A stretch of DNA of 64,000 nucleotides from IMG/VR virus record IMGVR_UViG_3300042401_001180; one strand, written 5' to 3'. Below the pieces are notes generated by a model. The model did not search any database and was not told where the DNA came from. It was given only the letters and a program-made list of their open reading frames with translations. Origin of the DNA: a virus. Taxonomy: Duplodnaviria; Heunggongvirae; Uroviricota; Caudoviricetes. Below are positions 1 to 64,000 of this stretch, piece after piece (positions within the stretch are counted from its first letter, which is position 1; the number at the start of each line of letters is the position of its first letter). Position numbers and translations under genes: made by a program.

Positions 1-679
1 CCCAATTTTATTATTTTCCTGTGGTATTCCTATTAATAAACAATCTATACCTTCTAATGCCATACCAACAACATCTTCAGCAATATTTAACAAATCATTA
101 TTTTTAGAATCAACTAAAACTTTTATTGGGTTGGAAGATGAAAAAATAGTTTTTAGTTGTTCTTTATTTTCAGGTGTCCCATCATAAGTATTATAATATT
201 TTTTTAAACTGTCAGATATAGATTTAATAACAACAGATTCATTTTCATTATTTAAAGTTTTAAGTGATATTTTTTGTCCGTTTGCGGTTATATCAAATGG
301 TGAAGTTTTATCTGTTGATATGTCTCCATCCAAAAATCCAGCAATCATTCCTTCAAAATCAAATCCTCTACTTCTTGATGTGTAAAACCTTTTATAATAA
401 TTATCAAATCTAAATTTAGAACGGGTTGTTACGTTTCTTAAATCTAAAGTCATTAAAGATGGTATTGTCCTATTAAAATTTATAGTTTTTCTTGATATCT
501 CAGCCATCATAATATTAGTTATAGCTTCTTTTGCGCTAAACATATCAAGTGGAATTAATTTAATTTTTTGAAGTTCTCTTGATATTATTTTTTTCAAGTC
601 TTCTTTTGGCATTTCATTTAAAATGTCATTAAGTCTTTCCATTTTTTGTTCAGCAATTGTGTAATATATATTATCCATC
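1..679 (-). CDS. hypothetical protein, 5' part only (continues beyond window start)
   Basis: Manual minus-strand translation from ATG at 677-679 (MDNIYYTIAEQKMERLNDILNEMPKEDLKK...) stays open to position 1. Absent from the ORF track because no stop falls in the window. Confidence 0.55.
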
Positions 680-695
680 TTATATAAATATTTAA

Positions 696-1796
696 TTATA
701 TGTAATCAGGGAATAATTCATTAACATATTTTTTAGTTAGTGTCCAATCTGCATAATCTGAAACTCTAAAACTTAACCAAGAATATGTATCATCGTTCAT
801 TAAACTAGTTATAACACCAATAAGCGTACCCCAATAATCTAAGTGACTTTCATTATAAGAACCACCTTCATTTGCAACTAAAAAATCATAAATAATCTGA
901 TAAAAACTATCTATTTTAAGATATTCATTATATATTTGTCTTCCGCTTGCTGTTTGTTTTGTTTCTGATTCCCAAGAGTTAACATCAAAATAGGTTGATA
1001 GTTCACTCCACATATCGTTGGATATTTCATCAGTATATGCGGTATTATATGCATTATTATGAATTGAGTATAATTCACTTTTTAAATCACTTAATTCACC
1101 TTTTAACATTTCTTTCATTGCATCCTTATCACCAATTAACGTCATAACATTATTGGTTGTTATTTGAAAAGTGTCTTCGGTTCCTTGTTCTTCTGAAAAA
1201 TTACTAAACAATTCGTCATCATAATCATCAAGTGAAAAATCTTGCCCTCCAATATGTTTAATAATATATTCAGCTAGTATAGATTTATTCTTATCGTTCA
1301 AATCTTCAATCACATCCCTATAAACATCATCAGTTGTGTCCCAATAAGGTTCCCAATAATCTTCACCTAACATACTTTTTGCATAATCTTTTGACGATGA
1401 GTCTCTACCACCTGATTCAAATAAATCTGCCAGTTCTTCCCTATCTTTAACATAAAGGTAATATCCTCCATTCATTGGGTAAACGTCATTGACAAGGCTG
1501 TTACAAATAATTTTTAAAGTTTTGTCAGTATCTTTTTCTAATTGATATAATAATAAGGTGTTTTTAATGTCGTCAGCAACACTTTCATAATCTAAATTAC
1601 CGATTAAACCAATTTCATCTATATATGGAAGGCACGGTTCTAGTTCATCGTATGGTATTTCATTTAAATTTAAATCCGTAATAAACCCATTACGATTTGC
1701 GTATTTTAAAAACGTTAAAACATCATTAAAATATGGTAATATATTATCCTCAATATCCCCATTATTAAAACTATCAACTAATTCTTCTTTATTCAT
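696..1796 (-). CDS. hypothetical protein (366 aa, acidic)
   Basis: Long minus-strand ORF in a co-directional gene array. No recognisable motif. Confidence 0.6.
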   Translation of the reverse strand: MNKEELVDSFNNGDIEDNILPYFNDVLTFLKYANRNGFITDLNLNEIPYDELEPCLPYIDEIGLIGNLDYESVADDIKNTLLLYQLEKDTDKTLKIICNSLVNDVYPMNGGYYLYVKDREELADLFESGGRDSSSKDYAKSMLGEDYWEPYWDTTDDVYRDVIEDLNDKNKSILAEYIIKHIGGQDFSLDDYDDELFSNFSEEQGTEDTFQITTNNVMTLIGDKDAMKEMLKGELSDLKSELYSIHNNAYNTAYTDEISNDMWSELSTYFDVNSWESETKQTASGRQIYNEYLKIDSFYQIIYDFLVANEGGSYNESHLDYWGTLIGVITSLMNDDTYSWLSFRVSDYADWTLTKKYVNELFPDYI

Positions 1797-1798
1797 AC

Positions 1799-2674
1799 TT
1801 AAAACTGTATTGGTGGTTCTTCAAATTGAACGTTATCATTATCTAAAATGGTGTATTTGTCTTTAGTATTTTTAAATATATATACGTCATCTTTCTCTGA
1901 AGAAGCAAATACAAAATAATCAACTGGTTTATTTTCAAGTCCTTTTATGTTATAACTTTTAATTTTATAAAATTTTCCAACTCTTTTAAAGTCACTCAAT
2001 GGTTTTACTTGGAATTTCGCTTCTCTTCCTGTTTTTTCATTAACCATAATAAAATCAACACCTTCTCTATCTGTTTTTGATCCAGGAACTGATCTACCTT
2101 TTAATTTCCACCCTTTAAGTGTAACTAATATATTTGTTAAATACTCGTATGCCTTTCTTTCATTTAGTTCTCCTTGATATAGAGAATCCACATTTTTTTG
2201 AATTAGAGTATTTAAAATTTCTCCGTCTTTGAATATTTTATTTCTATTTTTTGACATCCACTTAATGAAGTCTTCCATAACTTCAGTGTTGTCTATTATG
2301 TTTCCACTTTCTTTTTCATAAAGTCCTACAATGGTTTTTCTAACCTGTGGATTGGTATCAAAATAATTAAGTATTGACCAATCACCTCCTTCGGGATCAT
2401 AATCAGTTAATCCTTTTTTCTGTAGTAAATCATAAACTGTGTGTACGTTTACAACACCTCCACCACCGCCAGGTCCTCTACTTCTATCACTATCCCAATT
2501 TGATTTATATAAGTCTTTTAAAATGAAATACACTTTTTCTTTGAACCTTGATGTGAACTCGTTAGAATTTAAACTGATTGGTGTTTTATCTCCTGTGAAT
2601 AAAGAAAGTTGTTCGTCATTTTCAACCAACATCAATTCTTTAATTCTATTTATATTTTCGTTTAAGTTTTCCAT
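1799..2674 (-). CDS. hypothetical protein (291 aa; Gly-rich GPGGGGG segment)
   Basis: Long ORF tightly packed with its neighbours. Confidence 0.6.
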   Translation of the reverse strand: MENLNENINRIKELMLVENDEQLSLFTGDKTPISLNSNEFTSRFKEKVYFILKDLYKSNWDSDRSRGPGGGGGVVNVHTVYDLLQKKGLTDYDPEGGDWSILNYFDTNPQVRKTIVGLYEKESGNIIDNTEVMEDFIKWMSKNRNKIFKDGEILNTLIQKNVDSLYQGELNERKAYEYLTNILVTLKGWKLKGRSVPGSKTDREGVDFIMVNEKTGREAKFQVKPLSDFKRVGKFYKIKSYNIKGLENKPVDYFVFASSEKDDVYIFKNTKDKYTILDNDNVQFEEPPIQF

Positions 2675-3471
2675 TATACCAATTTAAATCCCCCTATTTC
2701 TTCCGTTTCTAAAGTTTCAAAATTTTCGGTGTGATATAATGTCACTGTTTTATTTTCAAAATCAAATGTTATTCTACCATCCCCACCTTCATTATTTTCC
2801 CAACCACTATAATAAATGGCAATTACCTCATAACCGATATATTCAATATCATTATTTATTTTCACACTTCCTTGATTAGTATCTCCGTAGTCATTAATTT
2901 GTCCACTATCACCTCCACCCTCATATGATATCTCTAAAGTATTTCCATAATCTTTTTTCATTTTTTCAATGAAGTTAGAATCGCCCAATTTTTTAAGTTC
3001 ATCATATTTTTCTCCCCATTGTCCCTGTGGTTGGTTTTTTAACCTTTCAAAAGTGAAGTCGTGTTCGTGGGTATTATAACCTCTAGTTCCAATATCTATA
3101 TTAACACTGAATGTACTGTTAAATGGGTTATACGTTACATTAACGTCCCCATATCCTGTGCAGTCATCACAATAAAGATAGTTTACAAATTCATTAGAAT
3201 TTTGTTCAAAAAAAACATCAATTAAGTTATATAGTAGGTTATATCCTTTACTATTAGGTTCTAATTCGTCCCTTCTATCATATCTATTAGAACCTACAGG
3301 TTGAAACCCCGAAAAGTCATATACTCCCTCGTCTTCAGATATGTTGGCATAACCATAAATCCCTTCTTCACCAACAACCGCCATTAAATAGAGGTTATAT
3401 TTATTTAGTATTTGTCTATCTTTATCAGACAATTTAATATTTTCCATATTAATAAATATATCAATCTTCAA
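2674..3471 (-). CDS. hypothetical protein (265 aa)
   Basis: Long ORF with a 1-nt stop/start junction to the upstream gene. Confidence 0.6.
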   Translation of the reverse strand: MKIDIFINMENIKLSDKDRQILNKYNLYLMAVVGEEGIYGYANISEDEGVYDFSGFQPVGSNRYDRRDELEPNSKGYNLLYNLIDVFFEQNSNEFVNYLYCDDCTGYGDVNVTYNPFNSTFSVNIDIGTRGYNTHEHDFTFERLKNQPQGQWGEKYDELKKLGDSNFIEKMKKDYGNTLEISYEGGGDSGQINDYGDTNQGSVKINNDIEYIGYEVIAIYYSGWENNEGGDGRITFDFENKTVTLYHTENFETLETEEIGGFKLV

Positions 3472-3814
3472 ACTCTAACTTCTGAGTTCTTGTCGCCCAT
3501 AAGGGTCTTTGTTTATTTTCCACAATTTGGAACCATTCTCTTGCTGTTGGTATGTACCCATCACAGTCTTCTTTCACATGTTGTTCTCCGACATAACGAG
3601 TATAAACCGTTTTACCGTCACTATTTTTAAACTCAGGACCAAACCTTTGTTCCATCTCAAAAATCCCTTCTGAGTGGTGTCTCCACATCCTGTGAAAGGA
3701 ATGTCCGTACCAACTCTTGGTTTCGTCTAACCAATTATGTAAATGGATATAATCTTCCCATTTTCCTCCGAATTTTTTTGCTGAACTTTTTGCATGAAGG
3801 ATTGGATGTGCCAT
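3461..3814 (-). CDS. hypothetical protein (117 aa, His/Trp-rich)
   Basis: ORF overlaps the next gene by 11 nt. HNWLDETKSWYGHSFHRMWRHH segment. Confidence 0.5.
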   Translation of the reverse strand: MAHPILHAKSSAKKFGGKWEDYIHLHNWLDETKSWYGHSFHRMWRHHSEGIFEMEQRFGPEFKNSDGKTVYTRYVGEQHVKEDCDGYIPTAREWFQIVENKQRPLWATRTQKLEFED

Positions 3815-3841
3815 AATTTTTTGATTTAATAATAAGATTTT

Positions 3842-4237
3842 TTATTCAGAAGGTAAATTATCATACTCATCATAACCAAAAAAAGTAAGATGCATAGAAA
3901 TTGGGAAGTCGTTCATCATTTCTTCACTTAACATTGAATCTAAATGTTCTATATACCAAGTATCTTCACTATATTCTTCATCAACCCAGTCGTAATAATA
4001 ATCTTCTTTATCTTTTTTTATGTCAGTAATAATAATATTAATTGACGCAATCACCCCGTCTCCTTCACCTAAAACTTCACCAACTTCAATATAGTATCTG
4101 AAATCATAGTCTATATACGCTAACTGCTCATCATCACCACTCCATACATATTCTTCGTCTTCAAATGAACTTTCAAACTCTTGGTTTTCGTAAAGTTTTT
4201 TAAGGGTGTTTTTTATTTTTAAATTTTCTTTAAACAT
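3842..4237 (-). CDS. hypothetical acidic protein (131 aa)
   Basis: ORF in the array. Confidence 0.5.
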   Translation of the reverse strand: MFKENLKIKNTLKKLYENQEFESSFEDEEYVWSGDDEQLAYIDYDFRYYIEVGEVLGEGDGVIASINIIITDIKKDKEDYYYDWVDEEYSEDTWYIEHLDSMLSEEMMNDFPISMHLTFFGYDEYDNLPSE

Positions 4238-4239
4238 TG

Positions 4240-4596
4240 TTATCTTTTTGGCATTATAAAATTTAAAAACTTTCTAATAGTTTTAATTATTTTTTGTCTA
4301 TTGGTGTCTAAACTATATTGGTTATACGAACCTAAATCGGTAATTTCGTTTTCTTCTAACATATTAATAATTTTTCTTTCCATATCTTTTCTATTGCTAA
4401 AAGAATTGAATCCGTATCCAGGTAAATCAATGAATGACACTTCAATTACTTTTAGTGGGTATTCATCGTCACCTATCTGTCTTTCTTTTTTTTCTGCTCT
4501 TCTTAAAAGAAAAGTCATTAACTTTCTATCAATATCATCATAACTGTTTGATATCTCATTTTTTTCTTCTTCTGTAATTAAAATTTTAGTTGACAT
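4240..4596 (-). CDS. hypothetical protein (118 aa)
   Basis: ORF in the array. Confidence 0.5.
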   Translation of the reverse strand: MSTKILITEEEKNEISNSYDDIDRKLMTFLLRRAEKKERQIGDDEYPLKVIEVSFIDLPGYGFNSFSNRKDMERKIINMLEENEITDLGSYNQYSLDTNRQKIIKTIRKFLNFIMPKR

Positions 4597-4608
4597 ATTA
4601 ATAAATAT

Positions 4609-4965
4609 CTAATCATTCAATAATGGAAACTCATCTATCACATCTTTAAACTCTAAATTTACTGGAATATTTTCAACAAGTAATAAATTAAAAAATTCTT
4701 TTGTTTTTTTTTCAGTTATTAACTCAAAAAATAACTTACTTAACTCAGATTGGAATTCTTTGTGGTGATATTGTATTCCTGTAACTTCTTCTATTTTACC
4801 CCAACATAAGGTAATTTTAATTCTACCGACTCTACCAATATCTATGTAGTTTCTGTTACTATAAGTTTCAAACTCATCATGTAATATGATTTGTTTTTGT
4901 TTTGGATCATATGATATCTCATAATATTCCTTCACGTATTTTTTTATAGTATTCCTAATTGACAT
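4609..4965 (-). CDS. hypothetical protein (118 aa)
   Basis: ORF in the array. Confidence 0.5.
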   Translation of the reverse strand: MSIRNTIKKYVKEYYEISYDPKQKQIILHDEFETYSNRNYIDIGRVGRIKITLCWGKIEEVTGIQYHHKEFQSELSKLFFELITEKKTKEFFNLLLVENIPVNLEFKDVIDEFPLLND

Positions 4966-5024
4966 AACAACTTATAAATTTAATTAATATTTATATATAA
5001 ATAAACAAATAAAAATTTTAAATT

Positions 5025-5621
5025 ATGTCTTACACAAAAGAACAAGTGGAAGCAGCTGTAAAATCAAAAGGGTATGTTTGGTTTGAGGACGCAAACAATA
5101 AAGGTTATGATGTTAATATCATAGGTATTAGAAATTCAAGTACAGGACAAAAAGTCACTAACGTGTTTGATGATTACATAACACTATCTTATAAAGTGGA
5201 TGGTGAATGGAAGTTTCACATTTGGCCAGCAACAACCGACCCAGGTAAAAAAGGTGTTATGCAATATCATAACGCTGCGGGGGTTGCAAGATTAGTTGAA
5301 GGTCAGTACCGTGGCTCACATACTATTAGACTTCATCAAGGTAAATACGAAGCACTTGGACAGAACAAACCTGTTAAAGTTTATCGTGACTCTAATCGTG
5401 ATTTGGTTTATGATGAATCAAAAATTGCTGAGGGAGTATTTGGTATTAACATCCATAAAGCGGGTGCTGACTCAACATACGTAGAAAACTGGAGTGAAGG
5501 TTGTACTGTATTTAAAAAGTCCGCAGATTTTGAGGAGTTTATGAAAATCTGTAGAAAGGCTAAGGATTTACACGGCAACTCATTTACGTATACTTTAATT
5601 AAATCATCAGATATTAAATAA
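5025..5621 (+). CDS. putative peptidoglycan peptidase, M15 (VanY/L-Ala-D-Glu endopeptidase)-like
   Basis: IIGIRNSSTGQ, IHKAGAD (HxxGxD) and C-terminal DLH motifs resemble the zinc-ligand layout of M15C endolysins such as the T5 endolysin. Followed by a strong terminator. Confidence 0.4.
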   Translation: MSYTKEQVEAAVKSKGYVWFEDANNKGYDVNIIGIRNSSTGQKVTNVFDDYITLSYKVDGEWKFHIWPATTDPGKKGVMQYHNAAGVARLVEGQYRGSHTIRLHQGKYEALGQNKPVKVYRDSNRDLVYDESKIAEGVFGINIHKAGADSTYVENWSEGCTVFKKSADFEEFMKICRKAKDLHGNSFTYTLIKSSDIK

Positions 5622-5652
5622 TAAAAAAGGAGGGTTACCCCCTCCTTTTTTA
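5621..5652. terminator. bidirectional rho-independent terminator
   Basis: aaaaaaGGAGGGttaCCCCCTCCtttttt: perfect GC stem with A-run and T-run on both sides. Confidence 0.65.
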
Positions 5653-5955
5653 TTCAATAATTTTTATTTCACCTTCTTCATATTCAACATTGATTGAGGT
5701 TTCACTCATAACCAATTTTTGTTTCAAGTCCTCCTCAATTGTAAATTCATTTGGTCCCATTACCACTTTATGTCTTTTAGTCATTTTAGTGAATGGGGTT
5801 TGAAATAAACTTATTTGTTCGTCATTAAGACATTCAACCATACTTGGGAACATACCGTTTACGGTTATAATTGCTTTATCCCCTATTTTTACATTTTCGT
5901 CTATTGTTAGATATGGTTCGTCTTTTACTACGAATAGCTTAAATATTTGTCCCAT
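5650..5955 (-). CDS. hypothetical protein (101 aa)
   Basis: ORF. Confidence 0.45.
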   Translation of the reverse strand: MGQIFKLFVVKDEPYLTIDENVKIGDKAIITVNGMFPSMVECLNDEQISLFQTPFTKMTKRHKVVMGPNEFTIEEDLKQKLVMSETSINVEYEEGEIKIIE

Positions 5956-6337
5956 TTTTAAATTTTAATAATGTTTTTATTTCATCTGAATGGTTTTGAA
6001 CCTCAACTATTGGTGCCCAATTACCTTTATAAGTAATACCCCTTACCGGTTTATTATCAATCCAAACGTATTCTTCATCTTCAGAACATCTTGGTTTATC
6101 AGTTATAAGATCGTGGAATTTAAATCCGTGTTTCCACAACCAAGCAAGAGTCACACTCTTATCTTTATATTCTCTTGCAGTAAAAAAAACTATTTTATTT
6201 CCTTTATCATAAAGGGTGTTGATTTGTTCTTTAGATCCTTCGTAAGGTGTTGCGTCTTTATATAAGTGACTATCTTCATTTTTTATATCATCACATACCG
6301 TTCCGTCAATATCAATTAAATAAACTCTTTTTTTCAT
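5939..6337 (-). CDS. HAD-superfamily hydrolase-like protein
   Basis: N-terminal LIDIDGTV (DxDxT motif I), FFTAR motif II-like. Confidence 0.5.
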   Translation of the reverse strand: MKKRVYLIDIDGTVCDDIKNEDSHLYKDATPYEGSKEQINTLYDKGNKIVFFTAREYKDKSVTLAWLWKHGFKFHDLITDKPRCSEDEEYVWIDNKPVRGITYKGNWAPIVEVQNHSDEIKTLLKFKNGTNI

Positions 6338-6648
6338 ATACCTAATTTATTTTTATAGTTCATATCCAAAATGTAAGTCTTTAAGTTTTTAACTAAAGAT
6401 TCTGCATCACTTTTTTCATACATATTAGGATATCTGTCAGCCAATTGATTTGTATCTTCCATATCACGACAACTAGTTAATATATCCTGTAACATAGATT
6501 TTAACATATGTTCTTTATCGTAGTTATCTTCAACTTTTTTTTCTAATACTTGTCCTTCAAGTTCTTGAGTATAATCAATTAACTCTTCAATAGGACTTAA
6601 ATCCATTAAATGTTCATTACCTTTGAATATTTGTCTTATATTTTTCAT
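6334..6648 (-). CDS. hypothetical protein (104 aa)
   Basis: ORF with ATGA overlap to the downstream gene. Confidence 0.45.
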   Translation of the reverse strand: MKNIRQIFKGNEHLMDLSPIEELIDYTQELEGQVLEKKVEDNYDKEHMLKSMLQDILTSCRDMEDTNQLADRYPNMYEKSDAESLVKNLKTYILDMNYKNKLGI

Positions 6649-7223
6649 TGTAAGTAATTTAATATTTTTTCTTTAACTCCTGATTGTTTAATACCCTCAT
6701 TTGATTTTGGTGTCAATACAAAATTATCTATTGCCCATTCATCCTTCCACGGCTCACCAATCTTACCCATATTTAAATCATCTATAGAAACCCAATGAGT
6801 TATTTCAGGGTGATCGTGAAGATATTGTTTTATTTCAATGGTTCGTATTTGTTCCAACTCCCATCGTGGTGACCATATAAAATTACTATCATAATCTTTA
6901 CAGTTTTGTATGTTTGGTGTTAAAGCTATTGGTTTTTTAGATATTCCTTGTGATTCGTAGTAATCTCCAAGTTCTTCAAGTGTTGCATGTAATTTCCAAT
7001 CAGAGCTTACAACAATCTCAGCGCCTGTTTCTTCTAATATTTCATTAAGGACTTTAATCGCCTTTGTATCAAAATCATCAAATCGGACAAATACAGGTGC
7101 ATCTTTTTTTTCATTACTTGAATCGGGATTCGCACTACGGTACTTTGCCCATTTCTTTGTTCGTCCCCCCCAATTGTTGGAAAGAGCAATAACTCCGTCA
7201 TGGTCTAAAAATATGGCTTTCAT
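6645..7223 (-). CDS. putative HAD-like phosphatase
   Basis: FLDHDGVI (DxDxV motif I) and VVSSDWK. Weak assignment. Confidence 0.4.
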   Translation of the reverse strand: MKAIFLDHDGVIALSNNWGGRTKKWAKYRSANPDSSNEKKDAPVFVRFDDFDTKAIKVLNEILEETGAEIVVSSDWKLHATLEELGDYYESQGISKKPIALTPNIQNCKDYDSNFIWSPRWELEQIRTIEIKQYLHDHPEITHWVSIDDLNMGKIGEPWKDEWAIDNFVLTPKSNEGIKQSGVKEKILNYLQ

Positions 7224-7245
7224 AGTACAAATATAATAAAACTAT
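7224..7245 (-). promoter_or_regulatory. Bacteroidetes-type -7 box (TAnnTTTG) just upstream of the start codon
   Basis: Minus strand reads TATATTTGTAC immediately 5' of the ATG at 7223. Confidence 0.4.
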
Positions 7246-7255
7246 TTTAAATAAA

Positions 7256-7295
7256 CAACCCCCTATTCAATTAAGAATGGGGGGTTTATAATTTG
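7256..7295 (-). terminator. rho-independent terminator (minus strand)
   Basis: Minus strand: AACCCCCCattcttaattgaatAGGGGGTT followed by gtttattt. Confidence 0.5.
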
Positions 7296-7455
7296 ATTCA
7301 AGAATTGAAAATGGTCAAGTTTAGAGTTTTAAGATTTAAAAAAATGACTTTTGACAATATGAATTTTGAATTTGGGACTATTACAGTATTAGTATCATTT
7401 ATCATCCATTTGGATCTTCAAGAAGTAAAACCAATAATTCCAACCTTTCCTCAAA

Positions 7456-7926
7456 TTATACTATTTCTGTGTTTGAATTAAAGATATCAAGTCTATCTTG
7501 GATTTCTTCAATTTTATTTTCTAATTCTTTTATTTTGTTGTTTCTTTCAACAATATTCATTTCAACAGATAAAATAATTTCAGATGAAGAATACCTATCT
7601 CTGTTTGATTTTCCTGACGTACAGTCCATTTTTTTAAGTCCTTGAGCGATTGACTTCATTTCCGCCATTAAGAAGATGTCCTCTAATACTGGACCATTTG
7701 CTCTATGAATTTTTGCCTTTAATTCTGATAAATTTTTAGATGTCTCAAGAACATTTAAAAATAATTCATTGATGTTATAATGTCTTTCATTACCTTCTTC
7801 AATCGAGTTGTATTGTTGCATCAACTTCGTATTTTCGCTAATCTCTTTGATTAACTTGTTTTTTTGTTTTAGTGCTTGTTTTATATTCATAATGTTAAGT
7901 ATATGTATTATTTTTTGATGTATCAA
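7456..7926 (-). CDS. hypothetical coiled-coil protein (156 aa)
   Basis: ORF with heptad-like K/E/L-rich sequence. Confidence 0.5.
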   Translation of the reverse strand: MIHQKIIHILNIMNIKQALKQKNKLIKEISENTKLMQQYNSIEEGNERHYNINELFLNVLETSKNLSELKAKIHRANGPVLEDIFLMAEMKSIAQGLKKMDCTSGKSNRDRYSSSEIILSVEMNIVERNNKIKELENKIEEIQDRLDIFNSNTEIV

Positions 7927-7934
7927 CTATTATT

Positions 7935-8177
7935 TTAAAAATTTTCATAATCTGTTAGATCAAGCGCAATATTAGCTAAAGAACTAAAAACACTAACCCC
8001 CATACCAATACCGCTCCCACCTGTGAAAACATATTCATAGTCACCATATTCACCATAAATTGCCTTTATGTGTCCTTGCCACTCTTCAAGTTGTTCAACT
8101 TGTTCTTTACTAATAGTAAATGTTTTTTCTTTTATTTCTTTTTTACTCATTTTATTGGTTTTTAATTTTATCCTCAA
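7935..8177 (-). CDS. hypothetical protein (80 aa)
   Basis: ORF. Confidence 0.4.
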   Translation of the reverse strand: MRIKLKTNKMSKKEIKEKTFTISKEQVEQLEEWQGHIKAIYGEYGDYEYVFTGGSGIGMGVSVFSSLANIALDLTDYENF

Positions 8178-8179
8178 TT

Positions 8180-8743
8180 TTAATATTTTACAACTTTAAC
8201 ACACCAGGGATTAAAAAAATTGTCTGTATCACATTTTTTAATTTCGTGATAAAAAGCATCGTAATATATATCACCATTTTTTATTTTAGAAAATAATGAG
8301 GGAGAATACATCTCACCATCAACTTCAACAACATCATTCAAAACCGAATGGTTTTCACATAATGTATAGTACCAACCTTTTTTATTTACAGTTTCTCCAG
8401 GTTCACCACAGATTTCACAAATAGTCCTACTTTCGTTATCCACCTCAATTATAATGTTTGTTGCCCCTTCAGGTAACCCATTAGTGTAAAAACAAAGTCC
8501 ACCAAATTTTTCTTTCACTTGTGTTATTTGTTTATCCCAACCAAGTTTAATTAAATCCTCAATTAATCTTTGGATTATTCCTAACCAACCGTTCCCGACA
8601 GAAAAGTACCCTCTACTTAGGATTGGTTTATCACCAATTCTATATCCATTTTCTAAACCACCTATAGATGTTAGAAAATCTTCAAACTCGGCATCTGTTT
8701 TATAATTCTGATTCATTTTGTTTTTTTCTTTCCGTTTTAACAA
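8180..8743 (-). CDS. hypothetical protein (187 aa; CxxC...C..H)
   Basis: ORF with CEICGEPG...CENH possible zinc site. Confidence 0.5.
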   Translation of the reverse strand: MLKRKEKNKMNQNYKTDAEFEDFLTSIGGLENGYRIGDKPILSRGYFSVGNGWLGIIQRLIEDLIKLGWDKQITQVKEKFGGLCFYTNGLPEGATNIIIEVDNESRTICEICGEPGETVNKKGWYYTLCENHSVLNDVVEVDGEMYSPSLFSKIKNGDIYYDAFYHEIKKCDTDNFFNPWCVKVVKY

Positions 8744-9131
8744 TAGTCAATGCATTTGTTAATGTCCAATAAGCATCCCAAAATCCACCTCTATCATCTA
8801 AGAAAATATTCGCATATATCTTACCATTTTTACCATATGTATGGTTCCACTCAGGATGCATTTCGTTTACTCCGTGAACAACAATACCTAACTCTTCTAC
8901 CTGTTGTTTTGCCTTTTCTAACTGAGGTTTGTTTCTTGCAGTATTAATCAAAAAGTAAATCCCCTCTTCTTGACATTCCAAAATCAAATCAACCATTTTT
9001 TTACAGTTGTCTTTTATTTCTTCATTGTAGGGTATTATCGTATCATCAAGATCACAACCAATTATAATCTTACCATTCTTTAACCATTCGGTTACCAACC
9101 TATTTACGTAAAAATTTGCGTGATGTCTCAT
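8700..9131 (-). CDS. HAD-superfamily hydrolase-like protein
   Basis: IIIGCDLDDTII (DxDxT), INTAR, IFLDDR motifs. Confidence 0.5.
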   Translation of the reverse strand: MRHHANFYVNRLVTEWLKNGKIIIGCDLDDTIIPYNEEIKDNCKKMVDLILECQEEGIYFLINTARNKPQLEKAKQQVEELGIVVHGVNEMHPEWNHTYGKNGKIYANIFLDDRGGFWDAYWTLTNALTIVKTERKKQNESEL

Positions 9132-9277
9132 TTAATCCTCTTCAATTAACGATATAATTCTTAATTGTGCAAGTAACGCACAACCCCAACCCATAACGGC
9201 AACCCAGTTTTCTGAGTAAATACTCATCCCTGTATTAAGGACGTAAAGTAACGCCAAAACTATTTCAAATTTTCTAC
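9131..9277 (-). CDS. small hydrophobic protein (48 aa), not in ORF track
   Basis: Manual translation MSRKFEIVLALLYVLNTGMSIYSENWVAVMGWGCALLAQLRIISLIEED. ATGA overlap with the upstream gene. Confidence 0.3.
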
Positions 9278-9459
9278 TCATAACATTTTTCTTCTTTTAT
9301 TATTTTTATTTCACCCATTGTTCTTGAGTAACCGTCTTCTAAATCATAACCCGATTTTCCACATTCACAAACTTGCATATCCCATCTTTTATTAGATTGT
9401 GATTCATGTTGTTTGTTACAACTTAAACATTCCCAAGTAACCTTTTTATATTTTCCCAT
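9274..9459 (-). CDS. small zinc-ribbon protein (61 aa)
   Basis: CxxC...CxC cysteine pairs. Confidence 0.45.
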   Translation of the reverse strand: MGKYKKVTWECLSCNKQHESQSNKRWDMQVCECGKSGYDLEDGYSRTMGEIKIIKEEKCYE

Positions 9460-9469
9460 CTTAATTAAT

Positions 9470-9628
9470 TAAAATAACCACCCGTCATTAATAATGTAAA
9501 ATAAATTCCAAAACTAATAAGTGTAACCCAAAAACTATAATTTCCTGTTCTTTCTTTTCCGTGATAGTATAACCCAAATAGTAAATTAAGGATTAATAAC
9601 ACTAACATAATAATTTGACTTGTTCCCA
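9470..9628 (-). CDS. small membrane protein (52 aa), not in ORF track
   Basis: Manual translation MGTSQIIMLVLLILNLLFGLYYHGKERTGNYSFWVTLISFGIYFTLLMTGGYFN. Two hydrophobic helices. Confidence 0.3.
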
Positions 9629-9648
9629 TAATTTTGTTTTTTTTTAAT

Positions 9649-10677
9649 TTATTTATTAAATCCCACTTTACCCGATCCTTTAATTGTTGGTGTTTTTTTC
9701 AAACCTTCAAGGTTATTGATTGTTTCTTCAAAAGTTCTACCCATAACAATAACCGAAATTACAACTTCTTTTAAGTGTGACAAAGACATTCCTTCAGTTT
9801 TTTTAATCCATTCTTCAATGTCAATGTTTTTTAAATCATCATCATTTAATTTATGTTGGATGTACGCTCTTCTGATATCTTCGTTTGGTAGTTCCACTTT
9901 ATACCTTCTATCAAAACGGGATGGTCTGTTTGTAATACGTTCCTGTAGTTTTTCAGGGTAATTGGTTGTTGCAATATAAACAACACCTTCAATTTGTTTA
10001 ACACCATCAAGGATGTTTAATAGTCTTGCCGTTTGGTATCTGTTTTCCCCCGCCAAAGAATCTATGTCCTCTAATAAAACTACTAATGGTCGGTTTGGTT
10101 CAACTTTTCTAAACGTTGCAATAAATGATGTGAATTTATCTACATCGTCTTCATCCTTAACGTTTATAACGATACCATCCTTTTCAATTAGTTGTTGTGA
10201 TATCAATTGTATAATACCTGATTTACCACACCCCGGCTCACCATACATTAAAATACCTCTTTTATGTATGTAGTTGTATTTTTTATAATTGTCAGCTCTA
10301 TTCCAAAAATTATCAATATCCTTTAAGATATCAGTAATTTCGTATGATGGTAAATGATATAACTCATCGGTTTTAAACGGTTGTTTCTTTAATGTGTGGG
10401 TTCCCATATTTGCATTCCAACCAATCTCATAAACACCAGCAGGTACTTTTGGTACTGTAGGATATGCTGGCGCGTACTCATCATTTTTTAGATTACTCCA
10501 ACAAGATGGAACGTCAACATCTTTTTTATCCTCATATTTTTCTGAATTTAATCTTTTACGAATAATTGGTTCATCCAAGCTTAAATCATCGTCCATAATT
10601 TCAATCGTTTCTTCAATATATTCTTCGCTCATATTGTTTTTTTTTAATATTTCTTTTAATTGTTTTTTCCAATCCAT
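9649..10677 (-). CDS. AAA+ ATPase
   Basis: Walker A GEPGCGKSG, Walker B VVLLEDID, sensor-1 TTN. Confidence 0.75.
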   Translation of the reverse strand: MDWKKQLKEILKKNNMSEEYIEETIEIMDDDLSLDEPIIRKRLNSEKYEDKKDVDVPSCWSNLKNDEYAPAYPTVPKVPAGVYEIGWNANMGTHTLKKQPFKTDELYHLPSYEITDILKDIDNFWNRADNYKKYNYIHKRGILMYGEPGCGKSGIIQLISQQLIEKDGIVINVKDEDDVDKFTSFIATFRKVEPNRPLVVLLEDIDSLAGENRYQTARLLNILDGVKQIEGVVYIATTNYPEKLQERITNRPSRFDRRYKVELPNEDIRRAYIQHKLNDDDLKNIDIEEWIKKTEGMSLSHLKEVVISVIVMGRTFEETINNLEGLKKTPTIKGSGKVGFNK

Positions 10678-10850
10678 TGTTCAATTCTTTTCCAATCCTC
10701 CTTTTTTACCGCAACTCTTATACCGTCAATCGTAAAAAAAACCTCATCAGTAAAAACCATAGGGCTTTCTATTTTTTTAGGGTTTATACTTATTGTGTTA
10801 TAATAAACTCCTTCATTTGCAAACCTGACTAAAACATCAATTTTTTTCAT
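10656..10850 (-). CDS. hypothetical protein (64 aa)
   Basis: ORF. Confidence 0.4.
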   Translation of the reverse strand: MKKIDVLVRFANEGVYYNTISINPKKIESPMVFTDEVFFTIDGIRVAVKKEDWKRIEQWIGKNN

Positions 10851-11049
10851 TTTTTTTATTATTAAACGACGACATTATTACACCATATTCTAAAATCAAT
10901 AAAATTATTCTACCCCATATACTAGTTATTAACCACCAATTAAGTGGGTTAAAATCAAAATATATTAAAGAAAATATAGCATACCACACAAAGTTTAACG
11001 TGAGGAATTCCGTTATCTTTAACCCTAAAGGTTTTTTTTCTTCAATCAT
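10837..11049 (-). CDS. small membrane protein (70 aa)
   Basis: Two hydrophobic segments. Confidence 0.4.
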   Translation of the reverse strand: MIEEKKPLGLKITEFLTLNFVWYAIFSLIYFDFNPLNWWLITSIWGRIILLILEYGVIMSSFNNKKNEKN

Positions 11050-11288
11050 CTTAAAACAAAATTATGGATAACAATTACTAACTCTTCAATTCTATCTGTT
11101 TTCATAATAACAGATCTATCTTCTTTTACTACAATATCCATCAAACCCAAATCCTCTTTTAATCTATCGGATTGTACTTTAATTTCTTTTTGAGCATCTT
11201 CATAACTTTTAAAGAACCCGAAGTATGAGTCACAATTTCCTGTTTTATCACATACTCCATAAATAATTTCTCTTGCTGGTTGTATCAT
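11046..11288 (-). CDS. hypothetical protein (80 aa)
   Basis: ORF. Confidence 0.4.
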   Translation of the reverse strand: MIQPAREIIYGVCDKTGNCDSYFGFFKSYEDAQKEIKVQSDRLKEDLGLMDIVVKEDRSVIMKTDRIEELVIVIHNFVLR

Positions 11289-11310
11289 AATTTTAATTTT
11301 TTATAAGTTT

Positions 11311-11348
11311 AATAAAAAAAGGTGACTCTATCAATGAGAGTCACCAAC
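11311..11348 (-). terminator. rho-independent terminator with the stop codon of the RNA ligase gene embedded in the stem
   Basis: GGTGACTCtatcaatGAGAGTCACC. On the minus strand it is followed by TTTTTTTA. Confidence 0.6.
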
Positions 11349-12464
11349 ATTATTTTTTTCACCGTATATTAAATAATCCGGATTTATCACTTTTGACACT
11401 TTTCTACGGTCACCAGTTATGGCTTTAACAACAACACCTTCGTGTGGTACTTTAGTTCCTTCTATATTGTTATTGAACACATATTTATCTTGTTCTTCTT
11501 TATTCCAATTACCCTTGTATAACAACTCAACTTGTGGTAATTGAAGACAATTAAAATGTACAGTTTCATTTATGTATGGTTGGTATACTCCATCAACTTC
11601 AACATCAAACCCCGCAAATTTAACATCAGTTAAACCGTACTCGTAGTTTTTTTGTATTCCTGCACCATATATCTCACCGTATATTACTACACCTTCACTC
11701 AAACCAAATGGTTCGTAAGTGTCTTTTACGTGAGCCCACAACTTACCTCTTATGTCATAAGTGTTTGCCACAGTTTTCCATACATCAGTATCGTAAAACC
11801 CTTGTGAGTCGGAACCCTTCTCTACGTTATGAGAACCATAAACATATTCAAATGCCGCCCATTGATTTCCAAAGAAGATTTTAACACGATCCCACAATGA
11901 TAGTTTTTTCTTTCTAACTATTCCGTAACGAGTATTTGTTCCGTGTAACTTACGAGTTATAACTACCTCATCTTCCTCATTGAACATATCAGGTACATTC
12001 TTTTGGTTAGGGAACTTGTAGTAAACTTTGAAGTTAGGGTTTTGGTGGTATTTTACTTTACGTCCACCAACACTTAACTGAACGGTTTTAACTGGTGGTT
12101 CGTATTTAGTTATACCAAGTATTCCCATCATGTCATCGCCTTCATTAACGTTTTTCTCCAATGATTTTGGTTCCAAGTATTTGAATGGTATTAACAAACA
12201 TTCAGAATAAACTCCACGAAGTTTTACGGTTCTAACCCTTTGTCCTTTACGAAGGTAGTTAGTTACTTCCATCAAGTCAGATAATCCTTGTGGTATCACA
12301 GCATCTGTAGTTGCAACAACAACCTTATCACCAACTTGGTATTCACCTTTTTTGGTTATGGCGTTCCATCCACCAACAGTAACTATTTCTATTTTATCTG
12401 CGTTTGGTATTTCAACCACTGAACCTATTTTTCCTACGTATGCTACGCTATTTTGATTTTCCAT
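11331..12464 (-). CDS. ATP-dependent RNA ligase (Rnl2/DraRnl-like) with N-terminal OB-like extension
   Basis: Nucleotidyltransferase motif I KLHGTN (KxHGxN as in T4 Rnl2). Confidence 0.6.
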   Translation of the reverse strand: MENQNSVAYVGKIGSVVEIPNADKIEIVTVGGWNAITKKGEYQVGDKVVVATTDAVIPQGLSDLMEVTNYLRKGQRVRTVKLRGVYSECLLIPFKYLEPKSLEKNVNEGDDMMGILGITKYEPPVKTVQLSVGGRKVKYHQNPNFKVYYKFPNQKNVPDMFNEEDEVVITRKLHGTNTRYGIVRKKKLSLWDRVKIFFGNQWAAFEYVYGSHNVEKGSDSQGFYDTDVWKTVANTYDIRGKLWAHVKDTYEPFGLSEGVVIYGEIYGAGIQKNYEYGLTDVKFAGFDVEVDGVYQPYINETVHFNCLQLPQVELLYKGNWNKEEQDKYVFNNNIEGTKVPHEGVVVKAITGDRRKVSKVINPDYLIYGEKNNVGDSH

Positions 12465-12466
12465 TT

Positions 12467-12727
12467 TTATATATTTTCAAATTCTTCTTTTACTAAATCC
12501 ATTTCTTCTTTCAATCTCTCAAGTTCTTTAGTTAACATCTCCCTAATTGATCCTGTGTTATAAATATTAACTTCACCTTTACTTCGGAATTCTCCACCTC
12601 TTGAGTATGCAATTGTTGCTCCCAAAGAACAAGATTTAAGTGCGTATTCTAATTTAGATTTTTGTGTTTCCAACCTATCAAGGGTTTCTTTAACTTTTTT
12701 TGCTTTTTCAAATTTTTCTAATTCCAT
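12467..12727 (-). CDS. hypothetical coiled-coil protein (86 aa)
   Basis: ORF. Confidence 0.45.
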   Translation of the reverse strand: MELEKFEKAKKVKETLDRLETQKSKLEYALKSCSLGATIAYSRGGEFRSKGEVNIYNTGSIREMLTKELERLKEEMDLVKEEFENI

Positions 12728-12885
12728 CAGTCATTCATTTTTAAACTGGGTGTTAATAATAAAGCCCAAAGACAATGTCCGCTTTAAGTAAAGTAAATCG
12801 CGGTTCCTATCAATCCAAAGAACCCTAAATAAATCAAACCAATACCTAAATATTTCATGACACAAAGATATAAATTATTTTTTAA

Positions 12886-13407
12886 TTATTCAACATCATC
12901 TTCAAGATAATTTATTTTCATAGATCTTGGTTCAGTGAAGTCCCACTTCTTACTTTCAAACTCCGTAACCCATTCACTAACATCTTCTCTTGTCCAATGT
13001 GGTGCAAAAGAAGGACGATACTTAAATGGTAAATTTTTACTTTCTTCCCATTCATCAAGTCGTTGTGTTACATCTTCAATAAGGTTTTTAGTCTTAGTAT
13101 GTTTAATCCACTCTCTGTAATCATCCTCAGATTTAATATACATAACGTCACCATAATTTTCAAACTCCATTTCGGGAAATTCTAAGTTTGGGTTGTTGGT
13201 ATAGACATCCACGATTCCATTGTCTCCGTAATACGAATCACACAGTTCCCTTAAACCATATAAACTACTTGGTCTTTCTTCCCAGACACTACCGAACTGA
13301 CGGACAGAACAGATATACAAATACCCATCTTCATAAGAATTTATTTTATATTGAATTTTATTTCGTAATGAAATAAGTTCGTCCATTGTTAGTTTAGTTA
13401 AGTCCAT
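12886..13407 (-). CDS. hypothetical protein (173 aa)
   Basis: ORF. Confidence 0.5.
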   Translation of the reverse strand: MDLTKLTMDELISLRNKIQYKINSYEDGYLYICSVRQFGSVWEERPSSLYGLRELCDSYYGDNGIVDVYTNNPNLEFPEMEFENYGDVMYIKSEDDYREWIKHTKTKNLIEDVTQRLDEWEESKNLPFKYRPSFAPHWTREDVSEWVTEFESKKWDFTEPRSMKINYLEDDVE

Positions 13408-13408
13408 A

Positions 13409-13816
13409 TTATATACCTAAATGTTTTTTTGCGTTTTCTAAAAATCCTTCAATATTTCTTTTTCCAACTGGGTTCGCACTATGAACCAAATATTCTGGTA
13501 ATGGTTGGTTTTCATCTGCACAATATTCCACAAGAAATTTTGCACAGTCAAGTCCTGTCTTTTCTTTTATGTTATCATAATCCAAAGTTCCTTTGGTTGC
13601 GACATTTCTAAAATATTCATCCATTGCGGTATCACCCAGGTCGTGATCAAATGATACAAATTTAGGAACACCATTAATTTCAATGTATTGTACAAATTCA
13701 TCGTAGTTTCTTACAACATCCCAATCATTCTCCCAATAAAACTTATTATGTTTATCCGGAATCAATCCAATTGCATCCTTTGGAATTCTGATGTCGTCTA
13801 AAAAGAGTTTACTCAT
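13409..13816 (-). CDS. hypothetical protein (135 aa)
   Basis: ORF. Confidence 0.5.
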   Translation of the reverse strand: MSKLFLDDIRIPKDAIGLIPDKHNKFYWENDWDVVRNYDEFVQYIEINGVPKFVSFDHDLGDTAMDEYFRNVATKGTLDYDNIKEKTGLDCAKFLVEYCADENQPLPEYLVHSANPVGKRNIEGFLENAKKHLGI

Positions 13817-13821
13817 AATTA

Positions 13822-14280
13822 TTATTTTTCATTTGTATATTTTCTTAATAGTTTGAATATCTCTGTAATATCTGTGAAATCAGATGGTGGACTATCATTT
13901 CTACCAGGAAGAAACATTACAGTAAACCCGTGATTTCCTGCAAACCTTTCGGTTACTCTTTTACCATTTATTTCATCAAGGTAGATCCAAGGAAAGTTTC
14001 CTGATAGTTTTACATCAATTCCTATTTTTTTAAGTCTTTCAACAAACACTGCGAGTTTATCTGTACTTATTTTTGTGCTGTTTCTTGTTTCCATTGTATA
14101 TGTTCCGAATTTTGATTCTATTTTGTATTTTGGTATTGATATGACATCGTTGTACCATTTAAAATTATCTAAGTCTTCATCCTTCATTGTAACCAAAAGA
14201 CTTTGGTATTCCATACCTGTTTCATAATAGTTACTTACGAACCATTGGATTCTTTCTTCATATGTTAGTTCTGTTTTCAT
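13822..14280 (-). CDS. hypothetical protein (152 aa)
   Basis: ORF. A -7 box (TATCTTTGTGG) directly precedes the ATG. Confidence 0.5.
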   Translation of the reverse strand: MKTELTYEERIQWFVSNYYETGMEYQSLLVTMKDEDLDNFKWYNDVISIPKYKIESKFGTYTMETRNSTKISTDKLAVFVERLKKIGIDVKLSGNFPWIYLDEINGKRVTERFAGNHGFTVMFLPGRNDSPPSDFTDITEIFKLLRKYTNEK

Positions 14281-14292
14281 ACCACAAAGATA

Positions 14293-14496
14293 TTAATATT
14301 GTTTAATTACGTCCCCTCTTAAATAGATGTTACTAAACGTCACACCATTTACAGATTCAACACCTAGATGAACTTGTCTACCCTCAATTTTGGTAATCAC
14401 ACCAGAATCTTCTACAGATCCTGTAATTCTATTAAACACCTTAACATAGTCACCTACTTTGATGTCTCTTCCGTTTTTATCCGTTGTTGTTTCCAT
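14293..14496 (-). CDS. hypothetical protein (67 aa)
   Basis: ORF. A -7 box TATCTTTGTGAT precedes the ATG. Confidence 0.45.
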   Translation of the reverse strand: METTTDKNGRDIKVGDYVKVFNRITGSVEDSGVITKIEGRQVHLGVESVNGVTFSNIYLRGDVIKQY

Positions 14497-14523
14497 ATCA
14501 CAAAGATATGTAATGTTTTTAAA

Positions 14524-14727
14524 TTATTTACCTCTTCCGTCACCATCAATGTAAATTAATTTAACTTTTTCACCATCTTTTCCGTGAATGGTTAAAGTTG
14601 GGTAAGATCCATCTTCATTTCGTTTATTAATTTTATCTGTTGGCCAAATTTCATAACCATATTCCCAACATAACGAATCCAACTTGTCGATGAACTCATC
14701 CATTTCTTTAGACATTTCTACTTCCAT
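14524..14727 (-). CDS. hypothetical protein (67 aa)
   Basis: ORF. Confidence 0.45.
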   Translation of the reverse strand: MEVEMSKEMDEFIDKLDSLCWEYGYEIWPTDKINKRNEDGSYPTLTIHGKDGEKVKLIYIDGDGRGK

Positions 14728-14884
14728 AACATTCTAATTTTTTATCTTTAACATTCCACAAATCTTTTTTACCTTCCGTCATATGACAATTATGTTTCTT
14801 TCCGGTTCTATCGGCAAAATCAACAATCATATCGTTGTGACGATTACGAATAAAGTGAGGACATTCTTTACAGGGTTTTTTCAT
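14712..14884 (-). CDS. small Cys/His-rich protein (57 aa), not in ORF track
   Basis: Manual translation MKKPCKECPHFIRNRHNDMIVDFADRTGKKHNCHMTEGKKDLWNVKDKKLECYGSRNV. ATGA overlap with the upstream gene. Confidence 0.3.
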
Positions 14885-15125
14885 CAATCAACTAATATAA
14901 AATTTTCAGAGGTTAACAACTTCAAAACTTTTTTTTCGGATGTTGTATTTATTGCGAATCTTGTTGCGGTTTCGTTATTTCCTGGTTTTGAAAATATAAT
15001 TTGGAATTTTCTTTTGTTGCCGATGTAGTATGAACCTACGGTGCAATATTCTCCATCGGTATTAACAAATACTCCGTAAGATTTACATTTAAGTGCTTGA
15101 CTCAATGTTTTATATTCTGTGTTTA
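14884..15125 (-). CDS. hypothetical protein (start revised to METINTEY)
   Basis: The track ORF 14884..15237 has a terminator hairpin and a -7 box inside its N-terminus. The internal Met at 15125 directly follows the TACTTTTG box. Confidence 0.45.
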
Positions 15126-15162
15126 TTGTTTCCATACCACAAAAGTAAGAAATGTTTTTTAA

Positions 15163-15200
15163 TAAAACAAAAAATCCCTCCGTAAAGAAGGGATTTAATT
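15163..15200 (-). terminator. rho-independent terminator (minus strand)
   Basis: Minus strand AAATCCCTTCtttacGGAGGGATTT followed by TTTTGTTTT. Confidence 0.5.
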
Positions 15201-15242
15201 TATTTTTAAAAAATATCTCTTCTCTTATATTTTTCATTTTTT

Positions 15243-15539
15243 TTAATTTTTTAAAATTTCAACTAAATTACCGTCAGTAAACTTTGCGGTAAATTCAAAC
15301 CATTCTTTATCGATAAAAGTATAAAAATTAAGATACCCGTGATATTGTAATTTGGTTTTTTCATTAGATGTATATCTAAAATTTACCATTAATTCACCCT
15401 CATTTGTTATATAAACATCAGAAAGAGTGGAATCCAAACTTTTTGTTTGCCACCCTGGATTATCACCAACTTTTTCTTTTATTTCATCAGATATCGGTAA
15501 CATACCAGTATCAATGAATAAGTAATCAAACATTCCCAT
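15243..15539 (-). CDS. hypothetical protein (98 aa)
   Basis: ORF. Confidence 0.5.
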   Translation of the reverse strand: MGMFDYLFIDTGMLPISDEIKEKVGDNPGWQTKSLDSTLSDVYITNEGELMVNFRYTSNEKTKLQYHGYLNFYTFIDKEWFEFTAKFTDGNLVEILKN

Positions 15540-15554
15540 TTTATGATTTTTTTA

Positions 15555-16136
15555 TTAATCCCACCATCTTTCGATGTTGGATTCCATTAATTTGAACAAT
15601 AATCTTTGGCATCTTGCTTGGTTTTCGTGAGCAATCTCCATCGCTATTGTATGTTTATTATCCGAGTCGACTTCTTTACGTTTAAACATATTTAATTCAC
15701 CTGATAAAACCCTTTTATATTGTCTTGGGTATTTGGCAAAATATTCGTCGTAACGTTCAGACAATGTTCTATGTTTCCATTCTGAAAAACCCGGTTTATC
15801 ATCTATATCCTCAAACCAATTTTCACTTTCTTCATAGTCCATATATTCCATATGGTAAAAATCCTCTTGTTGCAAACGGATTAGTTTAACAACAAGTTTC
15901 ATACGTTCAGAGTCTCTTTTTGCTTCAGTATGGAAATCCCTATCTCCGATGTATTTTGCCTGAAATTCTATTTTCTTAGCCAATAATTCGTAAATATAAT
16001 GTTGATCCCAATCCCTATCTTTCCAAATAGTTGGTGCCCATCTCCATAGGTTTTTAACTCCTTTTGCGAAGTCTTTGTGGTAATATCTGGCTTCGAATCT
16101 CCACCATAAATAAATTTTATTAAACATATTTTTCAT
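15555..16136 (-). CDS. hypothetical protein (193 aa)
   Basis: ORF. Confidence 0.5.
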   Translation of the reverse strand: MKNMFNKIYLWWRFEARYYHKDFAKGVKNLWRWAPTIWKDRDWDQHYIYELLAKKIEFQAKYIGDRDFHTEAKRDSERMKLVVKLIRLQQEDFYHMEYMDYEESENWFEDIDDKPGFSEWKHRTLSERYDEYFAKYPRQYKRVLSGELNMFKRKEVDSDNKHTIAMEIAHENQARCQRLLFKLMESNIERWWD

Positions 16137-16242
16137 ATTAATTTTCTTTAAAAAACCACAGTGTCATTTTAACAAATAACACAATTAAAACTATTTTTAT
16201 TATTATATCCACAAAGATATGTATTTTTTTTTAAACTGACAA

Positions 16243-16608
16243 TTATTTTTTAATATAAATAGTATCAACAATTTCAAGACTAACAGGTACAATTCCTCTA
16301 CCAATAAAATTTAATTCTTGAGCAGCACCATACGATAAATCAATAATATGTTTAGATGTTTTTGGGAGTCTATCGTTAATTTTTACATACCTAACTGAGT
16401 CGTTAATAAGGTTGGTTATCTTAACTATGGTTCCGAATTTAAATGTTTTGTGTGCTGCAGTTAGACTATCTTTATGAAATCTTTCTCCTGATGCAGTTAG
16501 TCTACCTGTGTAGTTTTTACCGTAATACGTTGCGGTACCTTTGTCGATTTTAATGGGTGCAATAAATGATAAGGTTAATAACGATATAAATAATATAATT
16601 TTTCTCAT
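16243..16608 (-). CDS. secreted RlpA-like double-psi beta-barrel (DPBB) protein, putative lytic transglycosylase
   Basis: Signal peptide. GTATYYG...GRLTASGERF...LTAAHKT..FGT.VKI.N...V.VKINDRLP matches the RlpA/expansin DPBB signature. Confidence 0.7.
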   Translation of the reverse strand: MRKIILFISLLTLSFIAPIKIDKGTATYYGKNYTGRLTASGERFHKDSLTAAHKTFKFGTIVKITNLINDSVRYVKINDRLPKTSKHIIDLSYGAAQELNFIGRGIVPVSLEIVDTIYIKK

Positions 16609-16653
16609 AGCATTAAAATAAAAAATCCCTTACAAAAAGTAAAGGATCTTATA

Positions 16654-17907
16654 TTAACGTCTAAATCTGAATTCGGTTTCTATTTTTCTTTTACCGTGTT
16701 TTTTCTCCATTATCTTTTGGTGTAAGTCCCAATCAATAATTGATTCATTTGTTTGTTCTTTTTCGTCAGGAATAAGTGAATAAATTTTACCGAGTCTTTT
16801 AATTAGTTTTGTTGAAACATAATTAAATCTTTCACACTCATCAACAAAGAACTGTTCTTCTTTATTTTGATATCTAGCAAGGTGACTTAAAAACTTGTGT
16901 CTAACTTTTTGAAGTCCTTCGTCGTCGCCATTATCTTTTACCATATGACCCATACCTAACATTCTCATAAATCCAGCAATTTTACTATTACTATCCTCTG
17001 TCATTCTATCAAAAATATCTCTTTTAGAGTTTATTAAATTGACGTAAACCAAATTCATAATTGTTTTTATTTTTTCCTCCTCATCCATATTTTCATACGG
17101 TACACCAGCATGTTCCAATAAAGCATCAATTCTATCCATTTGTTCGTATAGTTTTTCAATTAAATTTTCATAACTAAAATCTCTAATTTCTTTTAGTTCT
17201 TTAATAACTTTATCATTTTCAAAAAAGTCTTTAAATTGTTCCCTTGTAATATTATTTAATTTCATTCTTGTTGCCATTTCAGTTGGTCTAACAAGGTTCT
17301 CAACATATTGGATGAAATAACTATATCTCATAAATTCATTAATAACAGGAATTCCGAAGTTTAACCCTGAACTTGAGTATGCTTGGTAATCAGCGTCTTT
17401 ACCTATCAAGTCAGTTGTCTTTTTTTGTTTATCAAACTTATGTTTAATTTCGTGAGCAATTACAGATATCAAATCCACTCTATCTCGTCTAAAAAAGTCA
17501 TATACCTCTTTAGCGTTCCAATCATCACCACTTGACACAAAACTTAACTGTAACTCAATAGTGTTGTCCGATTCTTGAATCTTCATTAATATTTTTTTAT
17601 CAAAATTAAATTTGTTTGCAACTCCAGCAGACGCCATAACTAATGGTCCGTCGTAGTCATCCATCTCGTTAATTTCAACAAACAATTCTAAATCATTTAT
17701 TTTATAATCGGATATTGTTAAATCTAAATTATCTTCAGTAAATGTTTGTCTTGTGTCGTAATCATCCATACCTTTTAAAAGGTTTAAGATTATTTCGTAT
17801 AGTTCTTCTGCAGATTCAATAATCCCTTCTGGAACACCAACAGCCTCACTTAATAGATTTTTTACTATTAAACTCATTTGGTTTTCGGTTATAATAATTT
17901 TTGCCAT
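16654..17907 (-). CDS. hypothetical protein with HExxH motif (417 aa)
   Basis: IAHEIKHKFD is a possible zinc metallopeptidase motif. N-terminus MAKIIITENQMSLIVKNLL belongs to the shared N-terminal motif family. Confidence 0.5.
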   Translation of the reverse strand: MAKIIITENQMSLIVKNLLSEAVGVPEGIIESAEELYEIILNLLKGMDDYDTRQTFTEDNLDLTISDYKINDLELFVEINEMDDYDGPLVMASAGVANKFNFDKKILMKIQESDNTIELQLSFVSSGDDWNAKEVYDFFRRDRVDLISVIAHEIKHKFDKQKKTTDLIGKDADYQAYSSSGLNFGIPVINEFMRYSYFIQYVENLVRPTEMATRMKLNNITREQFKDFFENDKVIKELKEIRDFSYENLIEKLYEQMDRIDALLEHAGVPYENMDEEEKIKTIMNLVYVNLINSKRDIFDRMTEDSNSKIAGFMRMLGMGHMVKDNGDDEGLQKVRHKFLSHLARYQNKEEQFFVDECERFNYVSTKLIKRLGKIYSLIPDEKEQTNESIIDWDLHQKIMEKKHGKRKIETEFRFRR

Positions 17908-18100
17908 ACATATAAATATATCGTAATATTTTTTTAAAAAAGTAGTATTTTTTCTACTTATAAGATATTTATTAATATGAGAAAAAAATTAAATAAAGAA
18001 GATAAACGAGTTAAAATTTCAATCACATTATCTCCAAATATTAATAAAAAAATGGAAGATAGTCTAATAAACAAGTCAAAATTAATTGAAAAACTATTAA

Positions 18101-18697
18101 TTGATTACTATGGAAACAAAATATAAAGTTTATATAATAAAGTCATTGGTTAATGATAAAATATATATTGGGTATACAAAACATTCATTAAAACATAGAT
18201 TATCTACGCATTTTAGAAATGCCAAAAAAAATTCAATGGTTAATAACAAATTTGCAAGAGCCATACTGAAATATGGTTTGGATAATTTTACTATTAACTT
18301 ACTTTATGAGTGTTCAGACAAAAATGATGCGTTAATAAAAGAAGTTTTTTTTATTAATCAATACGATTCATATAAATTAGGTTATAACTCAACAGTAGGG
18401 GGTGAAGTCGGTTCACCTAATAAAAACCACGCAGACTTTTCGGGTGAAAAAAACCCATTTTACGGTAAAAAACACGATTTAGAGACAAGGAAAAAAATAG
18501 GACAAAGAGAATATAAAACAGGTAAAGATCATATGTGGCATGGAGTTAAACATAAATCTTCATTCAAAGAGGGTGAGGAACACCCTCTCGCAATACAAAT
18601 AACGATTGGTGGTGTGAAGTATGGTTCAATATTACAAGCATGTAAAATACTAAACCTTAGTCGTTGTAAGGTAATTAAATTATCCGATAACCCCTAA
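18101..18697 (+). CDS. GIY-YIG homing endonuclease
   Basis: YKVYIIKS...IYIGYT GIY-YIG core with NUMOD-like NPFYGKKH. Lone plus-strand gene inside a minus-strand array. Confidence 0.7.
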   Translation: MITMETKYKVYIIKSLVNDKIYIGYTKHSLKHRLSTHFRNAKKNSMVNNKFARAILKYGLDNFTINLLYECSDKNDALIKEVFFINQYDSYKLGYNSTVGGEVGSPNKNHADFSGEKNPFYGKKHDLETRKKIGQREYKTGKDHMWHGVKHKSSFKEGEEHPLAIQITIGGVKYGSILQACKILNLSRCKVIKLSDNP

Positions 18698-19333
18698 CAT
18701 CCCATCTAAATGGTGATCATCATCTATATCTGAACGCAAATCTCGTTTATCCATTATTTTAATAATATCGGAAATACTGTATGGATCCATTCCGTTACCG
18801 TCAACACCCACATCCATTTTTTTACCATTACCGAATTTATTTTTATATCCTGAATGTATGTGCCCGTAAAGATGGATTACTCCTTTATTCATTCCATGCC
18901 AACTTTGAAGGGGGTAATGACAAAGTACGAAGTTTCTACCATTTATGTTAGCCTCCAAATAGTGTTGTACACTTAAAAATCGTCCTTGTACGTGGTCTCG
19001 GTTGTTCTCTATATGATGATCGTGATTCCCAAGTATCAAGTGAATGTTGTGACATACCAAACGCTCAAGGAAGATTCCAATGTTATCAAACCCACCAAAT
19101 GAAACATCACCCAACATTATTAGTGTATCGTCTTGCCCAACAACATTATTAATACCATCAATAAGTCGTTGATTCATTTCTTCTATAGTTTGAAAGTCAC
19201 GAGTAGAATCTACTGGTACCTCACCATCTTTTGTTCTCCAATTTGTCACACCGCGACAAATGTTTTTATGACCAAAATGTGTATCTGAGGTAATCCAAAC
19301 TTTTCCTGTTGTCAATAATTTTTTAAAACTCAT
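18680..19333 (-). CDS. calcineurin-like metallophosphoesterase
   Basis: DTHFGH, GDVSFGG, GNHDHH, GHIH motifs. Confidence 0.7.
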   Translation of the reverse strand: MSFKKLLTTGKVWITSDTHFGHKNICRGVTNWRTKDGEVPVDSTRDFQTIEEMNQRLIDGINNVVGQDDTLIMLGDVSFGGFDNIGIFLERLVCHNIHLILGNHDHHIENNRDHVQGRFLSVQHYLEANINGRNFVLCHYPLQSWHGMNKGVIHLYGHIHSGYKNKFGNGKKMDVGVDGNGMDPYSISDIIKIMDKRDLRSDIDDDHHLDGMLGVIG

Positions 19334-19749
19334 AATTTTATGTTAAAACGATTACGCATTTGTTCTAATTTTTCTTCAGGTACATTATGGACGTTTGTCC
19401 CTCCGTGCCGATTTTCCACCACAATTGTGAACACAGCATACCCATACTCTTTTGCTAATTTAAAGTATGGTTCCATCTCCCATTCTTGTGTGAAGGTATT
19501 AGCAACCGCAATTTCTCTATAAAACTGATCATTCACTAATGAATCCTTCATATAAGTTTCCACTGTATCTTGACAAAATTTATGAGCGTCTTTGATTTTA
19601 GAAGCATCAAATTTATATTCACCCGTTTCTTTATCGATAAAATATTTATCCGCCTCACAAACTAAAAAGTCGTGCCCAACAATTTTTTTTGCGAATGTTG
19701 ATTTTCCTGATCCGCTAACGCCTCTGATTATAAAAAGTATTTTTTCCAT
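19330..19749 (-). CDS. P-loop nucleotide/polynucleotide kinase-like protein
   Basis: Walker A GVSGSGKST, AAA_33/PNK-like size. ATGA overlap with the phosphoesterase gene. Confidence 0.55.
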   Translation of the reverse strand: MEKILFIIRGVSGSGKSTFAKKIVGHDFLVCEADKYFIDKETGEYKFDASKIKDAHKFCQDTVETYMKDSLVNDQFYREIAVANTFTQEWEMEPYFKLAKEYGYAVFTIVVENRHGGTNVHNVPEEKLEQMRNRFNIKL

Positions 19750-19772
19750 ATTACAAATATACTAATTTATTT

Positions 19773-21203
19773 TTAATTTTTATCTTCTTTAACTCTTTTT
19801 TCTATTAAAGCATTAACTTCATCTTGATGATACCATTCACTTCCTGACATCATAACTTTAACACCATTTTGTAACGCCACTTCCATTTTATTATCAAAAA
19901 ACTTCATAACATCAACGTGGTTGATTTCTTTAACACCATTTTGAATGGCGTCTTCAACATTATCCTGTCTCATATTAAAATTCCACCCTAAAACATCTTT
20001 CACTCCATTTTGAATGGTGTCCTCAATATTGAATAATTTCTGTTCCATTCCTGGATGGGTTTTCTTAACCCCATTTTGAATTGTGTCTTCAACATTTATA
20101 TCTCCCTCAAAATAATACGGATAACTTTCTTTCACTCCATTTTGAATGGTATCTTCAACGGTAATAGTTTGTTGATGCAAGGCGGATTTGGTGGACTTCA
20201 CCCCATTTTCAATGGTATTATTAATTTCTTTTTCCGTCACCTCTAATGAACCAAGACCTTTGATTTCTTTCACCCCATTTTGAATGGTATCCTCAACGCG
20301 CATCGAGTAAGACAATTTGTACAGGAGGGTGGACTTCACCCCATTTTGAATGGTATCTTCAACGTATTCATATCGGGACAGAATATTCTCTTTGGTATTC
20401 TTTACCCCTTCGTTTATGACTTCTTCGATAACACAAGAACCATCAACTTTTAGAGAACTTTCAGTATGTTTCACACCATTTTGAATGGTGTCTTCAACTA
20501 TTTCATTAATTGCAAAATGAGAAGCCTTGGTGTCCTTCACCCCATTTTGAATGGTGTCCTCAATATTGAATAATTTCTGTTCCATTCCTGGATGGGTTTT
20601 CTTAACCCCATTTTGAATGGTATCCTCAATAATAGGCCAACCCCTTCTTTCATCAGCAATGGTGTGTTTCACCCCATTTTGAATGGTATTCTCAACTAAT
20701 GTTGTTCGCCATCTTTGTCGTAGCGAGGTGGACTTCACCCCATTTTTAATGGTATTCTCAACCGGAAGAGGACGAATCATTGACAGTGGATGGGTGGACT
20801 TCACCCCATTTTGAATGGTATTCTCAACTGGATCGTTCATCAATAATTCAACCGCTTCGGTGGACTTCACCCCATTTTGAATGGTATTCTCAACCTTTGG
20901 TTTAAATAAAAATCTATTTTCAAACCACTTTTTAACGTATTCTGCGGTTTCATCATTATCCATACCAAATAACATCAACACATTATTGAATATATAATAG
21001 TTATACCACAATGTTCTATCCTTTGTGAATTCAATAGCCCATCTTTTTTCATCTGTGAAAATAAGCCACATTGATCCGTTATTATTATAAATGTCAGTCC
21101 CTTCAATCTCCTTATCAAGGGTATCAAAAATAAGTTTTTTTAAATTTTTCCGTTTTTGGGTACTCATAATGTCAAATGTATGTGATTTATTTAATATAAT
21201 CAA
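19773..21203 (-). CDS. tandem-repeat protein (16 x ~22-aa units with V-E-D/N-T-I-Q-N-G-V-K core)
   Basis: Protein shows 16 units, each with a constant decapeptide plus a 10-14 aa variable spacer. Two units are identical at both DNA and protein level. Confidence 0.6.
   Translation of the reverse strand: MIILNKSHTFDIMSTQKRKNLKKLIFDTLDKEIEGTDIYNNNGSMWLIFTDEKRWAIEFTKDRTLWYNYYIFNNVLMLFGMDNDETAEYVKKWFENRFLFKPKVENTIQNGVKSTEAVELLMNDPVENTIQNGVKSTHPLSMIRPLPVENTIKNGVKSTSLRQRWRTTLVENTIQNGVKHTIADERRGWPIIEDTIQNGVKKTHPGMEQKLFNIEDTIQNGVKDTKASHFAINEIVEDTIQNGVKHTESSLKVDGSCVIEEVINEGVKNTKENILSRYEYVEDTIQNGVKSTLLYKLSYSMRVEDTIQNGVKEIKGLGSLEVTEKEINNTIENGVKSTKSALHQQTITVEDTIQNGVKESYPYYFEGDINVEDTIQNGVKKTHPGMEQKLFNIEDTIQNGVKDVLGWNFNMRQDNVEDAIQNGVKEINHVDVMKFFDNKMEVALQNGVKVMMSGSEWYHQDEVNALIEKRVKEDKN
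19840..20900 (-). repeat. coding tandem repeat array (~66-84 nt period)
   Basis: cttcaccccattttgaatggtat(t/c)(c/t)tcaac recurs about 15 times on the plus strand. Confidence 0.6.
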
Positions 21204-21220
21204 AGTATTTATAATAAAAG

Positions 21221-21718
21221 ATGAAACACCTGATTAGAAAAATATTAAAAGAAGTGGAGGAAGAAAAATTAACAAGTCTTCAAGAAAACTTATTAGGTTA
21301 TATTTCAACCGTTGGTATTTTAGATACAATTAAAATGGTTGGTGATATTGATAATTTCAATAAAATATTACCAAGTTACTTCGACAAAAATAGTCACAAA
21401 ATAGATTTAATTAATGAACTCGTTAATAATATTAATCCTTATAATAATATATATTTTAATGATATAGGAGGAGATTTTTATTTAGATTCTGATGACGTTT
21501 ATGATAGTGGTGATTATGATAGTGGTGATGGACACACATTTGAAGAGTATATAATTAGTGTTGGTGATGGTTCTGTTAGGGTTAATACTTATGAATTTGA
21601 TGAAGATGGTAATATGTTTGATGACTCCGCCGGTTTCTATTTTTTACCACTTAAAAAGTTATCGGATGATTTATTAAATTTAGTTTTTGAATCCCTTGTT
21701 AGTTATTATTTATTATGA
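21221..21718 (+). CDS. hypothetical protein (165 aa) with MKHLIRKILKE N-terminal family motif
   Basis: ORF. Asp/Gly-rich acidic tail. Confidence 0.5.
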   Translation: MKHLIRKILKEVEEEKLTSLQENLLGYISTVGILDTIKMVGDIDNFNKILPSYFDKNSHKIDLINELVNNINPYNNIYFNDIGGDFYLDSDDVYDSGDYDSGDGHTFEEYIISVGDGSVRVNTYEFDEDGNMFDDSAGFYFLPLKKLSDDLLNLVFESLVSYYLL

Positions 21719-21737
21719 AAGAAATAATTATAAAAAT

Positions 21738-22310
21738 ATGAAAATAGTAATTACAGAAGAACAGTATAAAAAGATATTAGTAGAGAGTACGTTAAAGGAC
21801 ACACTGAAGGATTTAAAAATAAACACGGGTATTTTATTTACGTTCGGTACTGGTATTGGATCGTTTATTGGTCCTGTTGAAAGATTACTTTCAGGTTCAG
21901 GATTTTCAATGGATGAAAGGGATATCATTCTTTTAATTATTACGTCATTTGCACTTATTATAAAAGATAGTGAAGGTGTAACGTTATTAGAAAAAGTTAA
22001 AGAAAAGGGATTAATGCCAACACTAAAAGGTGTTATCAACTTTATAACAAATGTCAAGGATGTGATAAATGCTGTAGCAAAAAATTTAGTAGGTGTTACC
22101 TATTCTTTATTAGATATCTTAGGATTTACACTTCTTTTAAATCCAACAATGAAAATTATCGATGAAGTTATAAAAGATAATAATATTAGTTCTGATAACG
22201 TAGAAAGGTTACTATCGGGAGCAGCACTTGCCGTGATTGTCTATTCACTTAAAAGTGTATTTGGTAAACTTAAAGGTAAATTTAAAAAAGATGTAAATAA
22301 CGCCGACTAA
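21738..22310 (+). CDS. hypothetical protein (start at MKIVITEEQYKKIL), hydrophobic segments
   Basis: The track ORF 21687..22310 is trimmed to the internal Met that carries the family N-terminal motif. Confidence 0.45.
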   Translation: MKIVITEEQYKKILVESTLKDTLKDLKINTGILFTFGTGIGSFIGPVERLLSGSGFSMDERDIILLIITSFALIIKDSEGVTLLEKVKEKGLMPTLKGVINFITNVKDVINAVAKNLVGVTYSLLDILGFTLLLNPTMKIIDEVIKDNNISSDNVERLLSGAALAVIVYSLKSVFGKLKGKFKKDVNNAD

Positions 22311-23011
22311 TCAGCGTTATCTACAAACTCCAACTCATTTGTTTTTGGATCCCAATCAACAGTTATTGGTTTGTTTCGGAACTCATATCGTCCATTTAAC
22401 ACCGCCGCGTTAATGAAGTGAGTATTTCCATCAAACACATAACCATAACCTTCGTGGATGTGTCCAAATACGTGGATTTTAGGTTTAACTTCTTCAACAC
22501 GTTTCATTAGTTCTTCACAACCAACATTTATATTATTGTAAGGTACATAATCCAATTTACCAAATGGTGGTCCGTGAGTAATAAGGATATCAGTGTCAAC
22601 AGGAATCATATCCCATTTTTCTTTTATTTTTTCACCACGAGGAAGGTTGAATGCCCAATTATGAAACTCAGGTTGCCAAGGTGAGCCCCAAATTTTAATC
22701 ATATTGTCATAATCTTCACCAACCATCAGTAAGTCATCTTGAAGATACTCTATAGTTTTGTAACCGGTAAGAAGTCCACGAAGTTTTTGATTATCATCTT
22801 GGAATCCAAAGTCGTGATTTCCTGCAATAAAAACTTTAGTGTCGTAGTTGTTGATATTATCATACCACTTCATAAAATTTTCAATCTCAGTGATATAACC
22901 ACGACCAGTTAAATCTCCCGCATGAATAAGCATGTCACCCCCAGTCAAGAACCCACTAACTTTGTCGTGTTTGGTGTGAGTGTCGCTAATAAATGTGATA
23001 CGTTTTTTCAT
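22307..23011 (-). CDS. calcineurin-like metallophosphoesterase (second copy)
   Basis: SDTHTKHD, GDLTGRG, GNHDF, GHIHEGYG. A -7 box TATATTTGTA lies 4 nt upstream of the ATG. Confidence 0.7.
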   Translation of the reverse strand: MKKRITFISDTHTKHDKVSGFLTGGDMLIHAGDLTGRGYITEIENFMKWYDNINNYDTKVFIAGNHDFGFQDDNQKLRGLLTGYKTIEYLQDDLLMVGEDYDNMIKIWGSPWQPEFHNWAFNLPRGEKIKEKWDMIPVDTDILITHGPPFGKLDYVPYNNINVGCEELMKRVEEVKPKIHVFGHIHEGYGYVFDGNTHFINAAVLNGRYEFRNKPITVDWDPKTNELEFVDNAD

Positions 23012-23121
23012 AATACAAATATAGTAAATTAATTTAAACCTTACAAAGTAAAATATAAAAAATTATGGTTACGGTACCTAATAATACAGTTAAAACTGTT
23101 TCCAAATCTTTTTCTTTCATT

Positions 23122-23442
23122 TTAATACTTATCAATTTGATTATTAATTTTTTCTAATAACTCTTCTGATATATTCTCAACCGCTGCGATTTCTTCTAAA
23201 AGTATTTTAATATCTTTCTTAGATCTCTCCTTTGCCTTTCGGGTAGTCTTTAACTCAACCTCATACAGATAATACGCTACCTCATCAACGTTTTTTAATT
23301 TTTGAATATACTTTTCAATTCTTTGATCAAGTTTTCTGCTACCATGCACATCCATCAACTCAAGAAATGATTTAAATAACTCATCCAATCTACCTTTAAG
23401 GTATTGTATTTCTCCGTATTTTAAAATGTCTTTATCTGTCAT
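23122..23442 (-). CDS. hypothetical coiled-coil protein (106 aa)
   Basis: ORF. Confidence 0.45.
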   Translation of the reverse strand: MTDKDILKYGEIQYLKGRLDELFKSFLELMDVHGSRKLDQRIEKYIQKLKNVDEVAYYLYEVELKTTRKAKERSKKDIKILLEEIAAVENISEELLEKINNQIDKY

Positions 23443-23443
23443 A

Positions 23444-23677
23444 TTAATTTATAATTTTTATTTCACTTTCAGTTTCAATTACCACTCTTGCCCCGCAAGA
23501 TAATAATGGTTTTTTATCTCCACTCCCACAATACTTTATTCTACTTGGACCTAGTATCTCCACTTCGTTACAGTATGTATTTGTCTTACCTTCCTTGATT
23601 GTTATTACAGGAAGATCTGTGTCCTTTGTTTTATTGGACCTAACGTGGTGTTGGTTTACGTGGATTCTTGTTTTCAT
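23444..23677 (-). CDS. hypothetical protein (77 aa)
   Basis: ORF. Confidence 0.4.
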   Translation of the reverse strand: MKTRIHVNQHHVRSNKTKDTDLPVITIKEGKTNTYCNEVEILGPSRIKYCGSGDKKPLLSCGARVVIETESEIKIIN

Positions 23678-23678
23678 A

Positions 23679-24245
23679 TTAACTTAAATAATTTGACATA
23701 TTTTTAGCAGCAAGAAATGCATCTTCCATCGTTTCAATTAGTTTTGATCCTCTTAACTTAAATGGTATCACATAAGAAATTCCATCACCATCCATCCATT
23801 TTTTACCTAACTCATCTTCAGTTTCATAAAGTTCGTTAAATTTTATTTCCCATTCACTCCATTGTTCTTCATCGTAATCTTCTTTGACTGGTTTGTATTT
23901 TTCATCAAATAACCTATCACCAATTTTAAACATATTACCACCTCTATGTGTATAACCATACATTCCTTCAATTACGGGGTTGTCTGTTCCATATGTCTCA
24001 AATGTAATAACCGCAGCAACTCCGTGTGGGTAATTTTCATCAACCATCATTTGATTTTTAACATACCATCGTGCTTCGTCAATACTACCGATGTATACTC
24101 CATTAGGTGATAAAAATGAATTTTCTAATGTGTTTTCGTTTTTTGGTCCAAATGTGTGTGTTCCGATCTTTCCACCAGTTAATCTTTCAATTTCTTGGAT
24201 TTCTTCTTGTGTTATTTCTTTTCCTTTTTGTGGTTTACTTTTCAT
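23679..24245 (-). CDS. hypothetical protein (188 aa)
   Basis: ORF. Confidence 0.5.
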   Translation of the reverse strand: MKSKPQKGKEITQEEIQEIERLTGGKIGTHTFGPKNENTLENSFLSPNGVYIGSIDEARWYVKNQMMVDENYPHGVAAVITFETYGTDNPVIEGMYGYTHRGGNMFKIGDRLFDEKYKPVKEDYDEEQWSEWEIKFNELYETEDELGKKWMDGDGISYVIPFKLRGSKLIETMEDAFLAAKNMSNYLS

Positions 24246-24300
24246 AACTTTAATTACTTTTTACATTTTTATCAGTTTTTGTAAAAACTATTTTACTTTA

Positions 24301-24615
24301 TTATTCTGTAATATAAATTTTAGTTGGCCTTTCGTTCTCTACCACCTTTCCGTCATCACTAGTATGCCATTCTGTAACTCTACCAGTGTTTGGTTGTTGT
24401 TCACATTTAACAGCGTAATGTATCTGACATCCAGCAATTATTATTTCTTTACCGTTTCCACCAACAACAGCATACCAGTTTGCACTATTTCTGTTGGTTT
24501 TAACTCCAAGGATTGAATCCTCCACGATTTTGACATCACCCCAAACCGCTTGATATGATTTTCCGTCTGGTGCGACAAAGTATTGTGATGTCGTTATTAA
24601 ATATTTTCCTGTCAT
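24301..24615 (-). CDS. hypothetical protein (start trimmed to MTGKYLITT)
   Basis: The track ORF overlaps the upstream gene by 74 nt. The internal Met gives an ATGA-type junction. Confidence 0.4.
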   Translation of the reverse strand: MTGKYLITTSQYFVAPDGKSYQAVWGDVKIVEDSILGVKTNRNSANWYAVVGGNGKEIIIAGCQIHYAVKCEQQPNTGRVTEWHTSDDGKVVENERPTKIYITE

Positions 24616-24616
24616 A

Positions 24617-25249
24617 TTATTCGGATTTAGGTTCTTCACCAACCAAATAACTCGGTTCACGTCTTTTATTCTCAATGGTTTCAAACACACCTCTTATTAA
24701 AACGTGTCTAGTTCCTTTGGTTCTATACTCTTCAGGATTATCTAACACATCATCCAATAACTTGTGAATATCATTTCTTAATGTTTTTTCATCATTAGAA
24801 CCTTTTAAATCTTGAGCCATTTCTGGTGACCAAGTTAATAAAATATGTTTTCTTGGTTCAAATGTCGTTGGGTCATATACTGTTGGTGATATCGATGCCC
24901 CATTTTTAACCGGTTCAAACGCTTTTATTGGATCATACATTTCAGGTGTTAAAGATATTGAATACAAATAACACTTACCTTTTATCTTCATTCCTTCTTT
25001 ATATTTGAAAGTTTGTACTGTTAATGTTTTATCTTCACCCACTTTAAATGTTGGAAAATGTACTATTTCCAAATCATCACATTCTGAAAACACATCAAGT
25101 TTTAATAGTTCATCTTTTACTTCTTCAAGTTCTTTTGAGTTTAAGATTGGGTCCATACCTTTAAGGTAATCAATCGTTGATTCCTCATTTTTTTGGTTTA
25201 ACACGGTTTTTTCGTCACAAAGTTTTGTTACAAATTCTTCTAATTTCAT
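24617..25249 (-). CDS. hypothetical protein (210 aa)
   Basis: ORF. Confidence 0.5.
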   Translation of the reverse strand: MKLEEFVTKLCDEKTVLNQKNEESTIDYLKGMDPILNSKELEEVKDELLKLDVFSECDDLEIVHFPTFKVGEDKTLTVQTFKYKEGMKIKGKCYLYSISLTPEMYDPIKAFEPVKNGASISPTVYDPTTFEPRKHILLTWSPEMAQDLKGSNDEKTLRNDIHKLLDDVLDNPEEYRTKGTRHVLIRGVFETIENKRREPSYLVGEEPKSE

Positions 25250-25254
25250 TTTTT

Positions 25255-25569
25255 TTATTTTAATTGTTTATTTTTTTTTAAGTTATCTATATATCCTTCA
25301 ATAAGAACAATCTTTCTTCTAATTCCAATCTTATCCATATCAGCTAACATCCTCAAATAGTCATTCAAATCATCAAGTTGGTTAAACTCTTGTTTTAAAA
25401 GTTTACTAGCATCACTTTCCATCAATTCTGCCATATTAGGTTTGTTTGAATTGTTTAATATTTTAGTGTCTTCCCATTTTTTAACTAAGTCAGGGAATAT
25501 GTTTTTAAGTGCGTTCTGTTGTCTGATCGGTGTATCAGCTGGATCATCCCACGATGTGTCTGTATTCAT
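25255..25569 (-). CDS. hypothetical protein (104 aa)
   Basis: ORF. Confidence 0.45.
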   Translation of the reverse strand: MNTDTSWDDPADTPIRQQNALKNIFPDLVKKWEDTKILNNSNKPNMAELMESDASKLLKQEFNQLDDLNDYLRMLADMDKIGIRRKIVLIEGYIDNLKKNKQLK

Positions 25570-25574
25570 AATTT

Positions 25575-26648
25575 TTAATTCGATAATGGGAAATAAATTT
25601 TAGGATGTGATTGATAATTTTCCAAAACAAAATCATCAACTGTTAAATGTGATAGTAATGATAAATCCTCACCTAACGATTTATAAAATTCATCAGTTTT
25701 CATATGCTTTAGAGTTGGTAGTGGATATGGTTCTCTTGTTAATTGTTCTTTAACACCATCAATTTGATTTAGATAGATATGACAATCACCCATATTTGTA
25801 ATCAATTCGTCAGGAACCATATTAACGGTTTTTGCAATGATTTCTAATAACAATCCGTAAGATGCTAAATTAAATGGGGTTCCTAATGGTACGTCCTGGC
25901 TTCTGCAATTATACATTAATGAGATTGCTCGTTTAGGAATATTAATAGAATCATAATATTCCATAACATTTCCTATACCATCATAACATAATAACCCTTT
26001 GTATTTTTTTAAAAGATTATACCTTTCTTTCTCACTCAATTCTCTTGTATAAACTTGAAATCCATAATGACAAGGTGGAAGAACTTGGTTCGGTAAATCT
26101 GCGGGATTCCACGCTGACACAAGTATCCTACGTGAATCAGGGTTTGTTTTAAGGTCGTTGATTAGGTTTGCAATTTGATCTATTTTCTCCCAATTAATTA
26201 CTCTTACCCCATCTTCATCTTTCTCCCCAATCATACCATTTTTTCCTCTCCAACTTCTCCACTGCTTACCGTAAATTAATCCCATATCAAACATTGAATC
26301 GTTAAAATGGTGGTTACCATCTTTTACTTTTTGTTTAACTTCTTCTATTGTATATGGTTCTGAACAAGTAGTTTTGTAATTTTTTTCCCAATCACCATCC
26401 CAGATTTTACAATTGTTTTCCCATAAAAACCTAATATCTGAACTGCCACGTAAGAACCATAACAATTCGGTTACCATTGTCTTAAATGCCATTTTTTTGG
26501 TGGTAATGGCTGGAAACCCATCTTTCATATTGTGACGGATCTGTCTTCCGAATACTGAAAGTGTTCCACCATTTCTAGTTTCTTTTTTTGTACCATTCTC
26601 TAAAATATCTTTTAAGAGGTTCTGATAATCTAAATCTAATTTATTCAT
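25575..26648 (-). CDS. thyA: thymidylate synthase (ThyA family) with internal insertions
   Basis: RNGGTLSVFG, FPAITTKK, ELLWFLRG, catalytic LPPCH, and QDVPLGTPFNLASY with Asn (dUMP-specific) are present. The protein is ~40-90 aa longer than canonical ThyA. Confidence 0.8.
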   Translation of the reverse strand: MNKLDLDYQNLLKDILENGTKKETRNGGTLSVFGRQIRHNMKDGFPAITTKKMAFKTMVTELLWFLRGSSDIRFLWENNCKIWDGDWEKNYKTTCSEPYTIEEVKQKVKDGNHHFNDSMFDMGLIYGKQWRSWRGKNGMIGEKDEDGVRVINWEKIDQIANLINDLKTNPDSRRILVSAWNPADLPNQVLPPCHYGFQVYTRELSEKERYNLLKKYKGLLCYDGIGNVMEYYDSINIPKRAISLMYNCRSQDVPLGTPFNLASYGLLLEIIAKTVNMVPDELITNMGDCHIYLNQIDGVKEQLTREPYPLPTLKHMKTDEFYKSLGEDLSLLSHLTVDDFVLENYQSHPKIYFPLSN

Positions 26649-26982
26649 AACTTTCTATTATTTCGTTGAAATATATTAAATCTTTACCAATAGTTTTTTT
26701 GAAACATTTTTCTATTTTAGGCGCAGGATTTGATTTATCCATCACACCATTTTTATCCCATCCGTGGTCACAACTAAAATAATGAATATTTCCATTTTTT
26801 TGATAAACCTCATAATCATAATCTTGCCACGAAATGGTATGTAAATCCTCAAGTTTATTAGGTGTACCTTCCCAAGAAAAAGCCTTTGGTATAATAACTT
26901 CTTCTCTAGTATATTTTCTTCCTTTGTACTCCACATTATGAGTGTATTCAATTCTTTTGGTTGGATTTCCTATTTCATTCAT
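26641..26982 (-). CDS. hypothetical protein ending in IIESYE
   Basis: ORF. C-terminal motif shared with three downstream paralogs. Confidence 0.5.
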   Translation of the reverse strand: MNEIGNPTKRIEYTHNVEYKGRKYTREEVIIPKAFSWEGTPNKLEDLHTISWQDYDYEVYQKNGNIHYFSCDHGWDKNGVMDKSNPAPKIEKCFKKTIGKDLIYFNEIIESYE

Positions 26983-27370
26983 AACTTTCTATTTTTTTGT
27001 CGTTGTATGTTATTGTGATTAGTTTGGTTGGAATATTTGCATTATCCATAGCTTTATTATGACCATCAGGATAGTGTAACATTTTACTTTGTGCTTCTAA
27101 TTCCTTTCTTAAATCTAAATTTTTATAAGCAATTCTAAACCTTTCATCATTACTCAACTCTCGTTCTTCAATCTGCAATCCCCACCTTTCAGAGAATGTT
27201 TTATCGGAAGTACATAAACCAACAAACATTTCTTTGTTGGGTTTACGATAGGTTTTTTTACCATCCATTCGTGCAACTAAAAGACACATCCCAATAGAAT
27301 TATCCTTTTCATATTCCTTTGAATAATTCTCATAAGCATCATTCAATAATTCTTGTTGTTCTTTATTCAT
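26975..27370 (-). CDS. paralog family protein (MNKEQQ...IESYE) copy 1
   Basis: Shares N-terminus MNKEQQELL, WGL[KQ]IEERELS and C-terminal KLITITYN..IESYE with the 27559 and 27881 ORFs. Confidence 0.5.
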   Translation of the reverse strand: MNKEQQELLNDAYENYSKEYEKDNSIGMCLLVARMDGKKTYRKPNKEMFVGLCTSDKTFSERWGLQIEERELSNDERFRIAYKNLDLRKELEAQSKMLHYPDGHNKAMDNANIPTKLITITYNDKKIESYE

Positions 27371-27569
27371 CTGTTCCTAAGTTTTTTAATCCTTCAATAA
27401 CTTCCTTATTAAACTCTAAGACAAAATCTCTTTCTATCATATTAATAAGTGCTTGTTCAGCGTCTAGCTTATCTTCAACCGTTGCCATTTCAACACAATC
27501 ATCATCTGTCTTCTCACCCCAAAACATCATATGTTTGAGTAAGTCATTTCCATCAATTTTAATATTCAT
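27363..27569 (-). CDS. hypothetical protein (68 aa)
   Basis: ORF between paralogs. Confidence 0.4.
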   Translation of the reverse strand: MNIKIDGNDLLKHMMFWGEKTDDDCVEMATVEDKLDAEQALINMIERDFVLEFNKEVIEGLKNLGTDE

Positions 27570-27888
27570 AATTTTCTATTGTTTCGTTGTTATATGTTAT
27601 TGTGATTAGTTTGGTTGGGATGTTTCTTGTTGTTAATTTTGAATTTAACCAATTGTTGTTTGTAATCTCTATGCTATGTGTAAACTCACCTTCATATAAT
27701 TTTTTCCTTTCTTCTAAACTCAACTCTCGTTCTTCAATCTTTAACCCCCACTTTTCAGAGAACTTATCATCAGTTTTGATTTTTTTGATGAATTCTTGTA
27801 TTGTACCCCCATGTGTCAAATATTTGGACTGTTCTAAACAATGTTCTCTATAAACATCTAAAATTATATCTTGTTGTTCTTTATTCAT
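27559..27888 (-). CDS. paralog family protein copy 2
   Basis: See copy 1. 8-nt ATGAATAA overlap junctions repeated at DNA level. Confidence 0.5.
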   Translation of the reverse strand: MNKEQQDIILDVYREHCLEQSKYLTHGGTIQEFIKKIKTDDKFSEKWGLKIEERELSLEERKKLYEGEFTHSIEITNNNWLNSKLTTRNIPTKLITITYNNETIENYEY

Positions 27889-28195
27889 AACTTTCTATTT
27901 TTATTCCGTTATATTCAAGTGTAATTAGTTTGGTTGATGTTTGTTTCAATAGATTAACTATATTTAACTCATCAACATTCAACTCACGTTCCTCAATCTT
28001 TAATCCCCACTTTTTAGAGAATTTAGAATTAGTTTTAATTTCATTAATAAAACTTTCTTTAGAATGCTCCATAGGAATTACACTACCTAATTGTTCACTT
28101 AAAAGTTTTCCAATTGGGTTTGATGGTGGAGTCCAATGACTATCTGCATAAGCTAAATAAACCTCATCCAATAATTCTTCTTGTTCTTTATTCAT
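27881..28195 (-). CDS. paralog family protein copy 3
   Basis: See copy 1. Confidence 0.5.
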   Translation of the reverse strand: MNKEQEELLDEVYLAYADSHWTPPSNPIGKLLSEQLGSVIPMEHSKESFINEIKTNSKFSKKWGLKIEERELNVDELNIVNLLKQTSTKLITLEYNGIKIESYE

Positions 28196-28372
28196 AATTA
28201 TTTTTTATATCGTTATTCATTTTTTCATTAAATGTTTCCCCATCAAATTCTTGAGATAACAGGTATAATATAAATCCAGGAATACCTAAAATAAATGGAA
28301 TTATCAATAGTAATATTGCAGGTATTCTTAATACCCAATATAAAATATTATTTATCATCTCCATTTTCTTTT
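28196..28372 (-). CDS. small membrane protein (58 aa), not in ORF track
   Basis: Manual translation MEMINNILYWVLRIPAILLLIIPFILGIPGFILYLLSQEFDGETFNEKMNNDIKNNYE. The stop overlaps the next ATG. Confidence 0.3.
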
Positions 28373-28384
28373 AAACATTGATTT

Positions 28385-28455
28385 AAATTTCATCCAAACT
28401 ATTTCAGGATAATTCCATAACCACCAAAAAAATATATAAATTTTTCTCATAAATC
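28385..28455 (-). repeat. duplicated ~70-nt upstream element, copy A (encodes W-rich 31-aa leader ORF MRKIYIFFWWLWNYPEIVWMK...)
   Basis: Near-identical to 29245..29315. The minus strand begins with ATG and ends overlapping the start of the downstream gene. Confidence 0.5.
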
Positions 28456-28457
28456 AA

Positions 28458-28760
28458 TCATTTTAATTTTGTTATGTCATTATAATGTATTCCACAACTT
28501 TTACAAATCAAATACTCCTCAGTAATCCAACTTGAAAACCCTGAACCCATAATTCCATTATTATTTCTTTTAATGTGGTGTATCTTATCCGTTGATTTAC
28601 AAAGTGGACATTTGATTTCATTAATTCTCACTACCTCTTGCTCTTCCGTTTTTCGTTTGAGTCCCTCCTCTTGTTCTTCTCTTTTGAGTTTGTCAGCCCA
28701 AAAATTTGAAAAATCAATGGTTTCACCTGTAATACTAGGAAATTTAATTCGTTTACTCAT
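28458..28760 (-). CDS. zinc-ribbon protein (100 aa)
   Basis: CPLCKS...CKSCG cysteine pairs. Confidence 0.45.
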   Translation of the reverse strand: MSKRIKFPSITGETIDFSNFWADKLKREEQEEGLKRKTEEQEVVRINEIKCPLCKSTDKIHHIKRNNNGIMGSGFSSWITEEYLICKSCGIHYNDITKLK

Positions 28761-28967
28761 CTTTGTTTTTATTTACTATTTAATACCAATTCCCTCTCCG
28801 TCAATGTATATTAACTTTACCGTTTCACCATCACCTATAATTGTTAAAGTGGGGTATTCATCATCTGGAACAGGATGGGTGGGTTTTATTTCATAACGAT
28901 ATTCATAACAAATTTTATCCACTTTATCAAGAAACTCTTTCATTTTATTTGTCATCTTTATTTCAAT

Positions 28968-29237
28968 TTACATCGTGCACATATTATATCTTTCAACATA
29001 ATAAACATTACCTGATTTTGTAACCAAACTTCCAATACCTTGTTTTGTGTAGTTTTCTAATAGATATACTTCAGCATCTTCATATGTGTGATGTGGTATA
29101 CGTTTATGACTACCATCTTCAATATTAAAAACCTCTTTCCATGATTTAAAGAATATCCCTTTGCGTCTTTCAATTACGAACTCAATACCTTTTTCACCAC
29201 TATGGTGCATTAACTTAATTATTCTGTATACTTTCAT
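28968..29237 (-). CDS. hypothetical protein (89 aa)
   Basis: ORF immediately downstream of repeat copy B. Confidence 0.45.
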   Translation of the reverse strand: MKVYRIIKLMHHSGEKGIEFVIERRKGIFFKSWKEVFNIEDGSHKRIPHHTYEDAEVYLLENYTKQGIGSLVTKSGNVYYVERYNMCTM

Positions 29238-29244
29238 CTTTTAA

Positions 29245-29315
29245 ATTTTGATTTAATTTTCATCCAAACTATTTCAGGATAATTCCATAACCACCAAAAA
29301 AATATATAAATTTTT
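29245..29315 (-). repeat. duplicated ~70-nt upstream element, copy B
   Basis: ttcatccaaactatttcaggataattccataaccaccaaaaaaatatataaatttttctcataa is shared with copy A. Confidence 0.5.
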
Positions 29316-29469
29316 CTCATAATCTTTAATCGTTTACTACTCCTTTTCTATTTCTATTTCCGATTTAACTTTAGTTGGTTTTTTAGTTGTTTCATCATCT
29401 GTATCGTCTTCAATAACGATCTTTACTGTTTCAGGAAAAAACATATTCATCCCAACCCCTAAATTCACC

Positions 29470-29760
29470 TCAATTACTTTTTCTTTTTTCATTTTTTTTC
29501 TTTTTTTTATCTATTAATTCTTTTAAAGTTCCCAGACATTCATCACAAAAAGGACGATTAATTCTTAATGAATCCATTTCTAATTCACAAACCAAACATT
29601 TTGGTGGATAACTAACAATAATCTTTTTTTGTTTATTGGTATCAGTATCGGTATCACCATATTTTTTTCTTAAATGTTCAGCCCAAGCATCTTGTTTTCT
29701 TCCATTTACAAACAACCAACTCCAGTTTAGTTCGAACCATTTTATAAGTTTATTTTTCAT
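29470..29760 (-). CDS. zinc-finger-like protein (96 aa, basic tail)
   Basis: CLVCE...CDEC. Confidence 0.45.
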   Translation of the reverse strand: MKNKLIKWFELNWSWLFVNGRKQDAWAEHLRKKYGDTDTDTNKQKKIIVSYPPKCLVCELEMDSLRINRPFCDECLGTLKELIDKKKKKNEKRKSN

Positions 29761-29767
29761 ATGTATA

Positions 29768-30139
29768 TTATTTTATTTTTAATTTAAATTCCACAATCTC
29801 AATTAACTTTTCAAGTCCATTATTTCCTTCATAAACTTGATTCTCTAAATTATAGATATACCATCCATTTTCACCTAAACAAACTTTATATTCATCATCA
29901 ATTTGAGGTATTAACCATCTAAATGCTTGTGAAAAAGTTGGAATTTCCACCCATCTTTCATCAAAATATACTTGTAAAATATCATCTATCCCAACACCTT
30001 CAACTCCAGCAACATCCATAAATCTCCAACAAATTGCTCCGTTTGGGTTACCGACTCTATAACAGTTTTCATTAAATCCAAGTTGCTTCATTCTTAAAGC
30101 AATTTGATAGGACACGAATTCTGATTCTATTTTTATCAT
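29768..30139 (-). CDS. hypothetical protein (123 aa)
   Basis: ORF. Confidence 0.45.
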   Translation of the reverse strand: MIKIESEFVSYQIALRMKQLGFNENCYRVGNPNGAICWRFMDVAGVEGVGIDDILQVYFDERWVEIPTFSQAFRWLIPQIDDEYKVCLGENGWYIYNLENQVYEGNNGLEKLIEIVEFKLKIK

Positions 30140-30163
30140 ATAACTAAATTATTTATCATTTTT

Positions 30164-30364
30164 TTAAAATAATAACCCTATTAATAATCCAATAACAAAT
30201 CCAAAAACAAATAATGATAATGATACCCATATTAGTAACTTTTTAATTTTACTAAAATCAAATGGGTTTTGGTTTGGTGTCATTTTTGGGAACCCTGTTA
30301 ACATCTTTTCCATTTCTTTCATCTTGTTCTTATCGAACATCTTATTGAAGTTGTTGTAATTCAT
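30164..30364 (-). CDS. small membrane protein (66 aa)
   Basis: C-terminal hydrophobic helix. Confidence 0.4.
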   Translation of the reverse strand: MNYNNFNKMFDKNKMKEMEKMLTGFPKMTPNQNPFDFSKIKKLLIWVSLSLFVFGFVIGLLIGLLF

Positions 30365-30527
30365 CTTTTGTTTTTTTTATCTCAGTTAATACTTTTTCTA
30401 TCTCTTCTTTCAAATCAGATTTATAAAGTGGATTTTTACTTATACCAACAAGAGAGTTATACCTATAGTTTAATCCTTCAAGGTACCCTCTTAATCTTAC
30501 TATTTCAGCTTCTTCGTTTGTTATCAT
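30342..30527 (-). CDS. hypothetical protein (61 aa)
   Basis: ORF. Confidence 0.35.
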   Translation of the reverse strand: MITNEEAEIVRLRGYLEGLNYRYNSLVGISKNPLYKSDLKEEIEKVLTEIKKTKDELQQLQ

Positions 30528-30831
30528 TTTTTATTATTTTGTAATTATTAAGTTTTAACCACATTAAAAATTCAAGTGCGTCCCAATCATCAGGATTCAA
30601 TTCACCAAGAGGTCCATCACCAAACTGATCTATAAAACCTTGTAAATAATCGGGTTGTATTTCAACACCACCTTTTTCGGTTTCAACAATTTTAACAGTA
30701 ACCATTTCGACGGCACAAGTTTCACACTGAACAGCCCTTTTATCTCCAAAAAAATCGTGTTTGCAAGTAATACACTTACACATATAATTTCCAGGTGCGA
30801 ATCCACCTATTGGGTATTTTTTATTTTCCAT
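30505..30831 (-). CDS. Cys-rich protein (108 aa)
   Basis: CKCITCKH...CETC. Confidence 0.45.
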   Translation of the reverse strand: MENKKYPIGGFAPGNYMCKCITCKHDFFGDKRAVQCETCAVEMVTVKIVETEKGGVEIQPDYLQGFIDQFGDGPLGELNPDDWDALEFLMWLKLNNYKIIKNDNKRRS

Positions 30832-31093
30832 TTAATCGGTTATCTAATAAATCACGTCTTTTACTGTGTATTTTATTTTCAAGTGGCCAAATAACATCAT
30901 AAAGATAATTATTCCAATACTTGTCTGGACTATTTTTCATTAACCGACTTCTAAAATTACGAACTAATCTTTGTGCGGTGGATAAATGGATTTGTGTCTC
31001 ACAAGAGTCAATTACCTTTTCAATCCATTTTGTTACATCTCCGTAGTGTGTACTTCTTTTTTCCATTTTTATAATTTTTTTAATATTAAACAA
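30821..31093 (-). CDS. hypothetical protein (90 aa)
   Basis: ORF. Confidence 0.4.
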   Translation of the reverse strand: MFNIKKIIKMEKRSTHYGDVTKWIEKVIDSCETQIHLSTAQRLVRNFRSRLMKNSPDKYWNNYLYDVIWPLENKIHSKRRDLLDNRLNGK

Positions 31094-31434
31094 CCCTCTT
31101 CATCCAATTTTGGTATACCTGTAGTAATACAATCACCTTTTTTATTTACACCATCACAATTCTTATCTAAACATTCTTCAACTATGTCAACATCCCATTC
31201 AGTTTGTTTTCTACTACCTCTATACAAATGGTCATCCCATCCTTCTCCATTCACTTCCAATACATATTCTTGAAGAGGGCTATCTTGTTCAATTGCTTGA
31301 CAGTTTTTAAGTGATAGTTTATACCACTCATAATCTTCCGCAAGTTCTTTATTCACAATAGCGTATGGATCATCAATATCCCCATTCAAAGATAGAATAT
31401 AACCAGATTCCATTTTATGTAATTTTCCTTTCAT
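31069..31434 (-). CDS. hypothetical protein (121 aa)
   Basis: ORF. A -7 box TATATTTGTGAT precedes the ATG. Confidence 0.45.
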   Translation of the reverse strand: MKGKLHKMESGYILSLNGDIDDPYAIVNKELAEDYEWYKLSLKNCQAIEQDSPLQEYVLEVNGEGWDDHLYRGSRKQTEWDVDIVEECLDKNCDGVNKKGDCITTGIPKLDEEGCLILKKL

Positions 31435-31457
31435 ATCACAAATATAATAAAACGTAT

Positions 31458-31500
31458 TTAAAAAAACAAATCCCCACTCTGTTAAAGTGAGGATTTAATT
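31458..31500 (-). terminator. rho-independent terminator (minus strand)
   Basis: Minus strand AAATCCTCACtttaacagaGTGGGGATTT (10-bp stem with one GU) followed by GTTTTTTT. Confidence 0.6.
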
Positions 31501-31511
31501 TTACTAAGAGA

Positions 31512-32462
31512 CTATTGTTTAATATTTAAGAATGTTCCAGAACTACCTGCCACGGTTGTTGGTAATTTACCATCCCAAGCGGATGCCTTAACGAACTCAA
31601 CATATAATGGTGTCAATTCTTTTTGTTTAATTTTCATTGATAGTGCCGCAGCATTTGCATTAATGATAGTTTTTGCAGAATCACCTCTTGCGATTGCAAT
31701 CTTCTCTAACGCCTCAGCCTGTGCTACTAATGTTCTTTGTTGTGCAGCTTGAGCTTCCTGTACCGCCTGTGTCTTACCTTCAATCGCCTTTTGAAGTGAT
31801 GCTGGTGGAACTATGTTTGTGCGTAACTGAGACACTGTGAACCATTTAGAAACTCTTTTATTACATTCTACAATGATTGCAGCCTCAAACTCTTCTCGTT
31901 TATTAAAGATTGCGTCCACTTCCCAACGGTTTGCAACATCATTTACAGATGATACGATTGCGTTTTTTAACCACCCTTGTTGTATTTCTGTAATATCTAA
32001 ACGTAAGTTCACAAACATATCCCCAATCGCATCCTCACGTAATGAGTAGTTAAAACTTGGTTTGATTGTTGCAGAGAAACCACCTTTTGTAATCACTTGT
32101 TGAGCGTCATACTCAATGTGTTGTTGGAATAAAGGAAATTCTTTTACTTGTTCTGTCCAATCATTATAAACCACCCAACCTGTTTTGTATTGGTATTTTG
32201 CCACACCACGTTCAGAACCTGTTAAATTAACTTTAAGTCCTTTGTTACCCGCATCAATTCGTTCCAATGCAAATGGTTGTACTAAAGACACTATAATACC
32301 AAGTACAAAAATCACTACTGGTTTAATCAACCACGACGTGTTGAAATGTTCACGGGAATCTCCCCATCTGTCTTGTCCTGTGACATACATATTACCTCTT
32401 GTTGATAATCCTACAAAAATTGCAGATATCAAACACACCATAAAAATTACCGTACTAATCAT
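31512..32462 (-). CDS. SPFH/band-7 (prohibitin/stomatin/HflK-like) membrane protein
   Basis: N-terminal TM, SPFH core and Ala/Gln-rich coiled-coil tail (QAVQEAQAAQQRTLVAQAEALEKIAIARGD). Confidence 0.7.
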   Translation of the reverse strand: MISTVIFMVCLISAIFVGLSTRGNMYVTGQDRWGDSREHFNTSWLIKPVVIFVLGIIVSLVQPFALERIDAGNKGLKVNLTGSERGVAKYQYKTGWVVYNDWTEQVKEFPLFQQHIEYDAQQVITKGGFSATIKPSFNYSLREDAIGDMFVNLRLDITEIQQGWLKNAIVSSVNDVANRWEVDAIFNKREEFEAAIIVECNKRVSKWFTVSQLRTNIVPPASLQKAIEGKTQAVQEAQAAQQRTLVAQAEALEKIAIARGDSAKTIINANAAALSMKIKQKELTPLYVEFVKASAWDGKLPTTVAGSSGTFLNIKQ

Positions 32463-32655
32463 TTTTTTCTTCTTTTTTAAAATTTGTTAATTGTTTTATT
32501 GTTTCGCTCCCTACTAAAAATAAAAGTCCAAACATACCGACAAAACCTAATAGTTGTATGAACCCGTTTACTTCTCTACTTACGACATACTCGCCGTAGA
32601 ATGATGCTACGACTATCAGTCCTAGCCACATCAAAAATACTTTAAAATACTTCAT
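32455..32655 (-). CDS. small 2-TM membrane protein, possible SPFH partner
   Basis: 66 aa with two hydrophobic helices. Its stop overlaps the SPFH start. Confidence 0.45.
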   Translation of the reverse strand: MKYFKVFLMWLGLIVVASFYGEYVVSREVNGFIQLLGFVGMFGLLFLVGSETIKQLTNFKKEEKND

Positions 32656-32678
32656 TTCATTTTTTTACTTTTTTATTA

Positions 32679-33053
32679 TTATTCCACAAATATACAATTT
32701 TCTAATTCATAAACGTGGTTTCCTCTTGTTGATCTTACATATAAATCAATAATATGTCCATAAATTTCAAACTTTTTAGGTTCTTCACCTTCTTTAAGGG
32801 GTCTTAATGATTCTGTCCAATTAGTATGAATACCAAAATTTGATTCGATATTTTTAACCTTATCTGTCCAATCTGATAACCCATATTTACTTTTATATCT
32901 GAACTCTTTACCTATAAGTGATGATAAATTAAAACAATAGTTCTCATCATCTTTATTATCGGGTGACAATGGATTTTTTTCTCCCGTTAGTTCTTCATAA
33001 TACGGATTTAATTCCCCCGTTTGTGGATCATGTGTTGGTATTTTATTTTCCAT
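32679..33053 (-). CDS. hypothetical protein (124 aa)
   Basis: ORF. Confidence 0.45.
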   Translation of the reverse strand: MENKIPTHDPQTGELNPYYEELTGEKNPLSPDNKDDENYCFNLSSLIGKEFRYKSKYGLSDWTDKVKNIESNFGIHTNWTESLRPLKEGEEPKKFEIYGHIIDLYVRSTRGNHVYELENCIFVE

Positions 33054-33300
33054 TTTTTACAATTGCTTTTGTTAATTGGTTAATTAATCCCTGAACTTCA
33101 CCAAAATCATAAAACCTAACCAAAGGATCAGTATTGAAAAACTCAACGTACCAATTATCGTCTTTAATCTCCTCATTTGTTGGTGTGATGAATGTTAGTC
33201 CGTCAGCAATGTCTAAGACATAATAATAAGATTCATCTTCATCGTGTTCTTTAATTTCTTCACTTTTGAGTCCCAAAAGTATTAATTCTCTTTCTGTCAT
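33043..33300 (-). CDS. hypothetical protein (85 aa)
   Basis: ORF. Confidence 0.4.
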   Translation of the reverse strand: MTERELILLGLKSEEIKEHDEDESYYYVLDIADGLTFITPTNEEIKDDNWYVEFFNTDPLVRFYDFGEVQGLINQLTKAIVKNGK

Positions 33301-33301
33301 A

Positions 33302-33565
33302 TTACTTAGTTTCTACAATGTTATATGTTCCCTCAACCATACCCCAAGAAGATTCTTCGTGGAATTGATATGTTTCAGCAACATCAGTTGAATTCATTGG
33401 ACGAGTTAAATACCAAACTTCTGTCTCTTTCCAAGTAACGTTAACCAATTTACGTCCTTTAGGAAGATTGATGGTTCCTTTACCACCCCAATTCTTTACT
33501 CTGTTGTTTTCTGTACAAGATGTTACCATAACACCTAACATAATTGCTAAAATTACTTTTTTCAT
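33302..33565 (-). CDS. putative lipoprotein (87 aa)
   Basis: Signal peptide ending VTSC (lipobox-like). Confidence 0.5.
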   Translation of the reverse strand: MKKVILAIMLGVMVTSCTENNRVKNWGGKGTINLPKGRKLVNVTWKETEVWYLTRPMNSTDVAETYQFHEESSWGMVEGTYNIVETK

Positions 33566-33568
33566 ATA

Positions 33569-33802
33569 TTATTTATTTAAAGATTTATCAATTAAAACAT
33601 AAGGTGGTTTAATTCTAACTTCAGAACCATCACTATTAAAGTAGTATACGGTATCACCATCAAAACCAATTGTATCTGTATACCAAATAGCTGGATGATG
33701 TCCTTTATTTGTCATAACGGTACCTTTTATTTTATACCTATAATCGTTTCTTCCACAGGAAAATACAAGTAATACTATAAGAATACTAATTAACTTCTTC
33801 AT
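33569..33802 (-). CDS. putative lipoprotein (77 aa)
   Basis: Signal peptide ending VFSC. Confidence 0.5.
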   Translation of the reverse strand: MKKLISILIVLLVFSCGRNDYRYKIKGTVMTNKGHHPAIWYTDTIGFDGDTVYYFNSDGSEVRIKPPYVLIDKSLNK

Positions 33803-33939
33803 CTTCCACTAATTTAACTAGATTAATAGACGTTACACCAACAACTCCATTTGGTAGTGTGTAATTCACTTTTTTACCACCTAAAAAGTGATAGTCATCT
33901 TTTATGGTTGCATCAACGGTTTTCCCGTCAATTTTAATT

Positions 33940-34137
33940 TTAATTTTGTTGTTTTTCATATTCCATTATTTTATCTGTAAACATATTATTTTCAGGATCA
34001 TGTTTCCCTAAGTTATATGTTGTAAATGTACCATTTTCAAAGGACACTCTCAACATTAGATAACCTAATTCGGAAACATAAATTTTATCTATCTCACCTA
34101 ACCCTTTAGGTGTTTGCATCATTACCATTTTTGTCAT
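33940..34137 (-). CDS. hypothetical protein (65 aa)
   Basis: ORF. Confidence 0.4.
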   Translation of the reverse strand: MTKMVMMQTPKGLGEIDKIYVSELGYLMLRVSFENGTFTTYNLGKHDPENNMFTDKIMEYEKQQN

Positions 34138-34555
34138 TTAAAACTTTTTCTAAAATTGTGTTTAATGTATTGTTGATTTGTGATTTAATATCGTTTTCAT
34201 ATTCCAACCTGATTTGCTCTACTTTACCATCAAACTGTTTTTTAAGTTTAGTAATATCTCTTTCACTAAGTTTAATAATATAATGATATACGTGATTTGT
34301 GATTTCAACCCTATTTTCAACCATTACAACAAAGATATCTAACTCCTTGTTGATGATATACCTTTTTTCAGAAAGTGGTGCGATTGTATATTTAGAACCA
34401 TTATGGTTGATTAGTTTTCTGCAAATAGCAGTACAGGTTTTTTCATAACCCATTATATCTTCAGGAGCTTTGAACCATTTGGTTCCTCGTTCCCATAAAT
34501 AAAATCTTAATTTTAACTTTTTGACTTTTCGTCTTAACCATTTAGCGAATTCCAT
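34106..34555 (-). CDS. hypothetical protein (149 aa)
   Basis: ORF. Confidence 0.45.
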   Translation of the reverse strand: MEFAKWLRRKVKKLKLRFYLWERGTKWFKAPEDIMGYEKTCTAICRKLINHNGSKYTIAPLSEKRYIINKELDIFVVMVENRVEITNHVYHYIIKLSERDITKLKKQFDGKVEQIRLEYENDIKSQINNTLNTILEKVLNDKNGNDANT

Positions 34556-34606
34556 AAATTTAATCTTTTAATTAAATTTATGTATTTTTTATTGATTAGA
34601 CAAATG

Positions 34607-35251
34607 TTATTTGAATTTTTTGACTCTTTCTTTTGATTTCATTTTGTTTGCGTAGTCCATCCAAACATTTTTAACCTGAAACCATTCCTTTTTTGGGTTG
34701 TCAAACTTACTCTTATTTTCTTCAAACCATTCGTCCATAGCATCACTTAACGATATTTTTTTGGTTTTAGATCTTTTAATTAGTCCTCTAACATATGCTG
34801 GGATTTCTTCTTGTGATAATAAGTAATCTAAATTATTATCTTCAACCTCCTCATAAGGAACAGACATATCCTCAAAGTTTTGTTGTTCAATATGTTCTAA
34901 TTCGTGTTCAACGGTTTCTTTTATTTCTGCAACAAGATCATTCATATGTTTTGGAAAGTCTTGTGGTCTATAAGTAATTTCAATTTCTAGTTCTTGTATG
35001 TCAGCACTTGCACTAACAGAGAATGGGTGGTTGAAGTCCTCATCTTCAATAAAGTAACATTTTAAATCAAAATTAGCGTAATCATCACCTCTTTCAAATT
35101 GTATACCTTCCAATTCAAAATCTTCATTTTTTTTAAATTGGTTAATTATCAATCTTGATAACAATAATGATATCTTTTCTGATTTTCTTTCGGCAATTAG
35201 TTTTTGACTAACTCTTTTTACTATATTTTCTATTATGTAGTTTTTTTCCAT
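34607..35251 (-). CDS. hypothetical protein (214 aa; HELEH motif)
   Basis: ORF with a possible HExxH. Confidence 0.5.
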   Translation of the reverse strand: MEKNYIIENIVKRVSQKLIAERKSEKISLLLSRLIINQFKKNEDFELEGIQFERGDDYANFDLKCYFIEDEDFNHPFSVSASADIQELEIEITYRPQDFPKHMNDLVAEIKETVEHELEHIEQQNFEDMSVPYEEVEDNNLDYLLSQEEIPAYVRGLIKRSKTKKISLSDAMDEWFEENKSKFDNPKKEWFQVKNVWMDYANKMKSKERVKKFK

Positions 35252-35286
35252 ATAAATAAATATCTATTAAAAAAAAAGTATTATAT

Positions 35287-35877
35287 TTGAAGTTAAACAA
35301 AACAGTTATGAGAAATTTAATTTATTTAATTATCGTTTTTTTATCGTTTAATTCTTTATCTCAAAGAATCACTATTGAAAATTTTAATTCATCTGAATTA
35401 AATCGAGTACTATTAAATGAAATCAATTCTTACCGTAAAAATAAAGGGTTAGATACTTTGGTTTACTCCCAAGTTGTTTTTGATAGTCTTTCTTTTCCTA
35501 ACTGCGTTGAGGTTTCTAATAGTGGATTATTTTACCATCCGGTAATTACGGAAAAGTGGAAACATTCTATATTAAGAGAAATGATTGTTTCTGAATCTAT
35601 AGATAAGGTTGGCGGTACAGTTGATAGACATTCTTCAGGGCTTCCTTGGTTGGACACTTATGAGAATGCTCTTAGAAGTTATAATAATTTTACGTCTTAC
35701 GAACAGATTGCTAAATTTGCAATTAGTTCTTGGGAAACTTCCCCTTCACATAATAGAGTACAGAATTTAGATTTTGACTCAGGAGATTTACCTGGTTTGT
35801 TTTCGTGTCATTCAAGTTACGGTAAGAATGGTTACGTTTACATTTACATAAACTTTGTTAGAGTTCACAGAAATTAA
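35287..35877 (+). CDS. secreted hypothetical protein (196 aa)
   Basis: N-terminal signal peptide. Plus-strand gene. Confidence 0.5.
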   Translation: MKLNKTVMRNLIYLIIVFLSFNSLSQRITIENFNSSELNRVLLNEINSYRKNKGLDTLVYSQVVFDSLSFPNCVEVSNSGLFYHPVITEKWKHSILREMIVSESIDKVGGTVDRHSSGLPWLDTYENALRSYNNFTSYEQIAKFAISSWETSPSHNRVQNLDFDSGDLPGLFSCHSSYGKNGYVYIYINFVRVHRN

Positions 35878-36492
35878 TTATTGTTCCAAATGTGTCATAA
35901 GAACGCCACCCAAAGATGTCGCATGAACTTGTAAGTGGTTAATTGATTCCATGTCTAATTTTTTCTTACGTTTTGTGTAATCCAACCCTAAAGTTCCAAT
36001 GAACCTGTCATCAATTGTTTTAATTGCAAATAAATAACCTGATTTACATCCCGTATCTTCAGCAATATATTTTAACCCGAATGTTGCAATTGTAGAATCT
36101 TTAAAATCCGCAATCTCAATAATGTTATTACTTAATAACTCGTTAATTGATTTTGAAAATAAATTAACAGGGATGTTATGAAAATTGGTTTGTACTGATG
36201 CTACACCAGGATGAACCGTTTCATACATTATCGAAAACTTTGCCATTGATTTACCTGTTGGGTAGAAATTACCACCATTGTGGAATTGTGTTATCCAAAC
36301 ACGATCTGCATCAAATTCATCCTTTATATGTTCAATTTTAGATGTTATCAACTCGCTCACACGAAGAGTTTCTCTAACCATATCTGGTTTCTCTTTTTTC
36401 TTCTCTAATTTACTTTTTATGTAAACTAATATAATCGGTCCTAACACACCTGTTATAAACGCAATAATAATTCCACTCATATTTTCAAACAT
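35878..36492 (-). CDS. membrane-anchored hypothetical protein (204 aa)
   Basis: N-terminal TM helix. Confidence 0.5.
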   Translation of the reverse strand: MFENMSGIIIAFITGVLGPIILVYIKSKLEKKKEKPDMVRETLRVSELITSKIEHIKDEFDADRVWITQFHNGGNFYPTGKSMAKFSIMYETVHPGVASVQTNFHNIPVNLFSKSINELLSNNIIEIADFKDSTIATFGLKYIAEDTGCKSGYLFAIKTIDDRFIGTLGLDYTKRKKKLDMESINHLQVHATSLGGVLMTHLEQ

Positions 36493-36540
36493 ATTAATAA
36501 ATAGTGTTTAAATTAAAAAAATTATTAAGTATTTATAATT

Positions 36541-37464
36541 ATGAGAAATTTAATCCGAGAATGCCTAATTGAAGAATTTAGACCTGATCTAATAAAAGAA
36601 TGTACAATCGCCGCAGTAAGACTGGATGATGGTGTTGTTTTAGCAAAAAATAGGGATCGAGGATATAAAGCAAATGTGGAAGTTGTACACGAATTAATAG
36701 ATGATGTTGAGGTTCTTTATTGGAGAGATGTTGATACAGATTGGAGTGAAGGGATGAATGAATATGGGATTGGTATCGTTAATTCAAGTCTTATGGTTTC
36801 TCAGGACGAAAAAGAAGGTAAAGAAGTAGAAAAGACCAGGAAAGATAAAACTACAAAAAAAAGACCATCATACGATGGTAATAAAATTAGAAAGGCTTTA
36901 ACTTATAAAACATTACCTAAAGTAATTAAATCAATTGTTGGTTATTCAGGTGAGGATAAAAAAGATGTTGGTTTAAAAGGGGAAACATTTGTTTCAGATT
37001 CAAATAACATATATGTTGTTGAGATGACATCAAAACATTCACCAATTATAAAAAAATTAAATAAAGAACAAAAAGTTCTTGTTAGAACAAACCACGGAGT
37101 TTACCACAAAGAAGCGGGATACACAAAAGGAGAAAAGAAAAAATCATCTCACACAAGATTAAATTTAGCAAAAAAACATTTAAAAAATGCTAAAACACCT
37201 ATGGATGTAATTAATAAATTAAAAGAAAAATATAAAGAGGATCCGTTTTTAAATCCATATAGAACTGATAATATGTACCATATGCAAACTACAGGTCAAA
37301 TTATGATGGATCTAGACAAAAAAGAAATTGTTATCAGAATGGATAATGAAATGGGTAACTTTGTGGGGATCAAAAATAAATTACCTAAAGATTACACACC
37401 AAAATTAAAAGTGAGAATTGATAAAGAAAAAACTCATAATAAAGGTAAAAAATTACCAACATAA
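36541..37464 (+). CDS. hypothetical Lys-rich protein (307 aa) with MRNLIRECLIEE N-terminal family motif
   Basis: ORF followed by a terminator. Confidence 0.5.
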   Translation: MRNLIRECLIEEFRPDLIKECTIAAVRLDDGVVLAKNRDRGYKANVEVVHELIDDVEVLYWRDVDTDWSEGMNEYGIGIVNSSLMVSQDEKEGKEVEKTRKDKTTKKRPSYDGNKIRKALTYKTLPKVIKSIVGYSGEDKKDVGLKGETFVSDSNNIYVVEMTSKHSPIIKKLNKEQKVLVRTNHGVYHKEAGYTKGEKKKSSHTRLNLAKKHLKNAKTPMDVINKLKEKYKEDPFLNPYRTDNMYHMQTTGQIMMDLDKKEIVIRMDNEMGNFVGIKNKLPKDYTPKLKVRIDKEKTHNKGKKLPT

Positions 37465-37465
37465 A

Positions 37466-37500
37466 AAACCCACCTTGTGAGTGGGTTTCATTTATATTAC
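37466..37500. terminator. bidirectional rho-independent terminator
   Basis: aaaaAACCCACttgtgaGTGGGTTtcattt. The minus strand gives the hairpin followed by TTTTTTAT. Confidence 0.6.
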
Positions 37501-37507
37501 GATAAAT

Positions 37508-37681
37508 TTAAGCTTTGTTTTTCGCCACAATAGACCAAATAGCCCCTGTTAATGTCATTGCTCCACCAACAATCTCAGTAATTGTCGCTTCATCCACAAG
37601 TCCTTTCATTACAACGATACCACCAACAAACGTTAATGCGTGTCGGATAATACCCATAATTTGTTCTTTAGATAATTTCAT
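37508..37681 (-). CDS. holin-like small membrane protein (58 aa), not in ORF track
   Basis: Manual translation MKLSKEQIMGIIRHALTFVGGIVVMKGLVDEATITEIVGGAMTLTGAIWSIVAKNKA: two TM helices and a charged C-terminus, directly downstream of the endolysin gene. Confidence 0.4.
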   Translation of the reverse strand: MKLSKEQIMGIIRHALTFVGGIVVMKGLVDEATITEIVGGAMTLTGAIWSIVAKNKA

Positions 37682-37716
37682 AATTTAAATTTTAAAAGTT
37701 TATTTAATAATAAATA

Positions 37717-38541
37717 TTACTTAAGTAGGTTATAATACTCTTTAAAGTGTTTAATTCTATCTGCAAGTCCTATTGTACCCCCATTTACTCTCTTTGTTAC
37801 TGCAGTTACCGTAGTGTCATCAGATCCCTTATCACAGATACTCCAAAGTTTGTTTGAGTCAAAGAAAAATGCGGCAGAAGCCAACGGATATTTAGTCGCA
37901 ACCAAGTCAGGATTTGCAACACAATCTTCACCAATAAATTTTGTAAAACTTGTGTAGTTACCTTTACCTGTTAATTGGATGTACCCTCTACCTCTAAATT
38001 TATACCCTTCTTTTGATGCCTCGTCTCCGTTATTCATACGGTTAGCATAAACTCTTGATGCAATCTTTTCAGGTTGTTTTGCGTATGATTCAGCCAAGTT
38101 ACCAGGAAAGTATTTACCAAACGTTTTTTTTAATCCATCAGCAGAATAATTTAAATTTTCTGATACCGCTTTAAATCCTCCTGACTCATGTCCACATTGT
38201 GATAAAAAGTGAGCAAGTCTAAGATTTGTTGTAATGTTAAATTTCTTTGCGGTTTCCGATATTTGTGTAATAACAACATCAGGAATATGTCCTTTTAGTT
38301 TTTCAATATTCAATCCTGTTACCGGTGTGATTACAACATCTTCTTTAACCACCTGAGTTGTCCCGAACATTTTAGACCAAGTACCGTCACCAACAATACC
38401 ATCAGCGGTTAATCCGTTTTTAGTTTGCCATTCTTTTACTACCGTTTCAGTTTTAGGTCCAAAAGAACCATCAACAGTTAATCCTAATTTCTCTTGAAGT
38501 TTTTTTACATCGTCTCCTTTCGATCCTACTTTTAATAACAT
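37717..38541 (-). CDS. endolysin: N-terminal peptidoglycan-binding domain + glycoside hydrolase family 19 (chitinase/lysozyme-like) catalytic domain
   Basis: PG_binding_1 repeats (LQEKLGLTVDGSFGPKT, WQTKNGLTADGIVG) followed by GH19 hallmarks HFLSQCGHESGGF and YKFRGRGYIQLTGKGNY. Confidence 0.85.
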   Translation of the reverse strand: MLLKVGSKGDDVKKLQEKLGLTVDGSFGPKTETVVKEWQTKNGLTADGIVGDGTWSKMFGTTQVVKEDVVITPVTGLNIEKLKGHIPDVVITQISETAKKFNITTNLRLAHFLSQCGHESGGFKAVSENLNYSADGLKKTFGKYFPGNLAESYAKQPEKIASRVYANRMNNGDEASKEGYKFRGRGYIQLTGKGNYTSFTKFIGEDCVANPDLVATKYPLASAAFFFDSNKLWSICDKGSDDTTVTAVTKRVNGGTIGLADRIKHFKEYYNLLK

Positions 38542-38551
38542 AGTTTTTATT

Positions 38552-39229
38552 TTATTGTTTATTTTCTGTTGCGTATTTAATACCCATAATAGTTCCCACT
38601 ATTGAGAATGCGTTTGTTAGAAGTATACCAAATATGTTTGACCAAGCAGCCCCTATAACTTGAGTGTCTTTACCTATTACAAGTGTAAAGACATATACTC
38701 CTGTGGTAACAATACCAACACCAATAATGATGTATAGAGCAACTCTAACAATTGTTGATATCAGTTCTGTTTGGTTTTTCTTTTGGAGTATGTCCAAGTC
38801 ATTTAATGCGTTTGTCTTAGATTCTTCAGCCCTTATTCTTGCACTTTCAGATTTAATCATCTCCTTTTGTAGTTCTTGTTGAATCTTTTCGTTCTCTTCT
38901 CTCCAATCAATTAACTCACCATTCTGTTTTTCTATTTGTGTCTTTTGTTCTTCAGCCTCTTTTAGTGTTGATTGAATATCTTCCATCATTTTTTGATTCT
39001 GTTCGTTTAACGTTACAAGTTCTTCATTTTGTTTTTGTATTTTTTTTGTCATCTCAAGACGTTTTCTTCTTTTGTCCCCGTCTTTTGTTTCACAATCCTT
39101 TAAATACTTTTTAAAGTCCTCATCATTTTCAGTATCAATAAGTTTAGTAATATTACCTTCAAGACCTATACCTTTTTTAAGGTATAAGTCCATCAATGTT
39201 TTTTTAGTGTTACTATCTATTTTTATCAT
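38552..39229 (-). CDS. coiled-coil protein with C-terminal double TM (putative lysis accessory: holin/antiholin/spanin-like)
   Basis: Long Q/E/K heptad region, then two hydrophobic helices. Lies between the receiver gene and the endolysin gene. Confidence 0.45.
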   Translation of the reverse strand: MIKIDSNTKKTLMDLYLKKGIGLEGNITKLIDTENDEDFKKYLKDCETKDGDKRRKRLEMTKKIQKQNEELVTLNEQNQKMMEDIQSTLKEAEEQKTQIEKQNGELIDWREENEKIQQELQKEMIKSESARIRAEESKTNALNDLDILQKKNQTELISTIVRVALYIIIGVGIVTTGVYVFTLVIGKDTQVIGAAWSNIFGILLTNAFSIVGTIMGIKYATENKQ

Positions 39230-39663
39230 TTGTAAACTTTAAATGGTAATGTTCGATTTTTGTAACCGTCATAATCTTTTCTAAACTCTTCTAAACGTGG
39301 TTCAATGTCATCTGATTTGATAATCCAAAATTGAGCTCCTGCCTGAACAGCCTTTGCTTGTTCTTCTGGTTCATTACTTGATGATATAATCCCAATAACT
39401 ACGTGATTACCGTACTCAAAATTAATTTTTCTAATTAACTCAATACCATCAAAAGAACTACCAATGATGTTTAAATCAACAAACACACATTCAGGTTTAT
39501 TATTATCGTCCCCACTTTTGAACCATTTTTCAAATTTCTTTGCCGCTTCGTCAGAGCTATTTAACGCATTTAAAGACAAACTTATGTCCAATAAAGAACA
39601 CGCATCTTCAAATACTAAGTGGAATAAATCCTCATCATCAACTAATAATATTGAATCAATCAT
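39226..39663 (-). CDS. orphan response-regulator receiver domain protein (CheY-like)
   Basis: ILLVDDED acidic pocket, VFVDLNIIGSSFDG phospho-acceptor Asp, IGIISSS, and FWIIKSDD lysine all at canonical positions. No output domain. Confidence 0.7.
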   Translation of the reverse strand: MIDSILLVDDEDLFHLVFEDACSLLDISLSLNALNSSDEAAKKFEKWFKSGDDNNKPECVFVDLNIIGSSFDGIELIRKINFEYGNHVVIGIISSSNEPEEQAKAVQAGAQFWIIKSDDIEPRLEEFRKDYDGYKNRTLPFKVYK

Positions 39664-39678
39664 TTTTGTTTTTTGTTT

Positions 39679-41124
39679 TTATTTGTTTATTTTAATTTTA
39701 ATTTTTGTTCCTGTTTCTAGTTTTTCAAACTCCATATTAAATCCGTGTTCTTCTAATATTGTTTTAGTGATTCCTAACCCTAAACCACTTTCAGAATCCG
39801 CATCTTTTTTTATTTTTCCACCAGTAACATTTTCAAATTCTTTTTGTGTAAAACCAATACCATTATCCTCAACAATCAAATCATTGTTTTCCATATAAAT
39901 TTTAACAATTTTAGTATCACTATTATTATATCTTAGCCCATTTTTAATTAAGTTATCAATAGCATTCCAAAATAAAGTTTCATTGACATTTAATGTTACT
40001 AAATCATCAAGTTCTACTTGATTTTTATATGAAGTATTTGTTAAATATTTTAATAATGATTCTTTTATATCAACCATATCTCTATCTAACACTACAGTAT
40101 GTTTTACAAGGTTTGTAAATTCATAAACACTTTTATAAACCTTCTGTGTGTGAGCCAACCCATCTTTTATCATTTTAATTGGGGATGTTATCTTTAGGTT
40201 GTTCATCTCGTCTACTGAAATTCTTTTTTCTAATGATGATAACCCTCTTGGGATATATGTGTTAATACCTGAGTGCATATCGTGTCTTATGATTCTAGCC
40301 GCATACTCCAAGTAAGTGTTTTTCTTATTGATATCTCTTAACTGACTTTCAATTTCAACATCTTGCACTTTAATCGTTTTTCTTTGTGTTAATACAACCA
40401 GAGTTAGAACCAAGATAAAAAGTATTATAGACGCCCAAATTAAATACATCTTTAATTTATTTCTCTCAACCTTTAAATCTTTGGTTTCTACTTTTAGTCC
40501 TCCATTTTCAAGGTTTAGTCCAATAATTTTTTTCTCCTTACCTAACGTTTTTATTGTCTCGTCTTTGGCATTAATAACATCTTTACTCTCACCATTTTTA
40601 AGAAGTTGTTCTTTTTCTTCAATTAATTTTTGTAACTTACCTTCAATTTCATTTGCAAGTTTTTTCATATCTGAAGGAGAAACATTATCATAAGATTTTG
40701 GTAAACTACTTAAAAATTCTTTATCCTTAGCCAAACTAGCAGCAACATCCGCAGATACTTCATCCACTTCAGGTACCTCGTCTTTTGGTGTCTCAAATAC
40801 GACTTCAGGTGCCAACTCTACAACATCAACATACCCTTTAACCCTTTCAAGGTACCAGTCAGCTGCGTCATACGCCCCCCTTTTATTTAGTAAGACACCA
40901 ATCTCCCTACATACATTTGCTTCAGATTTTGTAATATTTTTTTTAGATTTTAATAGATTATTAATCCCCACCTTATTAATAAGTTCTGTGATTTTAGAAT
41001 CATTAGGACACGTAGGGATTCCCTGGTTCAAAACAATTTCATTTGATTGTTTTTTTATTGTTTGGGAATTTAGATTAGTGAAACTAATTAAAAATAATAA
41101 AATTAATAATATAGTATTTTTCAT
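39679..41124 (-). CDS. sensor histidine kinase with signal peptide, ~220-aa extracytoplasmic domain, one TM
   Basis: H-box YAARIIRHDMHSGINTYIPRGLSSLEKR. HATPase_c N-box NAIDNLIKNGLRY, G1 EDNGIGF, G2 GLGLGI. Confidence 0.75.
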   Translation of the reverse strand: MKNTILLILLFLISFTNLNSQTIKKQSNEIVLNQGIPTCPNDSKITELINKVGINNLLKSKKNITKSEANVCREIGVLLNKRGAYDAADWYLERVKGYVDVVELAPEVVFETPKDEVPEVDEVSADVAASLAKDKEFLSSLPKSYDNVSPSDMKKLANEIEGKLQKLIEEKEQLLKNGESKDVINAKDETIKTLGKEKKIIGLNLENGGLKVETKDLKVERNKLKMYLIWASIILFILVLTLVVLTQRKTIKVQDVEIESQLRDINKKNTYLEYAARIIRHDMHSGINTYIPRGLSSLEKRISVDEMNNLKITSPIKMIKDGLAHTQKVYKSVYEFTNLVKHTVVLDRDMVDIKESLLKYLTNTSYKNQVELDDLVTLNVNETLFWNAIDNLIKNGLRYNNSDTKIVKIYMENNDLIVEDNGIGFTQKEFENVTGGKIKKDADSESGLGLGITKTILEEHGFNMEFEKLETGTKIKIKINK

Positions 41125-41126
41125 AA

Positions 41127-41723
41127 TTATAGTTTGATTTTATATGGATATCTAACAACAACAGGTCTCCATTTTTCTTTATAGTTTAATTCCCAATTTA
41201 ATCCAGGTTCTTGGGGATATTGTATATTGTATTTTTTCCATTCATTGTCCTGAGACACCGGACATCTCCTTACCAAGGAAAAATTACCTGTACGTCTATT
41301 ACCTATAAAAAAGTAACTACTTAAATCAATTGACATTATACTTGTATCTGAATATGAGTAGTATAAATAAGCATTGTCTACTGATGCGGTATATAACCAA
41401 TGCTCAATAGTATTAACTTTATTTTGTAAACTATCGTAAGTGTAAAACTTATGTTTAATTACAGTATCCAAACTATCAATAACATAAACTCTTCGATTAC
41501 AAACCTCAGTTAAACTATCAATTATTTTTTCTTGGATAGAAATATCTTCCTTATACCCATTAACTCTATATCTTTGGTTACTTAATAATAATTCAATATC
41601 TCTATATTGTTCTGTAGTCATTATAACCACAGAATCACCTTTAAGTTTTGTCTGTACTGGATAGTTTTGTGATAAACTTAAAAATGATATAATTGTAAAT
41701 AATAATGTTATAACTTTTCTCAT
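41127..41723 (-). CDS. secreted protein (198 aa) encoded between the two kinase genes
   Basis: Signal peptide. ATGA and 3-nt junctions to the flanking kinase genes. Confidence 0.5.
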   Translation of the reverse strand: MRKVITLLFTIISFLSLSQNYPVQTKLKGDSVVIMTTEQYRDIELLLSNQRYRVNGYKEDISIQEKIIDSLTEVCNRRVYVIDSLDTVIKHKFYTYDSLQNKVNTIEHWLYTASVDNAYLYYSYSDTSIMSIDLSSYFFIGNRRTGNFSLVRRCPVSQDNEWKKYNIQYPQEPGLNWELNYKEKWRPVVVRYPYKIKL

Positions 41724-43339
41724 TTAAATTTAATTTTCATTTTAGTTCCTATTTCATTTTTTTCACAGGTTATATCAAATCCGTGTTCTTCTAATATTGC
41801 AACACAAATATTTAATCCTAACCCTGTTCCTGATTCTTTTTGTCCTTCTTTTCTTGTATACGGTTTTGATAGGTGATCAAAATCTTCTTGGGTAATACCT
41901 CTACCATTATCTTGTATGTATACATATTTTTCATCTGAAGTTATTTTAACGAATTTGGTATCAGAATCATTATACTTCAACCCATTTCTAATTAAATTGT
42001 CAACTGCGGTACAGAATAGTGGTTCGTTTACTTCTATTGTTGGTAAATCCTCAATGATAACTTGACTACTATATGCGGTTGATGATAGATAATCGTCAAG
42101 TATACTTTTTAAATTACACTCTACTTTATTTAAAACCACATCTTTTTTAACTAGATTTGTAAACTCATACACCCCTTTATATACTTTTTGTGAGTGTTTT
42201 AATCCTTCTTTAATCATTTTAATTGGTGCTTCAATTTTTAATGATGCGATATCCTCAGAACTTAATCTTCTCTCTAAAGAACTTAATCCTCTAGGCATAT
42301 ATGTATTAATACCTGAGTGCATATCGTGTCTTAATATCTTTGCGGCATGTTCTAAGTAAGTGTTTTTCTTTTCTATTTCTTTCCTTTGTTCGTAAGAGTT
42401 AGTAATATCTGTTGCAATTTTCATAATACGATAAATCTTACCGTCTACACCAATAATAGGATTGTAAGTTGCTTGAAGATAAATTAAGTTTCCATCTTTT
42501 TTCTTTCTAATGATTTCACCCATAAAAAAATGCCCTTCTTTTAAAGTGTTCCAAAAGTTTGAATATTCTTCAGAGTCTTCTACTCCATCTTCAACAAATA
42601 TACTATGATGTTTACCAACGAGTTCATTTTGCGAATCATAACCTAAAGTACTTAAGAATAAATCATTTGCAAATTTTATGTTACCATCTAAATCAAATTC
42701 GATAACGGCATTTGATCTGTTAATTGCATTCATTCTATTTGATATTTCTTGTTCAGTCTTTTTTAAAGAAGTTAAGTCTTGACGAATTGACATAAACTCT
42801 AACAATTTACCATTTTCATCAAAACTACATTTAATAAAAGTATCCACATAATAAAGACTTCCGTCTTTTGCTCGATTAATACAAACTGAGTTCCAAAGCC
42901 CTTTATCTACAACAACAGTTTTGTACATATCAGACCAAAACTCTTTTGGGTGTGTTCCAGAATTTACAATATTGTGATCTTTACCAAGAACATCTTCTAA
43001 TGAATAACCTGAGATTTCGGTAAATTTTTGATTAACGTAGGTAATCTTTCCTTTTGCATCGGCTTTAGATATGATGGAAGAAGAGTTTAAGAAATGTTCT
43101 AATTCTACCAACTTATCCACCGATTCTTTAGATACGGTATCTTTTGTAGATTTAATAAAATCTTTAATTAATAATATTGATATGGGAATGTATGATATAA
43201 CCCCAAAGAATTCTAACCATCTAGTGATTTCTGTGGATTCTCGTAAACCAACAAGAACCGAAATTTTAACACACATATAAGTAACCATCAGTAATGCTGC
43301 GATAACTAATGTGATTTTTATTCTTAAACGATATTTCAT
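41720..43339 (-). CDS. sensor histidine kinase with N-terminal TM segments and two PAS domains
   Basis: PAS-like blocks (ITYVNQKFTEISGYSLEDVLGKDHNIVNSG...; KFANDLFLSTLGYDSQNELVGKHHSIF...). Same H-box as the other kinase (HDMHSGINTYMPRGLSSLERR). HATPase NLIRNGLKYN, DNGRGIT, GTGLGL. Confidence 0.8.
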   Translation of the reverse strand: MKYRLRIKITLVIAALLMVTYMCVKISVLVGLRESTEITRWLEFFGVISYIPISILLIKDFIKSTKDTVSKESVDKLVELEHFLNSSSIISKADAKGKITYVNQKFTEISGYSLEDVLGKDHNIVNSGTHPKEFWSDMYKTVVVDKGLWNSVCINRAKDGSLYYVDTFIKCSFDENGKLLEFMSIRQDLTSLKKTEQEISNRMNAINRSNAVIEFDLDGNIKFANDLFLSTLGYDSQNELVGKHHSIFVEDGVEDSEEYSNFWNTLKEGHFFMGEIIRKKKDGNLIYLQATYNPIIGVDGKIYRIMKIATDITNSYEQRKEIEKKNTYLEHAAKILRHDMHSGINTYMPRGLSSLERRLSSEDIASLKIEAPIKMIKEGLKHSQKVYKGVYEFTNLVKKDVVLNKVECNLKSILDDYLSSTAYSSQVIIEDLPTIEVNEPLFCTAVDNLIRNGLKYNDSDTKFVKITSDEKYVYIQDNGRGITQEDFDHLSKPYTRKEGQKESGTGLGLNICVAILEEHGFDITCEKNEIGTKMKIKFK

Positions 43340-43554
43340 ATTAATAAATATGACAATACCCTAAAAAAAACTATTTACTTTTTTTGTGTTTTAAATAAGA
43401 GACTACTAAAATTCCAATCATAATAATTGGGACAATGAACGCAACAATGATTTCCATAAACTTTTTTTTAATAAATAATAAACTATATCAATAAAACTAT
43501 AACAAATGAACAAAGTGGTTGTTTAAATTAACAACCACCTCATTTAAATTAATA

Positions 43555-44289
43555 TTACACCATTTTCAACAAGATGTCCGCCGTCCCCTCCCAAGTTTTG
43601 ATTTGAGATTTTGGAATCCAAAACTCCATCTCACCGATTTCGTCAACACGTTTCATATAGTCCAAACGGAAAGACTCAGCTTGTGACTTGTCAGTGATGT
43701 AAGGAACACCTACGTGTTTAGCACATGTCTTACCCAACCCAGTCAACATTGAGAACTCATCTGTAAGTGTTTTCATACAACAAGTACAAACCGATCCACG
43801 TTTGATTGTAAGTTTCGCTGCGAATTTCACAGCTTTAGGTGAAATAGAAATAACCTTAGTGATATCCAAAAGAATTGGGTTGAATTTCAAACCGTAACTC
43901 TCTTTAAGAGATACCCCCGTCTTACGTCCAATTTTAATCGTATCTCCGATTGCTGGAATGTTCAAATGAACAGTTGCTGCTTTGTTCTCTTCTTTTTGGA
44001 TTTGATTCAAAGCGACTGAGATTTGTTTGTCAGACAATTTTCCGTATTGTGCAAGTTTACCTTTCAATTCGATAACGAAAGAATTCTCACCCTCGTATGC
44101 TGCGATTTTTTTCATATCGTCAGTCATCTCAACAGCTTTCGCTTCCACAGGATTGTTAAATATTTTCTCAACCGCAGTTCTTTGATTAACTGTTAATGAG
44201 CCATATTTACTCATAGCGTCTTTCATTTTCAAGATGAAAGAGTTAGTTCCTTTGTAGTTCTTTACTTGTGTTGTGATGTCAGTTGCCAT
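43555..44289 (-). CDS. hypothetical protein with internal ~30-aa duplication (start revised to MATDITT)
   Basis: A -7 box TATCTTTGTA overlaps the first ATG of the track ORF, so the second Met was chosen. Internal repeat NSF[IV][LI][KE][ML]K...YG.L...Q. Confidence 0.5.
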   Translation of the reverse strand: MATDITTQVKNYKGTNSFILKMKDAMSKYGSLTVNQRTAVEKIFNNPVEAKAVEMTDDMKKIAAYEGENSFVIELKGKLAQYGKLSDKQISVALNQIQKEENKAATVHLNIPAIGDTIKIGRKTGVSLKESYGLKFNPILLDITKVISISPKAVKFAAKLTIKRGSVCTCCMKTLTDEFSMLTGLGKTCAKHVGVPYITDKSQAESFRLDYMKRVDEIGEMEFWIPKSQIKTWEGTADILLKMV

Positions 44290-44309
44290 ATTTTTCCGTT
44301 TTGATTTAT

Positions 44310-44319
44310 ACAAAGATAG
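44310..44319 (-). promoter_or_regulatory. Bacteroidetes-type -7 box
   Basis: Minus strand CTATCTTTGT (TAnnTTTG). Confidence 0.4.
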
Positions 44320-44359
44320 GTAAAATACTTATACCGCCAAACATATTGGTAAAAAAATA

Positions 44360-44430
44360 ATAAAATTTGTGATTAGTAAAGGATTCGAACCAATGACACG
44401 TCCATAAAATGGATTGCTCTAACCAACTGA
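44360..44430 (-). tRNA. tRNA-like gene, possibly Lys(TTT); weak anticodon and T stems
   Basis: Acceptor GGTTAGT/ACTAATC and D-arm GCTC/GAGC are good, with a GGTTCGAATCC T-loop. The anticodon loop ATTTTAT is closed by only 3 bp. Confidence 0.4.
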
Positions 44431-44517
44431 GCTAACTAACCATATAAAATATAAATAATAATATTCAGGTTGTCAATAATTCACATACATTTTAAATACT
44501 AAATATATTTATTTTAT

Positions 44518-45150
44518 ATGAAAAATATAATCAAAAGAGTTTTAAAAGAATTTGTTGAATCAAAAGATATTACACTGCAAGAGATTTTTATAGATCCTTA
44601 CAATTTAATTTTATCTGAAGGTAAGTCTTTTGTAAAAATACCAAACGGTACCGAATCAATATTATTAAGAAAAATAGAATCATATTATAATTGGCCACCA
44701 ACAGTAAATAAAATATGGTGTTCCGATATTAAAGAAAAGTTTAAGGAAGGTATACCTATAAAGTCATGTTTAAAAAAGTTTGAATTAAGTTTAACAAATC
44801 ATTGGATTCAAAGATTGTTTAGAACAAGTGAGGACGATTATAAATTGTTAAACCCTCGAACAGGTAATGTTGGTAAGTTTTATAACCCTTCTATTGTTAA
44901 TCCTGATATTTTTGAGGGTATTGAGTTATTTTTTAACAGTAAAGATAAGATTAATGATTTTATTGATAACTCAAAAAACTGGATTCCTTTAAGTGATAAA
45001 TTCATAATTTTAAAGTCAAAATCCTATCAAACAATTATAGAATTAAAAAAAATGGATCAGGGAACATATAGGGTAATATTCATAACACAAATCAAAGGTG
45101 TTCCGTTTTTTGATACCCCTGAGTTGAAAAAATCAAGATTAATAAAATAA
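44518..45150 (+). CDS. hypothetical protein (210 aa) with MKNIIKRVLKEF N-terminal family motif
   Basis: ORF followed by a terminator. Confidence 0.5.
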   Translation: MKNIIKRVLKEFVESKDITLQEIFIDPYNLILSEGKSFVKIPNGTESILLRKIESYYNWPPTVNKIWCSDIKEKFKEGIPIKSCLKKFELSLTNHWIQRLFRTSEDDYKLLNPRTGNVGKFYNPSIVNPDIFEGIELFFNSKDKINDFIDNSKNWIPLSDKFIILKSKSYQTIIELKKMDQGTYRVIFITQIKGVPFFDTPELKKSRLIK

Positions 45151-45152
45151 AA

Positions 45153-45185
45153 AAGGTGGGTTACCCCACCTCAGTTACACTTATT
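45153..45185. terminator. rho-independent terminator (minus-strand sense strongest)
   Basis: aaaaaaGGTGGGttaCCCCACC. The minus strand is followed by TTTTTTATTTT. Confidence 0.6.
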
Positions 45186-45405
45186 ATCGTCAAATGTACG
45201 ACGCCTGTTGGGTACTTACAGGTGAACCGATGATTACCGTCTTTCGACGTATTCGGGGGTACATCCCTCCTTTTCAATCACCCCACTAACCCCTAAAGGT
45301 TGGTGGATGACTTTTTATATGGAAAATCATAAAACCATTATCTCAATTCGATACATCAAAGATATATGTATTATATATAAATTCCAAACTTTTTAGTAAA
45401 TATTT
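45186..45405 (-). ncRNA. ORF-free, GC-enriched structured region (candidate ncRNA, function unknown)
   Basis: Nested hairpins (CGTCaaatgtaCGACG, CCGAtgattaccgtctttcgacgtatTCGG, GGGatgtaCCC). No ORF. Sits between the terminator and tRNA-Met. Confidence 0.3.
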
Positions 45406-45409
45406 TTTG

Positions 45410-45483
45410 TGGTCCTTGTTGGAATCGAACCAACCACCTACTGATTATGAGTCAGTTGCTCTAACCGAATGAGCTAAAGGACC
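45410..45483 (-). tRNA. tRNA-Met(CAT) (or Ile-LAU; anticodon CAT)
   Basis: Acceptor GGTCCTT/AAGGACC, D GCTC/GAGC, anticodon stem ACTGA/TCAGT with loop CTCATAA, T stem GTTGG/CCAAC. Confidence 0.8.
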
Positions 45484-45644
45484 TAATTGGTGGAGATTTG
45501 ATGCCAACGTATGATCACCCCTACGTCTCGTTTCTGCGTATTCGGTACTCCACCTTTGTAAGTTCCTCTTACTTACACCCCCATTCGTGGACTTTCCGAC
45601 ATCCCAATGGTTTTTACCGTCCTATCGGAGTCAGGTAACCGCTG

Positions 45645-45722
45645 ATGTCAGGGTGGGATTCGAACCCACAATGAACAACCTTTTTACGGGACTTGGTACC
45701 ATACCTCATTACACTCCTGACA
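45645..45722 (-). tRNA. atypical tRNA-like element (perfect 7-bp acceptor and T-arm, no canonical anticodon arm)
   Basis: Acceptor TGTCAGG/CCTGACA and T-arm GTGGG-TTCGAAT-CCCAC. The 44-nt internal region does not give a 5-bp/7-nt anticodon hairpin. Confidence 0.35.
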
Positions 45723-45887
45723 AACTTCGACTCTTCAGCTTTCTACTCCCAGCACCGAGGAATTGTATATAACTTAGCCCATCTCACCGCTGTGTGGGAA
45801 CTGAAGTTTATCGTCTTTTTCTTATCGTAAAGATAAACAATATAAATAATATAAACAATAATGGTGTCATAATTTTTTAAGTTTTTG

Positions 45888-45987
45888 TAGTCAGGACAGG
45901 ATTCGAACCTGTATGGTAATTTTTTCAGTACCTCCACAACCCATGGATTTACGTGGTCTTTGCGTCTACCAATTTCGCCACCTGGCT
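45888..45987 (-). tRNA. atypical 100-nt tRNA-like element (Leu-like 5' half GCCAGGTGGCGAAATTGGTAGACGC)
   Basis: Acceptor AGCCAGG/CCTGACT (one mismatch), Leu-like D-arm, T-arm ACAGG-TTCGAAT-CCTGT, variable-arm-like hairpin GGTActgaaaaaatTACC. The anticodon region is non-canonical with a 15-nt loop. Confidence 0.35.
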
Positions 45988-46320
45988 ATGTTGAGGGTGA
46001 GAAGCCCTCTGTGTTGTTGACTAGTTTAACCTACCCTAAAGTCATTTTAGGTACAACCGTTTTCTGTTTACTATGATGGTAAAGCTTTCACCACAAGGGC
46101 CGGTCTTCGTCAGCTCAATATCTATCCCTTTCTCAAGGGAACAACACAATATTGTTGATAGTGTTGGGATACCCGTCTCGTCCCAATCTTAACTGCATCG
46201 TCTGAGTTTTCTCAGGGCCCTCGGCAGGGGGTGCTGAATTCCTGATCCACTCAGGATTGTCGACATCCGTTGAGATGGGGGAAAACCACTATCAATATTT
46301 TCAAAGAACTTTTTTCCTTA
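45988..46320 (-). ncRNA. GC-enriched ORF-free structured region (candidate ncRNA; tmRNA or other not confirmed)
   Basis: ~330 nt with local GC well above the genome background (e.g. cagggccctcggcagggggtgctgaattcctgatccactcaggattgtcgac). Immediately downstream of promoter repeat copy 1. No ORF. Confidence 0.35.
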
Positions 46321-46380
46321 TTTGTTTAACAAAGATATGTAATCTATTTCAATCTACCAAATCTTTTTTTACTTTTTTTT
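46321..46380 (-). promoter_or_regulatory. repeated strong promoter module, copy 1 (A-rich UP-like tract, -33 TTTG, -7 TATCTTTG)
   Basis: Minus strand aaaaaaaagtaaaaaaagaTTTGgtagattgaaatagattacaTATCTTTGtt. Near-identical to 47640..47700. Confidence 0.55.
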
Positions 46381-46546
46381 GTGGGACCCGCTCCCCACAC
46401 TGAACTTGTACTTCGTTCTATTAAGCGTTTTTTTCAGTTTTTTTAACCAATCAGTATTCGTGTTAGTTTTAACAAATTTAAATCTTCCTGATTCGCAAGT
46501 TCCTGATAAAACTTCTCTCATCATTCATTTGTATTAATTGTTTATT

Positions 46547-46619
46547 TGGTGGACACTGTGGGAATCGAACCCATACGATCTGATTGCAAATCAGTCGACC
46601 TGCCGTCGGCATCAGGCCC
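46547..46619 (-). tRNA. tRNA-like element with encoded CCA; anticodon loop contains TTGCAA (Cys-GCA or Ala-TGC); acceptor stem does not pair
   Basis: T-arm ATGGG-TTCGATT-CCCAC and a 3' end AGTGTCC-A-CCA. The 5' region GGGCCTG... is not complementary. Possible pseudo-tRNA or part of a larger RNA. Confidence 0.3.
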
Positions 46620-46624
46620 ATTTG

Positions 46625-46696
46625 TGCGGGTAGAATGAATCGAACACTCATCTCCACATTGGAAGTGTGGAGTAATAACCATTATACGATACCCGC
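46625..46696 (-). tRNA. tRNA-Gly(TCC)
   Basis: Acceptor GCGGGTA/TACCCGC, anticodon stem CCACA/TGTGG with loop CTTCCAA, T-arm GAGTG-TTCGATT-CATTC. Confidence 0.8.
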
Positions 46697-46702
46697 TTAT
46701 TG

Positions 46703-46795
46703 TACTGACGGTTGGATTCGAACCAACGTTTTAAACTTACCGCTACAGGCATAGATGATATAAGCATCCACTGGTACGTCAGCATAATCGTCAGT
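46703..46795 (-). tRNA. atypical 93-nt tRNA-like element (perfect acceptor ACTGACG/CGTCAGT and T-arm; candidate anticodon hairpin GGATG-CTTATAT-CATCT; 25-nt variable region)
   Basis: Folding gives anticodon TAT with one GU pair, an aberrant D-arm and a very long variable region. Confidence 0.35.
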
Positions 46796-46867
46796 CTTTC
46801 CTGACCGTCACCCCCAACCCACAGGTATGAACCCGTATCGTAGTAAAGCTTGGTTGGCTATTAGTTG

Positions 46868-46939
46868 TTGCAGGAGAAGGGTTCGAACCTCCGACCTCAA
46901 GGTTATGAGCCTTGCGAGCTACCACTGCTCTATCCTGCG
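46868..46939 (-). tRNA. tRNA-Met(CAT), initiator-like (C1xA72 mismatch)
   Basis: Acceptor CGCAGGA/TCCTGCA with a C1-A72 mismatch, D GAGC/GCTC, anticodon stem CAAGG/CCTTG with loop CTCATAA, T-arm GGAGG-TTCGAAC-CCTTC. Confidence 0.7.
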
Positions 46940-46960
46940 ATATACCATTTGTAGTTTAGT

Positions 46961-47000
46961 AGTTGACTCAAACTCTCGTTTCACCATCTTGAGTCAACAG
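46961..47000. other. perfect 10-bp inverted repeat hairpin (GTTGACTCAA-n17-TTGAGTCAAC)
   Basis: Read directly from the sequence. A second imperfect hairpin GGGAGTAGG...CCTACCCCC lies at 47075-47120. Confidence 0.5.
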
Positions 47001-47120
47001 GTTAATGCACTTTACGAGTTTCCCGTTTCTTACAACCACAATATTTTTATTTCAATGAACTTCTTCTGTCTTCACGGGAGTAGGACACCAACCTCTAACT
47101 TCCTACCCCCGTTCTCTGTC

Positions 47121-47165
47121 TTACAAAGATATGTAATCACTTTTGATTTGCCAAATTTTTATTGA
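47121..47165 (-). promoter_or_regulatory. repeated promoter module, copy 2 (-33 TTGgcaaatcaaaagtgattacaTATCTTTG)
   Basis: Shares the TATCTTTGTAA -7 region and an upstream A-tract with copies 1 and 3. Confidence 0.5.
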
Positions 47166-47655
47166 ATAAAACTTCCCCTTCTTTCATATATTCCTTTTTC
47201 ACTTTTTCAATCAAGGATTTTAAAGCAGTGTTACCTTGTGCTGTTTTTTTAAGATCCTCAAGTTTAGGGTTACCTTTAAAACCAACCTTAGTATAAGACG
47301 TTCCGTTTTCTTTACCCCACACAATGTTAGTTAAACACAATTTGTCGATTTTCTTTTGTTCCTTTTCTTTTTCTTTCTCGAATAAAAGATTATCAATAAC
47401 TGAATCGAGTGTTTGTGGATAATCAAATTCTTTGGGTAAAGTTTTACAATAGTTATAAACCTCGTTTAAAACTTTAGACATACCTTCATAAGGTTGAACA
47501 TTTGTATTACCACCGTGTCCGTCATTTTGAGCATATGCAGTTTTTTTACCGTTTATAAAAACATCAGCCATAAAACAAGTAGTTTCTTCGCTAAACATTT
47601 TGTTAATCTTTACATTTTTAAGTTCTATTTTCATAATGTTTTTTTTGTTTATCAA
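47137..47655 (-). CDS. hypothetical protein (172 aa)
   Basis: ORF downstream of promoter copy 3. Confidence 0.5.
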   Translation of the reverse strand: MINKKNIMKIELKNVKINKMFSEETTCFMADVFINGKKTAYAQNDGHGGNTNVQPYEGMSKVLNEVYNYCKTLPKEFDYPQTLDSVIDNLLFEKEKEKEQKKIDKLCLTNIVWGKENGTSYTKVGFKGNPKLEDLKKTAQGNTALKSLIEKVKKEYMKEGEVLFNKNLANQK

Positions 47656-47700
47656 ATGTAAGTAATCTATTTCAATCTACCAAAACTTTTTTTACTTTTT
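47640..47700 (-). promoter_or_regulatory. repeated promoter module, copy 3
   Basis: Minus strand aaaaaaaagtaaaaaaagtTTTGgtagattgaaatagattacTTACATTTGat, about 90% identical to copy 1. Confidence 0.5.
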
Positions 47701-47706
47701 TTTCTG

Positions 47707-47790
47707 TAGTCCGGAAGGGACTTGAACCCTTAATCCCTCATGGGAATTTGATTTTAAGTCAAACGTGTATACCAATTCCACCACCGAACC
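47707..47790 (-). tRNA. tRNA-Leu(TAA)
   Basis: Acceptor GGTTCGG/CCGGACT (two GU pairs), anticodon stem TTTGA/TCAAA with loop CTTAAAA, long variable arm TCCCatgaGGGA, T-arm AAGGG-TTCAAGT-CCCTT. Confidence 0.75.
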
Positions 47791-47867
47791 ATTTTACCAA
47801 TATGTCAAAGAACCCTTCTTGTTTGTTCTACAAATATAAAACTTTTTTTCTATTCGCCAAACACCTA

Positions 47868-47900
47868 AAACAAAAAAACCCCTCTTTGTTAGAGAGGGGC
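47868..47900 (-). terminator. rho-independent terminator (minus strand)
   Basis: Minus strand CCCCTCTCTaacaaAGAGGGG followed by TTTTTTTG. Confidence 0.6.
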
Positions 47901-48075
47901 TTCAAAATTTATTATATAATTAATTTATCATACCATCTCCTTATAGGAACGATCCTCAGCTATCGCCAATCCGCCTAATAATATGATATGTAAATTTTTC
48001 ATTTGCGTTTTTATTTGTTTTGTTATAAATATATGTAACTTTTCAAAAGTGTCAAGTTATTTCATATTTTTTTAA

Positions 48076-48447
48076 TTACCCCCATCTTCCTAACCATTGC
48101 ACAACTTCTTCAGCTCCGTCAGATGAATTACGTTCAGGTGTTTGATCTTCTTTACGTCCAAATCTAGAGCTTTCATAATAAACCTTATCGTCTTTGTGTT
48201 TCGCATCTGAGTCTTGAACTCTATATGTCCCGTTATCATTCAAATAAATTCTATATTTGGTTCCATCCAAATTCAACCAATTTTTATTTAACGGCCAACT
48301 ATATTCAATATCATTTTTTCTCAATGTACGAGCCATTAAATCTAACGGGTTTTTTGGCATATCTCTATCCATTCCAAACCCTTCTTTAATCACTTTTTCG
48401 ATAACATCAATTAATTGTGATTCTGTAAATCTGACAGTTTTTTTCAT
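48076..48447 (-). CDS. hypothetical protein (123 aa), N-terminal MKKTVRFTESQLIDVIEKVIKE family motif
   Basis: ORF. Confidence 0.5.
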   Translation of the reverse strand: MKKTVRFTESQLIDVIEKVIKEGFGMDRDMPKNPLDLMARTLRKNDIEYSWPLNKNWLNLDGTKYRIYLNDNGTYRVQDSDAKHKDDKVYYESSRFGRKEDQTPERNSSDGAEEVVQWLGRWG

Positions 48448-48466
48448 TATATATTATTTATATTTT

Positions 48467-49090
48467 TTATGCAAATTCTTCATCCTCAAAGTCCTCAAAC
48501 TCATCAAAAGGATCCTCACGTCTTTTTGTTATTATCGTTCCTTCACGATCGATTTTACTACCAGATTTGAATGTGTCTTTTGGTAATTTTCTATAATTTT
48601 CAGGTTTATAATCTTCAGGGTGTCTTTTTTTTTGAATAAAGTCGTCCCAACCTTCATCTAATTCTTCATCTCTTCCTTTTGTTTTTGCAAATGCTTTCTT
48701 TAAATCATTTACAGAATGTCCACCAATTGAATCGTATGGTTCATCTTCATCAGCAAAGCCTTCTTTTTCTAATAAATATTCAATATCGTACGCCAATTCA
48801 TCATAATTATAATCATGTAATACGTCCACAATATAATACTCATCCATTTCATTAATAGCATCAATTGACATTCCAAGTTCGTTTTCCAAGATATCTCTTG
48901 CTTCTTCAATTAAATCTTGAAGTTCTTGTTCACCTCTATCAGTCTCACCCCACTCTTCATCTTGTTGTTGTTCTTCATCACCATAGTATGGATCATACAT
49001 ACTTCTGTCTTTATAGTCATCGTTTTCTTTAATAACACGTTTAACAATACGTGCTAAATCCGATTCTGTTAATCTTATAATTCTTTTCAT
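48467..49090 (-). CDS. hypothetical highly acidic protein (start revised to MKRIIRLTESDLARIVKRVIKE)
   Basis: Track ORF trimmed to the Met carrying the family motif. D/E-rich body. Confidence 0.5.
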   Translation of the reverse strand: MKRIIRLTESDLARIVKRVIKENDDYKDRSMYDPYYGDEEQQQDEEWGETDRGEQELQDLIEEARDILENELGMSIDAINEMDEYYIVDVLHDYNYDELAYDIEYLLEKEGFADEDEPYDSIGGHSVNDLKKAFAKTKGRDEELDEGWDDFIQKKRHPEDYKPENYRKLPKDTFKSGSKIDREGTIITKRREDPFDEFEDFEDEEFA

Positions 49091-49100
49091 TATATATTTT

Positions 49101-49607
49101 TTAGTCTTCAATATTATCTAGTAAATCTACTATTTTATCCAACGACCTTTCTAACGCATTAAGATTTTTTATCGTTGCGTCGTCTTCAACCATTTCTTCT
49201 AACTCTCTAACTTTATCATAAATTTCACTTAGTTTGTTTAGTAATGATTCAAGATCAATATCATAATCTTCAAAATCACTTTTACGTAATTTCATATCTC
49301 TTTTTTCAAATGAAGAAACCAATTGTTTTAAAATACTCAAAGTTTCTCTAAGATCTAAAAAATCATCCATTAATACACTCGCAACTTTATATTGTGCATA
49401 TTCAAAAGAATCTCCTTTTAACATCGATTTAAACTTACCAAACCCAATCATTAGTTTACTAATCATCCCAAAAAGACCTGTCGCACCTTTAGAAGCGATT
49501 CTTCTATTTTTCATTTCTTTTTCAATGGATTCATATCCACCTTCATTCATTACACGTTTAACAATTCTTGTTAAATCGGATTCTGTTAATCTTACAATTT
49601 TTTTCAT
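49101..49607 (-). CDS. hypothetical protein (168 aa), N-terminal MKKIVRLTESDLTRIVKRVMNE family motif
   Basis: ORF. Confidence 0.5.
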   Translation of the reverse strand: MKKIVRLTESDLTRIVKRVMNEGGYESIEKEMKNRRIASKGATGLFGMISKLMIGFGKFKSMLKGDSFEYAQYKVASVLMDDFLDLRETLSILKQLVSSFEKRDMKLRKSDFEDYDIDLESLLNKLSEIYDKVRELEEMVEDDATIKNLNALERSLDKIVDLLDNIED

Positions 49608-49641
49608 AATTTTTTATTTTATATATAAATAGTCTATTAAT

Positions 49642-50586
49642 TTAAAAATCAATTCTTCCACTGAAATTTTCTAACTTGGTACATTCCCTCACTTCAACAA
49701 AATCGTCTTCCATATCAACAGATTCTCTTCTTTCTTCAACCGTTATGTCATTATCATCAAAATGATTTACATATACCTCAACGTTAAACGGTATTAGTTC
49801 ATCATCTTCTTCAATACTATTATAGTGTTCTAATGATATAAATTCTCCCTCATATTTTAAAAATCCATCACCTAACGTCACATTAACACTTCTTCTTATA
49901 CTATACTTCAAATCACTTGAGTCTAAATTTCCATCACCATCACAACTCCCACAACCATACTCACCATGTCCGGCACATTCTTCACACGAAAAATTTCCAT
50001 CACCATCACAATTAAAGCACTCTAAATTCCCTTTACCACTACAATCTCTACACTTTTCCGTACCATCACCATCACAATGAAAACATTCGACTTCTATTTC
50101 ATCCCCCTCATCATCTTCTTCTGTTTCAGTACCTTTACCATCACAGTAATGACAATCATCGATCCCTTCACCTGAACAAGTATCACAATCTATAGTACCA
50201 TCACCATCACACGAATCACAATCAATTCTACCATTACCATCACAATTCCCACAATGTTCACTTCCTGTACCATCACAATCATCACATTCAGCTTGTATAT
50301 GTACGGTATCTTCATATAAATCAATAATTGATGTATGTAAATTCATAAGAATCCCCTCTAACGCGGATAATTGGCTTTTTCTATTTAAAATAAAAAACGT
50401 AGCAATTAACACTTTAATTTTTTCTGGGTTACTACTTGTTTTGGATAATAATAGTTTGGCGAAATGATCAGTACTCATACACTTTTTAATATCACGAATT
50501 CCGATGAATCTATCTCCCTTTTCGCTTTTTAATAAATCTGCAATATTTTTTGATATTGAATATATTTTTTTAAATTCAGGTGTCAT
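49642..50586 (-). CDS. CxxC-repeat (DnaJ zinc-finger-like) acidic protein
   Basis: About 14 tandem C-x-x-C-(D/S)-G-x-G units (CDDCDGTG, CGNCDGNG, CDSCDGDG, CDTCSGEG, CHYCDGKG, CFHCDGDG, CRDCSGKG, CFNCDGDG, CEECAGHG, CGSCDGDG). Confidence 0.55.
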   Translation of the reverse strand: MTPEFKKIYSISKNIADLLKSEKGDRFIGIRDIKKCMSTDHFAKLLLSKTSSNPEKIKVLIATFFILNRKSQLSALEGILMNLHTSIIDLYEDTVHIQAECDDCDGTGSEHCGNCDGNGRIDCDSCDGDGTIDCDTCSGEGIDDCHYCDGKGTETEEDDEGDEIEVECFHCDGDGTEKCRDCSGKGNLECFNCDGDGNFSCEECAGHGEYGCGSCDGDGNLDSSDLKYSIRRSVNVTLGDGFLKYEGEFISLEHYNSIEEDDELIPFNVEVYVNHFDDNDITVEERRESVDMEDDFVEVRECTKLENFSGRIDF

Positions 50587-50626
50587 ATTTATAAATAGTA
50601 TTATAAAATAAAAAAACGTGTATTAT

Positions 50627-50974
50627 TCATACACGTTTCACTAACTCTGTTGGAACCAATCTTCTTAAAGGTATTCCGTAATTTGAAATAAACCAATCAA
50701 GAAGTAACCCTTCAGTTTGATCATCAAAATATCCTTCAATATCATTTATTAGTTCCATTGGACAATTCAAATCTCTACCGTGTCCAATATTATTAAAATA
50801 GAAAAATACAAAATATGTTATTTTAGTTTTACTATCCTTTAAATAAAATGTTATAGTATCCTCATTATAATCGTAACCTAACTTTAAATTATTTAATTGG
50901 GGATAAAACTTATCAATATAATCTGAAAAGGATTTTTCTAAACTCATAGTTGTTGAATTTGAATCATAATCCAA
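50627..50974 (-). CDS. hypothetical protein (115 aa)
   Basis: ORF. Confidence 0.45.
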   Translation of the reverse strand: MDYDSNSTTMSLEKSFSDYIDKFYPQLNNLKLGYDYNEDTITFYLKDSKTKITYFVFFYFNNIGHGRDLNCPMELINDIEGYFDDQTEGLLLDWFISNYGIPLRRLVPTELVKRV

Positions 50975-51237
50975 TCTACTTCTCCTTCCGATAAGTTACC
51001 TTTAACACCATCAGTTATATGTGTATCATAAGTAATATCATATTTTTTTTCATCCCCAAACAAAACAGCAATTTCCCACTCATTTTCATTTGATGTGTAA
51101 CTACCATAACCTCTATCACTATATGGTGTTTTATATCTTACAACAGAAATACCGTAACCATTAGGAAAAAATAATATTCCGTGTAACCCTTCACCAAAAG
51201 AATGGGGTTTAAATGTGATATCTTTAAATGATTTCAT
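50944..51237 (-). CDS. hypothetical protein (97 aa)
   Basis: ORF. Confidence 0.45.
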   Translation of the reverse strand: MKSFKDITFKPHSFGEGLHGILFFPNGYGISVVRYKTPYSDRGYGSYTSNENEWEIAVLFGDEKKYDITYDTHITDGVKGNLSEGEVDWIMIQIQQL

Positions 51238-51406
51238 AATTAATTAAATAAATATTTTTTGTGTTTTAACTTTCTATTATATAGATTCTTTGGTGTCTCA
51301 ACTCTTGACACAAATCTCCCATCAAAAAATCCCGCCTCAAGTTGATCCTTTCTTACCTGAGTTCTTTTCATTCTATGTTGGTCATATGTTTTCATCTTGT
51401 TTTTTT

Positions 51407-51820
51407 TTACAAAGATATGATTTTTTTTAAATTATCCCTTTCTTGATCTCGTTTTTTAATTGTTTCTCTTTTATCGTATAGTTTTTTACCTCTACCAATA
51501 ACAATAACCATTTTTATTAATCCCTTGTCGTTGGTGAATATTTTATATGGTACAATTGTTAATCCTTTATCCAATCGTTTACTGATGTCCTTTATTTCCT
51601 TTTTATTCAAAAGTATTTTAATGTCTCGTTTCTCGTCTGTTGAAGTTATGTTGATGTTTCTAACGTACATTTCATTATTTTTTAAATAACAATATGTATC
51701 GACAATGCTAACCTTATTATTTTTTATGGATTTAACCTCATTACCTACCAATACAACACCGCATGTGTATTTTTCAATAATCTCATACTCAAAACCTACC
51801 TTTTTGTTTGTTATTAACAT
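51407..51820 (-). CDS. smpB: SsrA-binding protein SmpB homolog
   Basis: Residue pattern NKKVGFEYEIIEKYTCGVVLVGNEVKSIK...SIVDTYCYL...RKLLL..KEI..L.....GLTIVPYKIF.....IKMVIVIGRGKKLYDKRETIKKRDQERD matches the conserved SmpB fold signature (EVKS, GKKxxDKR, basic tail). Confidence 0.7.
   Translation of the reverse strand: MLITNKKVGFEYEIIEKYTCGVVLVGNEVKSIKNNKVSIVDTYCYLKNNEMYVRNINITSTDEKRDIKILLNKKEIKDISKRLDKGLTIVPYKIFTNDKGLIKMVIVIGRGKKLYDKRETIKKRDQERDNLKKIISL
51408..51417 (-). promoter_or_regulatory. Bacteroidetes-type -7 box
   Basis: Minus strand ATATCTTTGT. Confidence 0.35.
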
Positions 51821-51833
51821 TGTTTAATTTTTT

Positions 51834-51914
51834 GTACCCCCGGAGAGACTCGAACTCTCACGCCCTTCGGCATCAGATCCTAAATCTGACATGTCTACCA
51901 TTCCATCACAGGGG
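51834..51914 (-). tRNA. tRNA-Leu(TAG)
   Basis: Acceptor GCCCCTG/CGGGGGT, anticodon stem TCAGA/TCTGA with loop TTTAGGA, long variable arm, T-arm GAGAG-TTCGAGT-CTCTC. Confidence 0.7.
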
Positions 51915-51923
51915 CATTTATTT

Positions 51924-51995
51924 GAGCTCAGGGAGGGATTTGAACCCACATACCAGGCGTTTGCAGTGCCGGACCTTACCAATCGGACACCTGAG
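51924..51995 (-). tRNA. tRNA-Cys(GCA)-like (short anticodon stem)
   Basis: Perfect acceptor GCTCAGG/CCTGAGC and a T-arm TTCAAAT loop. Loop CTGCAAA is closed by a 3-bp GGC/GCC stem. Confidence 0.45.
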
Positions 51996-52001
51996 CATAT
52001 A

Positions 52002-52457
52002 TTAACGGCAGTGATGATCTGCCGCTCTTGTTGCAATTTGGTTGTCAGGTTTAATATTTGTTTTATACCCCAATGACGTTGCCCAACCAACAACTGGTTG
52101 TACAAGTTTTGAACTAAAGTGTTTTTCTTCACTATTATAATCCAAATCAATCTCAACCTTAACTTTTACTTTTTGAGTTAACCATTCGGCAACCTCAATT
52201 GAATAATCAGCTTCATTCCAAAGACGCGTCCATTTGTCTTTTATTTTTTTTACTTTTTGTTTGTGTAGGATATAGTGAACACCTCTGTTACCATACCTGT
52301 AAGCAATTACCGTAACGTATACGGTACTTCTTCTGTGGTTTTGTGAATCTGTACCGATGTGCATTTCAACCCAAGGACATTCCTTTAAAACGTCTAAGGT
52401 GTGATTTACCACATCAGGAACCGTATCACCATTAACCGTTCTAAATACTCTGTTCAT
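52002..52457 (-). CDS. hypothetical protein (151 aa)
   Basis: ORF packed between tRNA genes. Confidence 0.5.
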   Translation of the reverse strand: MNRVFRTVNGDTVPDVVNHTLDVLKECPWVEMHIGTDSQNHRRSTVYVTVIAYRYGNRGVHYILHKQKVKKIKDKWTRLWNEADYSIEVAEWLTQKVKVKVEIDLDYNSEEKHFSSKLVQPVVGWATSLGYKTNIKPDNQIATRAADHHCR

Positions 52458-52473
52458 TGTTTCTATTTTTTTG

Positions 52474-52546
52474 TGGACAGAGAGGGTTTCGAACCCCCGA
52501 CTCCAGGATCTTCAATCCTGAGCTCTACCAACTGAGCTACCTGTCC
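52474..52546 (-). tRNA. tRNA-Phe(GAA)
   Basis: Acceptor GGACAGG/TCTGTCC, D GCTC/GAGC, anticodon stem CAGGA/TCCTG with loop TTGAAGA. Confidence 0.8.
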
Positions 52547-53056
52547 TTATTTAACTTGAAACGCAAATTTCACAATACGTTTCTTTTTTACCGCATCATC
52601 CCAATTACCAATTACAACACCATCTTTAATCGTGAATGCATGTCCCTTAACAAGGATGAAGAATGTACCGACAGGGTTTTGTTTTGCAAAAGTCCCCACA
52701 GTCATTTCTCTTTTAGTCACAACACCTTTAGTTTTAACTTCGTATCTCAAACTGTGAGTCCCCATTTCACTTTTAGTTCCCAAACATTTAACTTTTTTAT
52801 AGTTAATTTGTTTTCTATCTTCAGCAATTTGTCTCATTTTTAAAACCGTACCGTAAGTCCCCTCACGATCTTTACGCCCAAAATTCTCTTTAACATATTT
52901 GTGAGCGTAGTCATATGAAACCCCAAATGAAGATGCAAATGCTCTAACAACACAATCGTTTCTTTCTCCTCTTGCGATAGGTGATTCTGCATAACCCTTA
53001 ATCGCTTCTTTCGTCGTACAATATGGTAATCCTTCTTTCATATTGTAAAGATACAA
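52547..53056 (-). CDS. hypothetical protein (169 aa)
   Basis: ORF ending at the tRNA-Phe 5' end. Confidence 0.5.
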   Translation of the reverse strand: MYLYNMKEGLPYCTTKEAIKGYAESPIARGERNDCVVRAFASSFGVSYDYAHKYVKENFGRKDREGTYGTVLKMRQIAEDRKQINYKKVKCLGTKSEMGTHSLRYEVKTKGVVTKREMTVGTFAKQNPVGTFFILVKGHAFTIKDGVVIGNWDDAVKKKRIVKFAFQVK

Positions 53057-53086
53057 AATTTTTTTTAACTGGCAAAATTAAATTTG

Positions 53087-53159
53087 CACTCCAGGAAGGG
53101 GTTGAACCTCCGACACCCGGATTTGGAATCCGGTGCTCTACCAACTGAGCTACTGAAGT
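53087..53159 (-). tRNA. tRNA-Trp(CCA)
   Basis: Acceptor ACTTCAG/CTGGAGT, anticodon stem CCGGA/TCCGG with loop TTCCAAA. Confidence 0.8.
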
Positions 53160-53223
53160 ATATGTTAAACCTGTTTTTGTTACAATAAACTAACCTTGTT
53201 TATTGATGCAATTTTTAGTTTAG

Positions 53224-53295
53224 TACCCCCTCAGAGATTCGAACTCCGACCTGACACCTTAGAAGAGTGTTGTACTTCCGTTATACGAAAGGGGT
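53224..53295 (-). tRNA. tRNA-Arg(TCT)
   Basis: Acceptor ACCCCTT/AGGGGGT, anticodon stem ACACT/GGTGT with loop CTTCTAA. Confidence 0.75.
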
Positions 53296-53468
53296 AAATA
53301 AAAGATGATGAATAACTTTATCAGGAATCTTGGCTTGGAAGCCTTCACACACCATTAGAGAGTTGGGTTGTTACATCAATACAATTAAGATTGAATACCT
53401 TTCCTTAGTGTGTACCCTTACGACACGTCTCTCCACGTCTGTCATTCTACGCATTGTATCATCTTTTG

Positions 53469-53541
53469 TACCTTCGGCGAGATTCAAACTCACATCTTGT
53501 GGTCCGTAGCCACAGGTTCTATTCTATTTAACTACGAAGGT
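53469..53541 (-). tRNA. tRNA-Arg(ACG)
   Basis: Acceptor ACCTTCG/CGAAGGT, anticodon stem TGTGG/CCACA with loop CTACGGA. Confidence 0.75.
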
Positions 53542-53548
53542 ATTGTTG

Positions 53549-53621
53549 GGAGTATACCGGGAATCGAACCCGAATCGTAGGTACCACAAACCTAAGTCTT
53601 AACCGTTAGACGATACACTCC
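53549..53621 (-). tRNA. tRNA-His(GTG) with encoded G-1
   Basis: Extra 5' G pairs with discriminator C. Anticodon stem TAGGT/ACCTA with loop TTGTGGT. Confidence 0.8.
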
Positions 53622-53639
53622 ATATAAAATTTTTCTCGG

Positions 53640-53709
53640 TACCGATAAAGGGTATCGAACCCAATGACATCCAGGATATGAGCCCGGATCGGAAACCTTT
53701 CCTATCGGT
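53640..53709 (-). tRNA. tRNA with CAT anticodon (third CAT tRNA; Met or Ile-LAU), short D-arm
   Basis: Acceptor ACCGATA/TATCGGT, anticodon stem CCGGG/CCTGG (one GU) with loop CTCATAT. Confidence 0.55.
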
Positions 53710-53715
53710 ATTTTG

Positions 53716-53801
53716 AGGAAGACATTGGAATCGAACCAAATACCCTTACGGGTACATCTCGCTTAGCAGGCGGACCCTATCGCCATCAAGGTTTATCTTC
53801 C
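53716..53801 (-). tRNA. tRNA-Ser(GCT)
   Basis: Acceptor GGAAGAT/GTCTTCC, loop CTGCTAA, long variable arm TACCCgtaaGGGTA. Confidence 0.7.
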
Positions 53802-53805
53802 GTAG

Positions 53806-53879
53806 TGCTCATAACAGGACTCGAACCTGTAACCTCCGACGTATCAGGTCGACTATCTAACCAATTGATGTATATGAGC
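53806..53879 (-). tRNA. tRNA-Ile(GAT)
   Basis: Perfect acceptor GCTCATA/TATGAGC, anticodon stem TCGAC/GTCGG with loop CTGATAC. Confidence 0.75.
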
Positions 53880-53885
53880 TTGTTG

Positions 53886-53960
53886 CGGATCAGATAGGAC
53901 TCGAACCTATTATCTTCCGCTTAACAGGCGGTAGCTTATAACCACTTAAGCTTCTGATCC
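53886..53960 (-). tRNA. tRNA-Asn(GTT)
   Basis: Acceptor GGATCAG/CTGATCC, loop CTGTTAA. Confidence 0.75.
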
Positions 53961-53964
53961 AGTG

Positions 53965-54050
53965 TGGGAGAGGAGGGACTTGAACCCCCAAGTTCCATTA
54001 CAGAAGACGGTTTTACAGACCGCTGAGCCAACCAATTGCTCAACTCTCCC
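53965..54050 (-). tRNA. tRNA-Tyr(GTA)
   Basis: Acceptor GGGAGAG/CTCTCCC, loop CTGTAAA, long variable arm. Confidence 0.75.
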
Positions 54051-54181
54051 AGTTCAGGAAAGGGGAAGATGGTTCGGTGAACATCCCCTTTTATGATTGG
54101 CGTTACTATGACAGTTAAAACTCCGACATAACTACGAACTACTGACACGTTAACGTTATATCATTCCCCAATCAACCTTTG

Positions 54182-54255
54182 TACACTCTACAGGGATCGA
54201 ACCTGTGACCTTTTGCGTATCAGACAAACGCTACTACCATCTGAGCTAAGAGTGT
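54182..54255 (-). tRNA. tRNA-Ile(GAT), second copy
   Basis: Perfect acceptor ACACTCT/AGAGTGT, anticodon stem TTTGT/GCAAA with loop CTGATAC. Confidence 0.65.
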
Positions 54256-54328
54256 GTGTTTTAGTTTCTTGGAACGAAGATAACCATTTTTTGGTAACTA
54301 TCGTTCTTTTTTACTAAATATTTTTTGT

Positions 54329-54379
54329 GACCCCTCCATTAAAAGTGGAGTGCTCTGAAACCAACTGAGCTACGAAGAC
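54329..54379 (-). pseudogene. tRNA-Lys(TTT) 5' fragment (acceptor, D-arm, anticodon arm, variable loop present; T-arm and 3' acceptor absent)
   Basis: GTCTTCG-TA-GCTC-AGTTGGTTTC-AGAGC-A-CTCCA-CTTTTAA-TGGAG-GGGTC, then no T-arm or CGAAGAC 3' strand within 150 nt downstream. Confidence 0.5.
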
Positions 54380-54384
54380 ATTAG

Positions 54385-54460
54385 TCGGGATACCAGGACT
54401 CAAACCTGGATGATGTCCACTTCCCAAAAGTGGCGACTTAGTCAATTAGTCCACATCCCG
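54385..54460 (-). tRNA. tRNA-Pro(TGG)
   Basis: Acceptor CGGGATG/TATCCCG, D GACT/AGTC, anticodon stem CCACT/AGTGG with loop TTTGGGA. Confidence 0.75.
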
Positions 54461-54471
54461 TTATTTTACAG

Positions 54472-54557
54472 AGGAGAGAGCGGGATTCGAACCCGCGGAA
54501 CCGTGAAGTTCTCCGGTTTTCAAGACCGGTGCAATAAACCAACTCTACCATCTCTCC
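54472..54557 (-). tRNA. tRNA-Ser(TGA)
   Basis: Perfect acceptor GGAGAGA/TCTCTCC, anticodon stem CCGGT/ACCGG with loop CTTGAAA, long variable arm. Confidence 0.75.
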
Positions 54558-54564
54558 TTATTGT

Positions 54565-54634
54565 TTTCCCCCAAGGGTTCGAACCTCGATTCCATGGACC
54601 AAAACCATGTGTCCTGCCGATTAGACGAGGGGAA
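54565..54634 (-). tRNA. tRNA-Gln(TTG)
   Basis: Acceptor TTCCCCT/GGGGGAA, anticodon stem CATGG/CCATG with loop TTTTGGT. Confidence 0.65.
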
Positions 54635-54678
54635 AATTTATGAAGCCAATATGTCAAAGAACTTTTTCTTTTTGTTTG

Positions 54679-54751
54679 AGGTTCCTATCAGGTTCGAACT
54701 GATGACTCCGGGTTACAAAGCCGGGATATTACCAAACTATACTAAAGAACC
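54679..54751 (-). tRNA. tRNA-Thr(TGT)
   Basis: Acceptor GGTTCTT/AGGAACC, anticodon stem CCGGC/CCCGG (one mismatch) with loop TTTGTAA. Confidence 0.6.
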
Positions 54752-54759
54752 AAATTTTT

Positions 54760-54800
54760 GGGTATAAAAAAACCCTAACTGTTTTGAGTTAGGGTCTTAT
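54760..54800 (-). terminator. rho-independent terminator (minus strand)
   Basis: Minus strand GACCCTAACTcaaaacAGTTAGGGTT followed by TTTTTTAT. Confidence 0.6.
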
Positions 54801-55136
54801 ATTTCTTTTATATTTTTAGTTAATCTTTATCAACTCATAAATGAAACTGCCCTAATATGTGACTTAAGCGTACGATACACGTTAAACGACCACTGAATGC
54901 TCGGGTTACAAATGTTCATATGTCTATTAGTTGTTTTCATCTTGTTATAAATATATCGTTGTTTCTAAAAGTTTTAATTCTTGTACAAATTTAGTTGTTT
55001 TTTTCTATTTGACAAGTGTTTTTTAAATAATTTTCTTGTTCTTCATCCAATCTACGTAAAAACACGTAGTAATCTTCTGATTCTATGAACTCGTTGTGTA
55101 TTAATTCTAATATTTCTTCCATTGTTTTTTTGTTAG

Positions 55137-55208
55137 TAGTCCCGCCTGGATTCGAACCAGGAATAGAAGATTAGAAATCTACTGTGATATCCCTTTCACT
55201 ACGGAACC
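55137..55208 (-). tRNA. tRNA-Arg(TCT), second copy
   Basis: Acceptor GGTTCCG/CGGGACT, D GTGA/TCAC, anticodon stem GTAGA/TCTTC (one mismatch) with loop TTTCTAA. Confidence 0.6.
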
Positions 55209-55214
55209 ATATTA

Positions 55215-55400
55215 TTAGATTTTCTTAACCTCGTAAACGTGTCCCGAATCTGAATTGGTTTGGAAAATATCTTTCATATCTTCAGCCTCTTTTTCAGTTT
55301 CAAACTCCCAAACCTCAGTATCACTATTTAAAAGTATCACAGGTACTTTATTACTCATAGGGTTTGAATTCATTTTAACGTGTTTAACTATTACGTACAT
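55215..55400 (-). CDS. hypothetical protein (61 aa)
   Basis: ORF. Confidence 0.4.
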   Translation of the reverse strand: MYVIVKHVKMNSNPMSNKVPVILLNSDTEVWEFETEKEAEDMKDIFQTNSDSGHVYEVKKI

Positions 55401-55481
55401 ATCTTTGTTTTTTTATAAATATAAGAAATAAAAAATCCCCAGTCAATAAAGAAAGGGGGATTAAAATATTCTTTTAAAATT

Positions 55482-56069
55482 TTATAATCCTGTTTTATAT
55501 TTTTCAGTACCTCCACTGTATTTTACCTTAACAGACTTTAAATCACCTTGTTGGTTATATTTAGATACAGTTTTACCTAATTCTGTTTTTTGTACGTTTC
55601 TTCCTACTTTCCCATCAGGGTTTAACAATAAAGATACTCCTTTTTTTGCTTCTTCTTGTGTTGTATAACCTTGACCATTATTTGTTGCGGTAACATAATA
55701 ACGACTTCCTGAATTAAACATCTCTATTTTACCTGAACTTGTATTATGGAATTGTATATAAAATTTACCTGCGGATATTGTGGTGAAACCTTCTCCACAT
55801 GTGGATCCTGTCATTTGAAATACTTGTCCTGTGTATACACTTGTGTTATCTCCAAATGCTTGTGACTTTGATTGTCCGTCCCATCTACATAATGATTTTT
55901 CCAATTTCATTATATAAACATTACCAACACCTTCTAATCTATCTATAAATGGACCTTCAATTTTGGTGTACTGTTCACTAACAACCTTTTTTTTAAACGA
56001 TTCGTGTAGATTAAGTATTCGTTTTTTTTCTTCGTTATCAATTATAAATGTTTTCATATTATCTACCAA
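55482..56069 (-). CDS. hypothetical protein (195 aa)
   Basis: ORF. Confidence 0.5.
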   Translation of the reverse strand: MVDNMKTFIIDNEEKKRILNLHESFKKKVVSEQYTKIEGPFIDRLEGVGNVYIMKLEKSLCRWDGQSKSQAFGDNTSVYTGQVFQMTGSTCGEGFTTISAGKFYIQFHNTSSGKIEMFNSGSRYYVTATNNGQGYTTQEEAKKGVSLLLNPDGKVGRNVQKTELGKTVSKYNQQGDLKSVKVKYSGGTEKYKTGL

Positions 56070-56376
56070 TTACTATTTCATCAAAATTAATGTCGTTTGC
56101 TCCTCTCATCTTACCTTCAACCTCATCATACATATATGATTTAACAACAGATGTTACTGACTGTTCCGCTTGAGCAATTTTGGTTTCCATCCAATCTTCA
56201 AGTTCCTCACCCTCTTCCATCATTTCCCACATTTTATAACATAATGTTGCCATGGTAAAAAGTTGTTGTTTTGCCATATAAGAACCATCATGATCATTTT
56301 CCTTTAGGATTCTAACCATGTTTTCTAATTGTTTTTCTGTTATTATTATTTTTCCCATATTTTTTTTATTTACCAA
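56059..56376 (-). CDS. hypothetical protein (105 aa) with KIIITEKQLENMVRILKE family motif
   Basis: ORF. Confidence 0.45.
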   Translation of the reverse strand: MVNKKNMGKIIITEKQLENMVRILKENDHDGSYMAKQQLFTMATLCYKMWEMMEEGEELEDWMETKIAQAEQSVTSVVKSYMYDEVEGKMRGANDINFDEIVIGR

Positions 56377-56738
56377 GTTCTACATGCCCAATATCTAGGT
56401 TTCCATCTCGGACCCGGATTATCACAATTATGTCTAGCTCTAAAAGATTTTCTTCTTTCAGGATTATTTTTCTTAATTGTCATTCTTTTACCTTTAGCCG
56501 ATTTTCCACCAAAACCAAAGTTTACTTTAACAACCTTTCCTTTGTCGTTTTTAACGTACACCTTGAACTTTTTGATGTCTCCTTGCATTATTTTTCCAAG
56601 ATTCACTTTTCTTCCTTGATACTCAGCTTCATTTAAAAACCGTACCTCTTCAACAGATCCAAATATATCCTCATAGATTAAATAATTTGTAAGGAATTCT
56701 TCTTTTAATACTTTTCTAATAATCGATTCTATAATCAT
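56370..56738 (-). CDS. hypothetical basic protein (start revised to MIIESIIRKVLKEEF)
   Basis: Track ORF trimmed to the Met bearing the family motif. Lys/Arg-rich C-terminus. Confidence 0.45.
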   Translation of the reverse strand: MIIESIIRKVLKEEFLTNYLIYEDIFGSVEEVRFLNEAEYQGRKVNLGKIMQGDIKKFKVYVKNDKGKVVKVNFGFGGKSAKGKRMTIKKNNPERRKSFRARHNCDNPGPRWKPRYWACRTW

Positions 56739-56793
56739 ATTAATAAATATCCTATAAAATAAAAAAGGTGGAAGTAATTCCACCTTATTATTA

Positions 56794-58230
56794 TTATGCC
56801 AATCTTAATTTGTTTCCTGGTTTAATTTCTAAACCATGAGCGTAGTTAAGTTGTTTTAAAATTTCTTGTGTAACTCCTTGGGGTTTAAACTTACTTATTA
56901 TAGTCTGTAAAGTATCTCCTGCCTTTATAGTATAATACATTTTAGTTATTCCCCCAACCACCATCTTTGTAAGTGTTTTATCCGCAGTTGCTAAAAGTTT
57001 TTTTGCAATACTAGCAGTATCAAAATGTGCGTGACCACCTAAAGCCCCCTTGACGTTTTTAACGGTTGGAGCGTTTTGTAAAGCACCCTTTTTAAAATAT
57101 GTTTGGAATCCACTAACAACCTCATCTAAGAACCCTTTTATTTTATTTACAGCTCCTCCGATTGGTTTTAAAAATCTTCCAATTAGTGGAAACTTTGCTG
57201 TTAATGTGGTAAATGCTGTCATAACCCATCCCATAATTTTACCAATACCAGCACCCATTGATTTAATCAATGGGGCAATTTTGTTAAATAACTGTGGCGA
57301 TTTAGAAAGTGCTGGTCCAATTTTAGAACCGGCAGTAACACCTTTTAGAACCCCACCTAATGGTTTTAAAACCGCTGCGGCACCTGTCGCAACTAAAGCA
57401 ATTGCTGAGGTTAATATATTATACCAATTCCAATTACCTTTACCTATACCTTGATATGCGACATCATAAATTAACATAAGTCCGTTTGCTATCCAGTTTG
57501 CAATATTACCAATACCTGTAAGGGCTAAAACAATTTGAATAATGACACCTGCTGTACCATTTAGAAAACTTCTAAACTCCTCAGCCCAATCTTCAAAAGT
57601 CATTTTTTTAATTTTTTCCCAATTTTGATATATTTTATTAGCATCATATGCTACTTTTGCTAACTGAATACCTGGAACAAATTTTGCAAACTCACTATCC
57701 AAAAATTTGGTTACATAAGGAGTAACCGCCTTAACCACCTTTTTTCCAATCTCAACACCTTTTTGTACCCCTGTTTTTAATGTCTGATATCCTTTATTAA
57801 TAGCATTACCAACACTGTCTAAGAAACCTTGTTCATTTAATGAAATGTTAAAATTTCTTGTATTAAGGAATCCACATTCGTAAAGTACGCTACTTTTTAA
57901 AAAATCAAAAAAGTTATATAAAGTTCTAAATGAATGATTGGAACTTTCTAATAACATATTATTTGTAAAATTATTATCAAATTGTTCATGTATAAAATTT
58001 GTTCTTGGGAATATATCTAAAACGTAATTATCCATCATCTCTTCAAGATATTCTTGTCTTTCAGATTCGTTCATTTTTTTCATGTTTCTAATGTGAACAC
58101 CTTTTTGGATATTCAATTCATTAAATAAAGTTCCAAAAACCTTTTTGAAATTTGACATTTCCATTTGTTGTTTTGTTTTTTGAGCAATTAAGTCAACTTG
58201 GTTTTCAGATAGTAAATATATATTTTTCAT
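56794..58230 (-). CDS. LysM-domain protein with Gly/Ala-rich hydrophobic repeats (putative virion-associated or membrane protein)
   Basis: C-terminal LysM (YTIKAGDTLQTIISKF...IKPGNKLRLA). Multiple hydrophobic G/A-rich segments. Start moved to MKNIYLLSENQVDLI because a terminator hairpin covers the first ATG of the track ORF. Confidence 0.55.
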   Translation of the reverse strand: MKNIYLLSENQVDLIAQKTKQQMEMSNFKKVFGTLFNELNIQKGVHIRNMKKMNESERQEYLEEMMDNYVLDIFPRTNFIHEQFDNNFTNNMLLESSNHSFRTLYNFFDFLKSSVLYECGFLNTRNFNISLNEQGFLDSVGNAINKGYQTLKTGVQKGVEIGKKVVKAVTPYVTKFLDSEFAKFVPGIQLAKVAYDANKIYQNWEKIKKMTFEDWAEEFRSFLNGTAGVIIQIVLALTGIGNIANWIANGLMLIYDVAYQGIGKGNWNWYNILTSAIALVATGAAAVLKPLGGVLKGVTAGSKIGPALSKSPQLFNKIAPLIKSMGAGIGKIMGWVMTAFTTLTAKFPLIGRFLKPIGGAVNKIKGFLDEVVSGFQTYFKKGALQNAPTVKNVKGALGGHAHFDTASIAKKLLATADKTLTKMVVGGITKMYYTIKAGDTLQTIISKFKPQGVTQEILKQLNYAHGLEIKPGNKLRLA

Positions 58231-58261
58231 TTTCTTTTTAACTATAAATATCACATAAATA

Positions 58262-58292
58262 AAAAAAGGTGAGATTTCTCTCACCTTTCAGG
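58262..58292 (-). terminator. rho-independent terminator (minus strand)
   Basis: Minus strand GGTGAGAgaaatcTCACC followed by TTTTTTTTATTT. Confidence 0.6.
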
Positions 58293-58351
58293 GTCGAACA
58301 CGGATTGTGTTTCGAACTACCACCACTTTGTTTTAAAGATAAACAAAGAAA

Positions 58352-58618
58352 CTACCCCTCTAACTTGGATTTTGCAACCACTATTTCAGCCATGGACACC
58401 TCCTTCGTTAGACCAATTATCATACATTCTTTTAACATTTCAACCGGTACGTGAATCAAAAAATCTTTCCCATTGAATGTCGATAGGTTTTGGTTTAACT
58501 CAATGGATGAGTGTATCATCTTCAAAAACAATTTGAACTGTACGTCATCCATAAACGTCTCATTCAAAACTTCCCCATACTTTGGGTGTACTATTGTTAC
58601 GTGTTTTAGTGTTGCCAT
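58352..58618 (-). CDS. hypothetical protein (88 aa)
   Basis: ORF. Confidence 0.4.
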   Translation of the reverse strand: MATLKHVTIVHPKYGEVLNETFMDDVQFKLFLKMIHSSIELNQNLSTFNGKDFLIHVPVEMLKECMIIGLTKEVSMAEIVVAKSKLEG

Positions 58619-58658
58619 ATTTTTTATTTATGTAAATGTAATGATTTTTTTTAATCTA

Positions 58659-59069
58659 TCAAATTTCTTTGTACTCAATTTTTGAAATAACCACATTCAT
58701 TTCACGGTTATCAATTCCAAAATATTTTAGTTCTTGTGTTACTGCACCTAAAATACATCTTCTATAGTATCCATTAAATTTTTTAGCATATCTCTTACAG
58801 TAGGAGTTATTTATAAACCAATGATCATTACGCATATCAACAATAACATCAACCTCATAAACATATTGCTCTTGGTTATTGGAGTATCTAGTGCGTCTGT
58901 GTAGATACTTTCTAACTGATTTAATTTTAATAACTGAGTTATTTAGATCACTATCCAAATAATACCCATCATTTTGTGATGGTGTAATTAACATATTTTT
59001 AGTTAGTTTTTTAACCGACTTAATGTGTGTGTCTGATATTACCTTTCCTATTTTGTCTCCGTTTTCCAT
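58659..59069 (-). CDS. hypothetical protein (136 aa)
   Basis: ORF. Confidence 0.45.
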   Translation of the reverse strand: MENGDKIGKVISDTHIKSVKKLTKNMLITPSQNDGYYLDSDLNNSVIKIKSVRKYLHRRTRYSNNQEQYVYEVDVIVDMRNDHWFINNSYCKRYAKKFNGYYRRCILGAVTQELKYFGIDNREMNVVISKIEYKEI

Positions 59070-59105
59070 ACATCAAAGATAGAAAAAAAACTTTAATGCA
59101 CAAAA

Positions 59106-59150
59106 AAAATGGATACAAATATTATCTGTATCCATCAATTTTTTTCCTTA
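59106..59150. terminator. bidirectional rho-independent terminator
   Basis: aaaaaaaaTGGATACAaatattatcTGTATCCAtcaattttttt. Confidence 0.6.
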
Positions 59151-59159
59151 TAAGATTTT

Positions 59160-60150
59160 AAACCTAAAAATAAAAACCTGAGATTACAGTTTTTGTTGAG
59201 AACCTTTCGAGTCATTATTGTTTCTACTCTTATCCACCATCTTTTGAATGGTATTTCTCAGTGACGATTATTTAGGTGAATCACTCCTTGAGGTACTAGT
59301 TACTCTCTCATTACTCAACTCTCTTCGAGACTGCCGTCCCAACTCTTCCTTGCGGGAATAGAGGTTTTTGGTAAGAATATAGGTCAACTTGCGGTCTTCC
59401 TATGCAATGAACAGCTCATTACTATGTAGTCACCTTTCACTATTACCTGACGAACACTTTTGCTTTTTAGTTTTAGTTTTACCTTTTCCATAAAAGTTTT
59501 TGTGTTGTGGATTGATAGAAGTAGTGGTCCGTCACGGGCTTCGTTATCTTTTGAACAACGAAATACTCAACTACTCCTTGAAATGTCCCCATCTCAATAT
59601 TTCAAGACTACTTCGAGATTTAACCTTTGGTAAGGTTCAATCAAGGTTAGTAACAACACCACTTGTACACCAACATACCTTTCGGTTTTAAGTATCCTAT
59701 CATAATGGAACACGCAATAATAAAATCGGATAATCTTATTTTTTGCAATACCCCTACGAGTTATTCCTTTTGGTGTTCCCACCTCAAACTGACAACCCAC
59801 ATTGCCAATTCATCTAACCACTTTCCCTACAGCGTTGCCCTCGGTACTAAAGATTAAACGGTATCCCGCTTGTGTACTCGATCTCGACAAATCCGAAGAC
59901 TCACCAAGACGCAAATCAGTTACACTTCTGACTCACTTTATCCTACTTTCGTAGTTTATTTTAATGGACCATACACGGCCCAATGACTTAATTTAGTTTC
60001 ACACATAAAGAAAGGGAGGTGTTAAGTCTCATCTTTTAATTGTGACGACCGTTTCAGTCGGATTTAGATTTTCAAAGAACGTTTCAGGACTTTTCCTGAT
60101 TTGTTTTACAAATTTAAGTCTTTTTTTTCATTAAGACAAGTGTTTGTGAA
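59160..60150. ncRNA. ~1-kb ORF-free, GC-richer region: candidate large structured RNA / intron-like / origin element (unassigned)
   Basis: The track has only short spurious ORFs here. Composition is clearly less AT-rich than the flanks (e.g. gactgccgtcccaactcttccttgcggg). Bounded by a terminator upstream and a T-rich tract downstream. Confidence 0.3.
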
Positions 60151-60156
60151 CTTTTT

Positions 60157-60306
60157 TTTTTAAACTTTTTCTACGTACACCTCGTGTGTTCCGTATTTAG
60201 TCGCTTGAGCAGATGCAAACTCACTGTTAGGTGTGTAAAACTTCTCCCCTTTTGCTCCGTAGTAGAAAAACATTACGTTCTCCACAACTTCAGTTTCTTC
60301 ACTCAT
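60157..60306 (-). CDS. small hypothetical protein (49 aa), not in ORF track
   Basis: Manual translation MSEETEVVENVMFFYYGAKGEKFYTPNSEFASAQATKYGTHEVYVEKV. Confidence 0.3.
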
Positions 60307-60475
60307 ATTTTAAGAGTTTAAAGGTTAATATTTCAACTTATTATTAGGACGTTTCCCAATTGTTTAACAAATCTAATTATATTAAATTGTTTTGTCAAAT
60401 GTTTAAATGAAAAAAATTGATTTTTTTACGGAAGTAAATATAAATATAACTATGTTTGGTAAAATACAAAAAAAA

Positions 60476-60847
60476 TTAAATAAATTTTAATAATTTTAAA
60501 CCTAAATCTTTGTATTTACCTTTTAATGGTATTTCAAATACCATGTTACCCGGAAATTTGTAATTATTGTTGGGTAACATTAGTTTGGTGTGACCCGTAT
60601 CATCAATACCTATTAATGGGTATGGTACATTCTCCATTGTAATCATATTACTATTAATCATTGTACACTTACCAGGGTGATCCCACTGTCCTCTATTATC
60701 AACAACACATTCAAGTTCATCCATTATGTAATCCCATTCACTTTTAGATAATAAATTATCCTTTTGGATGTGGTTTTTTAACATTAACTGAACATCTTTA
60801 TTTTTTGCTAACTCTTCTTTAAGTACCCTAATAATTAAATCTTTCAT
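60476..60847 (-). CDS. hypothetical protein (123 aa) with MKDLIIRVLKEE family motif
   Basis: ORF. Confidence 0.5.
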   Translation of the reverse strand: MKDLIIRVLKEELAKNKDVQLMLKNHIQKDNLLSKSEWDYIMDELECVVDNRGQWDHPGKCTMINSNMITMENVPYPLIGIDDTGHTKLMLPNNNYKFPGNMVFEIPLKGKYKDLGLKLLKFI

Positions 60848-60861
60848 ATTTTATAAATACT

Positions 60862-61020
60862 TCATTTTTAAATTGTAGACCTCATCCAACGTTATAAAGT
60901 TTTAATTGTGTAATATTCCAGGTGTGACTCCCCTTAAATTATATACCTCATCCAACGTGAAGTAAACGGTGCATTAAAAGTTTGGGTGTTGTGATTCCCC
61001 TTAAATTATATACCTCATCC
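60862..61020 (-). repeat. three direct repeats of ~24 nt (minus-strand GTTGGATGAGGT(A/C)TA(T/C)AATTTAA) at ~64-nt spacing
   Basis: Copies at 60862-60885, 60928-60957 and 60992-61020. Copy 1 overlaps the stop codon of the upstream gene. Copy 3 lies ~35 nt upstream of the next start. Confidence 0.55.
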
Positions 61021-61382
61021 AACCACGTCTCTGTAAGTGACTGAATTTCATCATAGTTAAGTCCAAAACCGTGATGCAAAACTGACCATATCCCATAGTA
61101 ATTAATATAAACATCATCATTTTTTCTATCGTAAATCATCAGATTTTCGTGTTTTTTATATCGGAATAATGTCCAATATTGTTGTTTTTCACTCTGAACA
61201 ACGTCTAAATCATTATACGTATTTAAAAACTCCCTTGGATCGTTGTTAAACCCTAATTTTACTAAGTTTTCTGCACCACCAACAAGTTCTGCAGTATCTT
61301 TAAAACCAAATTCTTTAACTTGTTGTTTTAAAGTTTGTTTAAGATTTTCTTCTTTTAGAATTTTTTTGATTATATGTTTCAT
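60948..61382 (-). CDS. hypothetical protein (144 aa) with MKHIIKKILKEE family motif
   Basis: ORF. Confidence 0.5.
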   Translation of the reverse strand: MKHIIKKILKEENLKQTLKQQVKEFGFKDTAELVGGAENLVKLGFNNDPREFLNTYNDLDVVQSEKQQYWTLFRYKKHENLMIYDRKNDDVYINYYGIWSVLHHGFGLNYDEIQSLTETWLDEVYNLRGITTPKLLMHRLLHVG

Positions 61383-62782
61383 TGGTTAATTTTTGTTTTT
61401 AAAACTCTAACAAATTCATTTTGAATCATTTTAGTAAACTTCACGTATGCAGACTCTTCTTTACCATCATTGTAATTATATTTACCTTTTGGTGGTCGAT
61501 TTGATCTTCCAATGTAACTTAATCCCGAAATGTTAGTAATACATTTGTGTCCGCCACTATTTGCCTGAATCAAATCCCACACATTAACTTTAACATCATC
61601 CATCAATCTCATTTCTGTTTCCGTTAAACTTGTAAATGGTTTTGACATTGCGGTTTCAATCATATCTAAAAGGTCTTCACCTCTTTCAACACCTCTATAC
61701 GCATTACCATACAAGGCATTAAAATCTTTAAATGTAAAACCAACAGATTCAGAACCAAAATCTTTACCAGATTCAGATACCCATTTTAATGTGGATAATG
61801 TTACAAACTTTTGTTTTAATTGTGGTTCCCATTTTGATAATACTTCTTGAGCAATTTCACCCAAATTCACACCTTTAAGTGAACGTTCTTTTTTAAATGG
61901 ATTACAAGATGCCTGTACCAAACCTAAGGGCCAAGCAATAACAATAAAGTCAGCTTCAGGGTTATTTCTAAATGGTGTATATCTATCATATGATCCAGGT
62001 TTCATCATATTACCACCACCATATTGAACAATTATATTATCCTCAACTTTAACATTTGGATGTGATTTCATGGTTTCAACGTAAGATACTTGATTTTTTG
62101 TTAAAGCTTCAGGTTTTGCATAACCTTTTTCTTCTATTATACGTTTAATTGTAAGTAATATATTCAATAAAGAAGGTTTACACTCCATTACAAGTGTTTC
62201 CAAAAATTTTGGTTTGTTTTTAAATGCCAATAACAATTTATTGGTTACCAATCCCATTAAAATTTTATTTTGTTTTAATGAAGAATCTTTATCAAATTTA
62301 AAAAGATAATTCATAACCATTTCTGGTGTAATGTCGTTTACTGCAAAATTTGCCGAATCCACCGTTGAGATTAACATTATGTCTTCAGATGGGAAAATTT
62401 CTTTTGGTGATACTATTTGAGATATAGTTTCAACGTTTGATCTTGAGGATTTGAAATTTGTTGAGGTTCCTTGTTCTACCCCTGCTTGACTGTCGTGGTG
62501 ATCTGTGTGGATAGTAAACATGGGTTTTCCATGTGCGAAATCAACTAAAACCGGCATTATATCTCCACCACCTTCGGGTTTTTTAATTGCAAATTCTTTA
62601 TCCCCATACTGGATAACCTCACAATCAACAACCTGTATTCCGTGTTGTTCTAAATAGTTTTTCATCGCTAACGCCGTAGTCACACCATCCAAATCTTGAT
62701 GAAAATAAATTTTAGCTTTTTTGTATCTTTTAGCAATATTATTTATATCCCGTATTCCTGATTCTTTTAATAGTTTTCTCAT
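61379..62782 (-). CDS. DHH/DHHA1-family phosphoesterase (RecJ/NrnA-like)
   Basis: HQDLDGVTTA (motif I DxD), HTDHHD (DHH motif), C-terminal YGGGNMMKPG (DHHA1 GGGH-like). Start set at the internal Met MRKLLKESG to avoid a 90-nt overlap with the methyltransferase gene. Confidence 0.55.
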   Translation of the reverse strand: MRKLLKESGIRDINNIAKRYKKAKIYFHQDLDGVTTALAMKNYLEQHGIQVVDCEVIQYGDKEFAIKKPEGGGDIMPVLVDFAHGKPMFTIHTDHHDSQAGVEQGTSTNFKSSRSNVETISQIVSPKEIFPSEDIMLISTVDSANFAVNDITPEMVMNYLFKFDKDSSLKQNKILMGLVTNKLLLAFKNKPKFLETLVMECKPSLLNILLTIKRIIEEKGYAKPEALTKNQVSYVETMKSHPNVKVEDNIIVQYGGGNMMKPGSYDRYTPFRNNPEADFIVIAWPLGLVQASCNPFKKERSLKGVNLGEIAQEVLSKWEPQLKQKFVTLSTLKWVSESGKDFGSESVGFTFKDFNALYGNAYRGVERGEDLLDMIETAMSKPFTSLTETEMRLMDDVKVNVWDLIQANSGGHKCITNISGLSYIGRSNRPPKGKYNYNDGKEESAYVKFTKMIQNEFVRVLKTKINQ

Positions 62783-62819
62783 ACAAATAAATACCCCTAT
62801 TAAATAAAAAAATCCAAGA

Positions 62820-63671
62820 TCACTCTTGGATTTCTTCTGATACGCTTTGTAAATTTTTAAAGTATTCAATTCTTGTTTTTGCAACCTCAGTGTAGTTGGG
62901 GGATAATTCAATACCTAACCAACGTCTACCTAATATTTCCGCAGCTACAAGACTAGTTCCACTACCAGCAAACGGATCTAAAACTATATCGTTCTTGTAG
63001 GATAATATTTTAATTGCTTTGGTTGGGATGTCCATTGAGAACGTTGCCTTGGTGAGTGACTTAGTATCTGCGAAATAATTCCACTGACCAAAAACAAGTT
63101 CCATAAATTCTTTCTTATCTTGCTCCTCATATACCACTTTCTTTTTTATGGTACCATCTTCCTGTTCGATTTCGGTAGGTACTCCCTTCCATTGTGGTTC
63201 CCCTTTAACCTTTTTAATATGGTGTTTCTTATATGCCAAAATAACACACTCTTTCGGGTTATAAATATATGGCGAGCTCGGACTCATCCAAGAACCCCAA
63301 GCCGTTGTCTTACTACGGTGAGGTGATTGTTCTTCTAAATCCACAATACCAAAGAATCCAAACCCAATCTCTTTCATTATTTGCCACATCTCAGAAACAA
63401 AGAAAATTCTTCCCCCTTTCTTTTGTCTGTTGATTTCGTAGGGTATATTTAACGCGATTCGTCCGTCATCCTTTAATACGTTATACGCTTCAGTTAACCA
63501 ATTTCTTGCAAATACCAAATATTCCTCAAACTCAACATCATCATCGTGTACGTCATAAGCTATACCCACGCCATATGGCGGCGATGTGCAAATTAAGTCC
63601 ACAGTTCCTTTCGGTAAGGTTTTCATTACCTCAACACAGTCCCCTGTTATTATTTTTCCTGTTTCTATCAT
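62820..63671 (-). CDS. DNA methyltransferase (beta-class N6-adenine/N4-cytosine, ParB-less)
   Basis: Motif IV DLICTSPPYG precedes motif I VLDPFAGSGTS, a beta-class order. Confidence 0.8.
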   Translation of the reverse strand: MIETGKIITGDCVEVMKTLPKGTVDLICTSPPYGVGIAYDVHDDDVEFEEYLVFARNWLTEAYNVLKDDGRIALNIPYEINRQKKGGRIFFVSEMWQIMKEIGFGFFGIVDLEEQSPHRSKTTAWGSWMSPSSPYIYNPKECVILAYKKHHIKKVKGEPQWKGVPTEIEQEDGTIKKKVVYEEQDKKEFMELVFGQWNYFADTKSLTKATFSMDIPTKAIKILSYKNDIVLDPFAGSGTSLVAAEILGRRWLGIELSPNYTEVAKTRIEYFKNLQSVSEEIQE

Positions 63672-63892
63672 TTATTCTCTAATGTTTCAATATGGTGTTG
63701 TAGATACCACAACGCTTTACGTAAATCTTGTAGTTCTTTATCTTTTTCTTTTTTACCCGCCCTTGAGATGTACTTAACCGTATTACCAAGAGAGAACCCC
63801 AATCCCCAAGAATCAATCACCTTGATTGCTTCATATGGATTATCTTCTCCCCCATAATGTTGTGGGTGGTTTACTTGCTCATTTGTTTTCAT
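63668..63892 (-). CDS. small conserved phage protein (DUF3310-like)
   Basis: HPQHYGG...YEAIKVI..WGLGF.LGN..KYI.RAG.K pattern typical of DUF3310 phage proteins. Confidence 0.45.
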   Translation of the reverse strand: MKTNEQVNHPQHYGGEDNPYEAIKVIDSWGLGFSLGNTVKYISRAGKKEKDKELQDLRKALWYLQHHIETLENK

Positions 63893-64000
63893 TTATATAA
63901 TTTAGTATTTCTTCCTCAGTTTTTCCTTGATTAAACATTCTATAAACTTCTCTTGAGAACTCGTCCGTTGTGAATACCGCATCAGCGTCAAGGTATTTCA
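63879..64000 (-). CDS. hypothetical protein, 3' end only (gene enters from beyond window end)
   Basis: Minus-strand frame open from 64000 (…KYLDADAVFTTDEFSREVYRMFNQGKTEEEILNYINENK stop). Confidence 0.35.
   Translation of the reverse strand, partial: KYLDADAVFTTDEFSREVYRMFNQGKTEEEILNYINENK

Follow-up and report, generated by a model that had tools for sequence, protein, structure and literature searches.

The GC-enriched region at 45988–46320 of a jumbo phage sequence contains two separate RNA modules, termed here module A (46296–46154) and module B (46147–45993), which are independently distributed. Both are recurrent families, nearly confined to viral and metagenome contigs, where they lie in tRNA arrays and on the tRNA strand, and module A has a conserved fold, supported by covariation, in which helix P1 closes a four-helix junction. 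In the reading we prefer, to which we give a probability of about 0.6, the region comprises two independent, conserved, structured non-coding RNA (ncRNA) modules that are transcribed on the minus strand from a putative promoter at 46361–46330, at the 5′ end of a polycistronic tRNA transcript.

The GC island and its surroundings

The window, the whole stretch of 64,000 nucleotides that was analysed, belongs to a jumbo phage of ~270 kb and ~31% GC (contig Ga0502572_000001). Its minus strand bears two arrays of tRNA genes (21 tRNAs called by ARAGORN, 21 tRNA hits by Rfam), and a homologue of SmpB is encoded at about 51407–51820. The region at 45988–46320 had been described from the sequence as a GC island, and its GC content is indeed 0.441 against 0.314 for the whole window, which places it at the 98th percentile among all 333-nt windows; every 333-nt window of equal or higher GC lies in a tRNA region. 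Module A alone reaches 51% GC, and the GC-rich run quoted in that description lies on the plus strand at about 46214–46281. The description of the island as free of open reading frames (ORFs) is essentially right: the ORFs overlapping it are mechanical only, of 35–48 aa with TTG or ATG starts. Folded as a single sequence and compared with shuffles, the whole region gives z = −2.3 for the minus strand (−1.8 for the plus strand), module A −3.1 and module B −2.3. Folding energy alone is moderate and unremarkable, and it is the homologues that prove the structure.

On the minus strand the region begins 10 nt past the −7 box of the putative promoter and ends where a 100-nt tRNA-like gene (45987–45888) starts, in agreement with its predicted placement between a promoter repeat and a tRNA-like element. 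The promoter (46330–46361, minus strand) is of the Bacteroidota type and is predicted from the consensus TTTG (−33), N20 and TATCTTTG (−7). It is held by the first copy of a 66-nt repeat (46318–46383, 47112–47177 and 47641–47706), so that the promoter repeat of the original prediction is real as a repeat, with three copies and a Bacteroidota-type motif, its promoter function being inferred from the consensus. For the pattern TTTG-N17-21-TAnnTTTG the window has 17 occurrences where 4.6 would be expected, and none of 100 shuffles reaches 17; six of them are minus-strand copies around the first tRNA array. A leader motif, GTTCTTTGAAA (46299–46309, minus strand), separates the promoter from module A, and many relatives (loci L222, L215, L228, L233, L191, L168 and L101) have it upstream of one or the other module. 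The tRNA-like gene downstream (45888–45987, minus strand) scores 34.3 bits with the Rfam tRNA model and is not called by ARAGORN; its D arm is of class-II type, a T arm and an acceptor stem are present, and its middle is over-long. On the other side, 230 nt upstream of the region, a 73-nt element at 46619–46547 weakly resembles a tmRNA-TLD or a tRNA-Ala (17 bits).

A scan against Rfam, proposed as a check when the region was first described, identified no known family within it. With Rfam 15 on the whole window nothing in the region reaches the gathering threshold, and searches at E ≤ 10, whether over 3.6 kb or over 356 nt, return chance-level hits only (E > 1, far below cut-offs). ARAGORN finds neither a tRNA nor a tmRNA inside 45988–46320, and no tRNA cloverleaf is present there by ARAGORN or Rfam RF00005, the nearest hit being the tRNA-like gene at 45888–45987. 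Searches of 8 million open-access papers and preprints, made both by topic and with literal sequence strings, turned up no description of either module. The module families are new; their kind is known, namely structured and possibly self-assembling ncRNAs of phage tRNA islands.

Distribution of the modules in phage tRNA arrays

Homologues of the region were reached through the neighbouring tRNA-like gene. A k-mer from its T arm and acceptor stem fetched 120 viral loci, among which nhmmer found the first five homologues (E 3e-29 to 4e-8), and it was from these five alignments that the region was recognised as two modules with independent distributions. Module A was then sought with a pattern taken from its most conserved part, GTTAAGATTGGNNNGAGACGGGTA, which recovered it from at least 83 IMG/VR viral contigs, at least 120 metagenome contigs and three short contigs of metagenome-assembled genomes (MAGs) among 185,579 species genomes; the pattern fixes GUUAAGAUUGG...GAGACGGGUA, so that invariance there is uninformative and the diversity recovered is skewed to close relatives. 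The distinct full-length sequences collected number 127. A covariance model, R1, finds exactly one copy of module A per locus and scores that of the window at 129 bits (E 6e-32); run on 1.7 Mb of loci chosen without the pattern, it finds no additional copies. Module B is present in at least 120 viral contigs, as judged by a pattern for its 5′ part alone.

Other routes led elsewhere. BLAST of the GenBank phages with the 2-kb tRNA region returns tRNA matches only, and module A has no BLAST match in 50,697 GenBank phage records. A look-up by exact proteins yielded no variation, as all copies it retrieved match the region exactly and the source contig and the window differ at a single base over 20.6 kb, and a 23-mer from the GC-rich core has no exact match in viral contigs. 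Syntenic loci were located through a PAS histidine kinase (29 loci) and a 172-aa ORF (five loci); the proteins neighbouring the region are 64–91% identical in these relatives, and the region itself is absent from them by BLASTN and nhmmer. Because syntenic relatives are without the region, the modules are dispensable and patchy. Absence from close relatives had been named in the original prediction as an outcome that would speak against it, and taken literally this is what was found; the finding nevertheless stands, since many other phage tRNA arrays contain the modules. A closely related locus, L222, has the same promoter, leader and module A but is without module B.

The setting of module A was tabulated for 109 distinct copies. 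A tRNA or T-loop lies within about 25 nt upstream in 68 of them, and directly downstream on the same strand 92 have a tRNA (67), module B (20) or the tRNA-like gene (five). The spacers that separate module A from neighbouring tRNAs are typically 3–7 nt. Module A thus occupies a ‘tRNA slot’ of the arrays: in this window it is the first element after the promoter, and elsewhere it is usually found between tRNAs.

Folds and self-complementary elements

Module A (46154–46296, minus strand, ~143 nt) is supported by model R1 and by alignments A2 and A3. Its fold is a four-helix junction formed by P1, an arm composed of P2, P3 and P4, P5 and P8. The 5′ strand of P1, UUGAUAGUGG (46286–46295), pairs with 46155–46163; among 100 sequences its nine pairs are 96.9% paired and all nine show compensatory changes. 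The long arm (46235–46286) is a three-segment hairpin with an internal loop and a 7-nt apical loop. Its segments P2, P3 and P4 are paired in 76%, 94% and 88%, respectively, all 17 arm pairs covary, and at least five unrelated sequence versions of the arm fold to the same three-segment hairpin. An invariant junction strand, GCACCC(CC) (46227–46234; consensus A-N-CACCC), leads to P5, in which C-W-G-C (46224–46227) pairs with G-W-G-C (46193–46196) and which encloses the elements P6 and P7. P8 (46164–46186) is a hairpin, UUGGGA-CGAGACGGGUA-UCCCAA, with an 11-nt loop and GUUAAGAU preceding it. Two of its pairs covary (AU in 70 sequences with GC in 29, and GC in 60 with AU in 40), and since the loop CGAGACGGGUA and the 5′ flank GUUAAGAU are set by the search pattern, their invariance is partly by construction. 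A pseudoknot between ACCC of the junction strand and GGGU in the loop of P8 is conceivable; the two are 99.8% complementary but invariant, and as the search pattern fixes this part covariation is uninformative there.

The fold was evaluated on two alignments. In the first, of 53 sequences aligned with MAFFT, 89.4% of predicted pairs are formed, against 34–44% when partners are slid, and 31 of 43 pairs show compensatory change; none of 500 shuffles reaches the observed covariation score. In the second (A3), which holds 100 distinct sequences and is itself fitted to the covariance model, the corresponding figures are 93.7% against 34–46% and 35 of 46 pairs, with a covariation score of 0.453 against 0.156 in shuffles, again reached by 0 of 500. 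RNAalifold on the MAFFT alignment recovered P1, P5 and P8 only, and the arm comes from folding of individual sequences followed by re-alignment with the covariance model. Many G-U pairs are compatible with the minus-strand transcript only, and their frequency identifies the minus strand as the one transcribed; together with the compensatory changes they make it unlikely that a conserved small protein is encoded there. The original inference of a structured RNA on the minus strand of the GC island is borne out by the covariation in the two alignments; rather than one RNA element, the region holds two independent modules.

Module B (45993–46147, minus strand) has an almost invariant core that can be written GUGUUGU-UCCNNUGAGAAAGGA-[variable]-ACAACAC-AG-AGGnn-UUCUCA-nCCUC. 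The stem P1b (46141–46147 with 46011–46017) is followed by hairpin a (46125–46140), whose loop holds UGAGAA, by a 107-nt lineage-specific insert (46018–46124) and, after the 3′ strand of the stem, by hairpin b (45993–46009), whose loop UUCUCA is complementary to the loop of hairpin a. Pairing is found in 96.5% of cells, against 39–52% when partners are slid. P1b is paired in all 95 distinct sequences, every change within it preserving pairing through wobbles, and hairpin b has the compensatory variants GAGG/CCUC, AAGG/CCUU and AAUG/CAUU. True covariation is weak (three pairs, five cells) because the module is so conserved, and the proposed fold, a stem with a loop-loop pseudoknot, is plausible rather than proven. 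The variable insert measures 21–110 nt among relatives, and for the 107-nt version in the window 4.1 Mb of related loci yield no homologue.

Two architectures of module B are seen. In B1, to which the copy in the window belongs, the module typically ends 3–8 nt before a tRNA or the AGUCAGG... tRNA-like gene, and among the B1 copies listed hairpin b is mostly followed, within a few nucleotides, by the start of such a gene. In B2 (30 loci) the 5′ domain of module B heads a larger conserved RNA that ends ...GAGGGUGCUAA and is absent from Rfam.

Module A contains two self-complementary elements. The first is the apical-loop palindrome GUCGAC (46259–46264, minus strand), a candidate kissing-loop contact that is present in 114 of 127 distinct sequences. 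Its variants are GUGCAC (two sequences) and GUAUAC (one), which are self-complementary, and GUUGAC (one), which retains a wobble; the case for this contact rests on these three or four variant sequences. Arms of differing architecture bear other palindromes (GCGC, GGCC and GGUUAACC). The second element is P6 (46214–46221, minus strand), a loop-less perfect palindrome of 8–10 nt that lies inside P5 and reads AGGGCCCU in the window and CGAGGCCUCG in most relatives. Besides CGAGGCCUCG its variants include CUGGGCCCAG, CGAUGCAUCG, CAGUGCACUG, CGAGCGCUCG, CAACGCGUUG and CGAAGCUUCG, and it is palindromic in 58 of 60 distinct segments. In its core 97.3% of pairs are formed and all four pairs covary. 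Positions 135 and 139, two bases apart, are GC in 68 sequences, UA in 26, AU in three and CG in two, and the adjacent central positions 137 and 138 are GC in 88, CG in five and AU in two. The central tetranucleotide takes seven forms (GGCC, UGCA, GCGC, CGCG, AGCU, UAUA and GUAC), all of them palindromic. Bases that are adjacent or two apart are unpairable within one strand, and from their covariation we infer symmetric self-association.

Self-complementary sequence with covarying adjacent bases, the feature by which RNAs with kissing contacts have been recognised (PMC12286853), is thus found in module A, which likely self-associates symmetrically through the apical loop and P6. Folding two copies together with RNAcofold (ViennaRNA) yields trivial domain-swapped duplexes only and is not counted as evidence. 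An alternative hairpin, P7 (CUGAG-AAAA-CUCAG; 46202–46215, minus strand), overlaps the 3′ half of P6, and the two are mutually exclusive. P7 takes the form stem-AAAAC(U)-stem, with a stem of at least 4 bp and differing, covarying stem sequences in 32 of 60 distinct segments, a count made per sequence and with no column-wise test, the register differing among sequence types. The overlap of P6 and P7 suggests two conformations of module A. A bolder proposal, which we hold only tentatively and think rather doubtful, is that module A represents a new class of ~140-nt self-assembling phage RNA that would form closed symmetric multimers (dimers, rings or cages) through two orthogonal palindromes, a miniature analogue of GOLLD and ROOL, and that with module B and at least four other recurring inter-tRNA modules it would make up an uncharted RNA toolkit.

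Proposed expression, alternative readings and relation to known RNAs

Modules A and B are most likely stable RNAs that are co-transcribed with tRNAs and freed by tRNA processing. Transcription would start at the 46361–46330 promoter and proceed along the minus strand, after which the tRNA-processing machinery would release the RNA as a discrete stable species. Cleavage by RNase P at 45988/45987, the 5′ end of the tRNA-like gene, would set the 3′ end of a leader RNA, and where a tRNA lies upstream its 3′ processing would set the other end. The predicted product in this phage is a leader RNA of ~300–330 nt bearing both modules; in other phages module A alone, ~140 nt, would be excised from between two tRNAs. 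Module A would then self-associate through its GUCGAC-type loop and the 8–10 nt P6, with P7 as an alternative conformation of the monomer, and would act in trans during infection. By analogy with GOLLD and ROOL it may target the translation or tRNA apparatus during lytic growth. Module B, as a compact stem with a loop-loop pseudoknot, would act in cis or travel with the tRNA-like gene or larger RNA that follows it.

A purely cis role for the region, as a riboswitch, an attenuator or a chaperone of processing or folding in the 5′ leader of the downstream tRNA-like gene, whose expression or maturation it would control, seems to us unlikely. The arrangement in the window, with the region between the promoter and the first gene of the operon, is what such a leader would show, module B nearly always precedes a tRNA or tRNA-like gene or is the 5′ domain of a larger RNA, and the alternative pairing of P6 and P7 is switch-like. 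Module A, however, mostly lies between two tRNAs with spacers of 3–7 nt and with neither promoter nor terminator, which is not the position of a 5′ untranslated region; neither module is followed on the minus strand by a terminator-like stem and U run, and no known riboswitch model matches the region. The consistent 5′ untranslated position and the expression platform (a terminator or sequestering stem) that mark a riboswitch or cis-regulatory leader are thus not seen, and tRNA genes are not known to be riboswitch targets.

Quite unlikely, too, is a ribozyme reading, in which module A, module B or both belong to a new self-cleaving class and would trim the tRNA transcript, and generate the ends of neighbouring tRNAs or tRNA-like RNAs, without, or alongside, RNase P and RNase Z. 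Both folds are compact and pseudoknotted, and many of their unpaired nucleotides never vary (module A: GUUAAGAU, CGAGACGGGUA and CACCC; module B: UGAGAAA and UUCUCA). The modules lie a few nucleotides from tRNA ends, module B typically stopping 3–8 nt short of the RNA that follows it. Against this, no Rfam ribozyme family matches at E ≤ 10, inspection by eye reveals no core motif of the hammerhead, twister or pistol type, and in the B2 architecture a larger RNA, not followed by a tRNA, has module B at its head. Self-cleavage is, moreover, unnecessary where flanking tRNAs supply sites for RNase P and RNase Z.

An interpretation at the level of DNA is improbable. It would make the modules mobile or selfish cassettes, or what is left of decayed tRNAs or introns, spread among phage tRNA arrays by recombination and with palindromes that act as DNA. 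Such a reading would account for the patchy distribution and the syntenic relatives without the region, for the L222 arrangement of promoter, leader and module A without module B, for the many combinations in which the modules occur and for the lineage-specific insert of module B, but modular shuffling of this kind equally fits cassettes of RNA genes. Wherever a tRNA lies within about 25 nt, the strand of the module is that of the tRNA, and compensatory and G-U changes keep RNA helices intact, which is selection at the RNA level. A repeat search of 44300–48000 found neither terminal inverted repeats flanking the modules nor an ORF of transposase size, and no similarity to tRNA or intron models speaks for a remnant.

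The identities first suggested for the region, a tmRNA body, an RNase P-like RNA or an intron remnant, can be set aside as very improbable, since no tmRNA (RF00023), RNase P or intron model gives a hit in 45980–46335 even at E = 10 and ARAGORN, which is able to detect standard and permuted tmRNAs, reports none in the window. A tmRNA is brought to mind by the SmpB homologue and by the tmRNA-TLD-like or tRNA-Ala-like element upstream; by eye, the region has no tRNA-like ends, acceptor or T arm, ARAGORN gives no tag peptide, and no reading frame that could serve as a tag is conserved in the core of module A, whose changes are compensatory in helices. Similarly, ACAGAAAACGG is loosely like CR-V of RNase P RNA, but it is located in the non-conserved insert of module B, and the CR-I- and CR-V-like strands (5′ AAGUUC and 3′ AACGGUU) are not complementary, so that P4 is impossible. 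A group I or II intron, for which there is likewise no model hit, would have to interrupt a gene, and the region has a promoter on one side and a complete tRNA-like gene on the other.

The preferred reading, of stable RNAs made with the tRNAs, has precedents. Phage T4 encodes the stable RNAs C and D, which are non-tRNA RNAs, within its tRNA gene cluster, and in the MALAT1/mascRNA system a tRNA-linked RNA has ends made by RNase P. Modules A and B would resemble these as non-tRNA RNAs that are adjacent to tRNAs, co-transcribed with them and freed by tRNA enzymes, although module A differs from RNAs C and D in having no similarity to any GenBank phage, T4-like phages included. With tmRNA, RNase P RNA and group I introns the modules share a structured, GC-enriched character and a tie to tRNA biology, in a phage that has SmpB, whereas the defining features of those RNAs are absent from the region. 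Intermolecular loop-loop pairing builds a defined multimer in both the HIV-1 dimerisation initiation site (DIS) and phi29 pRNA; in HIV-1 the hairpin loop carries a six-base self-complementary sequence that is GCGCGC or GUGCAC according to subtype. GUGCAC is also an apical-loop variant of module A, a likeness that is a mechanistic analogy only, as the sequences, organisms and contexts are unrelated and module A adds the longer palindrome P6 and a four-way junction.

The closest parallels in setting are GOLLD (RF02032) and ROOL, large ornate RNAs of phages or prophages that occur near tRNA islands, form homo-oligomeric nanocages and are co-oriented and probably co-transcribed with tRNAs (PMC5737381, PMC12286853). 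Module A shares with them this niche, its co-orientation with tRNAs and the lack of an associated protein. The palindromes also invite comparison: OLE L9.3 and GOLLD L21a switch between tetranucleotides (GGCC, GAUC and AGCU) at what cryo-electron microscopy (cryo-EM) shows to be symmetric intermolecular kissing contacts (PMC12286853), and the palindromes of module A have covarying adjacent central bases (GGCC, UGCA and AGCU), the oligomer being in this case a prediction. In contrast to GOLLD and ROOL, which measure 400–800 nt or more, module A has ~140 nt and has been seen on viral and metagenome contigs only, not in cultured bacteria or prophages, and the region has neither sequence nor model similarity to either family.

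Phage tRNA islands, the niche of the RNA-only nanocages GOLLD and ROOL, hence house further RNA families. If module A does assemble as proposed, natural RNA quaternary structure would extend to a much smaller scaffold, the investment of phages in non-tRNA RNAs inside tRNA operons would be partly explained, and the ‘gaps between tRNAs’ would deserve the status of genes in annotation pipelines. At ~140 nt, module A is amenable to biochemistry, chemical probing, crystallography and cryo-EM. The GOLLD and ROOL models match nothing in the region at E ≤ 10, and the Rfam search of the whole window places a GOLLD RNA at 59175–59578 alone (323 bits), 13 kb from the GC island.

Families of RNA in the tRNA arrays

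The tRNA-like gene directly downstream of module B, the proposed stem and pseudoknot RNA, lies at 45987-45888 on the minus strand (the strand of all window features described here) and belongs to a family with a constant acceptor stem, class-II D arm and T arm (AGUCAGGUGGCGGAAUGGUAGACGC ... ACAGGUUCGAAUCCUGUCCUGACUA). The middle of these genes is hypervariable, ranging from 35 to 170 nt across the family. A k-mer from the T arm and acceptor stem has matches in at least 120 viral contigs, and one viral locus, L049, carries up to 8 copies of the gene within 5 kb over its whole length. ARAGORN either misses the tRNA-like genes or assigns their anticodon inconsistently or as a 4-base anticodon.

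Insertions of 20-60 nt are carried by several tRNA genes. One example in the window is a 94-nt tRNA-Ile(UAU) gene (46795-46702); the insert-bearing genes of the viral locus L018 (7100-8280) were recognised by eye, all of them being missed by ARAGORN. The inserts look intron-like and appear to lie within or close to the anticodon arm.

Four further GC-rich stretches that are not tRNAs, located in the tRNA operon of module B and the structured RNA module A, also form families that recur in other viral loci, as counted by nhmmer at E <= 1e-5: 47115-46940 (25 loci), 46867-46796 (23 loci), 45830-45723 (26 loci) and 45644-45484 (8 loci). The last of these is 87% identical in one phage, compared with only 55% for the neighbouring kinase. 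None of the four is represented in Rfam. GC-rich gaps without a tRNA call, 130-380 nt long, occur in the second tRNA array as well (53804-53621, 53467-53296 and 55135-54752); they share the top GC percentile with the region 46320-45988.

A possible leader motif and a larger RNA headed by module B

The motif GTTCTTTGAAA, present in the window at 46309-46299, recurs 10-25 nt 3′ of the TAnnTTTG -7 box of the Bacteroidota-type promoter, where transcripts of the tRNA arrays start, and is also found upstream of modules in L222, L215, L228, L233, L191, L168, L101 and L049. Either a conserved 5′ leader or a further element resembling the -7 box may explain this motif.

A larger conserved RNA, B2, is found near the module B pattern in 30 loci, including L280, L254, L260, L270, L284 and L294. 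It begins with the module B domain, continues with ...ACAACACAAAUGAGUUCUCAGCAAGUAGUUA ... UAACUACGUGACCCUACUCUUAU ... AUAAGAAAGAGGGUGCUAA, and is often preceded by CAUAAAGAUACUAUCAGUAAUGGUAGAU; it is undetected by Rfam.

SmpB, GOLLD and signalling genes

Despite the presence of a phage SmpB homologue (PF01668; about 51820-51407), a search of the window with ARAGORN and Rfam found no tmRNA. A 73-nt element (46619-46547) looks like either a tRNA-Ala(UGC) or the tRNA-like domain of a tmRNA: its 5′ end reads GGGCCUGAU...UCGAC, G3:U70 is present, the D arm is tiny and the CCA is encoded, and its match to RF00023 is weak (17 bits).

GOLLD matches its Rfam model over the full length (59578-59175; 323 bits, E 1e-91), and its carrier is a phage of roughly 270 kb that uses Bacteroidota-type promoters. 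The phage also encodes parts of two-component signalling, namely a PAS-PAS-HATPase histidine kinase (43339-41720) and a second HATPase_c protein (41124-39679), together with a response-regulator receiver domain (about 39663-39226). Over about 650 nt, the DNA encoding the second HATPase_c protein shares 69% identity with the histidine kinase gene. The kinase has conserved counterparts in 29 viral contigs, the longest of which is 322 kb.

Follow-up and report, generated by a model that had tools for sequence, protein, structure and literature searches.

A constrained SmpB with a shortened central loop in the tRNA island of a large phage, and the search for its tmRNA

Introduction

The stretch of phage DNA analysed here, 64,000 nucleotides in length and referred to as the window throughout, carries an open reading frame (ORF) of 137 codons that a preliminary description, made from the sequence, had taken for smpB. 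In ribosome rescue the protein SmpB acts together with an RNA, tmRNA, and the same description argued that a phage with smpB would be expected to carry or exploit a tmRNA, perhaps hidden in standard, permuted or two-piece form close to the gene. The locus raises two questions: is the ORF a genuine SmpB, and, if so, which tmRNA would it serve?

Results

The smpB gene and its surroundings

The ORF, which starts with ATG, encodes a genuine SmpB, as had been proposed. It matches the Pfam SmpB family PF01668 with 133 bits (E=9.8e-39, cut-off 27) over profile positions 2-140 of 143, and it scores above the curated cut-offs of the NCBIfam models TIGR00086 (139.5 bits, cut-off 119.1) and NF003843 (132.5 bits, cut-off 130). 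The motifs by which it had been recognised (EVKS, GKK, DKR and IKKRD) are each found in the protein, and among solved structures the best match is that of SmpB from Thermotoga maritima (7ljp, E=4.5e-33). Comparison with the related loci L006, L007 and L010 gave dN/dS values of 0.05-0.12 (dS is saturated against L008 and L011), which show that the gene is kept by strong purifying selection.

The gene lies in the tRNA island of a large phage, in agreement with the preliminary description (Table 1). Since only 13 nt separate the 3' end of tRNA-Leu(UAG) from the smpB start codon, the two genes probably share one precursor transcript. The order tRNA-Cys, tRNA-Leu, smpB recurs in L006, L007, L008, L011 and L012. 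Three small ORFs follow, the same genes being called after smpB on other contigs, and the hairpin at 50613-50639 is the first terminator-like one on the minus strand after smpB; the transcription unit probably ends in this segment.

The phage genome comprises roughly 290 kb (about 292 kb), and when 16 kb of the window were compared with the phages in GenBank by megablast, only tRNA-sized matches appeared. Bacteroidota contribute almost all of the nearest cellular SmpBs, which are at most 50% identical, and 17 copies of the Bacteroidota promoter motif are present in the sequence (4.6 expected; none of 100 shuffles reached 17). The phage probably infects a member of this phylum.

Table 1. Features of the tRNA island and of the GOLLD RNA locus in the window
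Feature	Position	Strand	Evidence and remarks
smpB CDS, 137 aa	51407..51820	-	full C-terminal tail; central loop shortened to 8 residues
tRNA-Leu(UAG)	51834..51915	-	ARAGORN; Rfam tRNA 53.4 bits
tRNA-Cys(GCA), upstream of tRNA-Leu	51924..51996	-	Rfam tRNA 43.9 bits; ARAGORN at 90% threshold
Three small ORFs after smpB (51240-51395, 50944-51237, 50627-50974) and hairpin	50613..51395	-	
Atypical tRNA-Ala(UGC)-like gene, 73 nt	46547..46619	-	Rfam tRNA 18.6 bits, tmRNA 17.4 bits, both sub-threshold
tRNA-Ile(UAU), enlarged variable region, 94 nt	46702..46795	-	ARAGORN
tRNA-like gene with insertion, 100 nt, identity ambiguous	45888..45987	-	Rfam tRNA 34.3 bits (threshold 29)
tRNA-like element, perfect acceptor stem and T arm	45645..45722	-	Rfam tRNA 21 bits, sub-threshold
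Conserved unclassified ncRNA segments between tRNAs	45160..47136	-	47136-46940, 46866-46796, 46320-45988, 45887-45723, 45644-45484, 45408-45160
GOLLD RNA	59175..60360	-	RF02032 core 59175-59578, 323 bits, E=9.9e-92

Fold, C-terminal tail and central loop of the phage SmpB

An AlphaFold2 model of the protein was obtained with moderate confidence (mean pLDDT 72.6). When it was compared with the PDB by Foldseek, all 19 matches with E<=0.001 were SmpB chains (TM score 0.51-0.69, core rmsd 2.1-2.7 Å), and the model predicts an OB-type β-barrel with flanking helices, the fold of the family.

The hallmark of SmpB is a basic C-terminal tail about 30 residues long with the motif (K/R)GKK, an aromatic position (His136 in E. 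coli), the motif DKR and a helix-forming basic stretch. The corresponding tail of the phage protein is GRGKKLYDKRETIKKRDQERDNLKKIISL. Across 25 sequences of the clade the residues G111, K113, K117, R118, K122, D125 and R128, which make up the GKK and DKR motifs, are invariant, and the position matching His136 is occupied by Y, F or H. The roles of these residues are adopted from earlier work, in which the GKK, DKR and His136 positions are tied to EF-Tu activation and accommodation (PMC4151336). The tail (GKK-Y-DKR plus basic helix) is intact, hardly varies within the clade and does not show the degeneration that, according to the preliminary description, would point to a decoy or anti-trans-translation role.

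The central loop, counted from the strand that ends in I/L up to RKLLL, comprises 8 residues (TSTDEKRD) in this phage and 13 clade loci, as compared to 16 residues in all 67 cellular SmpBs that were parsed and 14 in 43 other viral loci. The resulting gap is also seen in the alignments with 7ljp and 1j1h, and the motif Y..G...NH.P is gone. Alanylation and the activation of EF-Tu are the steps in which this loop has been implicated (PMC4131195). Because it has only half the normal length, the activity of the phage SmpB with host tmRNA could be impaired or altered. The halved loop is a real oddity that the preliminary description had missed.

Search for a tmRNA around smpB

With default settings ARAGORN called 21 tRNAs and no tmRNA in the 64-kb window, and the Rfam tmRNA families gave no match anywhere in the window, neither at the gathering score nor at E<=10. 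Searches of 3.6 kb and 0.33 kb of the island with all Rfam families, including the standard and permuted tmRNA models, likewise yielded no tmRNA at threshold. The best score of the standard model RF00023 was 17.4 bits at 46547-46619, followed by 9.5-10.9 bits at 46700-46830 (gathering score 47), and the permuted model RF04321 matched only a 15-nt fragment in the 3.6-kb search (9.1 bits, E=9.4). A profile of the phage tmRNA of related phages, which includes its conserved tag region, produced only T-arm-sized matches with E>0.02 when run with nhmmer --max, and blastn with the relatives' tmRNA revealed none in the window either. Together with the flanks of about 11 kb (about 9.7 kb past the end of the window and 1.3 kb ahead of its first position) the searches covered 75 kb of the phage genome, and no tmRNA was found in this stretch. 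The ARAGORN tmRNA and Infernal/Rfam checks that the preliminary description had proposed thus returned no tmRNA at default or gathering thresholds, and its statement that none is recognisable near smpB holds.

Phage tmRNAs in related lineages and the probable partner of SmpB

The expectation that a phage with smpB carries a tmRNA is borne out in two sister lineages. L010, the SmpB of which is 77% identical, has a tmRNA scoring 103 bits in Rfam, and L013 (SmpB 55% identical) one scoring 84.5 bits, both located 0.5-7 kb from smpB. The comparison uncovers a large phage tmRNA family that encodes a conserved tag of about 21 amino acids and lies beside GOLLD RNA and Clp-type protease genes. In 47 of the 55 GOLLD loci fetched a tmRNA is found 0.1-4.6 kb from the GOLLD RNA, the eight exceptions being this phage and its tRNA-island subclade; here no tmRNA occurs beside the GOLLD RNA over at least 13 kb on both sides. 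The most frequent tmRNA-flanking families are a 350/457-aa gene, the largest flanking family and a ClpC-like ATPase, and none of them has a homologue in the window.

The 350-aa gene adjoining the tmRNA was used as a marker. With contigs matched by their lengths, it is also present on 11 contigs with an L010-type SmpB, and the 350/457-aa gene was not detected on the contigs of this phage (lengths 292252, 270513, 218196 and 132493) among 141 cluster representatives and the members of 20 clusters. This test is indirect; members were covered for 20 of the 141 clusters, and a tmRNA could exist without this neighbour. A 40-nt block common to the L010 and L212 tmRNAs had 80 metagenome matches; the contig of L010 itself was not returned, so this collection is uninformative for the phage studied here.

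These observations bear on the possibility that SmpB is functional and pairs with the phage's own phage-type tmRNA, encoded in the roughly 215 kb outside the window. L009 and L010 combine the same short-loop SmpB (77% identical) with a tagged tmRNA, tmRNA and smpB usually lie apart in this phage group (smpB is within the fetched flanks at only 7 of 120 tmRNA loci), and L212, a 290-kb relative whose tRNA-island ncRNAs are 76-93% identical, has an Rfam-significant tmRNA. However, the GOLLD-adjacent slot that most of the fetched loci fill is empty here, the three top flanking families are missing from the window, and the marker gene accompanies L010-type SmpBs on other contigs and none of this phage's, within the clusters covered. 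A tmRNA of the phage's own is possible, though in our judgement on the unlikely side.

We favour, at about even confidence, a working phage SmpB that acts as an auxiliary ribosome-rescue factor with a tmRNA encoded elsewhere, most likely that of the host. The protein would be expressed from the tRNA-island transcript and would bind the tRNA-like domain (TLD) of a full-length tmRNA, as cellular SmpB does. Where ribosomes have stalled on non-stop or broken mRNAs, its C-terminal tail would enter the vacant A site and the mRNA channel, and the ribosomes would in this way be recycled during infection. The tmRNA would be supplied from outside the window, the host's being the most likely partner because the phage tmRNA module is missing from its usual positions and the marker gene went undetected on the contigs of this phage.

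Alternatively, the short-loop SmpB might be a modulator or decoy that binds host tmRNA or stalled ribosomes and damps or redirects trans-translation, sparing phage proteins from tagging, for instance. A loop of 8 instead of 16 residues, in a region linked to alanylation and EF-Tu activation, would be in line with such a role, and interference with the system has a precedent in a TLD-only RNA for which inhibition of tmRNA, perhaps through titration of SmpB, has been reported (PMC4131195). Yet the tail residues needed to enter the A site and for peptidyl transfer do not vary and are under strong purifying selection, and a simple tmRNA sponge would not need them. Moreover, the coexistence of short-loop SmpB with a tmRNA of conserved tag frame in L010-type phages suggests a working pair, and the loop-less SmpB of endosymbionts is thought to keep some function (PMC4131195). 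We consider a decoy role improbable.

tRNA-like elements of the island

The preliminary description had pointed out four aberrant tRNA-like elements in the island (45645-45722, 45888-45987, 46547-46619 and about 46703-46795), all of which exist according to their ARAGORN and Rfam scores and are probably atypical tRNAs. The last is tRNA-Ile(UAU), which L001 has in a 75-nt standard version. For the element at 45888-45987 ARAGORN makes a call, His(GUG) interrupted by an intron of 15 nt, only when introns are allowed, and it calls that at 45645-45722 as Leu(UAA) at the 90% threshold. Several of the ncRNA segments in between are preceded by their own Bacteroidota-type promoter, and none resembles a tmRNA.

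The Ala-like element deserves closer inspection. It has the outline GGGCCUG...CAG(U)GUCC-A-CCA with G3:U70, A73 and encoded CCA, and its minimum free energy structure is a cloverleaf in which the D hairpin has 4 bp and a 3-nt loop, and the anticodon stem 8 bp and a single bulge. Its tRNA score is below the RF00005 threshold of 29 bits, and its tmRNA match spans model positions 1-374 with the interior deleted; within its 73 nt there is no mRNA-like domain, resume codon, tag frame or pseudoknot. G3:U70 and CCA are common to tRNA-Ala and tmRNA and do not discriminate between them. Homologues in L088 and L157 are about 90% identical and show a compensatory change from A:U to U:A; the anticodon loop UUUGCAA is conserved in them, and the L157 copy is called tRNA-Ala(UGC) by ARAGORN at the 90% threshold. 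The element is absent from L212.

One could imagine that SmpB pairs with this RNA as a message-less, minimal TLD in place of a full tmRNA, resulting in tag-less alanine addition and rescue or in a block of host tagging. The Ala identity elements, the about equal tmRNA and tRNA scores, the conservation in L088 and L157 with its compensatory change and the TLD-only tmRNA of mycobacteriophage DS6A (PMC4131195) would all be compatible with it. [quoted passage not shown] L088 and L157 hold the element together with a full tmRNA and have no smpB in the fetched flanks, L001, whose SmpB is identical, has only a chimeric, broken copy, and L006 has an ordinary tRNA-Ala downstream of tRNA-Gly, past an ncRNA segment of about 280 nt. 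The evidence weighs against a minimal TLD, which we regard as very unlikely. As a TLD-only tmRNA the element had come into consideration because one wider search ranked the tmRNA model above that for tRNA. It was rejected: in the narrower search the tRNA score slightly exceeds the tmRNA score, and comparison with the relatives agrees with an atypical tRNA-Ala.

The suggestion of a permuted or two-piece tmRNA hidden in the ORF-free region 44300-47200 is effectively refuted: although ARAGORN, at no more than 85% of its normal threshold, calls a permuted tmRNA at 46547-47023 with the tag ANQALLRYGFIPVGWG followed by a stop, we rejected this candidate because it appears only at that setting and spans three genuine tRNA genes (Met with 64.4 and Gly with 63.2 bits in Rfam, and Ile by ARAGORN only), the putative tag lies in a 71-nt spacer and is without the typical hydrophobic (Ala/Val-type) terminus, the 3.6-kb Rfam search gives nothing at E<=10 save the 15-nt, 9-bit fragment, and the same segments are kept in relatives with a normal one-piece tmRNA. 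A second proposed hiding place, 59100-60200, was equally empty in the model and profile searches. There, 59175-60360 is GOLLD RNA, the core of which matches RF02032 positions 1-416 of 416 (required score 150 bits); its conserved 5' extension is shared with 45 other loci, and a Bacteroidota-type promoter lies at 60368-60399.

Discussion

The phage protein resembles cellular SmpB (TIGR00086/PF01668) in scoring above the family cut-offs, in its predicted β-barrel and in having GKK, the aromatic position, DKR and a basic C-terminal helix of normal length. It differs in its sequence, which shares no more than 50% identity with any of the cellular SmpBs found, in its halved loop devoid of the Y..G...NH.P motif and in the position of its gene, which lies in a tRNA island with no tmRNA nearby.

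Al-Shayeb et al. 2020 (PMC7162821) listed tmRNAs as well as SmpB among the genes that huge phages carry. The SmpBs of the Lak phages (MK250015-29) and of LR756501 (735 kb) are, as here, encoded by very large phage genomes rich in tRNAs and translation genes, and they are 42-50% identical to the phage SmpB in tblastn. Unlike the phage studied here, they belong to a different lineage, nucleotide similarity being limited to tRNA fragments, and their matches span about 142 codons per 134 query residues, so that their loop is apparently longer. In contrast to the huge phages of Al-Shayeb et al. 2020, no tmRNA was found in the 75 kb examined here.

A second parallel is provided by Carsonella, Hodgkinia and hemoplasmas, the SmpBs of which have a lost or reduced central loop and keep the β-barrel (Hudson, Lau and Williams 2014, PMC4131195). 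In some of these lineages the tmRNA gene is unfindable and smpB shows no relaxed constraint (PMC4131195), a situation akin to the one described here, where a reduced loop on a predicted barrel goes along with an smpB under purifying selection and no tmRNA found. Those are reduced genomes of endosymbionts or parasites, however, whereas the present gene is that of a phage and half of the loop is left; the tail, lost in Carsonella SmpB, is intact in the phage protein.

Phages can carry the RNA components of trans-translation, as documented by the tmRNAs of Bxz1-group mycobacteriophages and Bacillus phage G and the TLD-only RNA of DS6A (PMC4131195) and by those of the relatives L010, L013 and L212. 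No such RNA was found in the window, where the only Ala-type tRNA-like gene, 73 nt long and below the thresholds of both the tRNA and the tmRNA model, has a conserved anticodon loop as well as a D hairpin.

SmpB genes of huge phages have been described before, and the presence of the gene alone is not new; in this respect the locus is a modest variation on known phage SmpB genes. What is new is that smpB is strongly constrained while the phage tmRNA of the sister lineages appears to be missing here, that half of the central loop, kept by every cellular SmpB examined, has been lost, and that the comparison exposes a large phage tmRNA family with a 21-aa tag. If the phage SmpB indeed relies on the tmRNA of the host, nature would offer here a clean example of a virus contributing just the protein component of a two-component rescue system, and SmpBs with naturally shortened loops could help to define the role of the central loop.

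The 137-aa ORF encodes a SmpB with an intact tail and a shortened loop

The phage ORF matches Pfam PF01668 over profile positions 2-140 of 143 (E=9.8e-39, 133 bits, cut-off 27), the NCBIfam equivalog TIGR00086 (139.5 bits, cut-off 119.1) and NF003843 (132.5 bits, cut-off 130). In phmmer searches 15 distinct solved SmpB sequences matched, with Thermotoga maritima SmpB (7ljp, E=4.5e-33) on top. By all sequence tests applied the predicted product is SmpB, confirming the motif-based assignment made in the preliminary description. An AlphaFold2 model calculated from 25 clade members is of moderate confidence (mean pLDDT 72.6), and all 19 PDB matches at E<=0.001 are SmpB chains, with a core rmsd of 2.1-2.7 Å over ~110 residues.

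The C-terminal tail, GRGKKLYDKRETIKKRDQERDNLKKIISL, is not degenerate: across 25 aligned phage relatives, G111, K113, K117, R118, K122, D125 and R128 do not vary, and the residue matching E. coli His136 is Y, F or H throughout. Published work attributes EF-Tu activation to the aromatic residue at the His136 position, and accommodation and peptidyl transfer to DKR with the following basic helix (PMC4151336). Within the tRNA-island subclade and versus the sister lineage L010, smpB shows a dN/dS of 0.05-0.12 with dS being saturated.

Only 8 residues, TSTDEKRD, separate the strand that ends in ..NIT from the (R/I)K(L/I)LL motif. This length is shared by 13/13 clade loci; 43 other viral loci have 14 residues here, and the 67 parsable cellular SmpBs have 16 without exception. 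When the protein is aligned with T. thermophilus SmpB, this segment appears to match the flexible 'central loop'. Loss of this loop is known from Carsonella, Hodgkinia and hemoplasmas (PMC4131195; PMC3968760), whereas 8 residues are left in the phage protein.

smpB lies in a tRNA island of a phage that probably infects Bacteroidota

Exactly the same SmpB is encoded on contigs of up to 292 kb, including contigs of 270,513 and 132,493 bp, and the contigs of its nearest viral relatives measure 290-310 kb. smpB begins 13 nt downstream of tRNA-Leu(UAG), with tRNA-Cys(GCA) lying ahead of the latter; this order of the three genes is also present in L006, L007, L008, L011 and L012. Three small ORFs follow 3' of smpB, and then the first terminator-like hairpin of the strand (50613-50639). 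A 314-aa zinc-finger ORF in the window and a DnaJ homologue beyond its end place chaperone-related genes near the translation island (Table). Distant SmpB-bearing viral contigs carry a CUA-anticodon tRNA, labelled 'Pyl' by ARAGORN, hinting that those phages may suppress amber codons or recode stop codons; the window contains no CUA-anticodon tRNA.

There are 17 copies of the Bacteroidota promoter motif TTTG-N17-21-TAnnTTTG, with 4.6 expected and 17 being reached in 0/100 shuffles. The copies are concentrated ahead of the tRNA and ncRNA units and of GOLLD. Six copies at 44311-47861(-) precede tRNAs or non-coding segments, and one precedes the GOLLD RNA. This enrichment points to a Bacteroidota host, and the nearest cellular SmpBs, at most 50% identical, are nearly all from Bacteroidota. 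From these two independent hints we infer that the host probably belongs to this phylum.

Coordinates of features in the window and in fetched viral loci
Feature	Locus	Coordinates	Strand	Remark
smpB ORF	window	51407..51820	-	ATG start, 137 aa
314-aa ORF	window	49642-50586	-	repeated CxxCxGxG DnaJ-type zinc-finger motifs
tRNA-Ile(UAU)	window	46702-46795		ARAGORN; enlarged variable region
tRNA-like gene with insertion	window	45888-45987		Rfam tRNA 34.3 bits, above threshold
tRNA-like element	window	45645-45722		21 bits, below threshold
Inter-tRNA non-coding segments	window	47136-46940, 46866-46796, 46320-45988, 45887-45723, 45644-45484, 45408-45160	-	
GOLLD RNA	window	59175-60360	-	Rfam 323 bits plus conserved 5' extension to ~60360
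Further Bacteroidota-type promoter motifs	window	59074-59104, 60368-60399	-	
DnaJ homologue	L206 (this phage)	1-718		~10 kb past window end
CUA-anticodon tRNAs	L035; L043; L044	3636-3708; 3173-3246; 11578-11652		ARAGORN label 'Pyl'
tmRNA	L010	17718-18114	-	Rfam 103 bits
tmRNA	L013	10900-11294	-	Rfam 84.5 bits
tmRNA	L212	9541-9964	-	
Usual tmRNA flanks	L135; L212	1485-7755; 10001-14501		
'freshwater-1' RNA	L006	13781-13842		RF02979, 85 bits

The window contains no recognizable tmRNA

ARAGORN identified 21 tRNAs and no tmRNA in the window, and Rfam yielded no tmRNA-family match over the 64 kb at gathering score or E<=10, in agreement with the initial failure to recognize one with confidence. When the Rfam search was restricted to 3.6 kb, RF00023 matched only 46547-46619 (17.4 bits) and 46700-46792 (9.5 bits), far below its threshold of 47 bits; within 0.33 kb the tRNA model scored 18.6 bits at 46547-46619 and the permuted-tmRNA model matched only a 15-nt fragment. 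With the relatives' tmRNA as query (blastn) or as profile (nhmmer), nothing beyond T-arm-sized matches turned up in the window, in ~9.7 kb past coordinate 64000 (L206) and in 1.3 kb before coordinate 1 (L210). A hidden tmRNA, proposed for 44300-47200 or 59100-60200, is therefore rejected: these searches were negative and the second region is GOLLD RNA. A permuted tmRNA at 46547-47023, called by ARAGORN only with the threshold at 85% or below, was discarded as it runs across three tRNA genes (Met, Ile and Gly) and its tag is implausible.

Five of the six inter-tRNA non-coding segments are 73-97% identical to sequences in 4-9 other phage loci, the sixth, 45408-45160, matching only L001, another contig of this phage. 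Several have their own Bacteroidota-type promoter ahead, and all six are without an Rfam match at E<=10.

Related phages encode tmRNA next to GOLLD

Rfam detects full tmRNAs that ARAGORN partly misses. One of those missed is in L010 (296-kb contig; SmpB 77% identical), 7.3 kb from smpB; in L013 (SmpB 55% identical) the distance is 0.5 kb, and in L074 ROOL RNA, tmRNA (101.5 bits) and smpB lie in a row. The L010 and L013 tmRNAs, both of which keep G3:U70, are members of a large phage tmRNA family. A 34-nt conserved block of this family matched IMG/VR stretches numbering at least 120 (L086-L205), and 114 of these tmRNAs are full length. The conserved tag of ~21 aa, GNVL(N/D)K(M/L)..GL(V/I)R..EV.VA*, is unlike the short, alanine-terminated tags reported by ARAGORN on other viral contigs.

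Linkage of the tmRNA to smpB is loose, as only 7/120 phage tmRNA loci have smpB within the fetched flanks. Its linkage to GOLLD is strong: in 47/55 fetched GOLLD loci the two RNAs are 0.1-4.6 kb apart. A full-text search for papers on both RNAs turned up no earlier description of this linkage. The eight exceptions, i.e. this phage (window, L001, L002, L206, L207) and L008, L011 and L012, all fall within the tRNA-island subclade. The 290,362-bp relative L212, with tRNA-island non-coding segments 76-93% identical to those of this phage, has the order GOLLD, tmRNA, 351-aa protein, M20 peptidase, ClpC-like ATPase; the interval from its tRNA-Leu(UAG) to its tRNA-Leu(UAA) holds no smpB, nor did the fetched 21 kb give any SmpB match. 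The usual flanks encode a 350/457-aa protein lacking a Pfam match, an M20/M42-like peptidase and a ClpC-like double-AAA+ ATPase, with a rhomboid protease also near the L135 tmRNA. These neighbours suggest a phage-borne tagging-and-proteolysis module.

Possible partners of the phage SmpB

In the best-supported account, which has about an even chance of being right, the protein is a functional auxiliary SmpB whose partner tmRNA lies outside the window and is most likely that of the host. SmpB would be produced from the tRNA-island transcript and pair with this tmRNA, and together they would recycle ribosomes stalled during infection.

It is possible, if somewhat doubtful, that the partner is the phage's own tmRNA, located elsewhere in its genome. 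As proxy for a phage-type tmRNA we used the adjoining marker gene in its 350-aa (L135) and 457-aa (L119) forms, which returned 94 and 47 clusters, respectively. L010-type SmpB and the 350-aa gene share 11 contigs (296330, 309766, 194937, 97362, 96896, 64533, 62327, 41199, 19986, 12612, 7993), but the contigs of this phage (292252, 270513, 218196, 132493) are neither among the cluster representatives nor in the 20 clusters whose members were listed. Homologues of the three commonest tmRNA-flanking families, including the marker and the ClpC-like ATPase, are absent from the window. The phage-type tmRNA module is thus probably missing from this phage. A 40-nt block common to the L010 and L212 tmRNAs gave 80 matches in a metagenome scan, L010's own contig not among them; as the relevant samples are thus missing from the scanned collection, the scan has no bearing on this phage.

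That SmpB is a modulator or decoy exploiting the missing loop is unlikely, as the tail is invariant and L010-type phages have a coding tmRNA alongside the same short-loop SmpB.

Very improbable is a partnership with an Ala-type tRNA-like RNA. The most tmRNA-like element, 46547-46619, combines G3:U70 and A73 with an encoded CCA. It folds into a cloverleaf whose D hairpin has 4 bp and a 3-nt loop and whose anticodon stem has 8 bp and a single bulge. Its homologues in L088 and L157 are ~90% identical, keep the anticodon loop UUUGCA(A/C) and differ by a compensatory A:U to U:A exchange in the extended stem and G-C to G.U in the D hairpin; each of the two loci has a full tmRNA as well, and smpB is absent from their fetched flanks. 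L212 cleanly lacks the element, and in L001, which encodes the identical SmpB, the copy is chimeric and broken. There (17097-17170, versus window 46619-45888) ~630 bp are deleted and the Ala-like 5' part is joined to the 3' end of 45888-45987, apparently by recombination between the T-loops of both elements; the L001 counterpart of tRNA-Ile(UAU) measures 75 nt. In L006 an ordinary tRNA-Ala(UGC) lies downstream of tRNA-Gly, separated by a ~280-nt non-coding segment with 'freshwater-1' RNA, whereas in the window the atypical gene directly follows tRNA-Gly. The element is best read as an atypical tRNA-Ala, not as SmpB partner. A two-piece tmRNA hidden in the window is hardly credible given the negative searches.

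tmRNAs and SmpB were already listed among huge-phage genes (Al-Shayeb et al. 2020, PMC7162821), and full-text searches gave nothing more specific on phage SmpB. Mycobacteriophage tmRNAs and one TLD-only case are likewise known (PMC4131195), and tblastn found SmpB at 42-50% identity in Lak phages and the 735-kb phage LR756501. Phage smpB itself is thus not new; what is new is the lineage-specific, half-length central loop and the apparent uncoupling of this lineage's smpB from a phage tmRNA.

What the first reader, a model, noticed from the sequence alone, without database searches (positions are those of the whole stretch)
59160..60150. ~1-kb ORF-free, GC-richer block bounded by terminators: candidate large structured RNA, intron-like element or replication origin
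Between the terminator at 59106-59150 and the small ORF at 60157, no ORF longer than ~60 codons exists on either strand. The three ORFs the track shows here overlap each other on opposite strands and look spurious. Composition shifts toward C/G with many short complementary segments. In phages, kilobase-scale noncoding islands near tRNA clusters have turned out to be large ornate RNAs (GOLLD/ROOL-type) or self-splicing intron remnants. Alternatively it could be an origin region, since an A/T-rich tract with poly-T runs follows at 60100-60180.
Basis: inference. Interest (0 to 1): 0.7.

Follow-up and report, generated by a model that had tools for sequence, protein, structure and literature searches.

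The report
GOLLD giant phage RNA gene
The ORF-free block is a complete gene for GOLLD, a known ~800-nt phage RNA that assembles into RNA-only cages of unknown function; here it has its own promoter, an rRNA-operon-like leader and a small protein gene that travels with it.

Summary
Window 59175-59985 (minus strand) is a full-length GOLLD RNA. The 3' domain matches Rfam RF02032 end to end (323 bits; gathering score 150). The unmodelled 5' domain aligns to the cryo-EM reference GOLLD env-38 (69% identity overall). It is also backed by covariation in 36 relatives: 97.9% of cells paired, 63 of 103 pairs changed on both sides, 0/500 shuffles as good. Degraded gene, intron and replication origin are not supported. 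Beyond the published RNA, the gene has a Bacteroidota-type promoter (60139-60109) and a ~115-nt leader. The leader holds a covarying hairpin and an invariant box, GTTCTTTGAAA, which also lies 128-180 nt upstream of 16S rRNA in Bacteroidota genomes. I infer rRNA-style (boxA) antitermination. A terminator follows at 59136-59108. A 48-aa ORF (60160-60306) belongs to an uncharacterised family found directly upstream of GOLLD in 51/64 related loci, and in 8/8 loci retrieved through the protein. The RNA is an ordinary member of a known family. The leader and the linked small protein are untested leads on GOLLD's biogenesis and partners.

The parts
60160..60306 (-). 48-aa small ORF, a member of an uncharacterised 45-61-aa family that sits directly upstream of GOLLD in this phage clade
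   Evidence: ORF. Third-codon-position excess of substitutions. A homologue lies immediately upstream on the same strand in 42/53 loci, and in 51/64 when all family members are used as queries. 108 database clusters, all unnamed and without Pfam domains. 8/8 protein-retrieved loci with enough downstream DNA carry GOLLD just downstream. Predicted beta-beta-alpha-beta fold, pLDDT 78.6, no significant structural match.
60109..60161 (-). A-tract (60161-60152) plus promoter motif TTG-N20-TAAATTTG (60139-60109; -7-like element at 60116-60109). Predicted transcription start about 60103-60100.
   Evidence: Conserved as cTTGaCa-N-TAAcTTTGTAAAACA in the relatives. The motif occurs 14 times in the window against 2.4 expected (0/100 shuffles), 13/14 on the coding strand. 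The start site itself is inferred, not measured.
60084..60099 (-). Leader hairpin UCAGG-AAAAGU-CCUGA (boxB-like position)
   Evidence: The stem covaries: AU x18 and CG x14 at the closing pair, and CAGG/CCTG, TCGG/CCGA, GAGG/CCTC across loci. A comparable hairpin precedes the box in L001 and in a Flavobacteriales rRNA leader, L187.
60070..60080 (-). Invariant leader box GTTCTTTGAAA (boxA-like)
   Evidence: Present in 40/42 relatives and 10/10 protein-retrieved loci. There is one other exact copy in the window, at 46299-46309, again just downstream of a promoter motif. Of 120 sampled exact genomic copies of ACGTTCTTTGAAAA, 5 lie 128-180 nt upstream of 16S on the same strand, 4 of them in Bacteroidota; about 0.015 expected, P about 6e-12.
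59986..60069 (-). Variable part of the leader, with a local hairpin at 60060-60046; poorly conserved in sequence and length
   Evidence: Conservation drops to 0.24-0.43 here. The alignment shows lineage-specific hairpins. The MFE fold contains the 60060-60046 hairpin.
59579..59985 (-). GOLLD 5' domain (the 'cap' domain of the nanocage in env-38)
   Evidence: Aligns to env-38 from its first nucleotides. A homologue is present in 72/77 fetched loci. 21 helices and 103 pairs, 97.9% paired, 63 pairs with changes on both sides; slid controls give 35-42% paired and 10-24 such pairs; 0/500 shuffles reach the observed values.
59175..59578 (-). GOLLD 3' domain (the 'ring' domain), including the A-rich variable linker at about 59516-59453
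   Evidence: Rfam RF02032, model positions 1-416 of 416, 323 bits (gathering 150), E = 1e-91. The linker is the low-posterior, low-conservation stretch. ARAGORN finds no tRNA inside it.
59101..59136 (-). Intrinsic terminator (13-bp stem, 3-nt loop, T7 tail), about 38 nt after the GOLLD 3' end
   Evidence: Terminator scan: 6 terminator-like sites in the region against 0.8 expected, this one the strongest. Inverted repeat I1.

Best explanation
The block is the gene for a GOLLD RNA on the minus strand. SHOWN: an 811-nt core (59985-59175) has the universally conserved 3' domain and an env-38-type 5' domain, joined through an A-rich linker. Both halves are conserved and structurally constrained in more than 70 related phage loci. 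INFERRED FROM MOTIFS: transcription starts near 60100 from a TTG-N20-TAnnTTTG promoter of the type used across this phage. It runs through a ~115-nt leader (hairpin, then the invariant box GUUCUUUGAAA, then variable hairpins) and stops at the terminator at 59136-59108, giving a primary transcript of about 1 kb. INFERRED FROM HOMOLOGY: like env-38, which is 69% identical and solved by cryo-EM, the RNA folds without protein and self-assembles through kissing loops and A-minor contacts into a closed homo-oligomeric cage. Env-38 forms a 14-mer; the number here is not predictable. HYPOTHESIS: the hairpin plus box copies the boxB-boxA antitermination signal of the host's rRNA operons. It would load NusB/NusE-type factors onto RNA polymerase so that this long, untranslated, highly structured transcript escapes Rho-dependent termination and folds during transcription. 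The cage's biological role is unknown. Its persistent neighbours (a 48-aa protein, tRNA arrays and, in relatives, tmRNA/SmpB and a lysis cassette) point to a late-infection, translation-related role.
For: GOLLD identity: full-length Rfam hit at 323 bits. End-to-end alignment to env-38, 531/766 identical (sequence from PMC12286853 supplement). 5'-half homologues directly next to the 3' domain in 72/77 loci. Covariation in the 5' half. Fold z-score -3.1. The inter-subunit loop hairpins are kept: the P21a loop is CGCAA in 33/42 copies and switches both inner bases together to CAUAA in 8/42, so it stays self-complementary; the P21b GGCA loop is present in 41/42; the GAAA-capped hairpin is conserved. 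Phage context with 21 tRNAs, and same-strand tRNAs within 5 kb in 40/74 loci. Promoter. Leader box as an rRNA-leader element. It shares the UCUUU core and position-9 purine with published rrn BoxA sequences (PMC3177189). BoxA on other long non-coding transcripts, CRISPR arrays including Bacteroidetes, has precedent (PMC7665894). Cage assembly of GOLLD: PMC12286853 and PMC12990946.
Against: No expression data exist: the transcription start, the 3' end and any processing of the leader are all inferred. Cage formation is extrapolated from a 69%-identical homologue, and stoichiometry is known to change with small helix differences. One GAAA-capped hairpin is 17 nt shorter here than in env-38. My copy of the env-38 sequence came out 816 nt rather than the published 833, so residue-level mapping of contacts was not possible. 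The box matches E. coli boxA, as I recall it, at only 8 of 12 positions. No held paper gives a Bacteroidota boxA consensus, and 115 of the 120 sampled genomic copies are not next to an rRNA gene. RNAalifold offers a different role for the box: pairing of CUUUG with CGAAG at the end of the 5' domain. The box is missing in L002, L051 and L034. No function for GOLLD is known.
Confidence: 0.95

Rival explanations
1. The invariant leader box is a structural part of the RNA rather than a Nus-factor site. Its CUUUG pairs with CGAAG just before the 3' domain, forming a long-range helix that closes the whole 5' domain.
For: RNAalifold predicts this 5-bp helix, and 98.9% of cells are paired. Position 149/658 shows GC x28, GU x7, AU x1.
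Against: Four of the five pairs never or almost never vary, so there is essentially no covariation support. The env-38 construct folds and assembles without any leader. The same box recurs downstream of another promoter in the tRNA cluster and in bacterial rRNA leaders, where that pairing partner is absent.
Confidence: 0.2
2. The leader hairpin plus U-rich segment (60099-60070) is an intrinsic terminator or attenuator. It would end transcription of the upstream 48-aa gene or gate read-through into GOLLD.
For: The consensus scan flags 60099-60084 as terminator-like on both strands. The stem covaries, as a terminator stem could.
Against: It lies downstream of, not upstream of, the conserved promoter motif. 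The tail is AAACGUUCUUUG rather than a U-run abutting the stem. The invariance of the G and GAAA positions is not explained by termination. The stem is only 5-6 bp.
Confidence: 0.1
3. The block is a degraded or frameshifted protein-coding gene.
Against: There are stops in all frames and the longest ORF is 68 aa. No Pfam match at E<=1. No consistent codon-phase bias in substitutions, unlike the flanking ORF. Base-pair covariation and a full-length RNA-family match explain the conservation.
Confidence: 0.01
4. The block is a replication origin or a self-splicing intron remnant.
For: An A/T-rich tract lies at one edge.
Against: No direct or tandem repeats. Cumulative GC skew declines steadily through 55-64 kb without a turn. 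No intron, ROOL or HEARO model matches at E<=10. There is no split host gene in the flanks. The A/T tract is accounted for as an A-tract plus promoter.
Confidence: 0.01

Closest known systems
GOLLD RNA env-38 (Rfam RF02032; cryo-EM 14-mer nanocage, PDB 9MEE; Kretsch et al. 2025, PMC12286853)
   Same: It aligns end to end at 69% identity, with a 5' domain, an A-rich linker and a 3' domain. The CGCAA and GGCA loop hairpins and GAAA-capped hairpins are shared. Both come from environmental phage sequence near tRNAs.
   Different: The window copy has a dedicated promoter and a ~115-nt leader that the env-38 construct lacks; env-38 lies just downstream of tRNA-Met. One GAAA-capped hairpin is 17 nt shorter here. 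The window copy ends at its own terminator rather than abutting a tRNA. Its oligomeric state has not been tested.
Streptococcus agalactiae GOLLD (12-mer, PDB 9L0R; reviewed in PMC12990946)
   Same: The same family and the same conserved 3' domain.
   Different: Sag GOLLD is about 700 nt and lacks P9, P11a-c and P21b. The window copy keeps the P21b-type hairpin and an env-38-like 5' domain, so it is closer to env-38.
ROOL RNA (octameric nanocage)
   Same: A large phage- or prophage-associated RNA near tRNA arrays that forms an RNA-only cage.
   Different: Its sequence and secondary structure are unrelated, and there is no Rfam ROOL match here.
rRNA-operon leader antitermination signal (boxB hairpin then boxA; NusB/NusE/NusA/NusG/SuhB complex), and boxA upstream of CRISPR arrays (PMC7665894)
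   Same: The order is promoter, hairpin, then a short U-rich box with the UCUUU core, placed at the start of a long untranslated structured transcript. The identical 14-mer sits 128-180 nt upstream of 16S in Bacteroidota genomes.
   Different: It is encoded by a phage in front of a non-ribosomal RNA. Binding of Nus factors is untested. No boxC was looked for. The Bacteroidota consensus is not documented in the papers I could read.

Membership tests
GOLLD RNA (RF02032) | Match to the family covariance model above the curated gathering score, over the full model | tested here: met
   323 bits against 150, model positions 1-416 of 416, E = 1e-91, at window 59578-59175 minus strand
GOLLD RNA (RF02032) | A large, less conserved 5' domain directly next to the 3' domain, giving a total above 800 nt | tested here: met
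   811-nt core aligned to env-38 from nucleotide 1 to its 3' end, 531/766 identical. The 5' half is conserved in 72/77 loci.
GOLLD RNA (RF02032) | Ornate secondary structure supported by covariation | tested here: met
   5' half: 103 pairs, 97.9% paired, 63 with changes on both sides, 0/500 shuffles as good, slid controls 35-42% paired. 3' half: fits the Rfam structure with very few non-canonical pairs.
GOLLD RNA (RF02032) | Variable, unstructured linker between the domains (sometimes holding a tRNA) | tested here: met
   A-rich, poorly conserved stretch at about 59516-59453. No tRNA inside it.
GOLLD RNA (RF02032) | Phage or prophage location, often near tRNA clusters | tested here: met
   21 tRNAs at 44369-55208 on the same strand, with phage-type genes nearby. 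40/74 related loci have same-strand tRNAs within 5 kb, and 17 have one 1-14 nt after GOLLD.
GOLLD RNA (RF02032) | Loops that make the published inter-subunit contacts (self-complementary L21a, L21b, GAAA loop) | tested here: met
   At motif level only: the P21a loop is CGCAA (33/42) or CAUAA (8/42), both with a self-complementary inner dinucleotide; the P21b GGCA loop is in 41/42; the GAAA hairpin is conserved. Residue numbering could not be transferred exactly because my copy of env-38 is 816 nt rather than 833.
GOLLD RNA (RF02032) | Self-assembly into a closed homo-oligomeric RNA cage | not testable with these tools
   Needs in-vitro transcription plus mass photometry or cryo-EM. Known for env-38 and Sag GOLLD.
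rrn-type boxA antitermination leader | Short conserved box of boxA type in the transcribed leader, identical to the one in host rRNA-operon leaders | tested here: met
   The box is invariant in 40/42 relatives. The exact 14-mer lies 128-180 nt upstream of 16S in 5 of 120 sampled genomic copies, 4 of them Bacteroidota, P about 6e-12. It shares the UCUUU core with published BoxA. That those rRNA-leader boxes act as boxA is itself an inference.
rrn-type boxA antitermination leader | Position downstream of the promoter and preceded by a boxB-like hairpin | tested here: met
   The promoter motif ends at 60109, the hairpin is at 60099-60084 and the box at 60080-60070. The layout is the same in 10/10 independent loci and in L001.
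rrn-type boxA antitermination leader | Binding of NusB/NusE and resistance to Rho-dependent termination | not testable with these tools
   Biochemical and genetic tests are required.
Group I / group II introns, ROOL, HEARO | Match to the family covariance model | tested here: not met
   No such match at the gathering score in the window, nor at E<=10 in 58900-60500.
Replication origin | Iterons or other repeat arrays, and a turn in cumulative GC skew | tested here: not met
   0 direct-repeat families and only two trivial 6-nt tandem runs. GC skew declines steadily.

The most novel reading that the evidence does not exclude
In this freshwater phage clade GOLLD is made like a miniature ribosomal RNA. 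A phage promoter and a copied host rrn boxB-boxA leader recruit the Nus antitermination and RNA-chaperone complex to transcribe and fold the cage RNA. The 48-aa protein encoded immediately upstream is a dedicated GOLLD partner, acting as cargo, cap or assembly factor. That would give the first protein handle, and the first biogenesis pathway, for an RNA nanocage whose function is still unknown.
Probability: 0.3. Interest if true: 0.65.

Novelty: new member of a known kind. Interest (0 to 1): 0.42.

Why it matters
GOLLD is among the largest bacterial and phage non-coding RNAs. It was recently shown to build RNA-only cages larger than a ribosome, yet nobody knows what it does, how it is expressed or whether it has partners. 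This locus adds nothing new to the RNA fold itself. The comparative set assembled around it does give three concrete, testable leads: a defined promoter and terminator, so a defined transcript; an rRNA-leader-type box suggesting Nus-dependent transcription and folding; and a small protein family that is genetically linked to GOLLD across dozens of divergent phages. It also suggests a host phylum (Bacteroidota), which is needed for any experimental system.

Tried and rejected
1. Protein-coding remnant: the five longest block ORFs (50-68 aa) were scanned against Pfam at E<=1 with no hits, and a codon-phase test of substitutions showed no consistent phase. Rejected.
2. Intron, ROOL, HEARO or other Rfam families at E<=10: only weak chance-level hits.
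3. Origin: repeat and tandem-repeat scans and GC skew were all negative.
4. Identifying the source genome: megablast of 24 kb against the phage collection found only tRNA-sized matches. The only DNA-level relatives there are two unannotated huge phages of 634 and 642 kb.
5. Sigma-70 promoter scan: nothing in the right place and no enrichment (8 found, 10.1 expected). The real signal was the TTG-N20-TAnnTTTG motif.
6. Literature on a Bacteroidota boxA consensus: Arnvig 2008 is not held, and other papers give no sequence for that phylum. Exact-string literature hits were mostly rRNA-spacer PCR primers.
7. L045, L063 and L064 from the motif scan are chance matches without GOLLD and were dropped.
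8. Transferring the published residue numbering of inter-subunit contacts: abandoned, because the env-38 sequence recovered from the supplement PDF is 816 nt, not 833.
9. Function of the 48-aa protein: no Pfam or PHROG family, no name in any source, and no significant fold match in the PDB, all E>1.

Full report
OBSERVATION. Between 59160 and 60150 no ORF exceeds 68 aa. The few ORFs of 50-68 aa overlap one another on opposite strands, and none matches a Pfam family even at E<=1. GC rises to 0.37-0.41, against roughly 0.22-0.30 in the flanks. All neighbouring genes, and all 21 tRNAs at 44369-55208, are on the minus strand, so the block has to be read on that strand.

WHAT IT IS. Rfam gives one decisive hit: GOLLD (RF02032), model positions 1-416 of 416, at 59578-59175 minus strand, 323 bits against a gathering score of 150, E = 1e-91. 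That model covers only the universally conserved 3' domain. Published GOLLD RNAs exceed 800 nt and have a less conserved 5' domain. In env-38 these are residues 1-420 (the 'cap' of the cage) and 421-833 (the 'ring'), with a disordered linker at 497-538 (PMC12286853). The remaining ~570 nt of the block therefore needed their own test.

A motif scan of viral contigs returned 75 loci, and BLAST found two huge phages. Three of the 75 were chance matches. nhmmer with the window's 5' half found a homologue next to the 3' domain in 72 of the 77 fetched loci. I took the env-38 sequence from the paper's supplement. It aligns to the window from 59985 to 59175 with 531/766 identical positions.

I then aligned 36 non-identical copies sharing 62-94% identity with the window. 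The RNAalifold consensus of the leader plus 5' domain has 103 pairs in 21 helices. Of all cells, 97.9% form standard pairs, against 35-42% when the partners are slid. 63 pairs show changes on both sides, against 10-24 when slid. None of 500 column shuffles reaches any of the five measures. The whole transcript folds better than its shuffles (z = -3.1). So the block is a complete GOLLD gene with an 811-nt core.

The loops that form the published inter-subunit bridges are kept at motif level. The P21a loop is CGCAA in 33 of 42 copies. In 8 copies both inner bases change together to give CAUAA, and no half-changed intermediate occurs. GC and AU are both self-complementary, which fits the symmetric L21a-L21a kissing contact inferred for env-38 from a GC/CG switch. 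The P21b hairpin is the element whose presence separates the 14-mer env-38 from the 12-mer S. agalactiae RNA (PMC12990946), and it is present here.

ENDS AND EXPRESSION SIGNALS. Conservation across the 34 more distant copies extends from about 60170 to 59172. It has variable islands at 60070-59991, 59910-59891 and in the linker.

The stretch 60139-60109 reads TTG-N20-TAAATTTG, and in the relatives it is conserved as cTTGaCa...TAAcTTTGTAAAACA. This pattern occurs 14 times in the window against 2.4 expected (0 of 100 shuffles). 13 of the 14 copies are on the coding strand, several directly before ORF starts. It matches what I recall as the Bacteroidota -33/-7 promoter form (own knowledge, not checked against a paper). 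The sigma-70 scan, by contrast, found nothing relevant. I therefore place the transcription start near 60100; this is an inference.

At the other end, a 13-bp-stem terminator with a T7 tail lies at 59136-59108, 38 nt after the GOLLD 3' end. In 17 related loci a tRNA follows within 1-14 nt instead.

THE LEADER. Between the promoter and the env-38-equivalent 5' end lie about 115 nt that the published construct lacks. This leader starts with a hairpin at 60099-60084 whose stem covaries. Then comes GTTCTTTGAAA at 60080-60070, which is invariant in 40 of 42 relatives. It is also present in all ten loci that I later retrieved through an unrelated route, and in the distant huge-phage copy L001, again after a hairpin.

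The box has exactly one other perfect copy in the window, at 46309-46299. That copy also lies about 20 nt downstream of a promoter motif, inside the tRNA cluster. One-mismatch copies at 47813, 54662 and 47060 are also in that cluster.

The box resembles boxA of rRNA operons. From memory, E. coli boxA is UGCUCUUUAACA. Published A. aeolicus BoxA is GGCUCCUUGGCA, and a purine at position 9 is reported as tolerated (PMC3177189). To test the resemblance, I scanned 185,579 genomes for the phage's own 14-mer ACGTTCTTTGAAAA. Four of the five are Bacteroidota (Saccharicrinis, Marinifilum, a Bacteroidia MAG and a Lake Mendota Flavobacteriales MAG) and one is Bacillota. About 0.015 such cases are expected by chance, so P is about 6e-12. 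The Flavobacteriales leader also has a hairpin just before the box.

My reading is that the phage has copied the host rRNA leader's boxB-boxA signal. That signal in E. coli loads NusB/NusE and partners onto RNA polymerase, suppresses Rho-dependent termination and assists co-transcriptional folding. It has also been found in front of other long non-coding transcripts, namely CRISPR arrays, including in Bacteroidetes (PMC7665894). This step is inference. I found no held paper linking GOLLD with boxA or antitermination.

The main rival is that the box pairs with CGAAG at the end of the 5' domain. RNAalifold predicts that helix, but it is almost invariant and therefore untestable by covariation.

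A LINKED SMALL PROTEIN. The 48-aa ORF at 60160-60306 is a real gene, with a third-position substitution excess. Homologues lie immediately upstream of GOLLD, on the same strand, in 42 of 53 loci with enough DNA, or 51 of 64 when every family member is used as a query. The window's other neighbours are found in only 2-14 loci.

A profile search finds 108 clusters, nearly all 45-61 aa, all unnamed, without Pfam domains and only from environmental assemblies. I then sampled from the protein side, using six divergent members at 33-42% identity to the window protein. All eight loci with enough downstream DNA carry a full-length GOLLD (307-343 bits) just after the gene.

The 13 GOLLD loci that lack the small gene are the most divergent ones, including both huge phages, so the link is specific to this clade. 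The predicted fold is a small beta-beta-alpha-beta unit (pLDDT 78.6) with no significant match in the PDB. Whether the protein binds GOLLD is unknown.

REJECTED READINGS.
- Degraded gene: stops in all frames, no family hit and no consistent codon phase.
- Intron, ROOL or HEARO: no model match at E<=10.
- Origin: no iterons or tandem arrays and no turn in GC skew.

COMPARISON AND NOVELTY. The RNA is a canonical, env-38-like member of a family described in 2009 and solved in 2025. Freshwater phages are its original source.

What I did not find described in the papers I could search is the fixed expression module in this clade: small ORF, A-tract, promoter, hairpin, rRNA-type box, GOLLD. These features are well supported as sequence observations but untested as mechanisms. 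GOLLD's function remains unknown. The neighbourhood (tRNA arrays here; tmRNA, SmpB and a holin/peptidoglycan-hydrolase block in relatives) is compatible with the published suggestions of a translation-related or late-infection role, but does not prove them.

Noticed in passing
window 45988-46298 (minus strand): A 311-nt stretch with 46% GC (genome about 30%), stops in all three forward frames and no Rfam match at E<=1. It lies directly downstream of a promoter motif (46360-46330) and the second GTTCTTTGAAAATATTG box, and directly upstream of a tRNA-like gene. Its first ~180 nt are conserved in three relatives (L025, L022, L028), with visible compensatory changes and a long closing stem. It is a candidate unclassified structured RNA.
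   Followed up: partly
window 45888-45987 and 46702-46795 (minus strand): Two oversized tRNA-like genes. One is 100 nt, scored as tRNA by Rfam (34 bits) but not called by ARAGORN. The other is a 94-nt tRNA-Ile(tat). Both probably carry an insertion or intron.
   Followed up: no
window-wide; e.g. 7258-7228, 16242-16212, 23046-23016, 46360-46330, 47154-47124, 47683-47653, 60398-60368 (minus strand): TTG-N20-TAnnTTTG occurs 14 times (2.4 expected), 13 of them on the coding strand and often right before ORF starts. This is a Bacteroidota-type promoter repertoire and, together with the rRNA-leader box, suggests a Bacteroidota host.
   Followed up: partly
L025, L052, L033, L010, L066, L204, L205 (upstream of GOLLD): In several relatives the A-tract plus promoter module in front of GOLLD is duplicated in tandem, about 95 nt apart in L204/L205, reminiscent of the P1/P2 promoters of rRNA operons.
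   Followed up: no
L200, L203, L204, L205, L208, L209 (about 100-600 nt after the GOLLD 3' end, opposite strand); L200 3722-4156: A phage-encoded tmRNA gene (72-114 bits) lies just beyond GOLLD in six of eight protein-retrieved relatives, and one locus also encodes SmpB. The window itself has no tmRNA.
   Followed up: no
L198-L209, 0-2450 (upstream of the small ORF): A recurring block lies immediately before the small ORF and GOLLD: holin (PF23987), a 203-aa protein, a ~160-aa protein (weak Pyr_excise) and a 240-490-aa peptidoglycan hydrolase (M23, VanY or Amidase_2). In most relatives GOLLD therefore follows a lysis-type cassette. The window has different upstream genes.
   Followed up: no
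L002 2712-2895: In the 642-kb huge phage the GOLLD is preceded by the same -7-type motif (TATCTTTGTAAAAG) and then by a tRNA-like sequence with a large internal insertion that neither ARAGORN nor Rfam calls. There is no leader box, and a tRNA starts 10 nt after the GOLLD 3' end.
   Followed up: no
window 11334-12464, 39682-41124 and 41723-43339 (minus strand): The window encodes an RNA ligase (PHROG 968, E = 8e-58) and two histidine-kinase-like proteins, one with tandem PAS domains. These are unusual cargo, typical of large phages; the RNA ligase may relate to tRNA repair.
   Followed up: no
window 59356-59348 and the equivalent position in relatives: The P21a loop switches from CGCAA to CAUAA in 8 of 42 copies, with both adjacent bases changing together. 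Adjacent bases cannot pair within one chain, so this is an independent hint that the symmetric inter-subunit kissing contact seen in env-38 is kept in this clade.
   Followed up: partly
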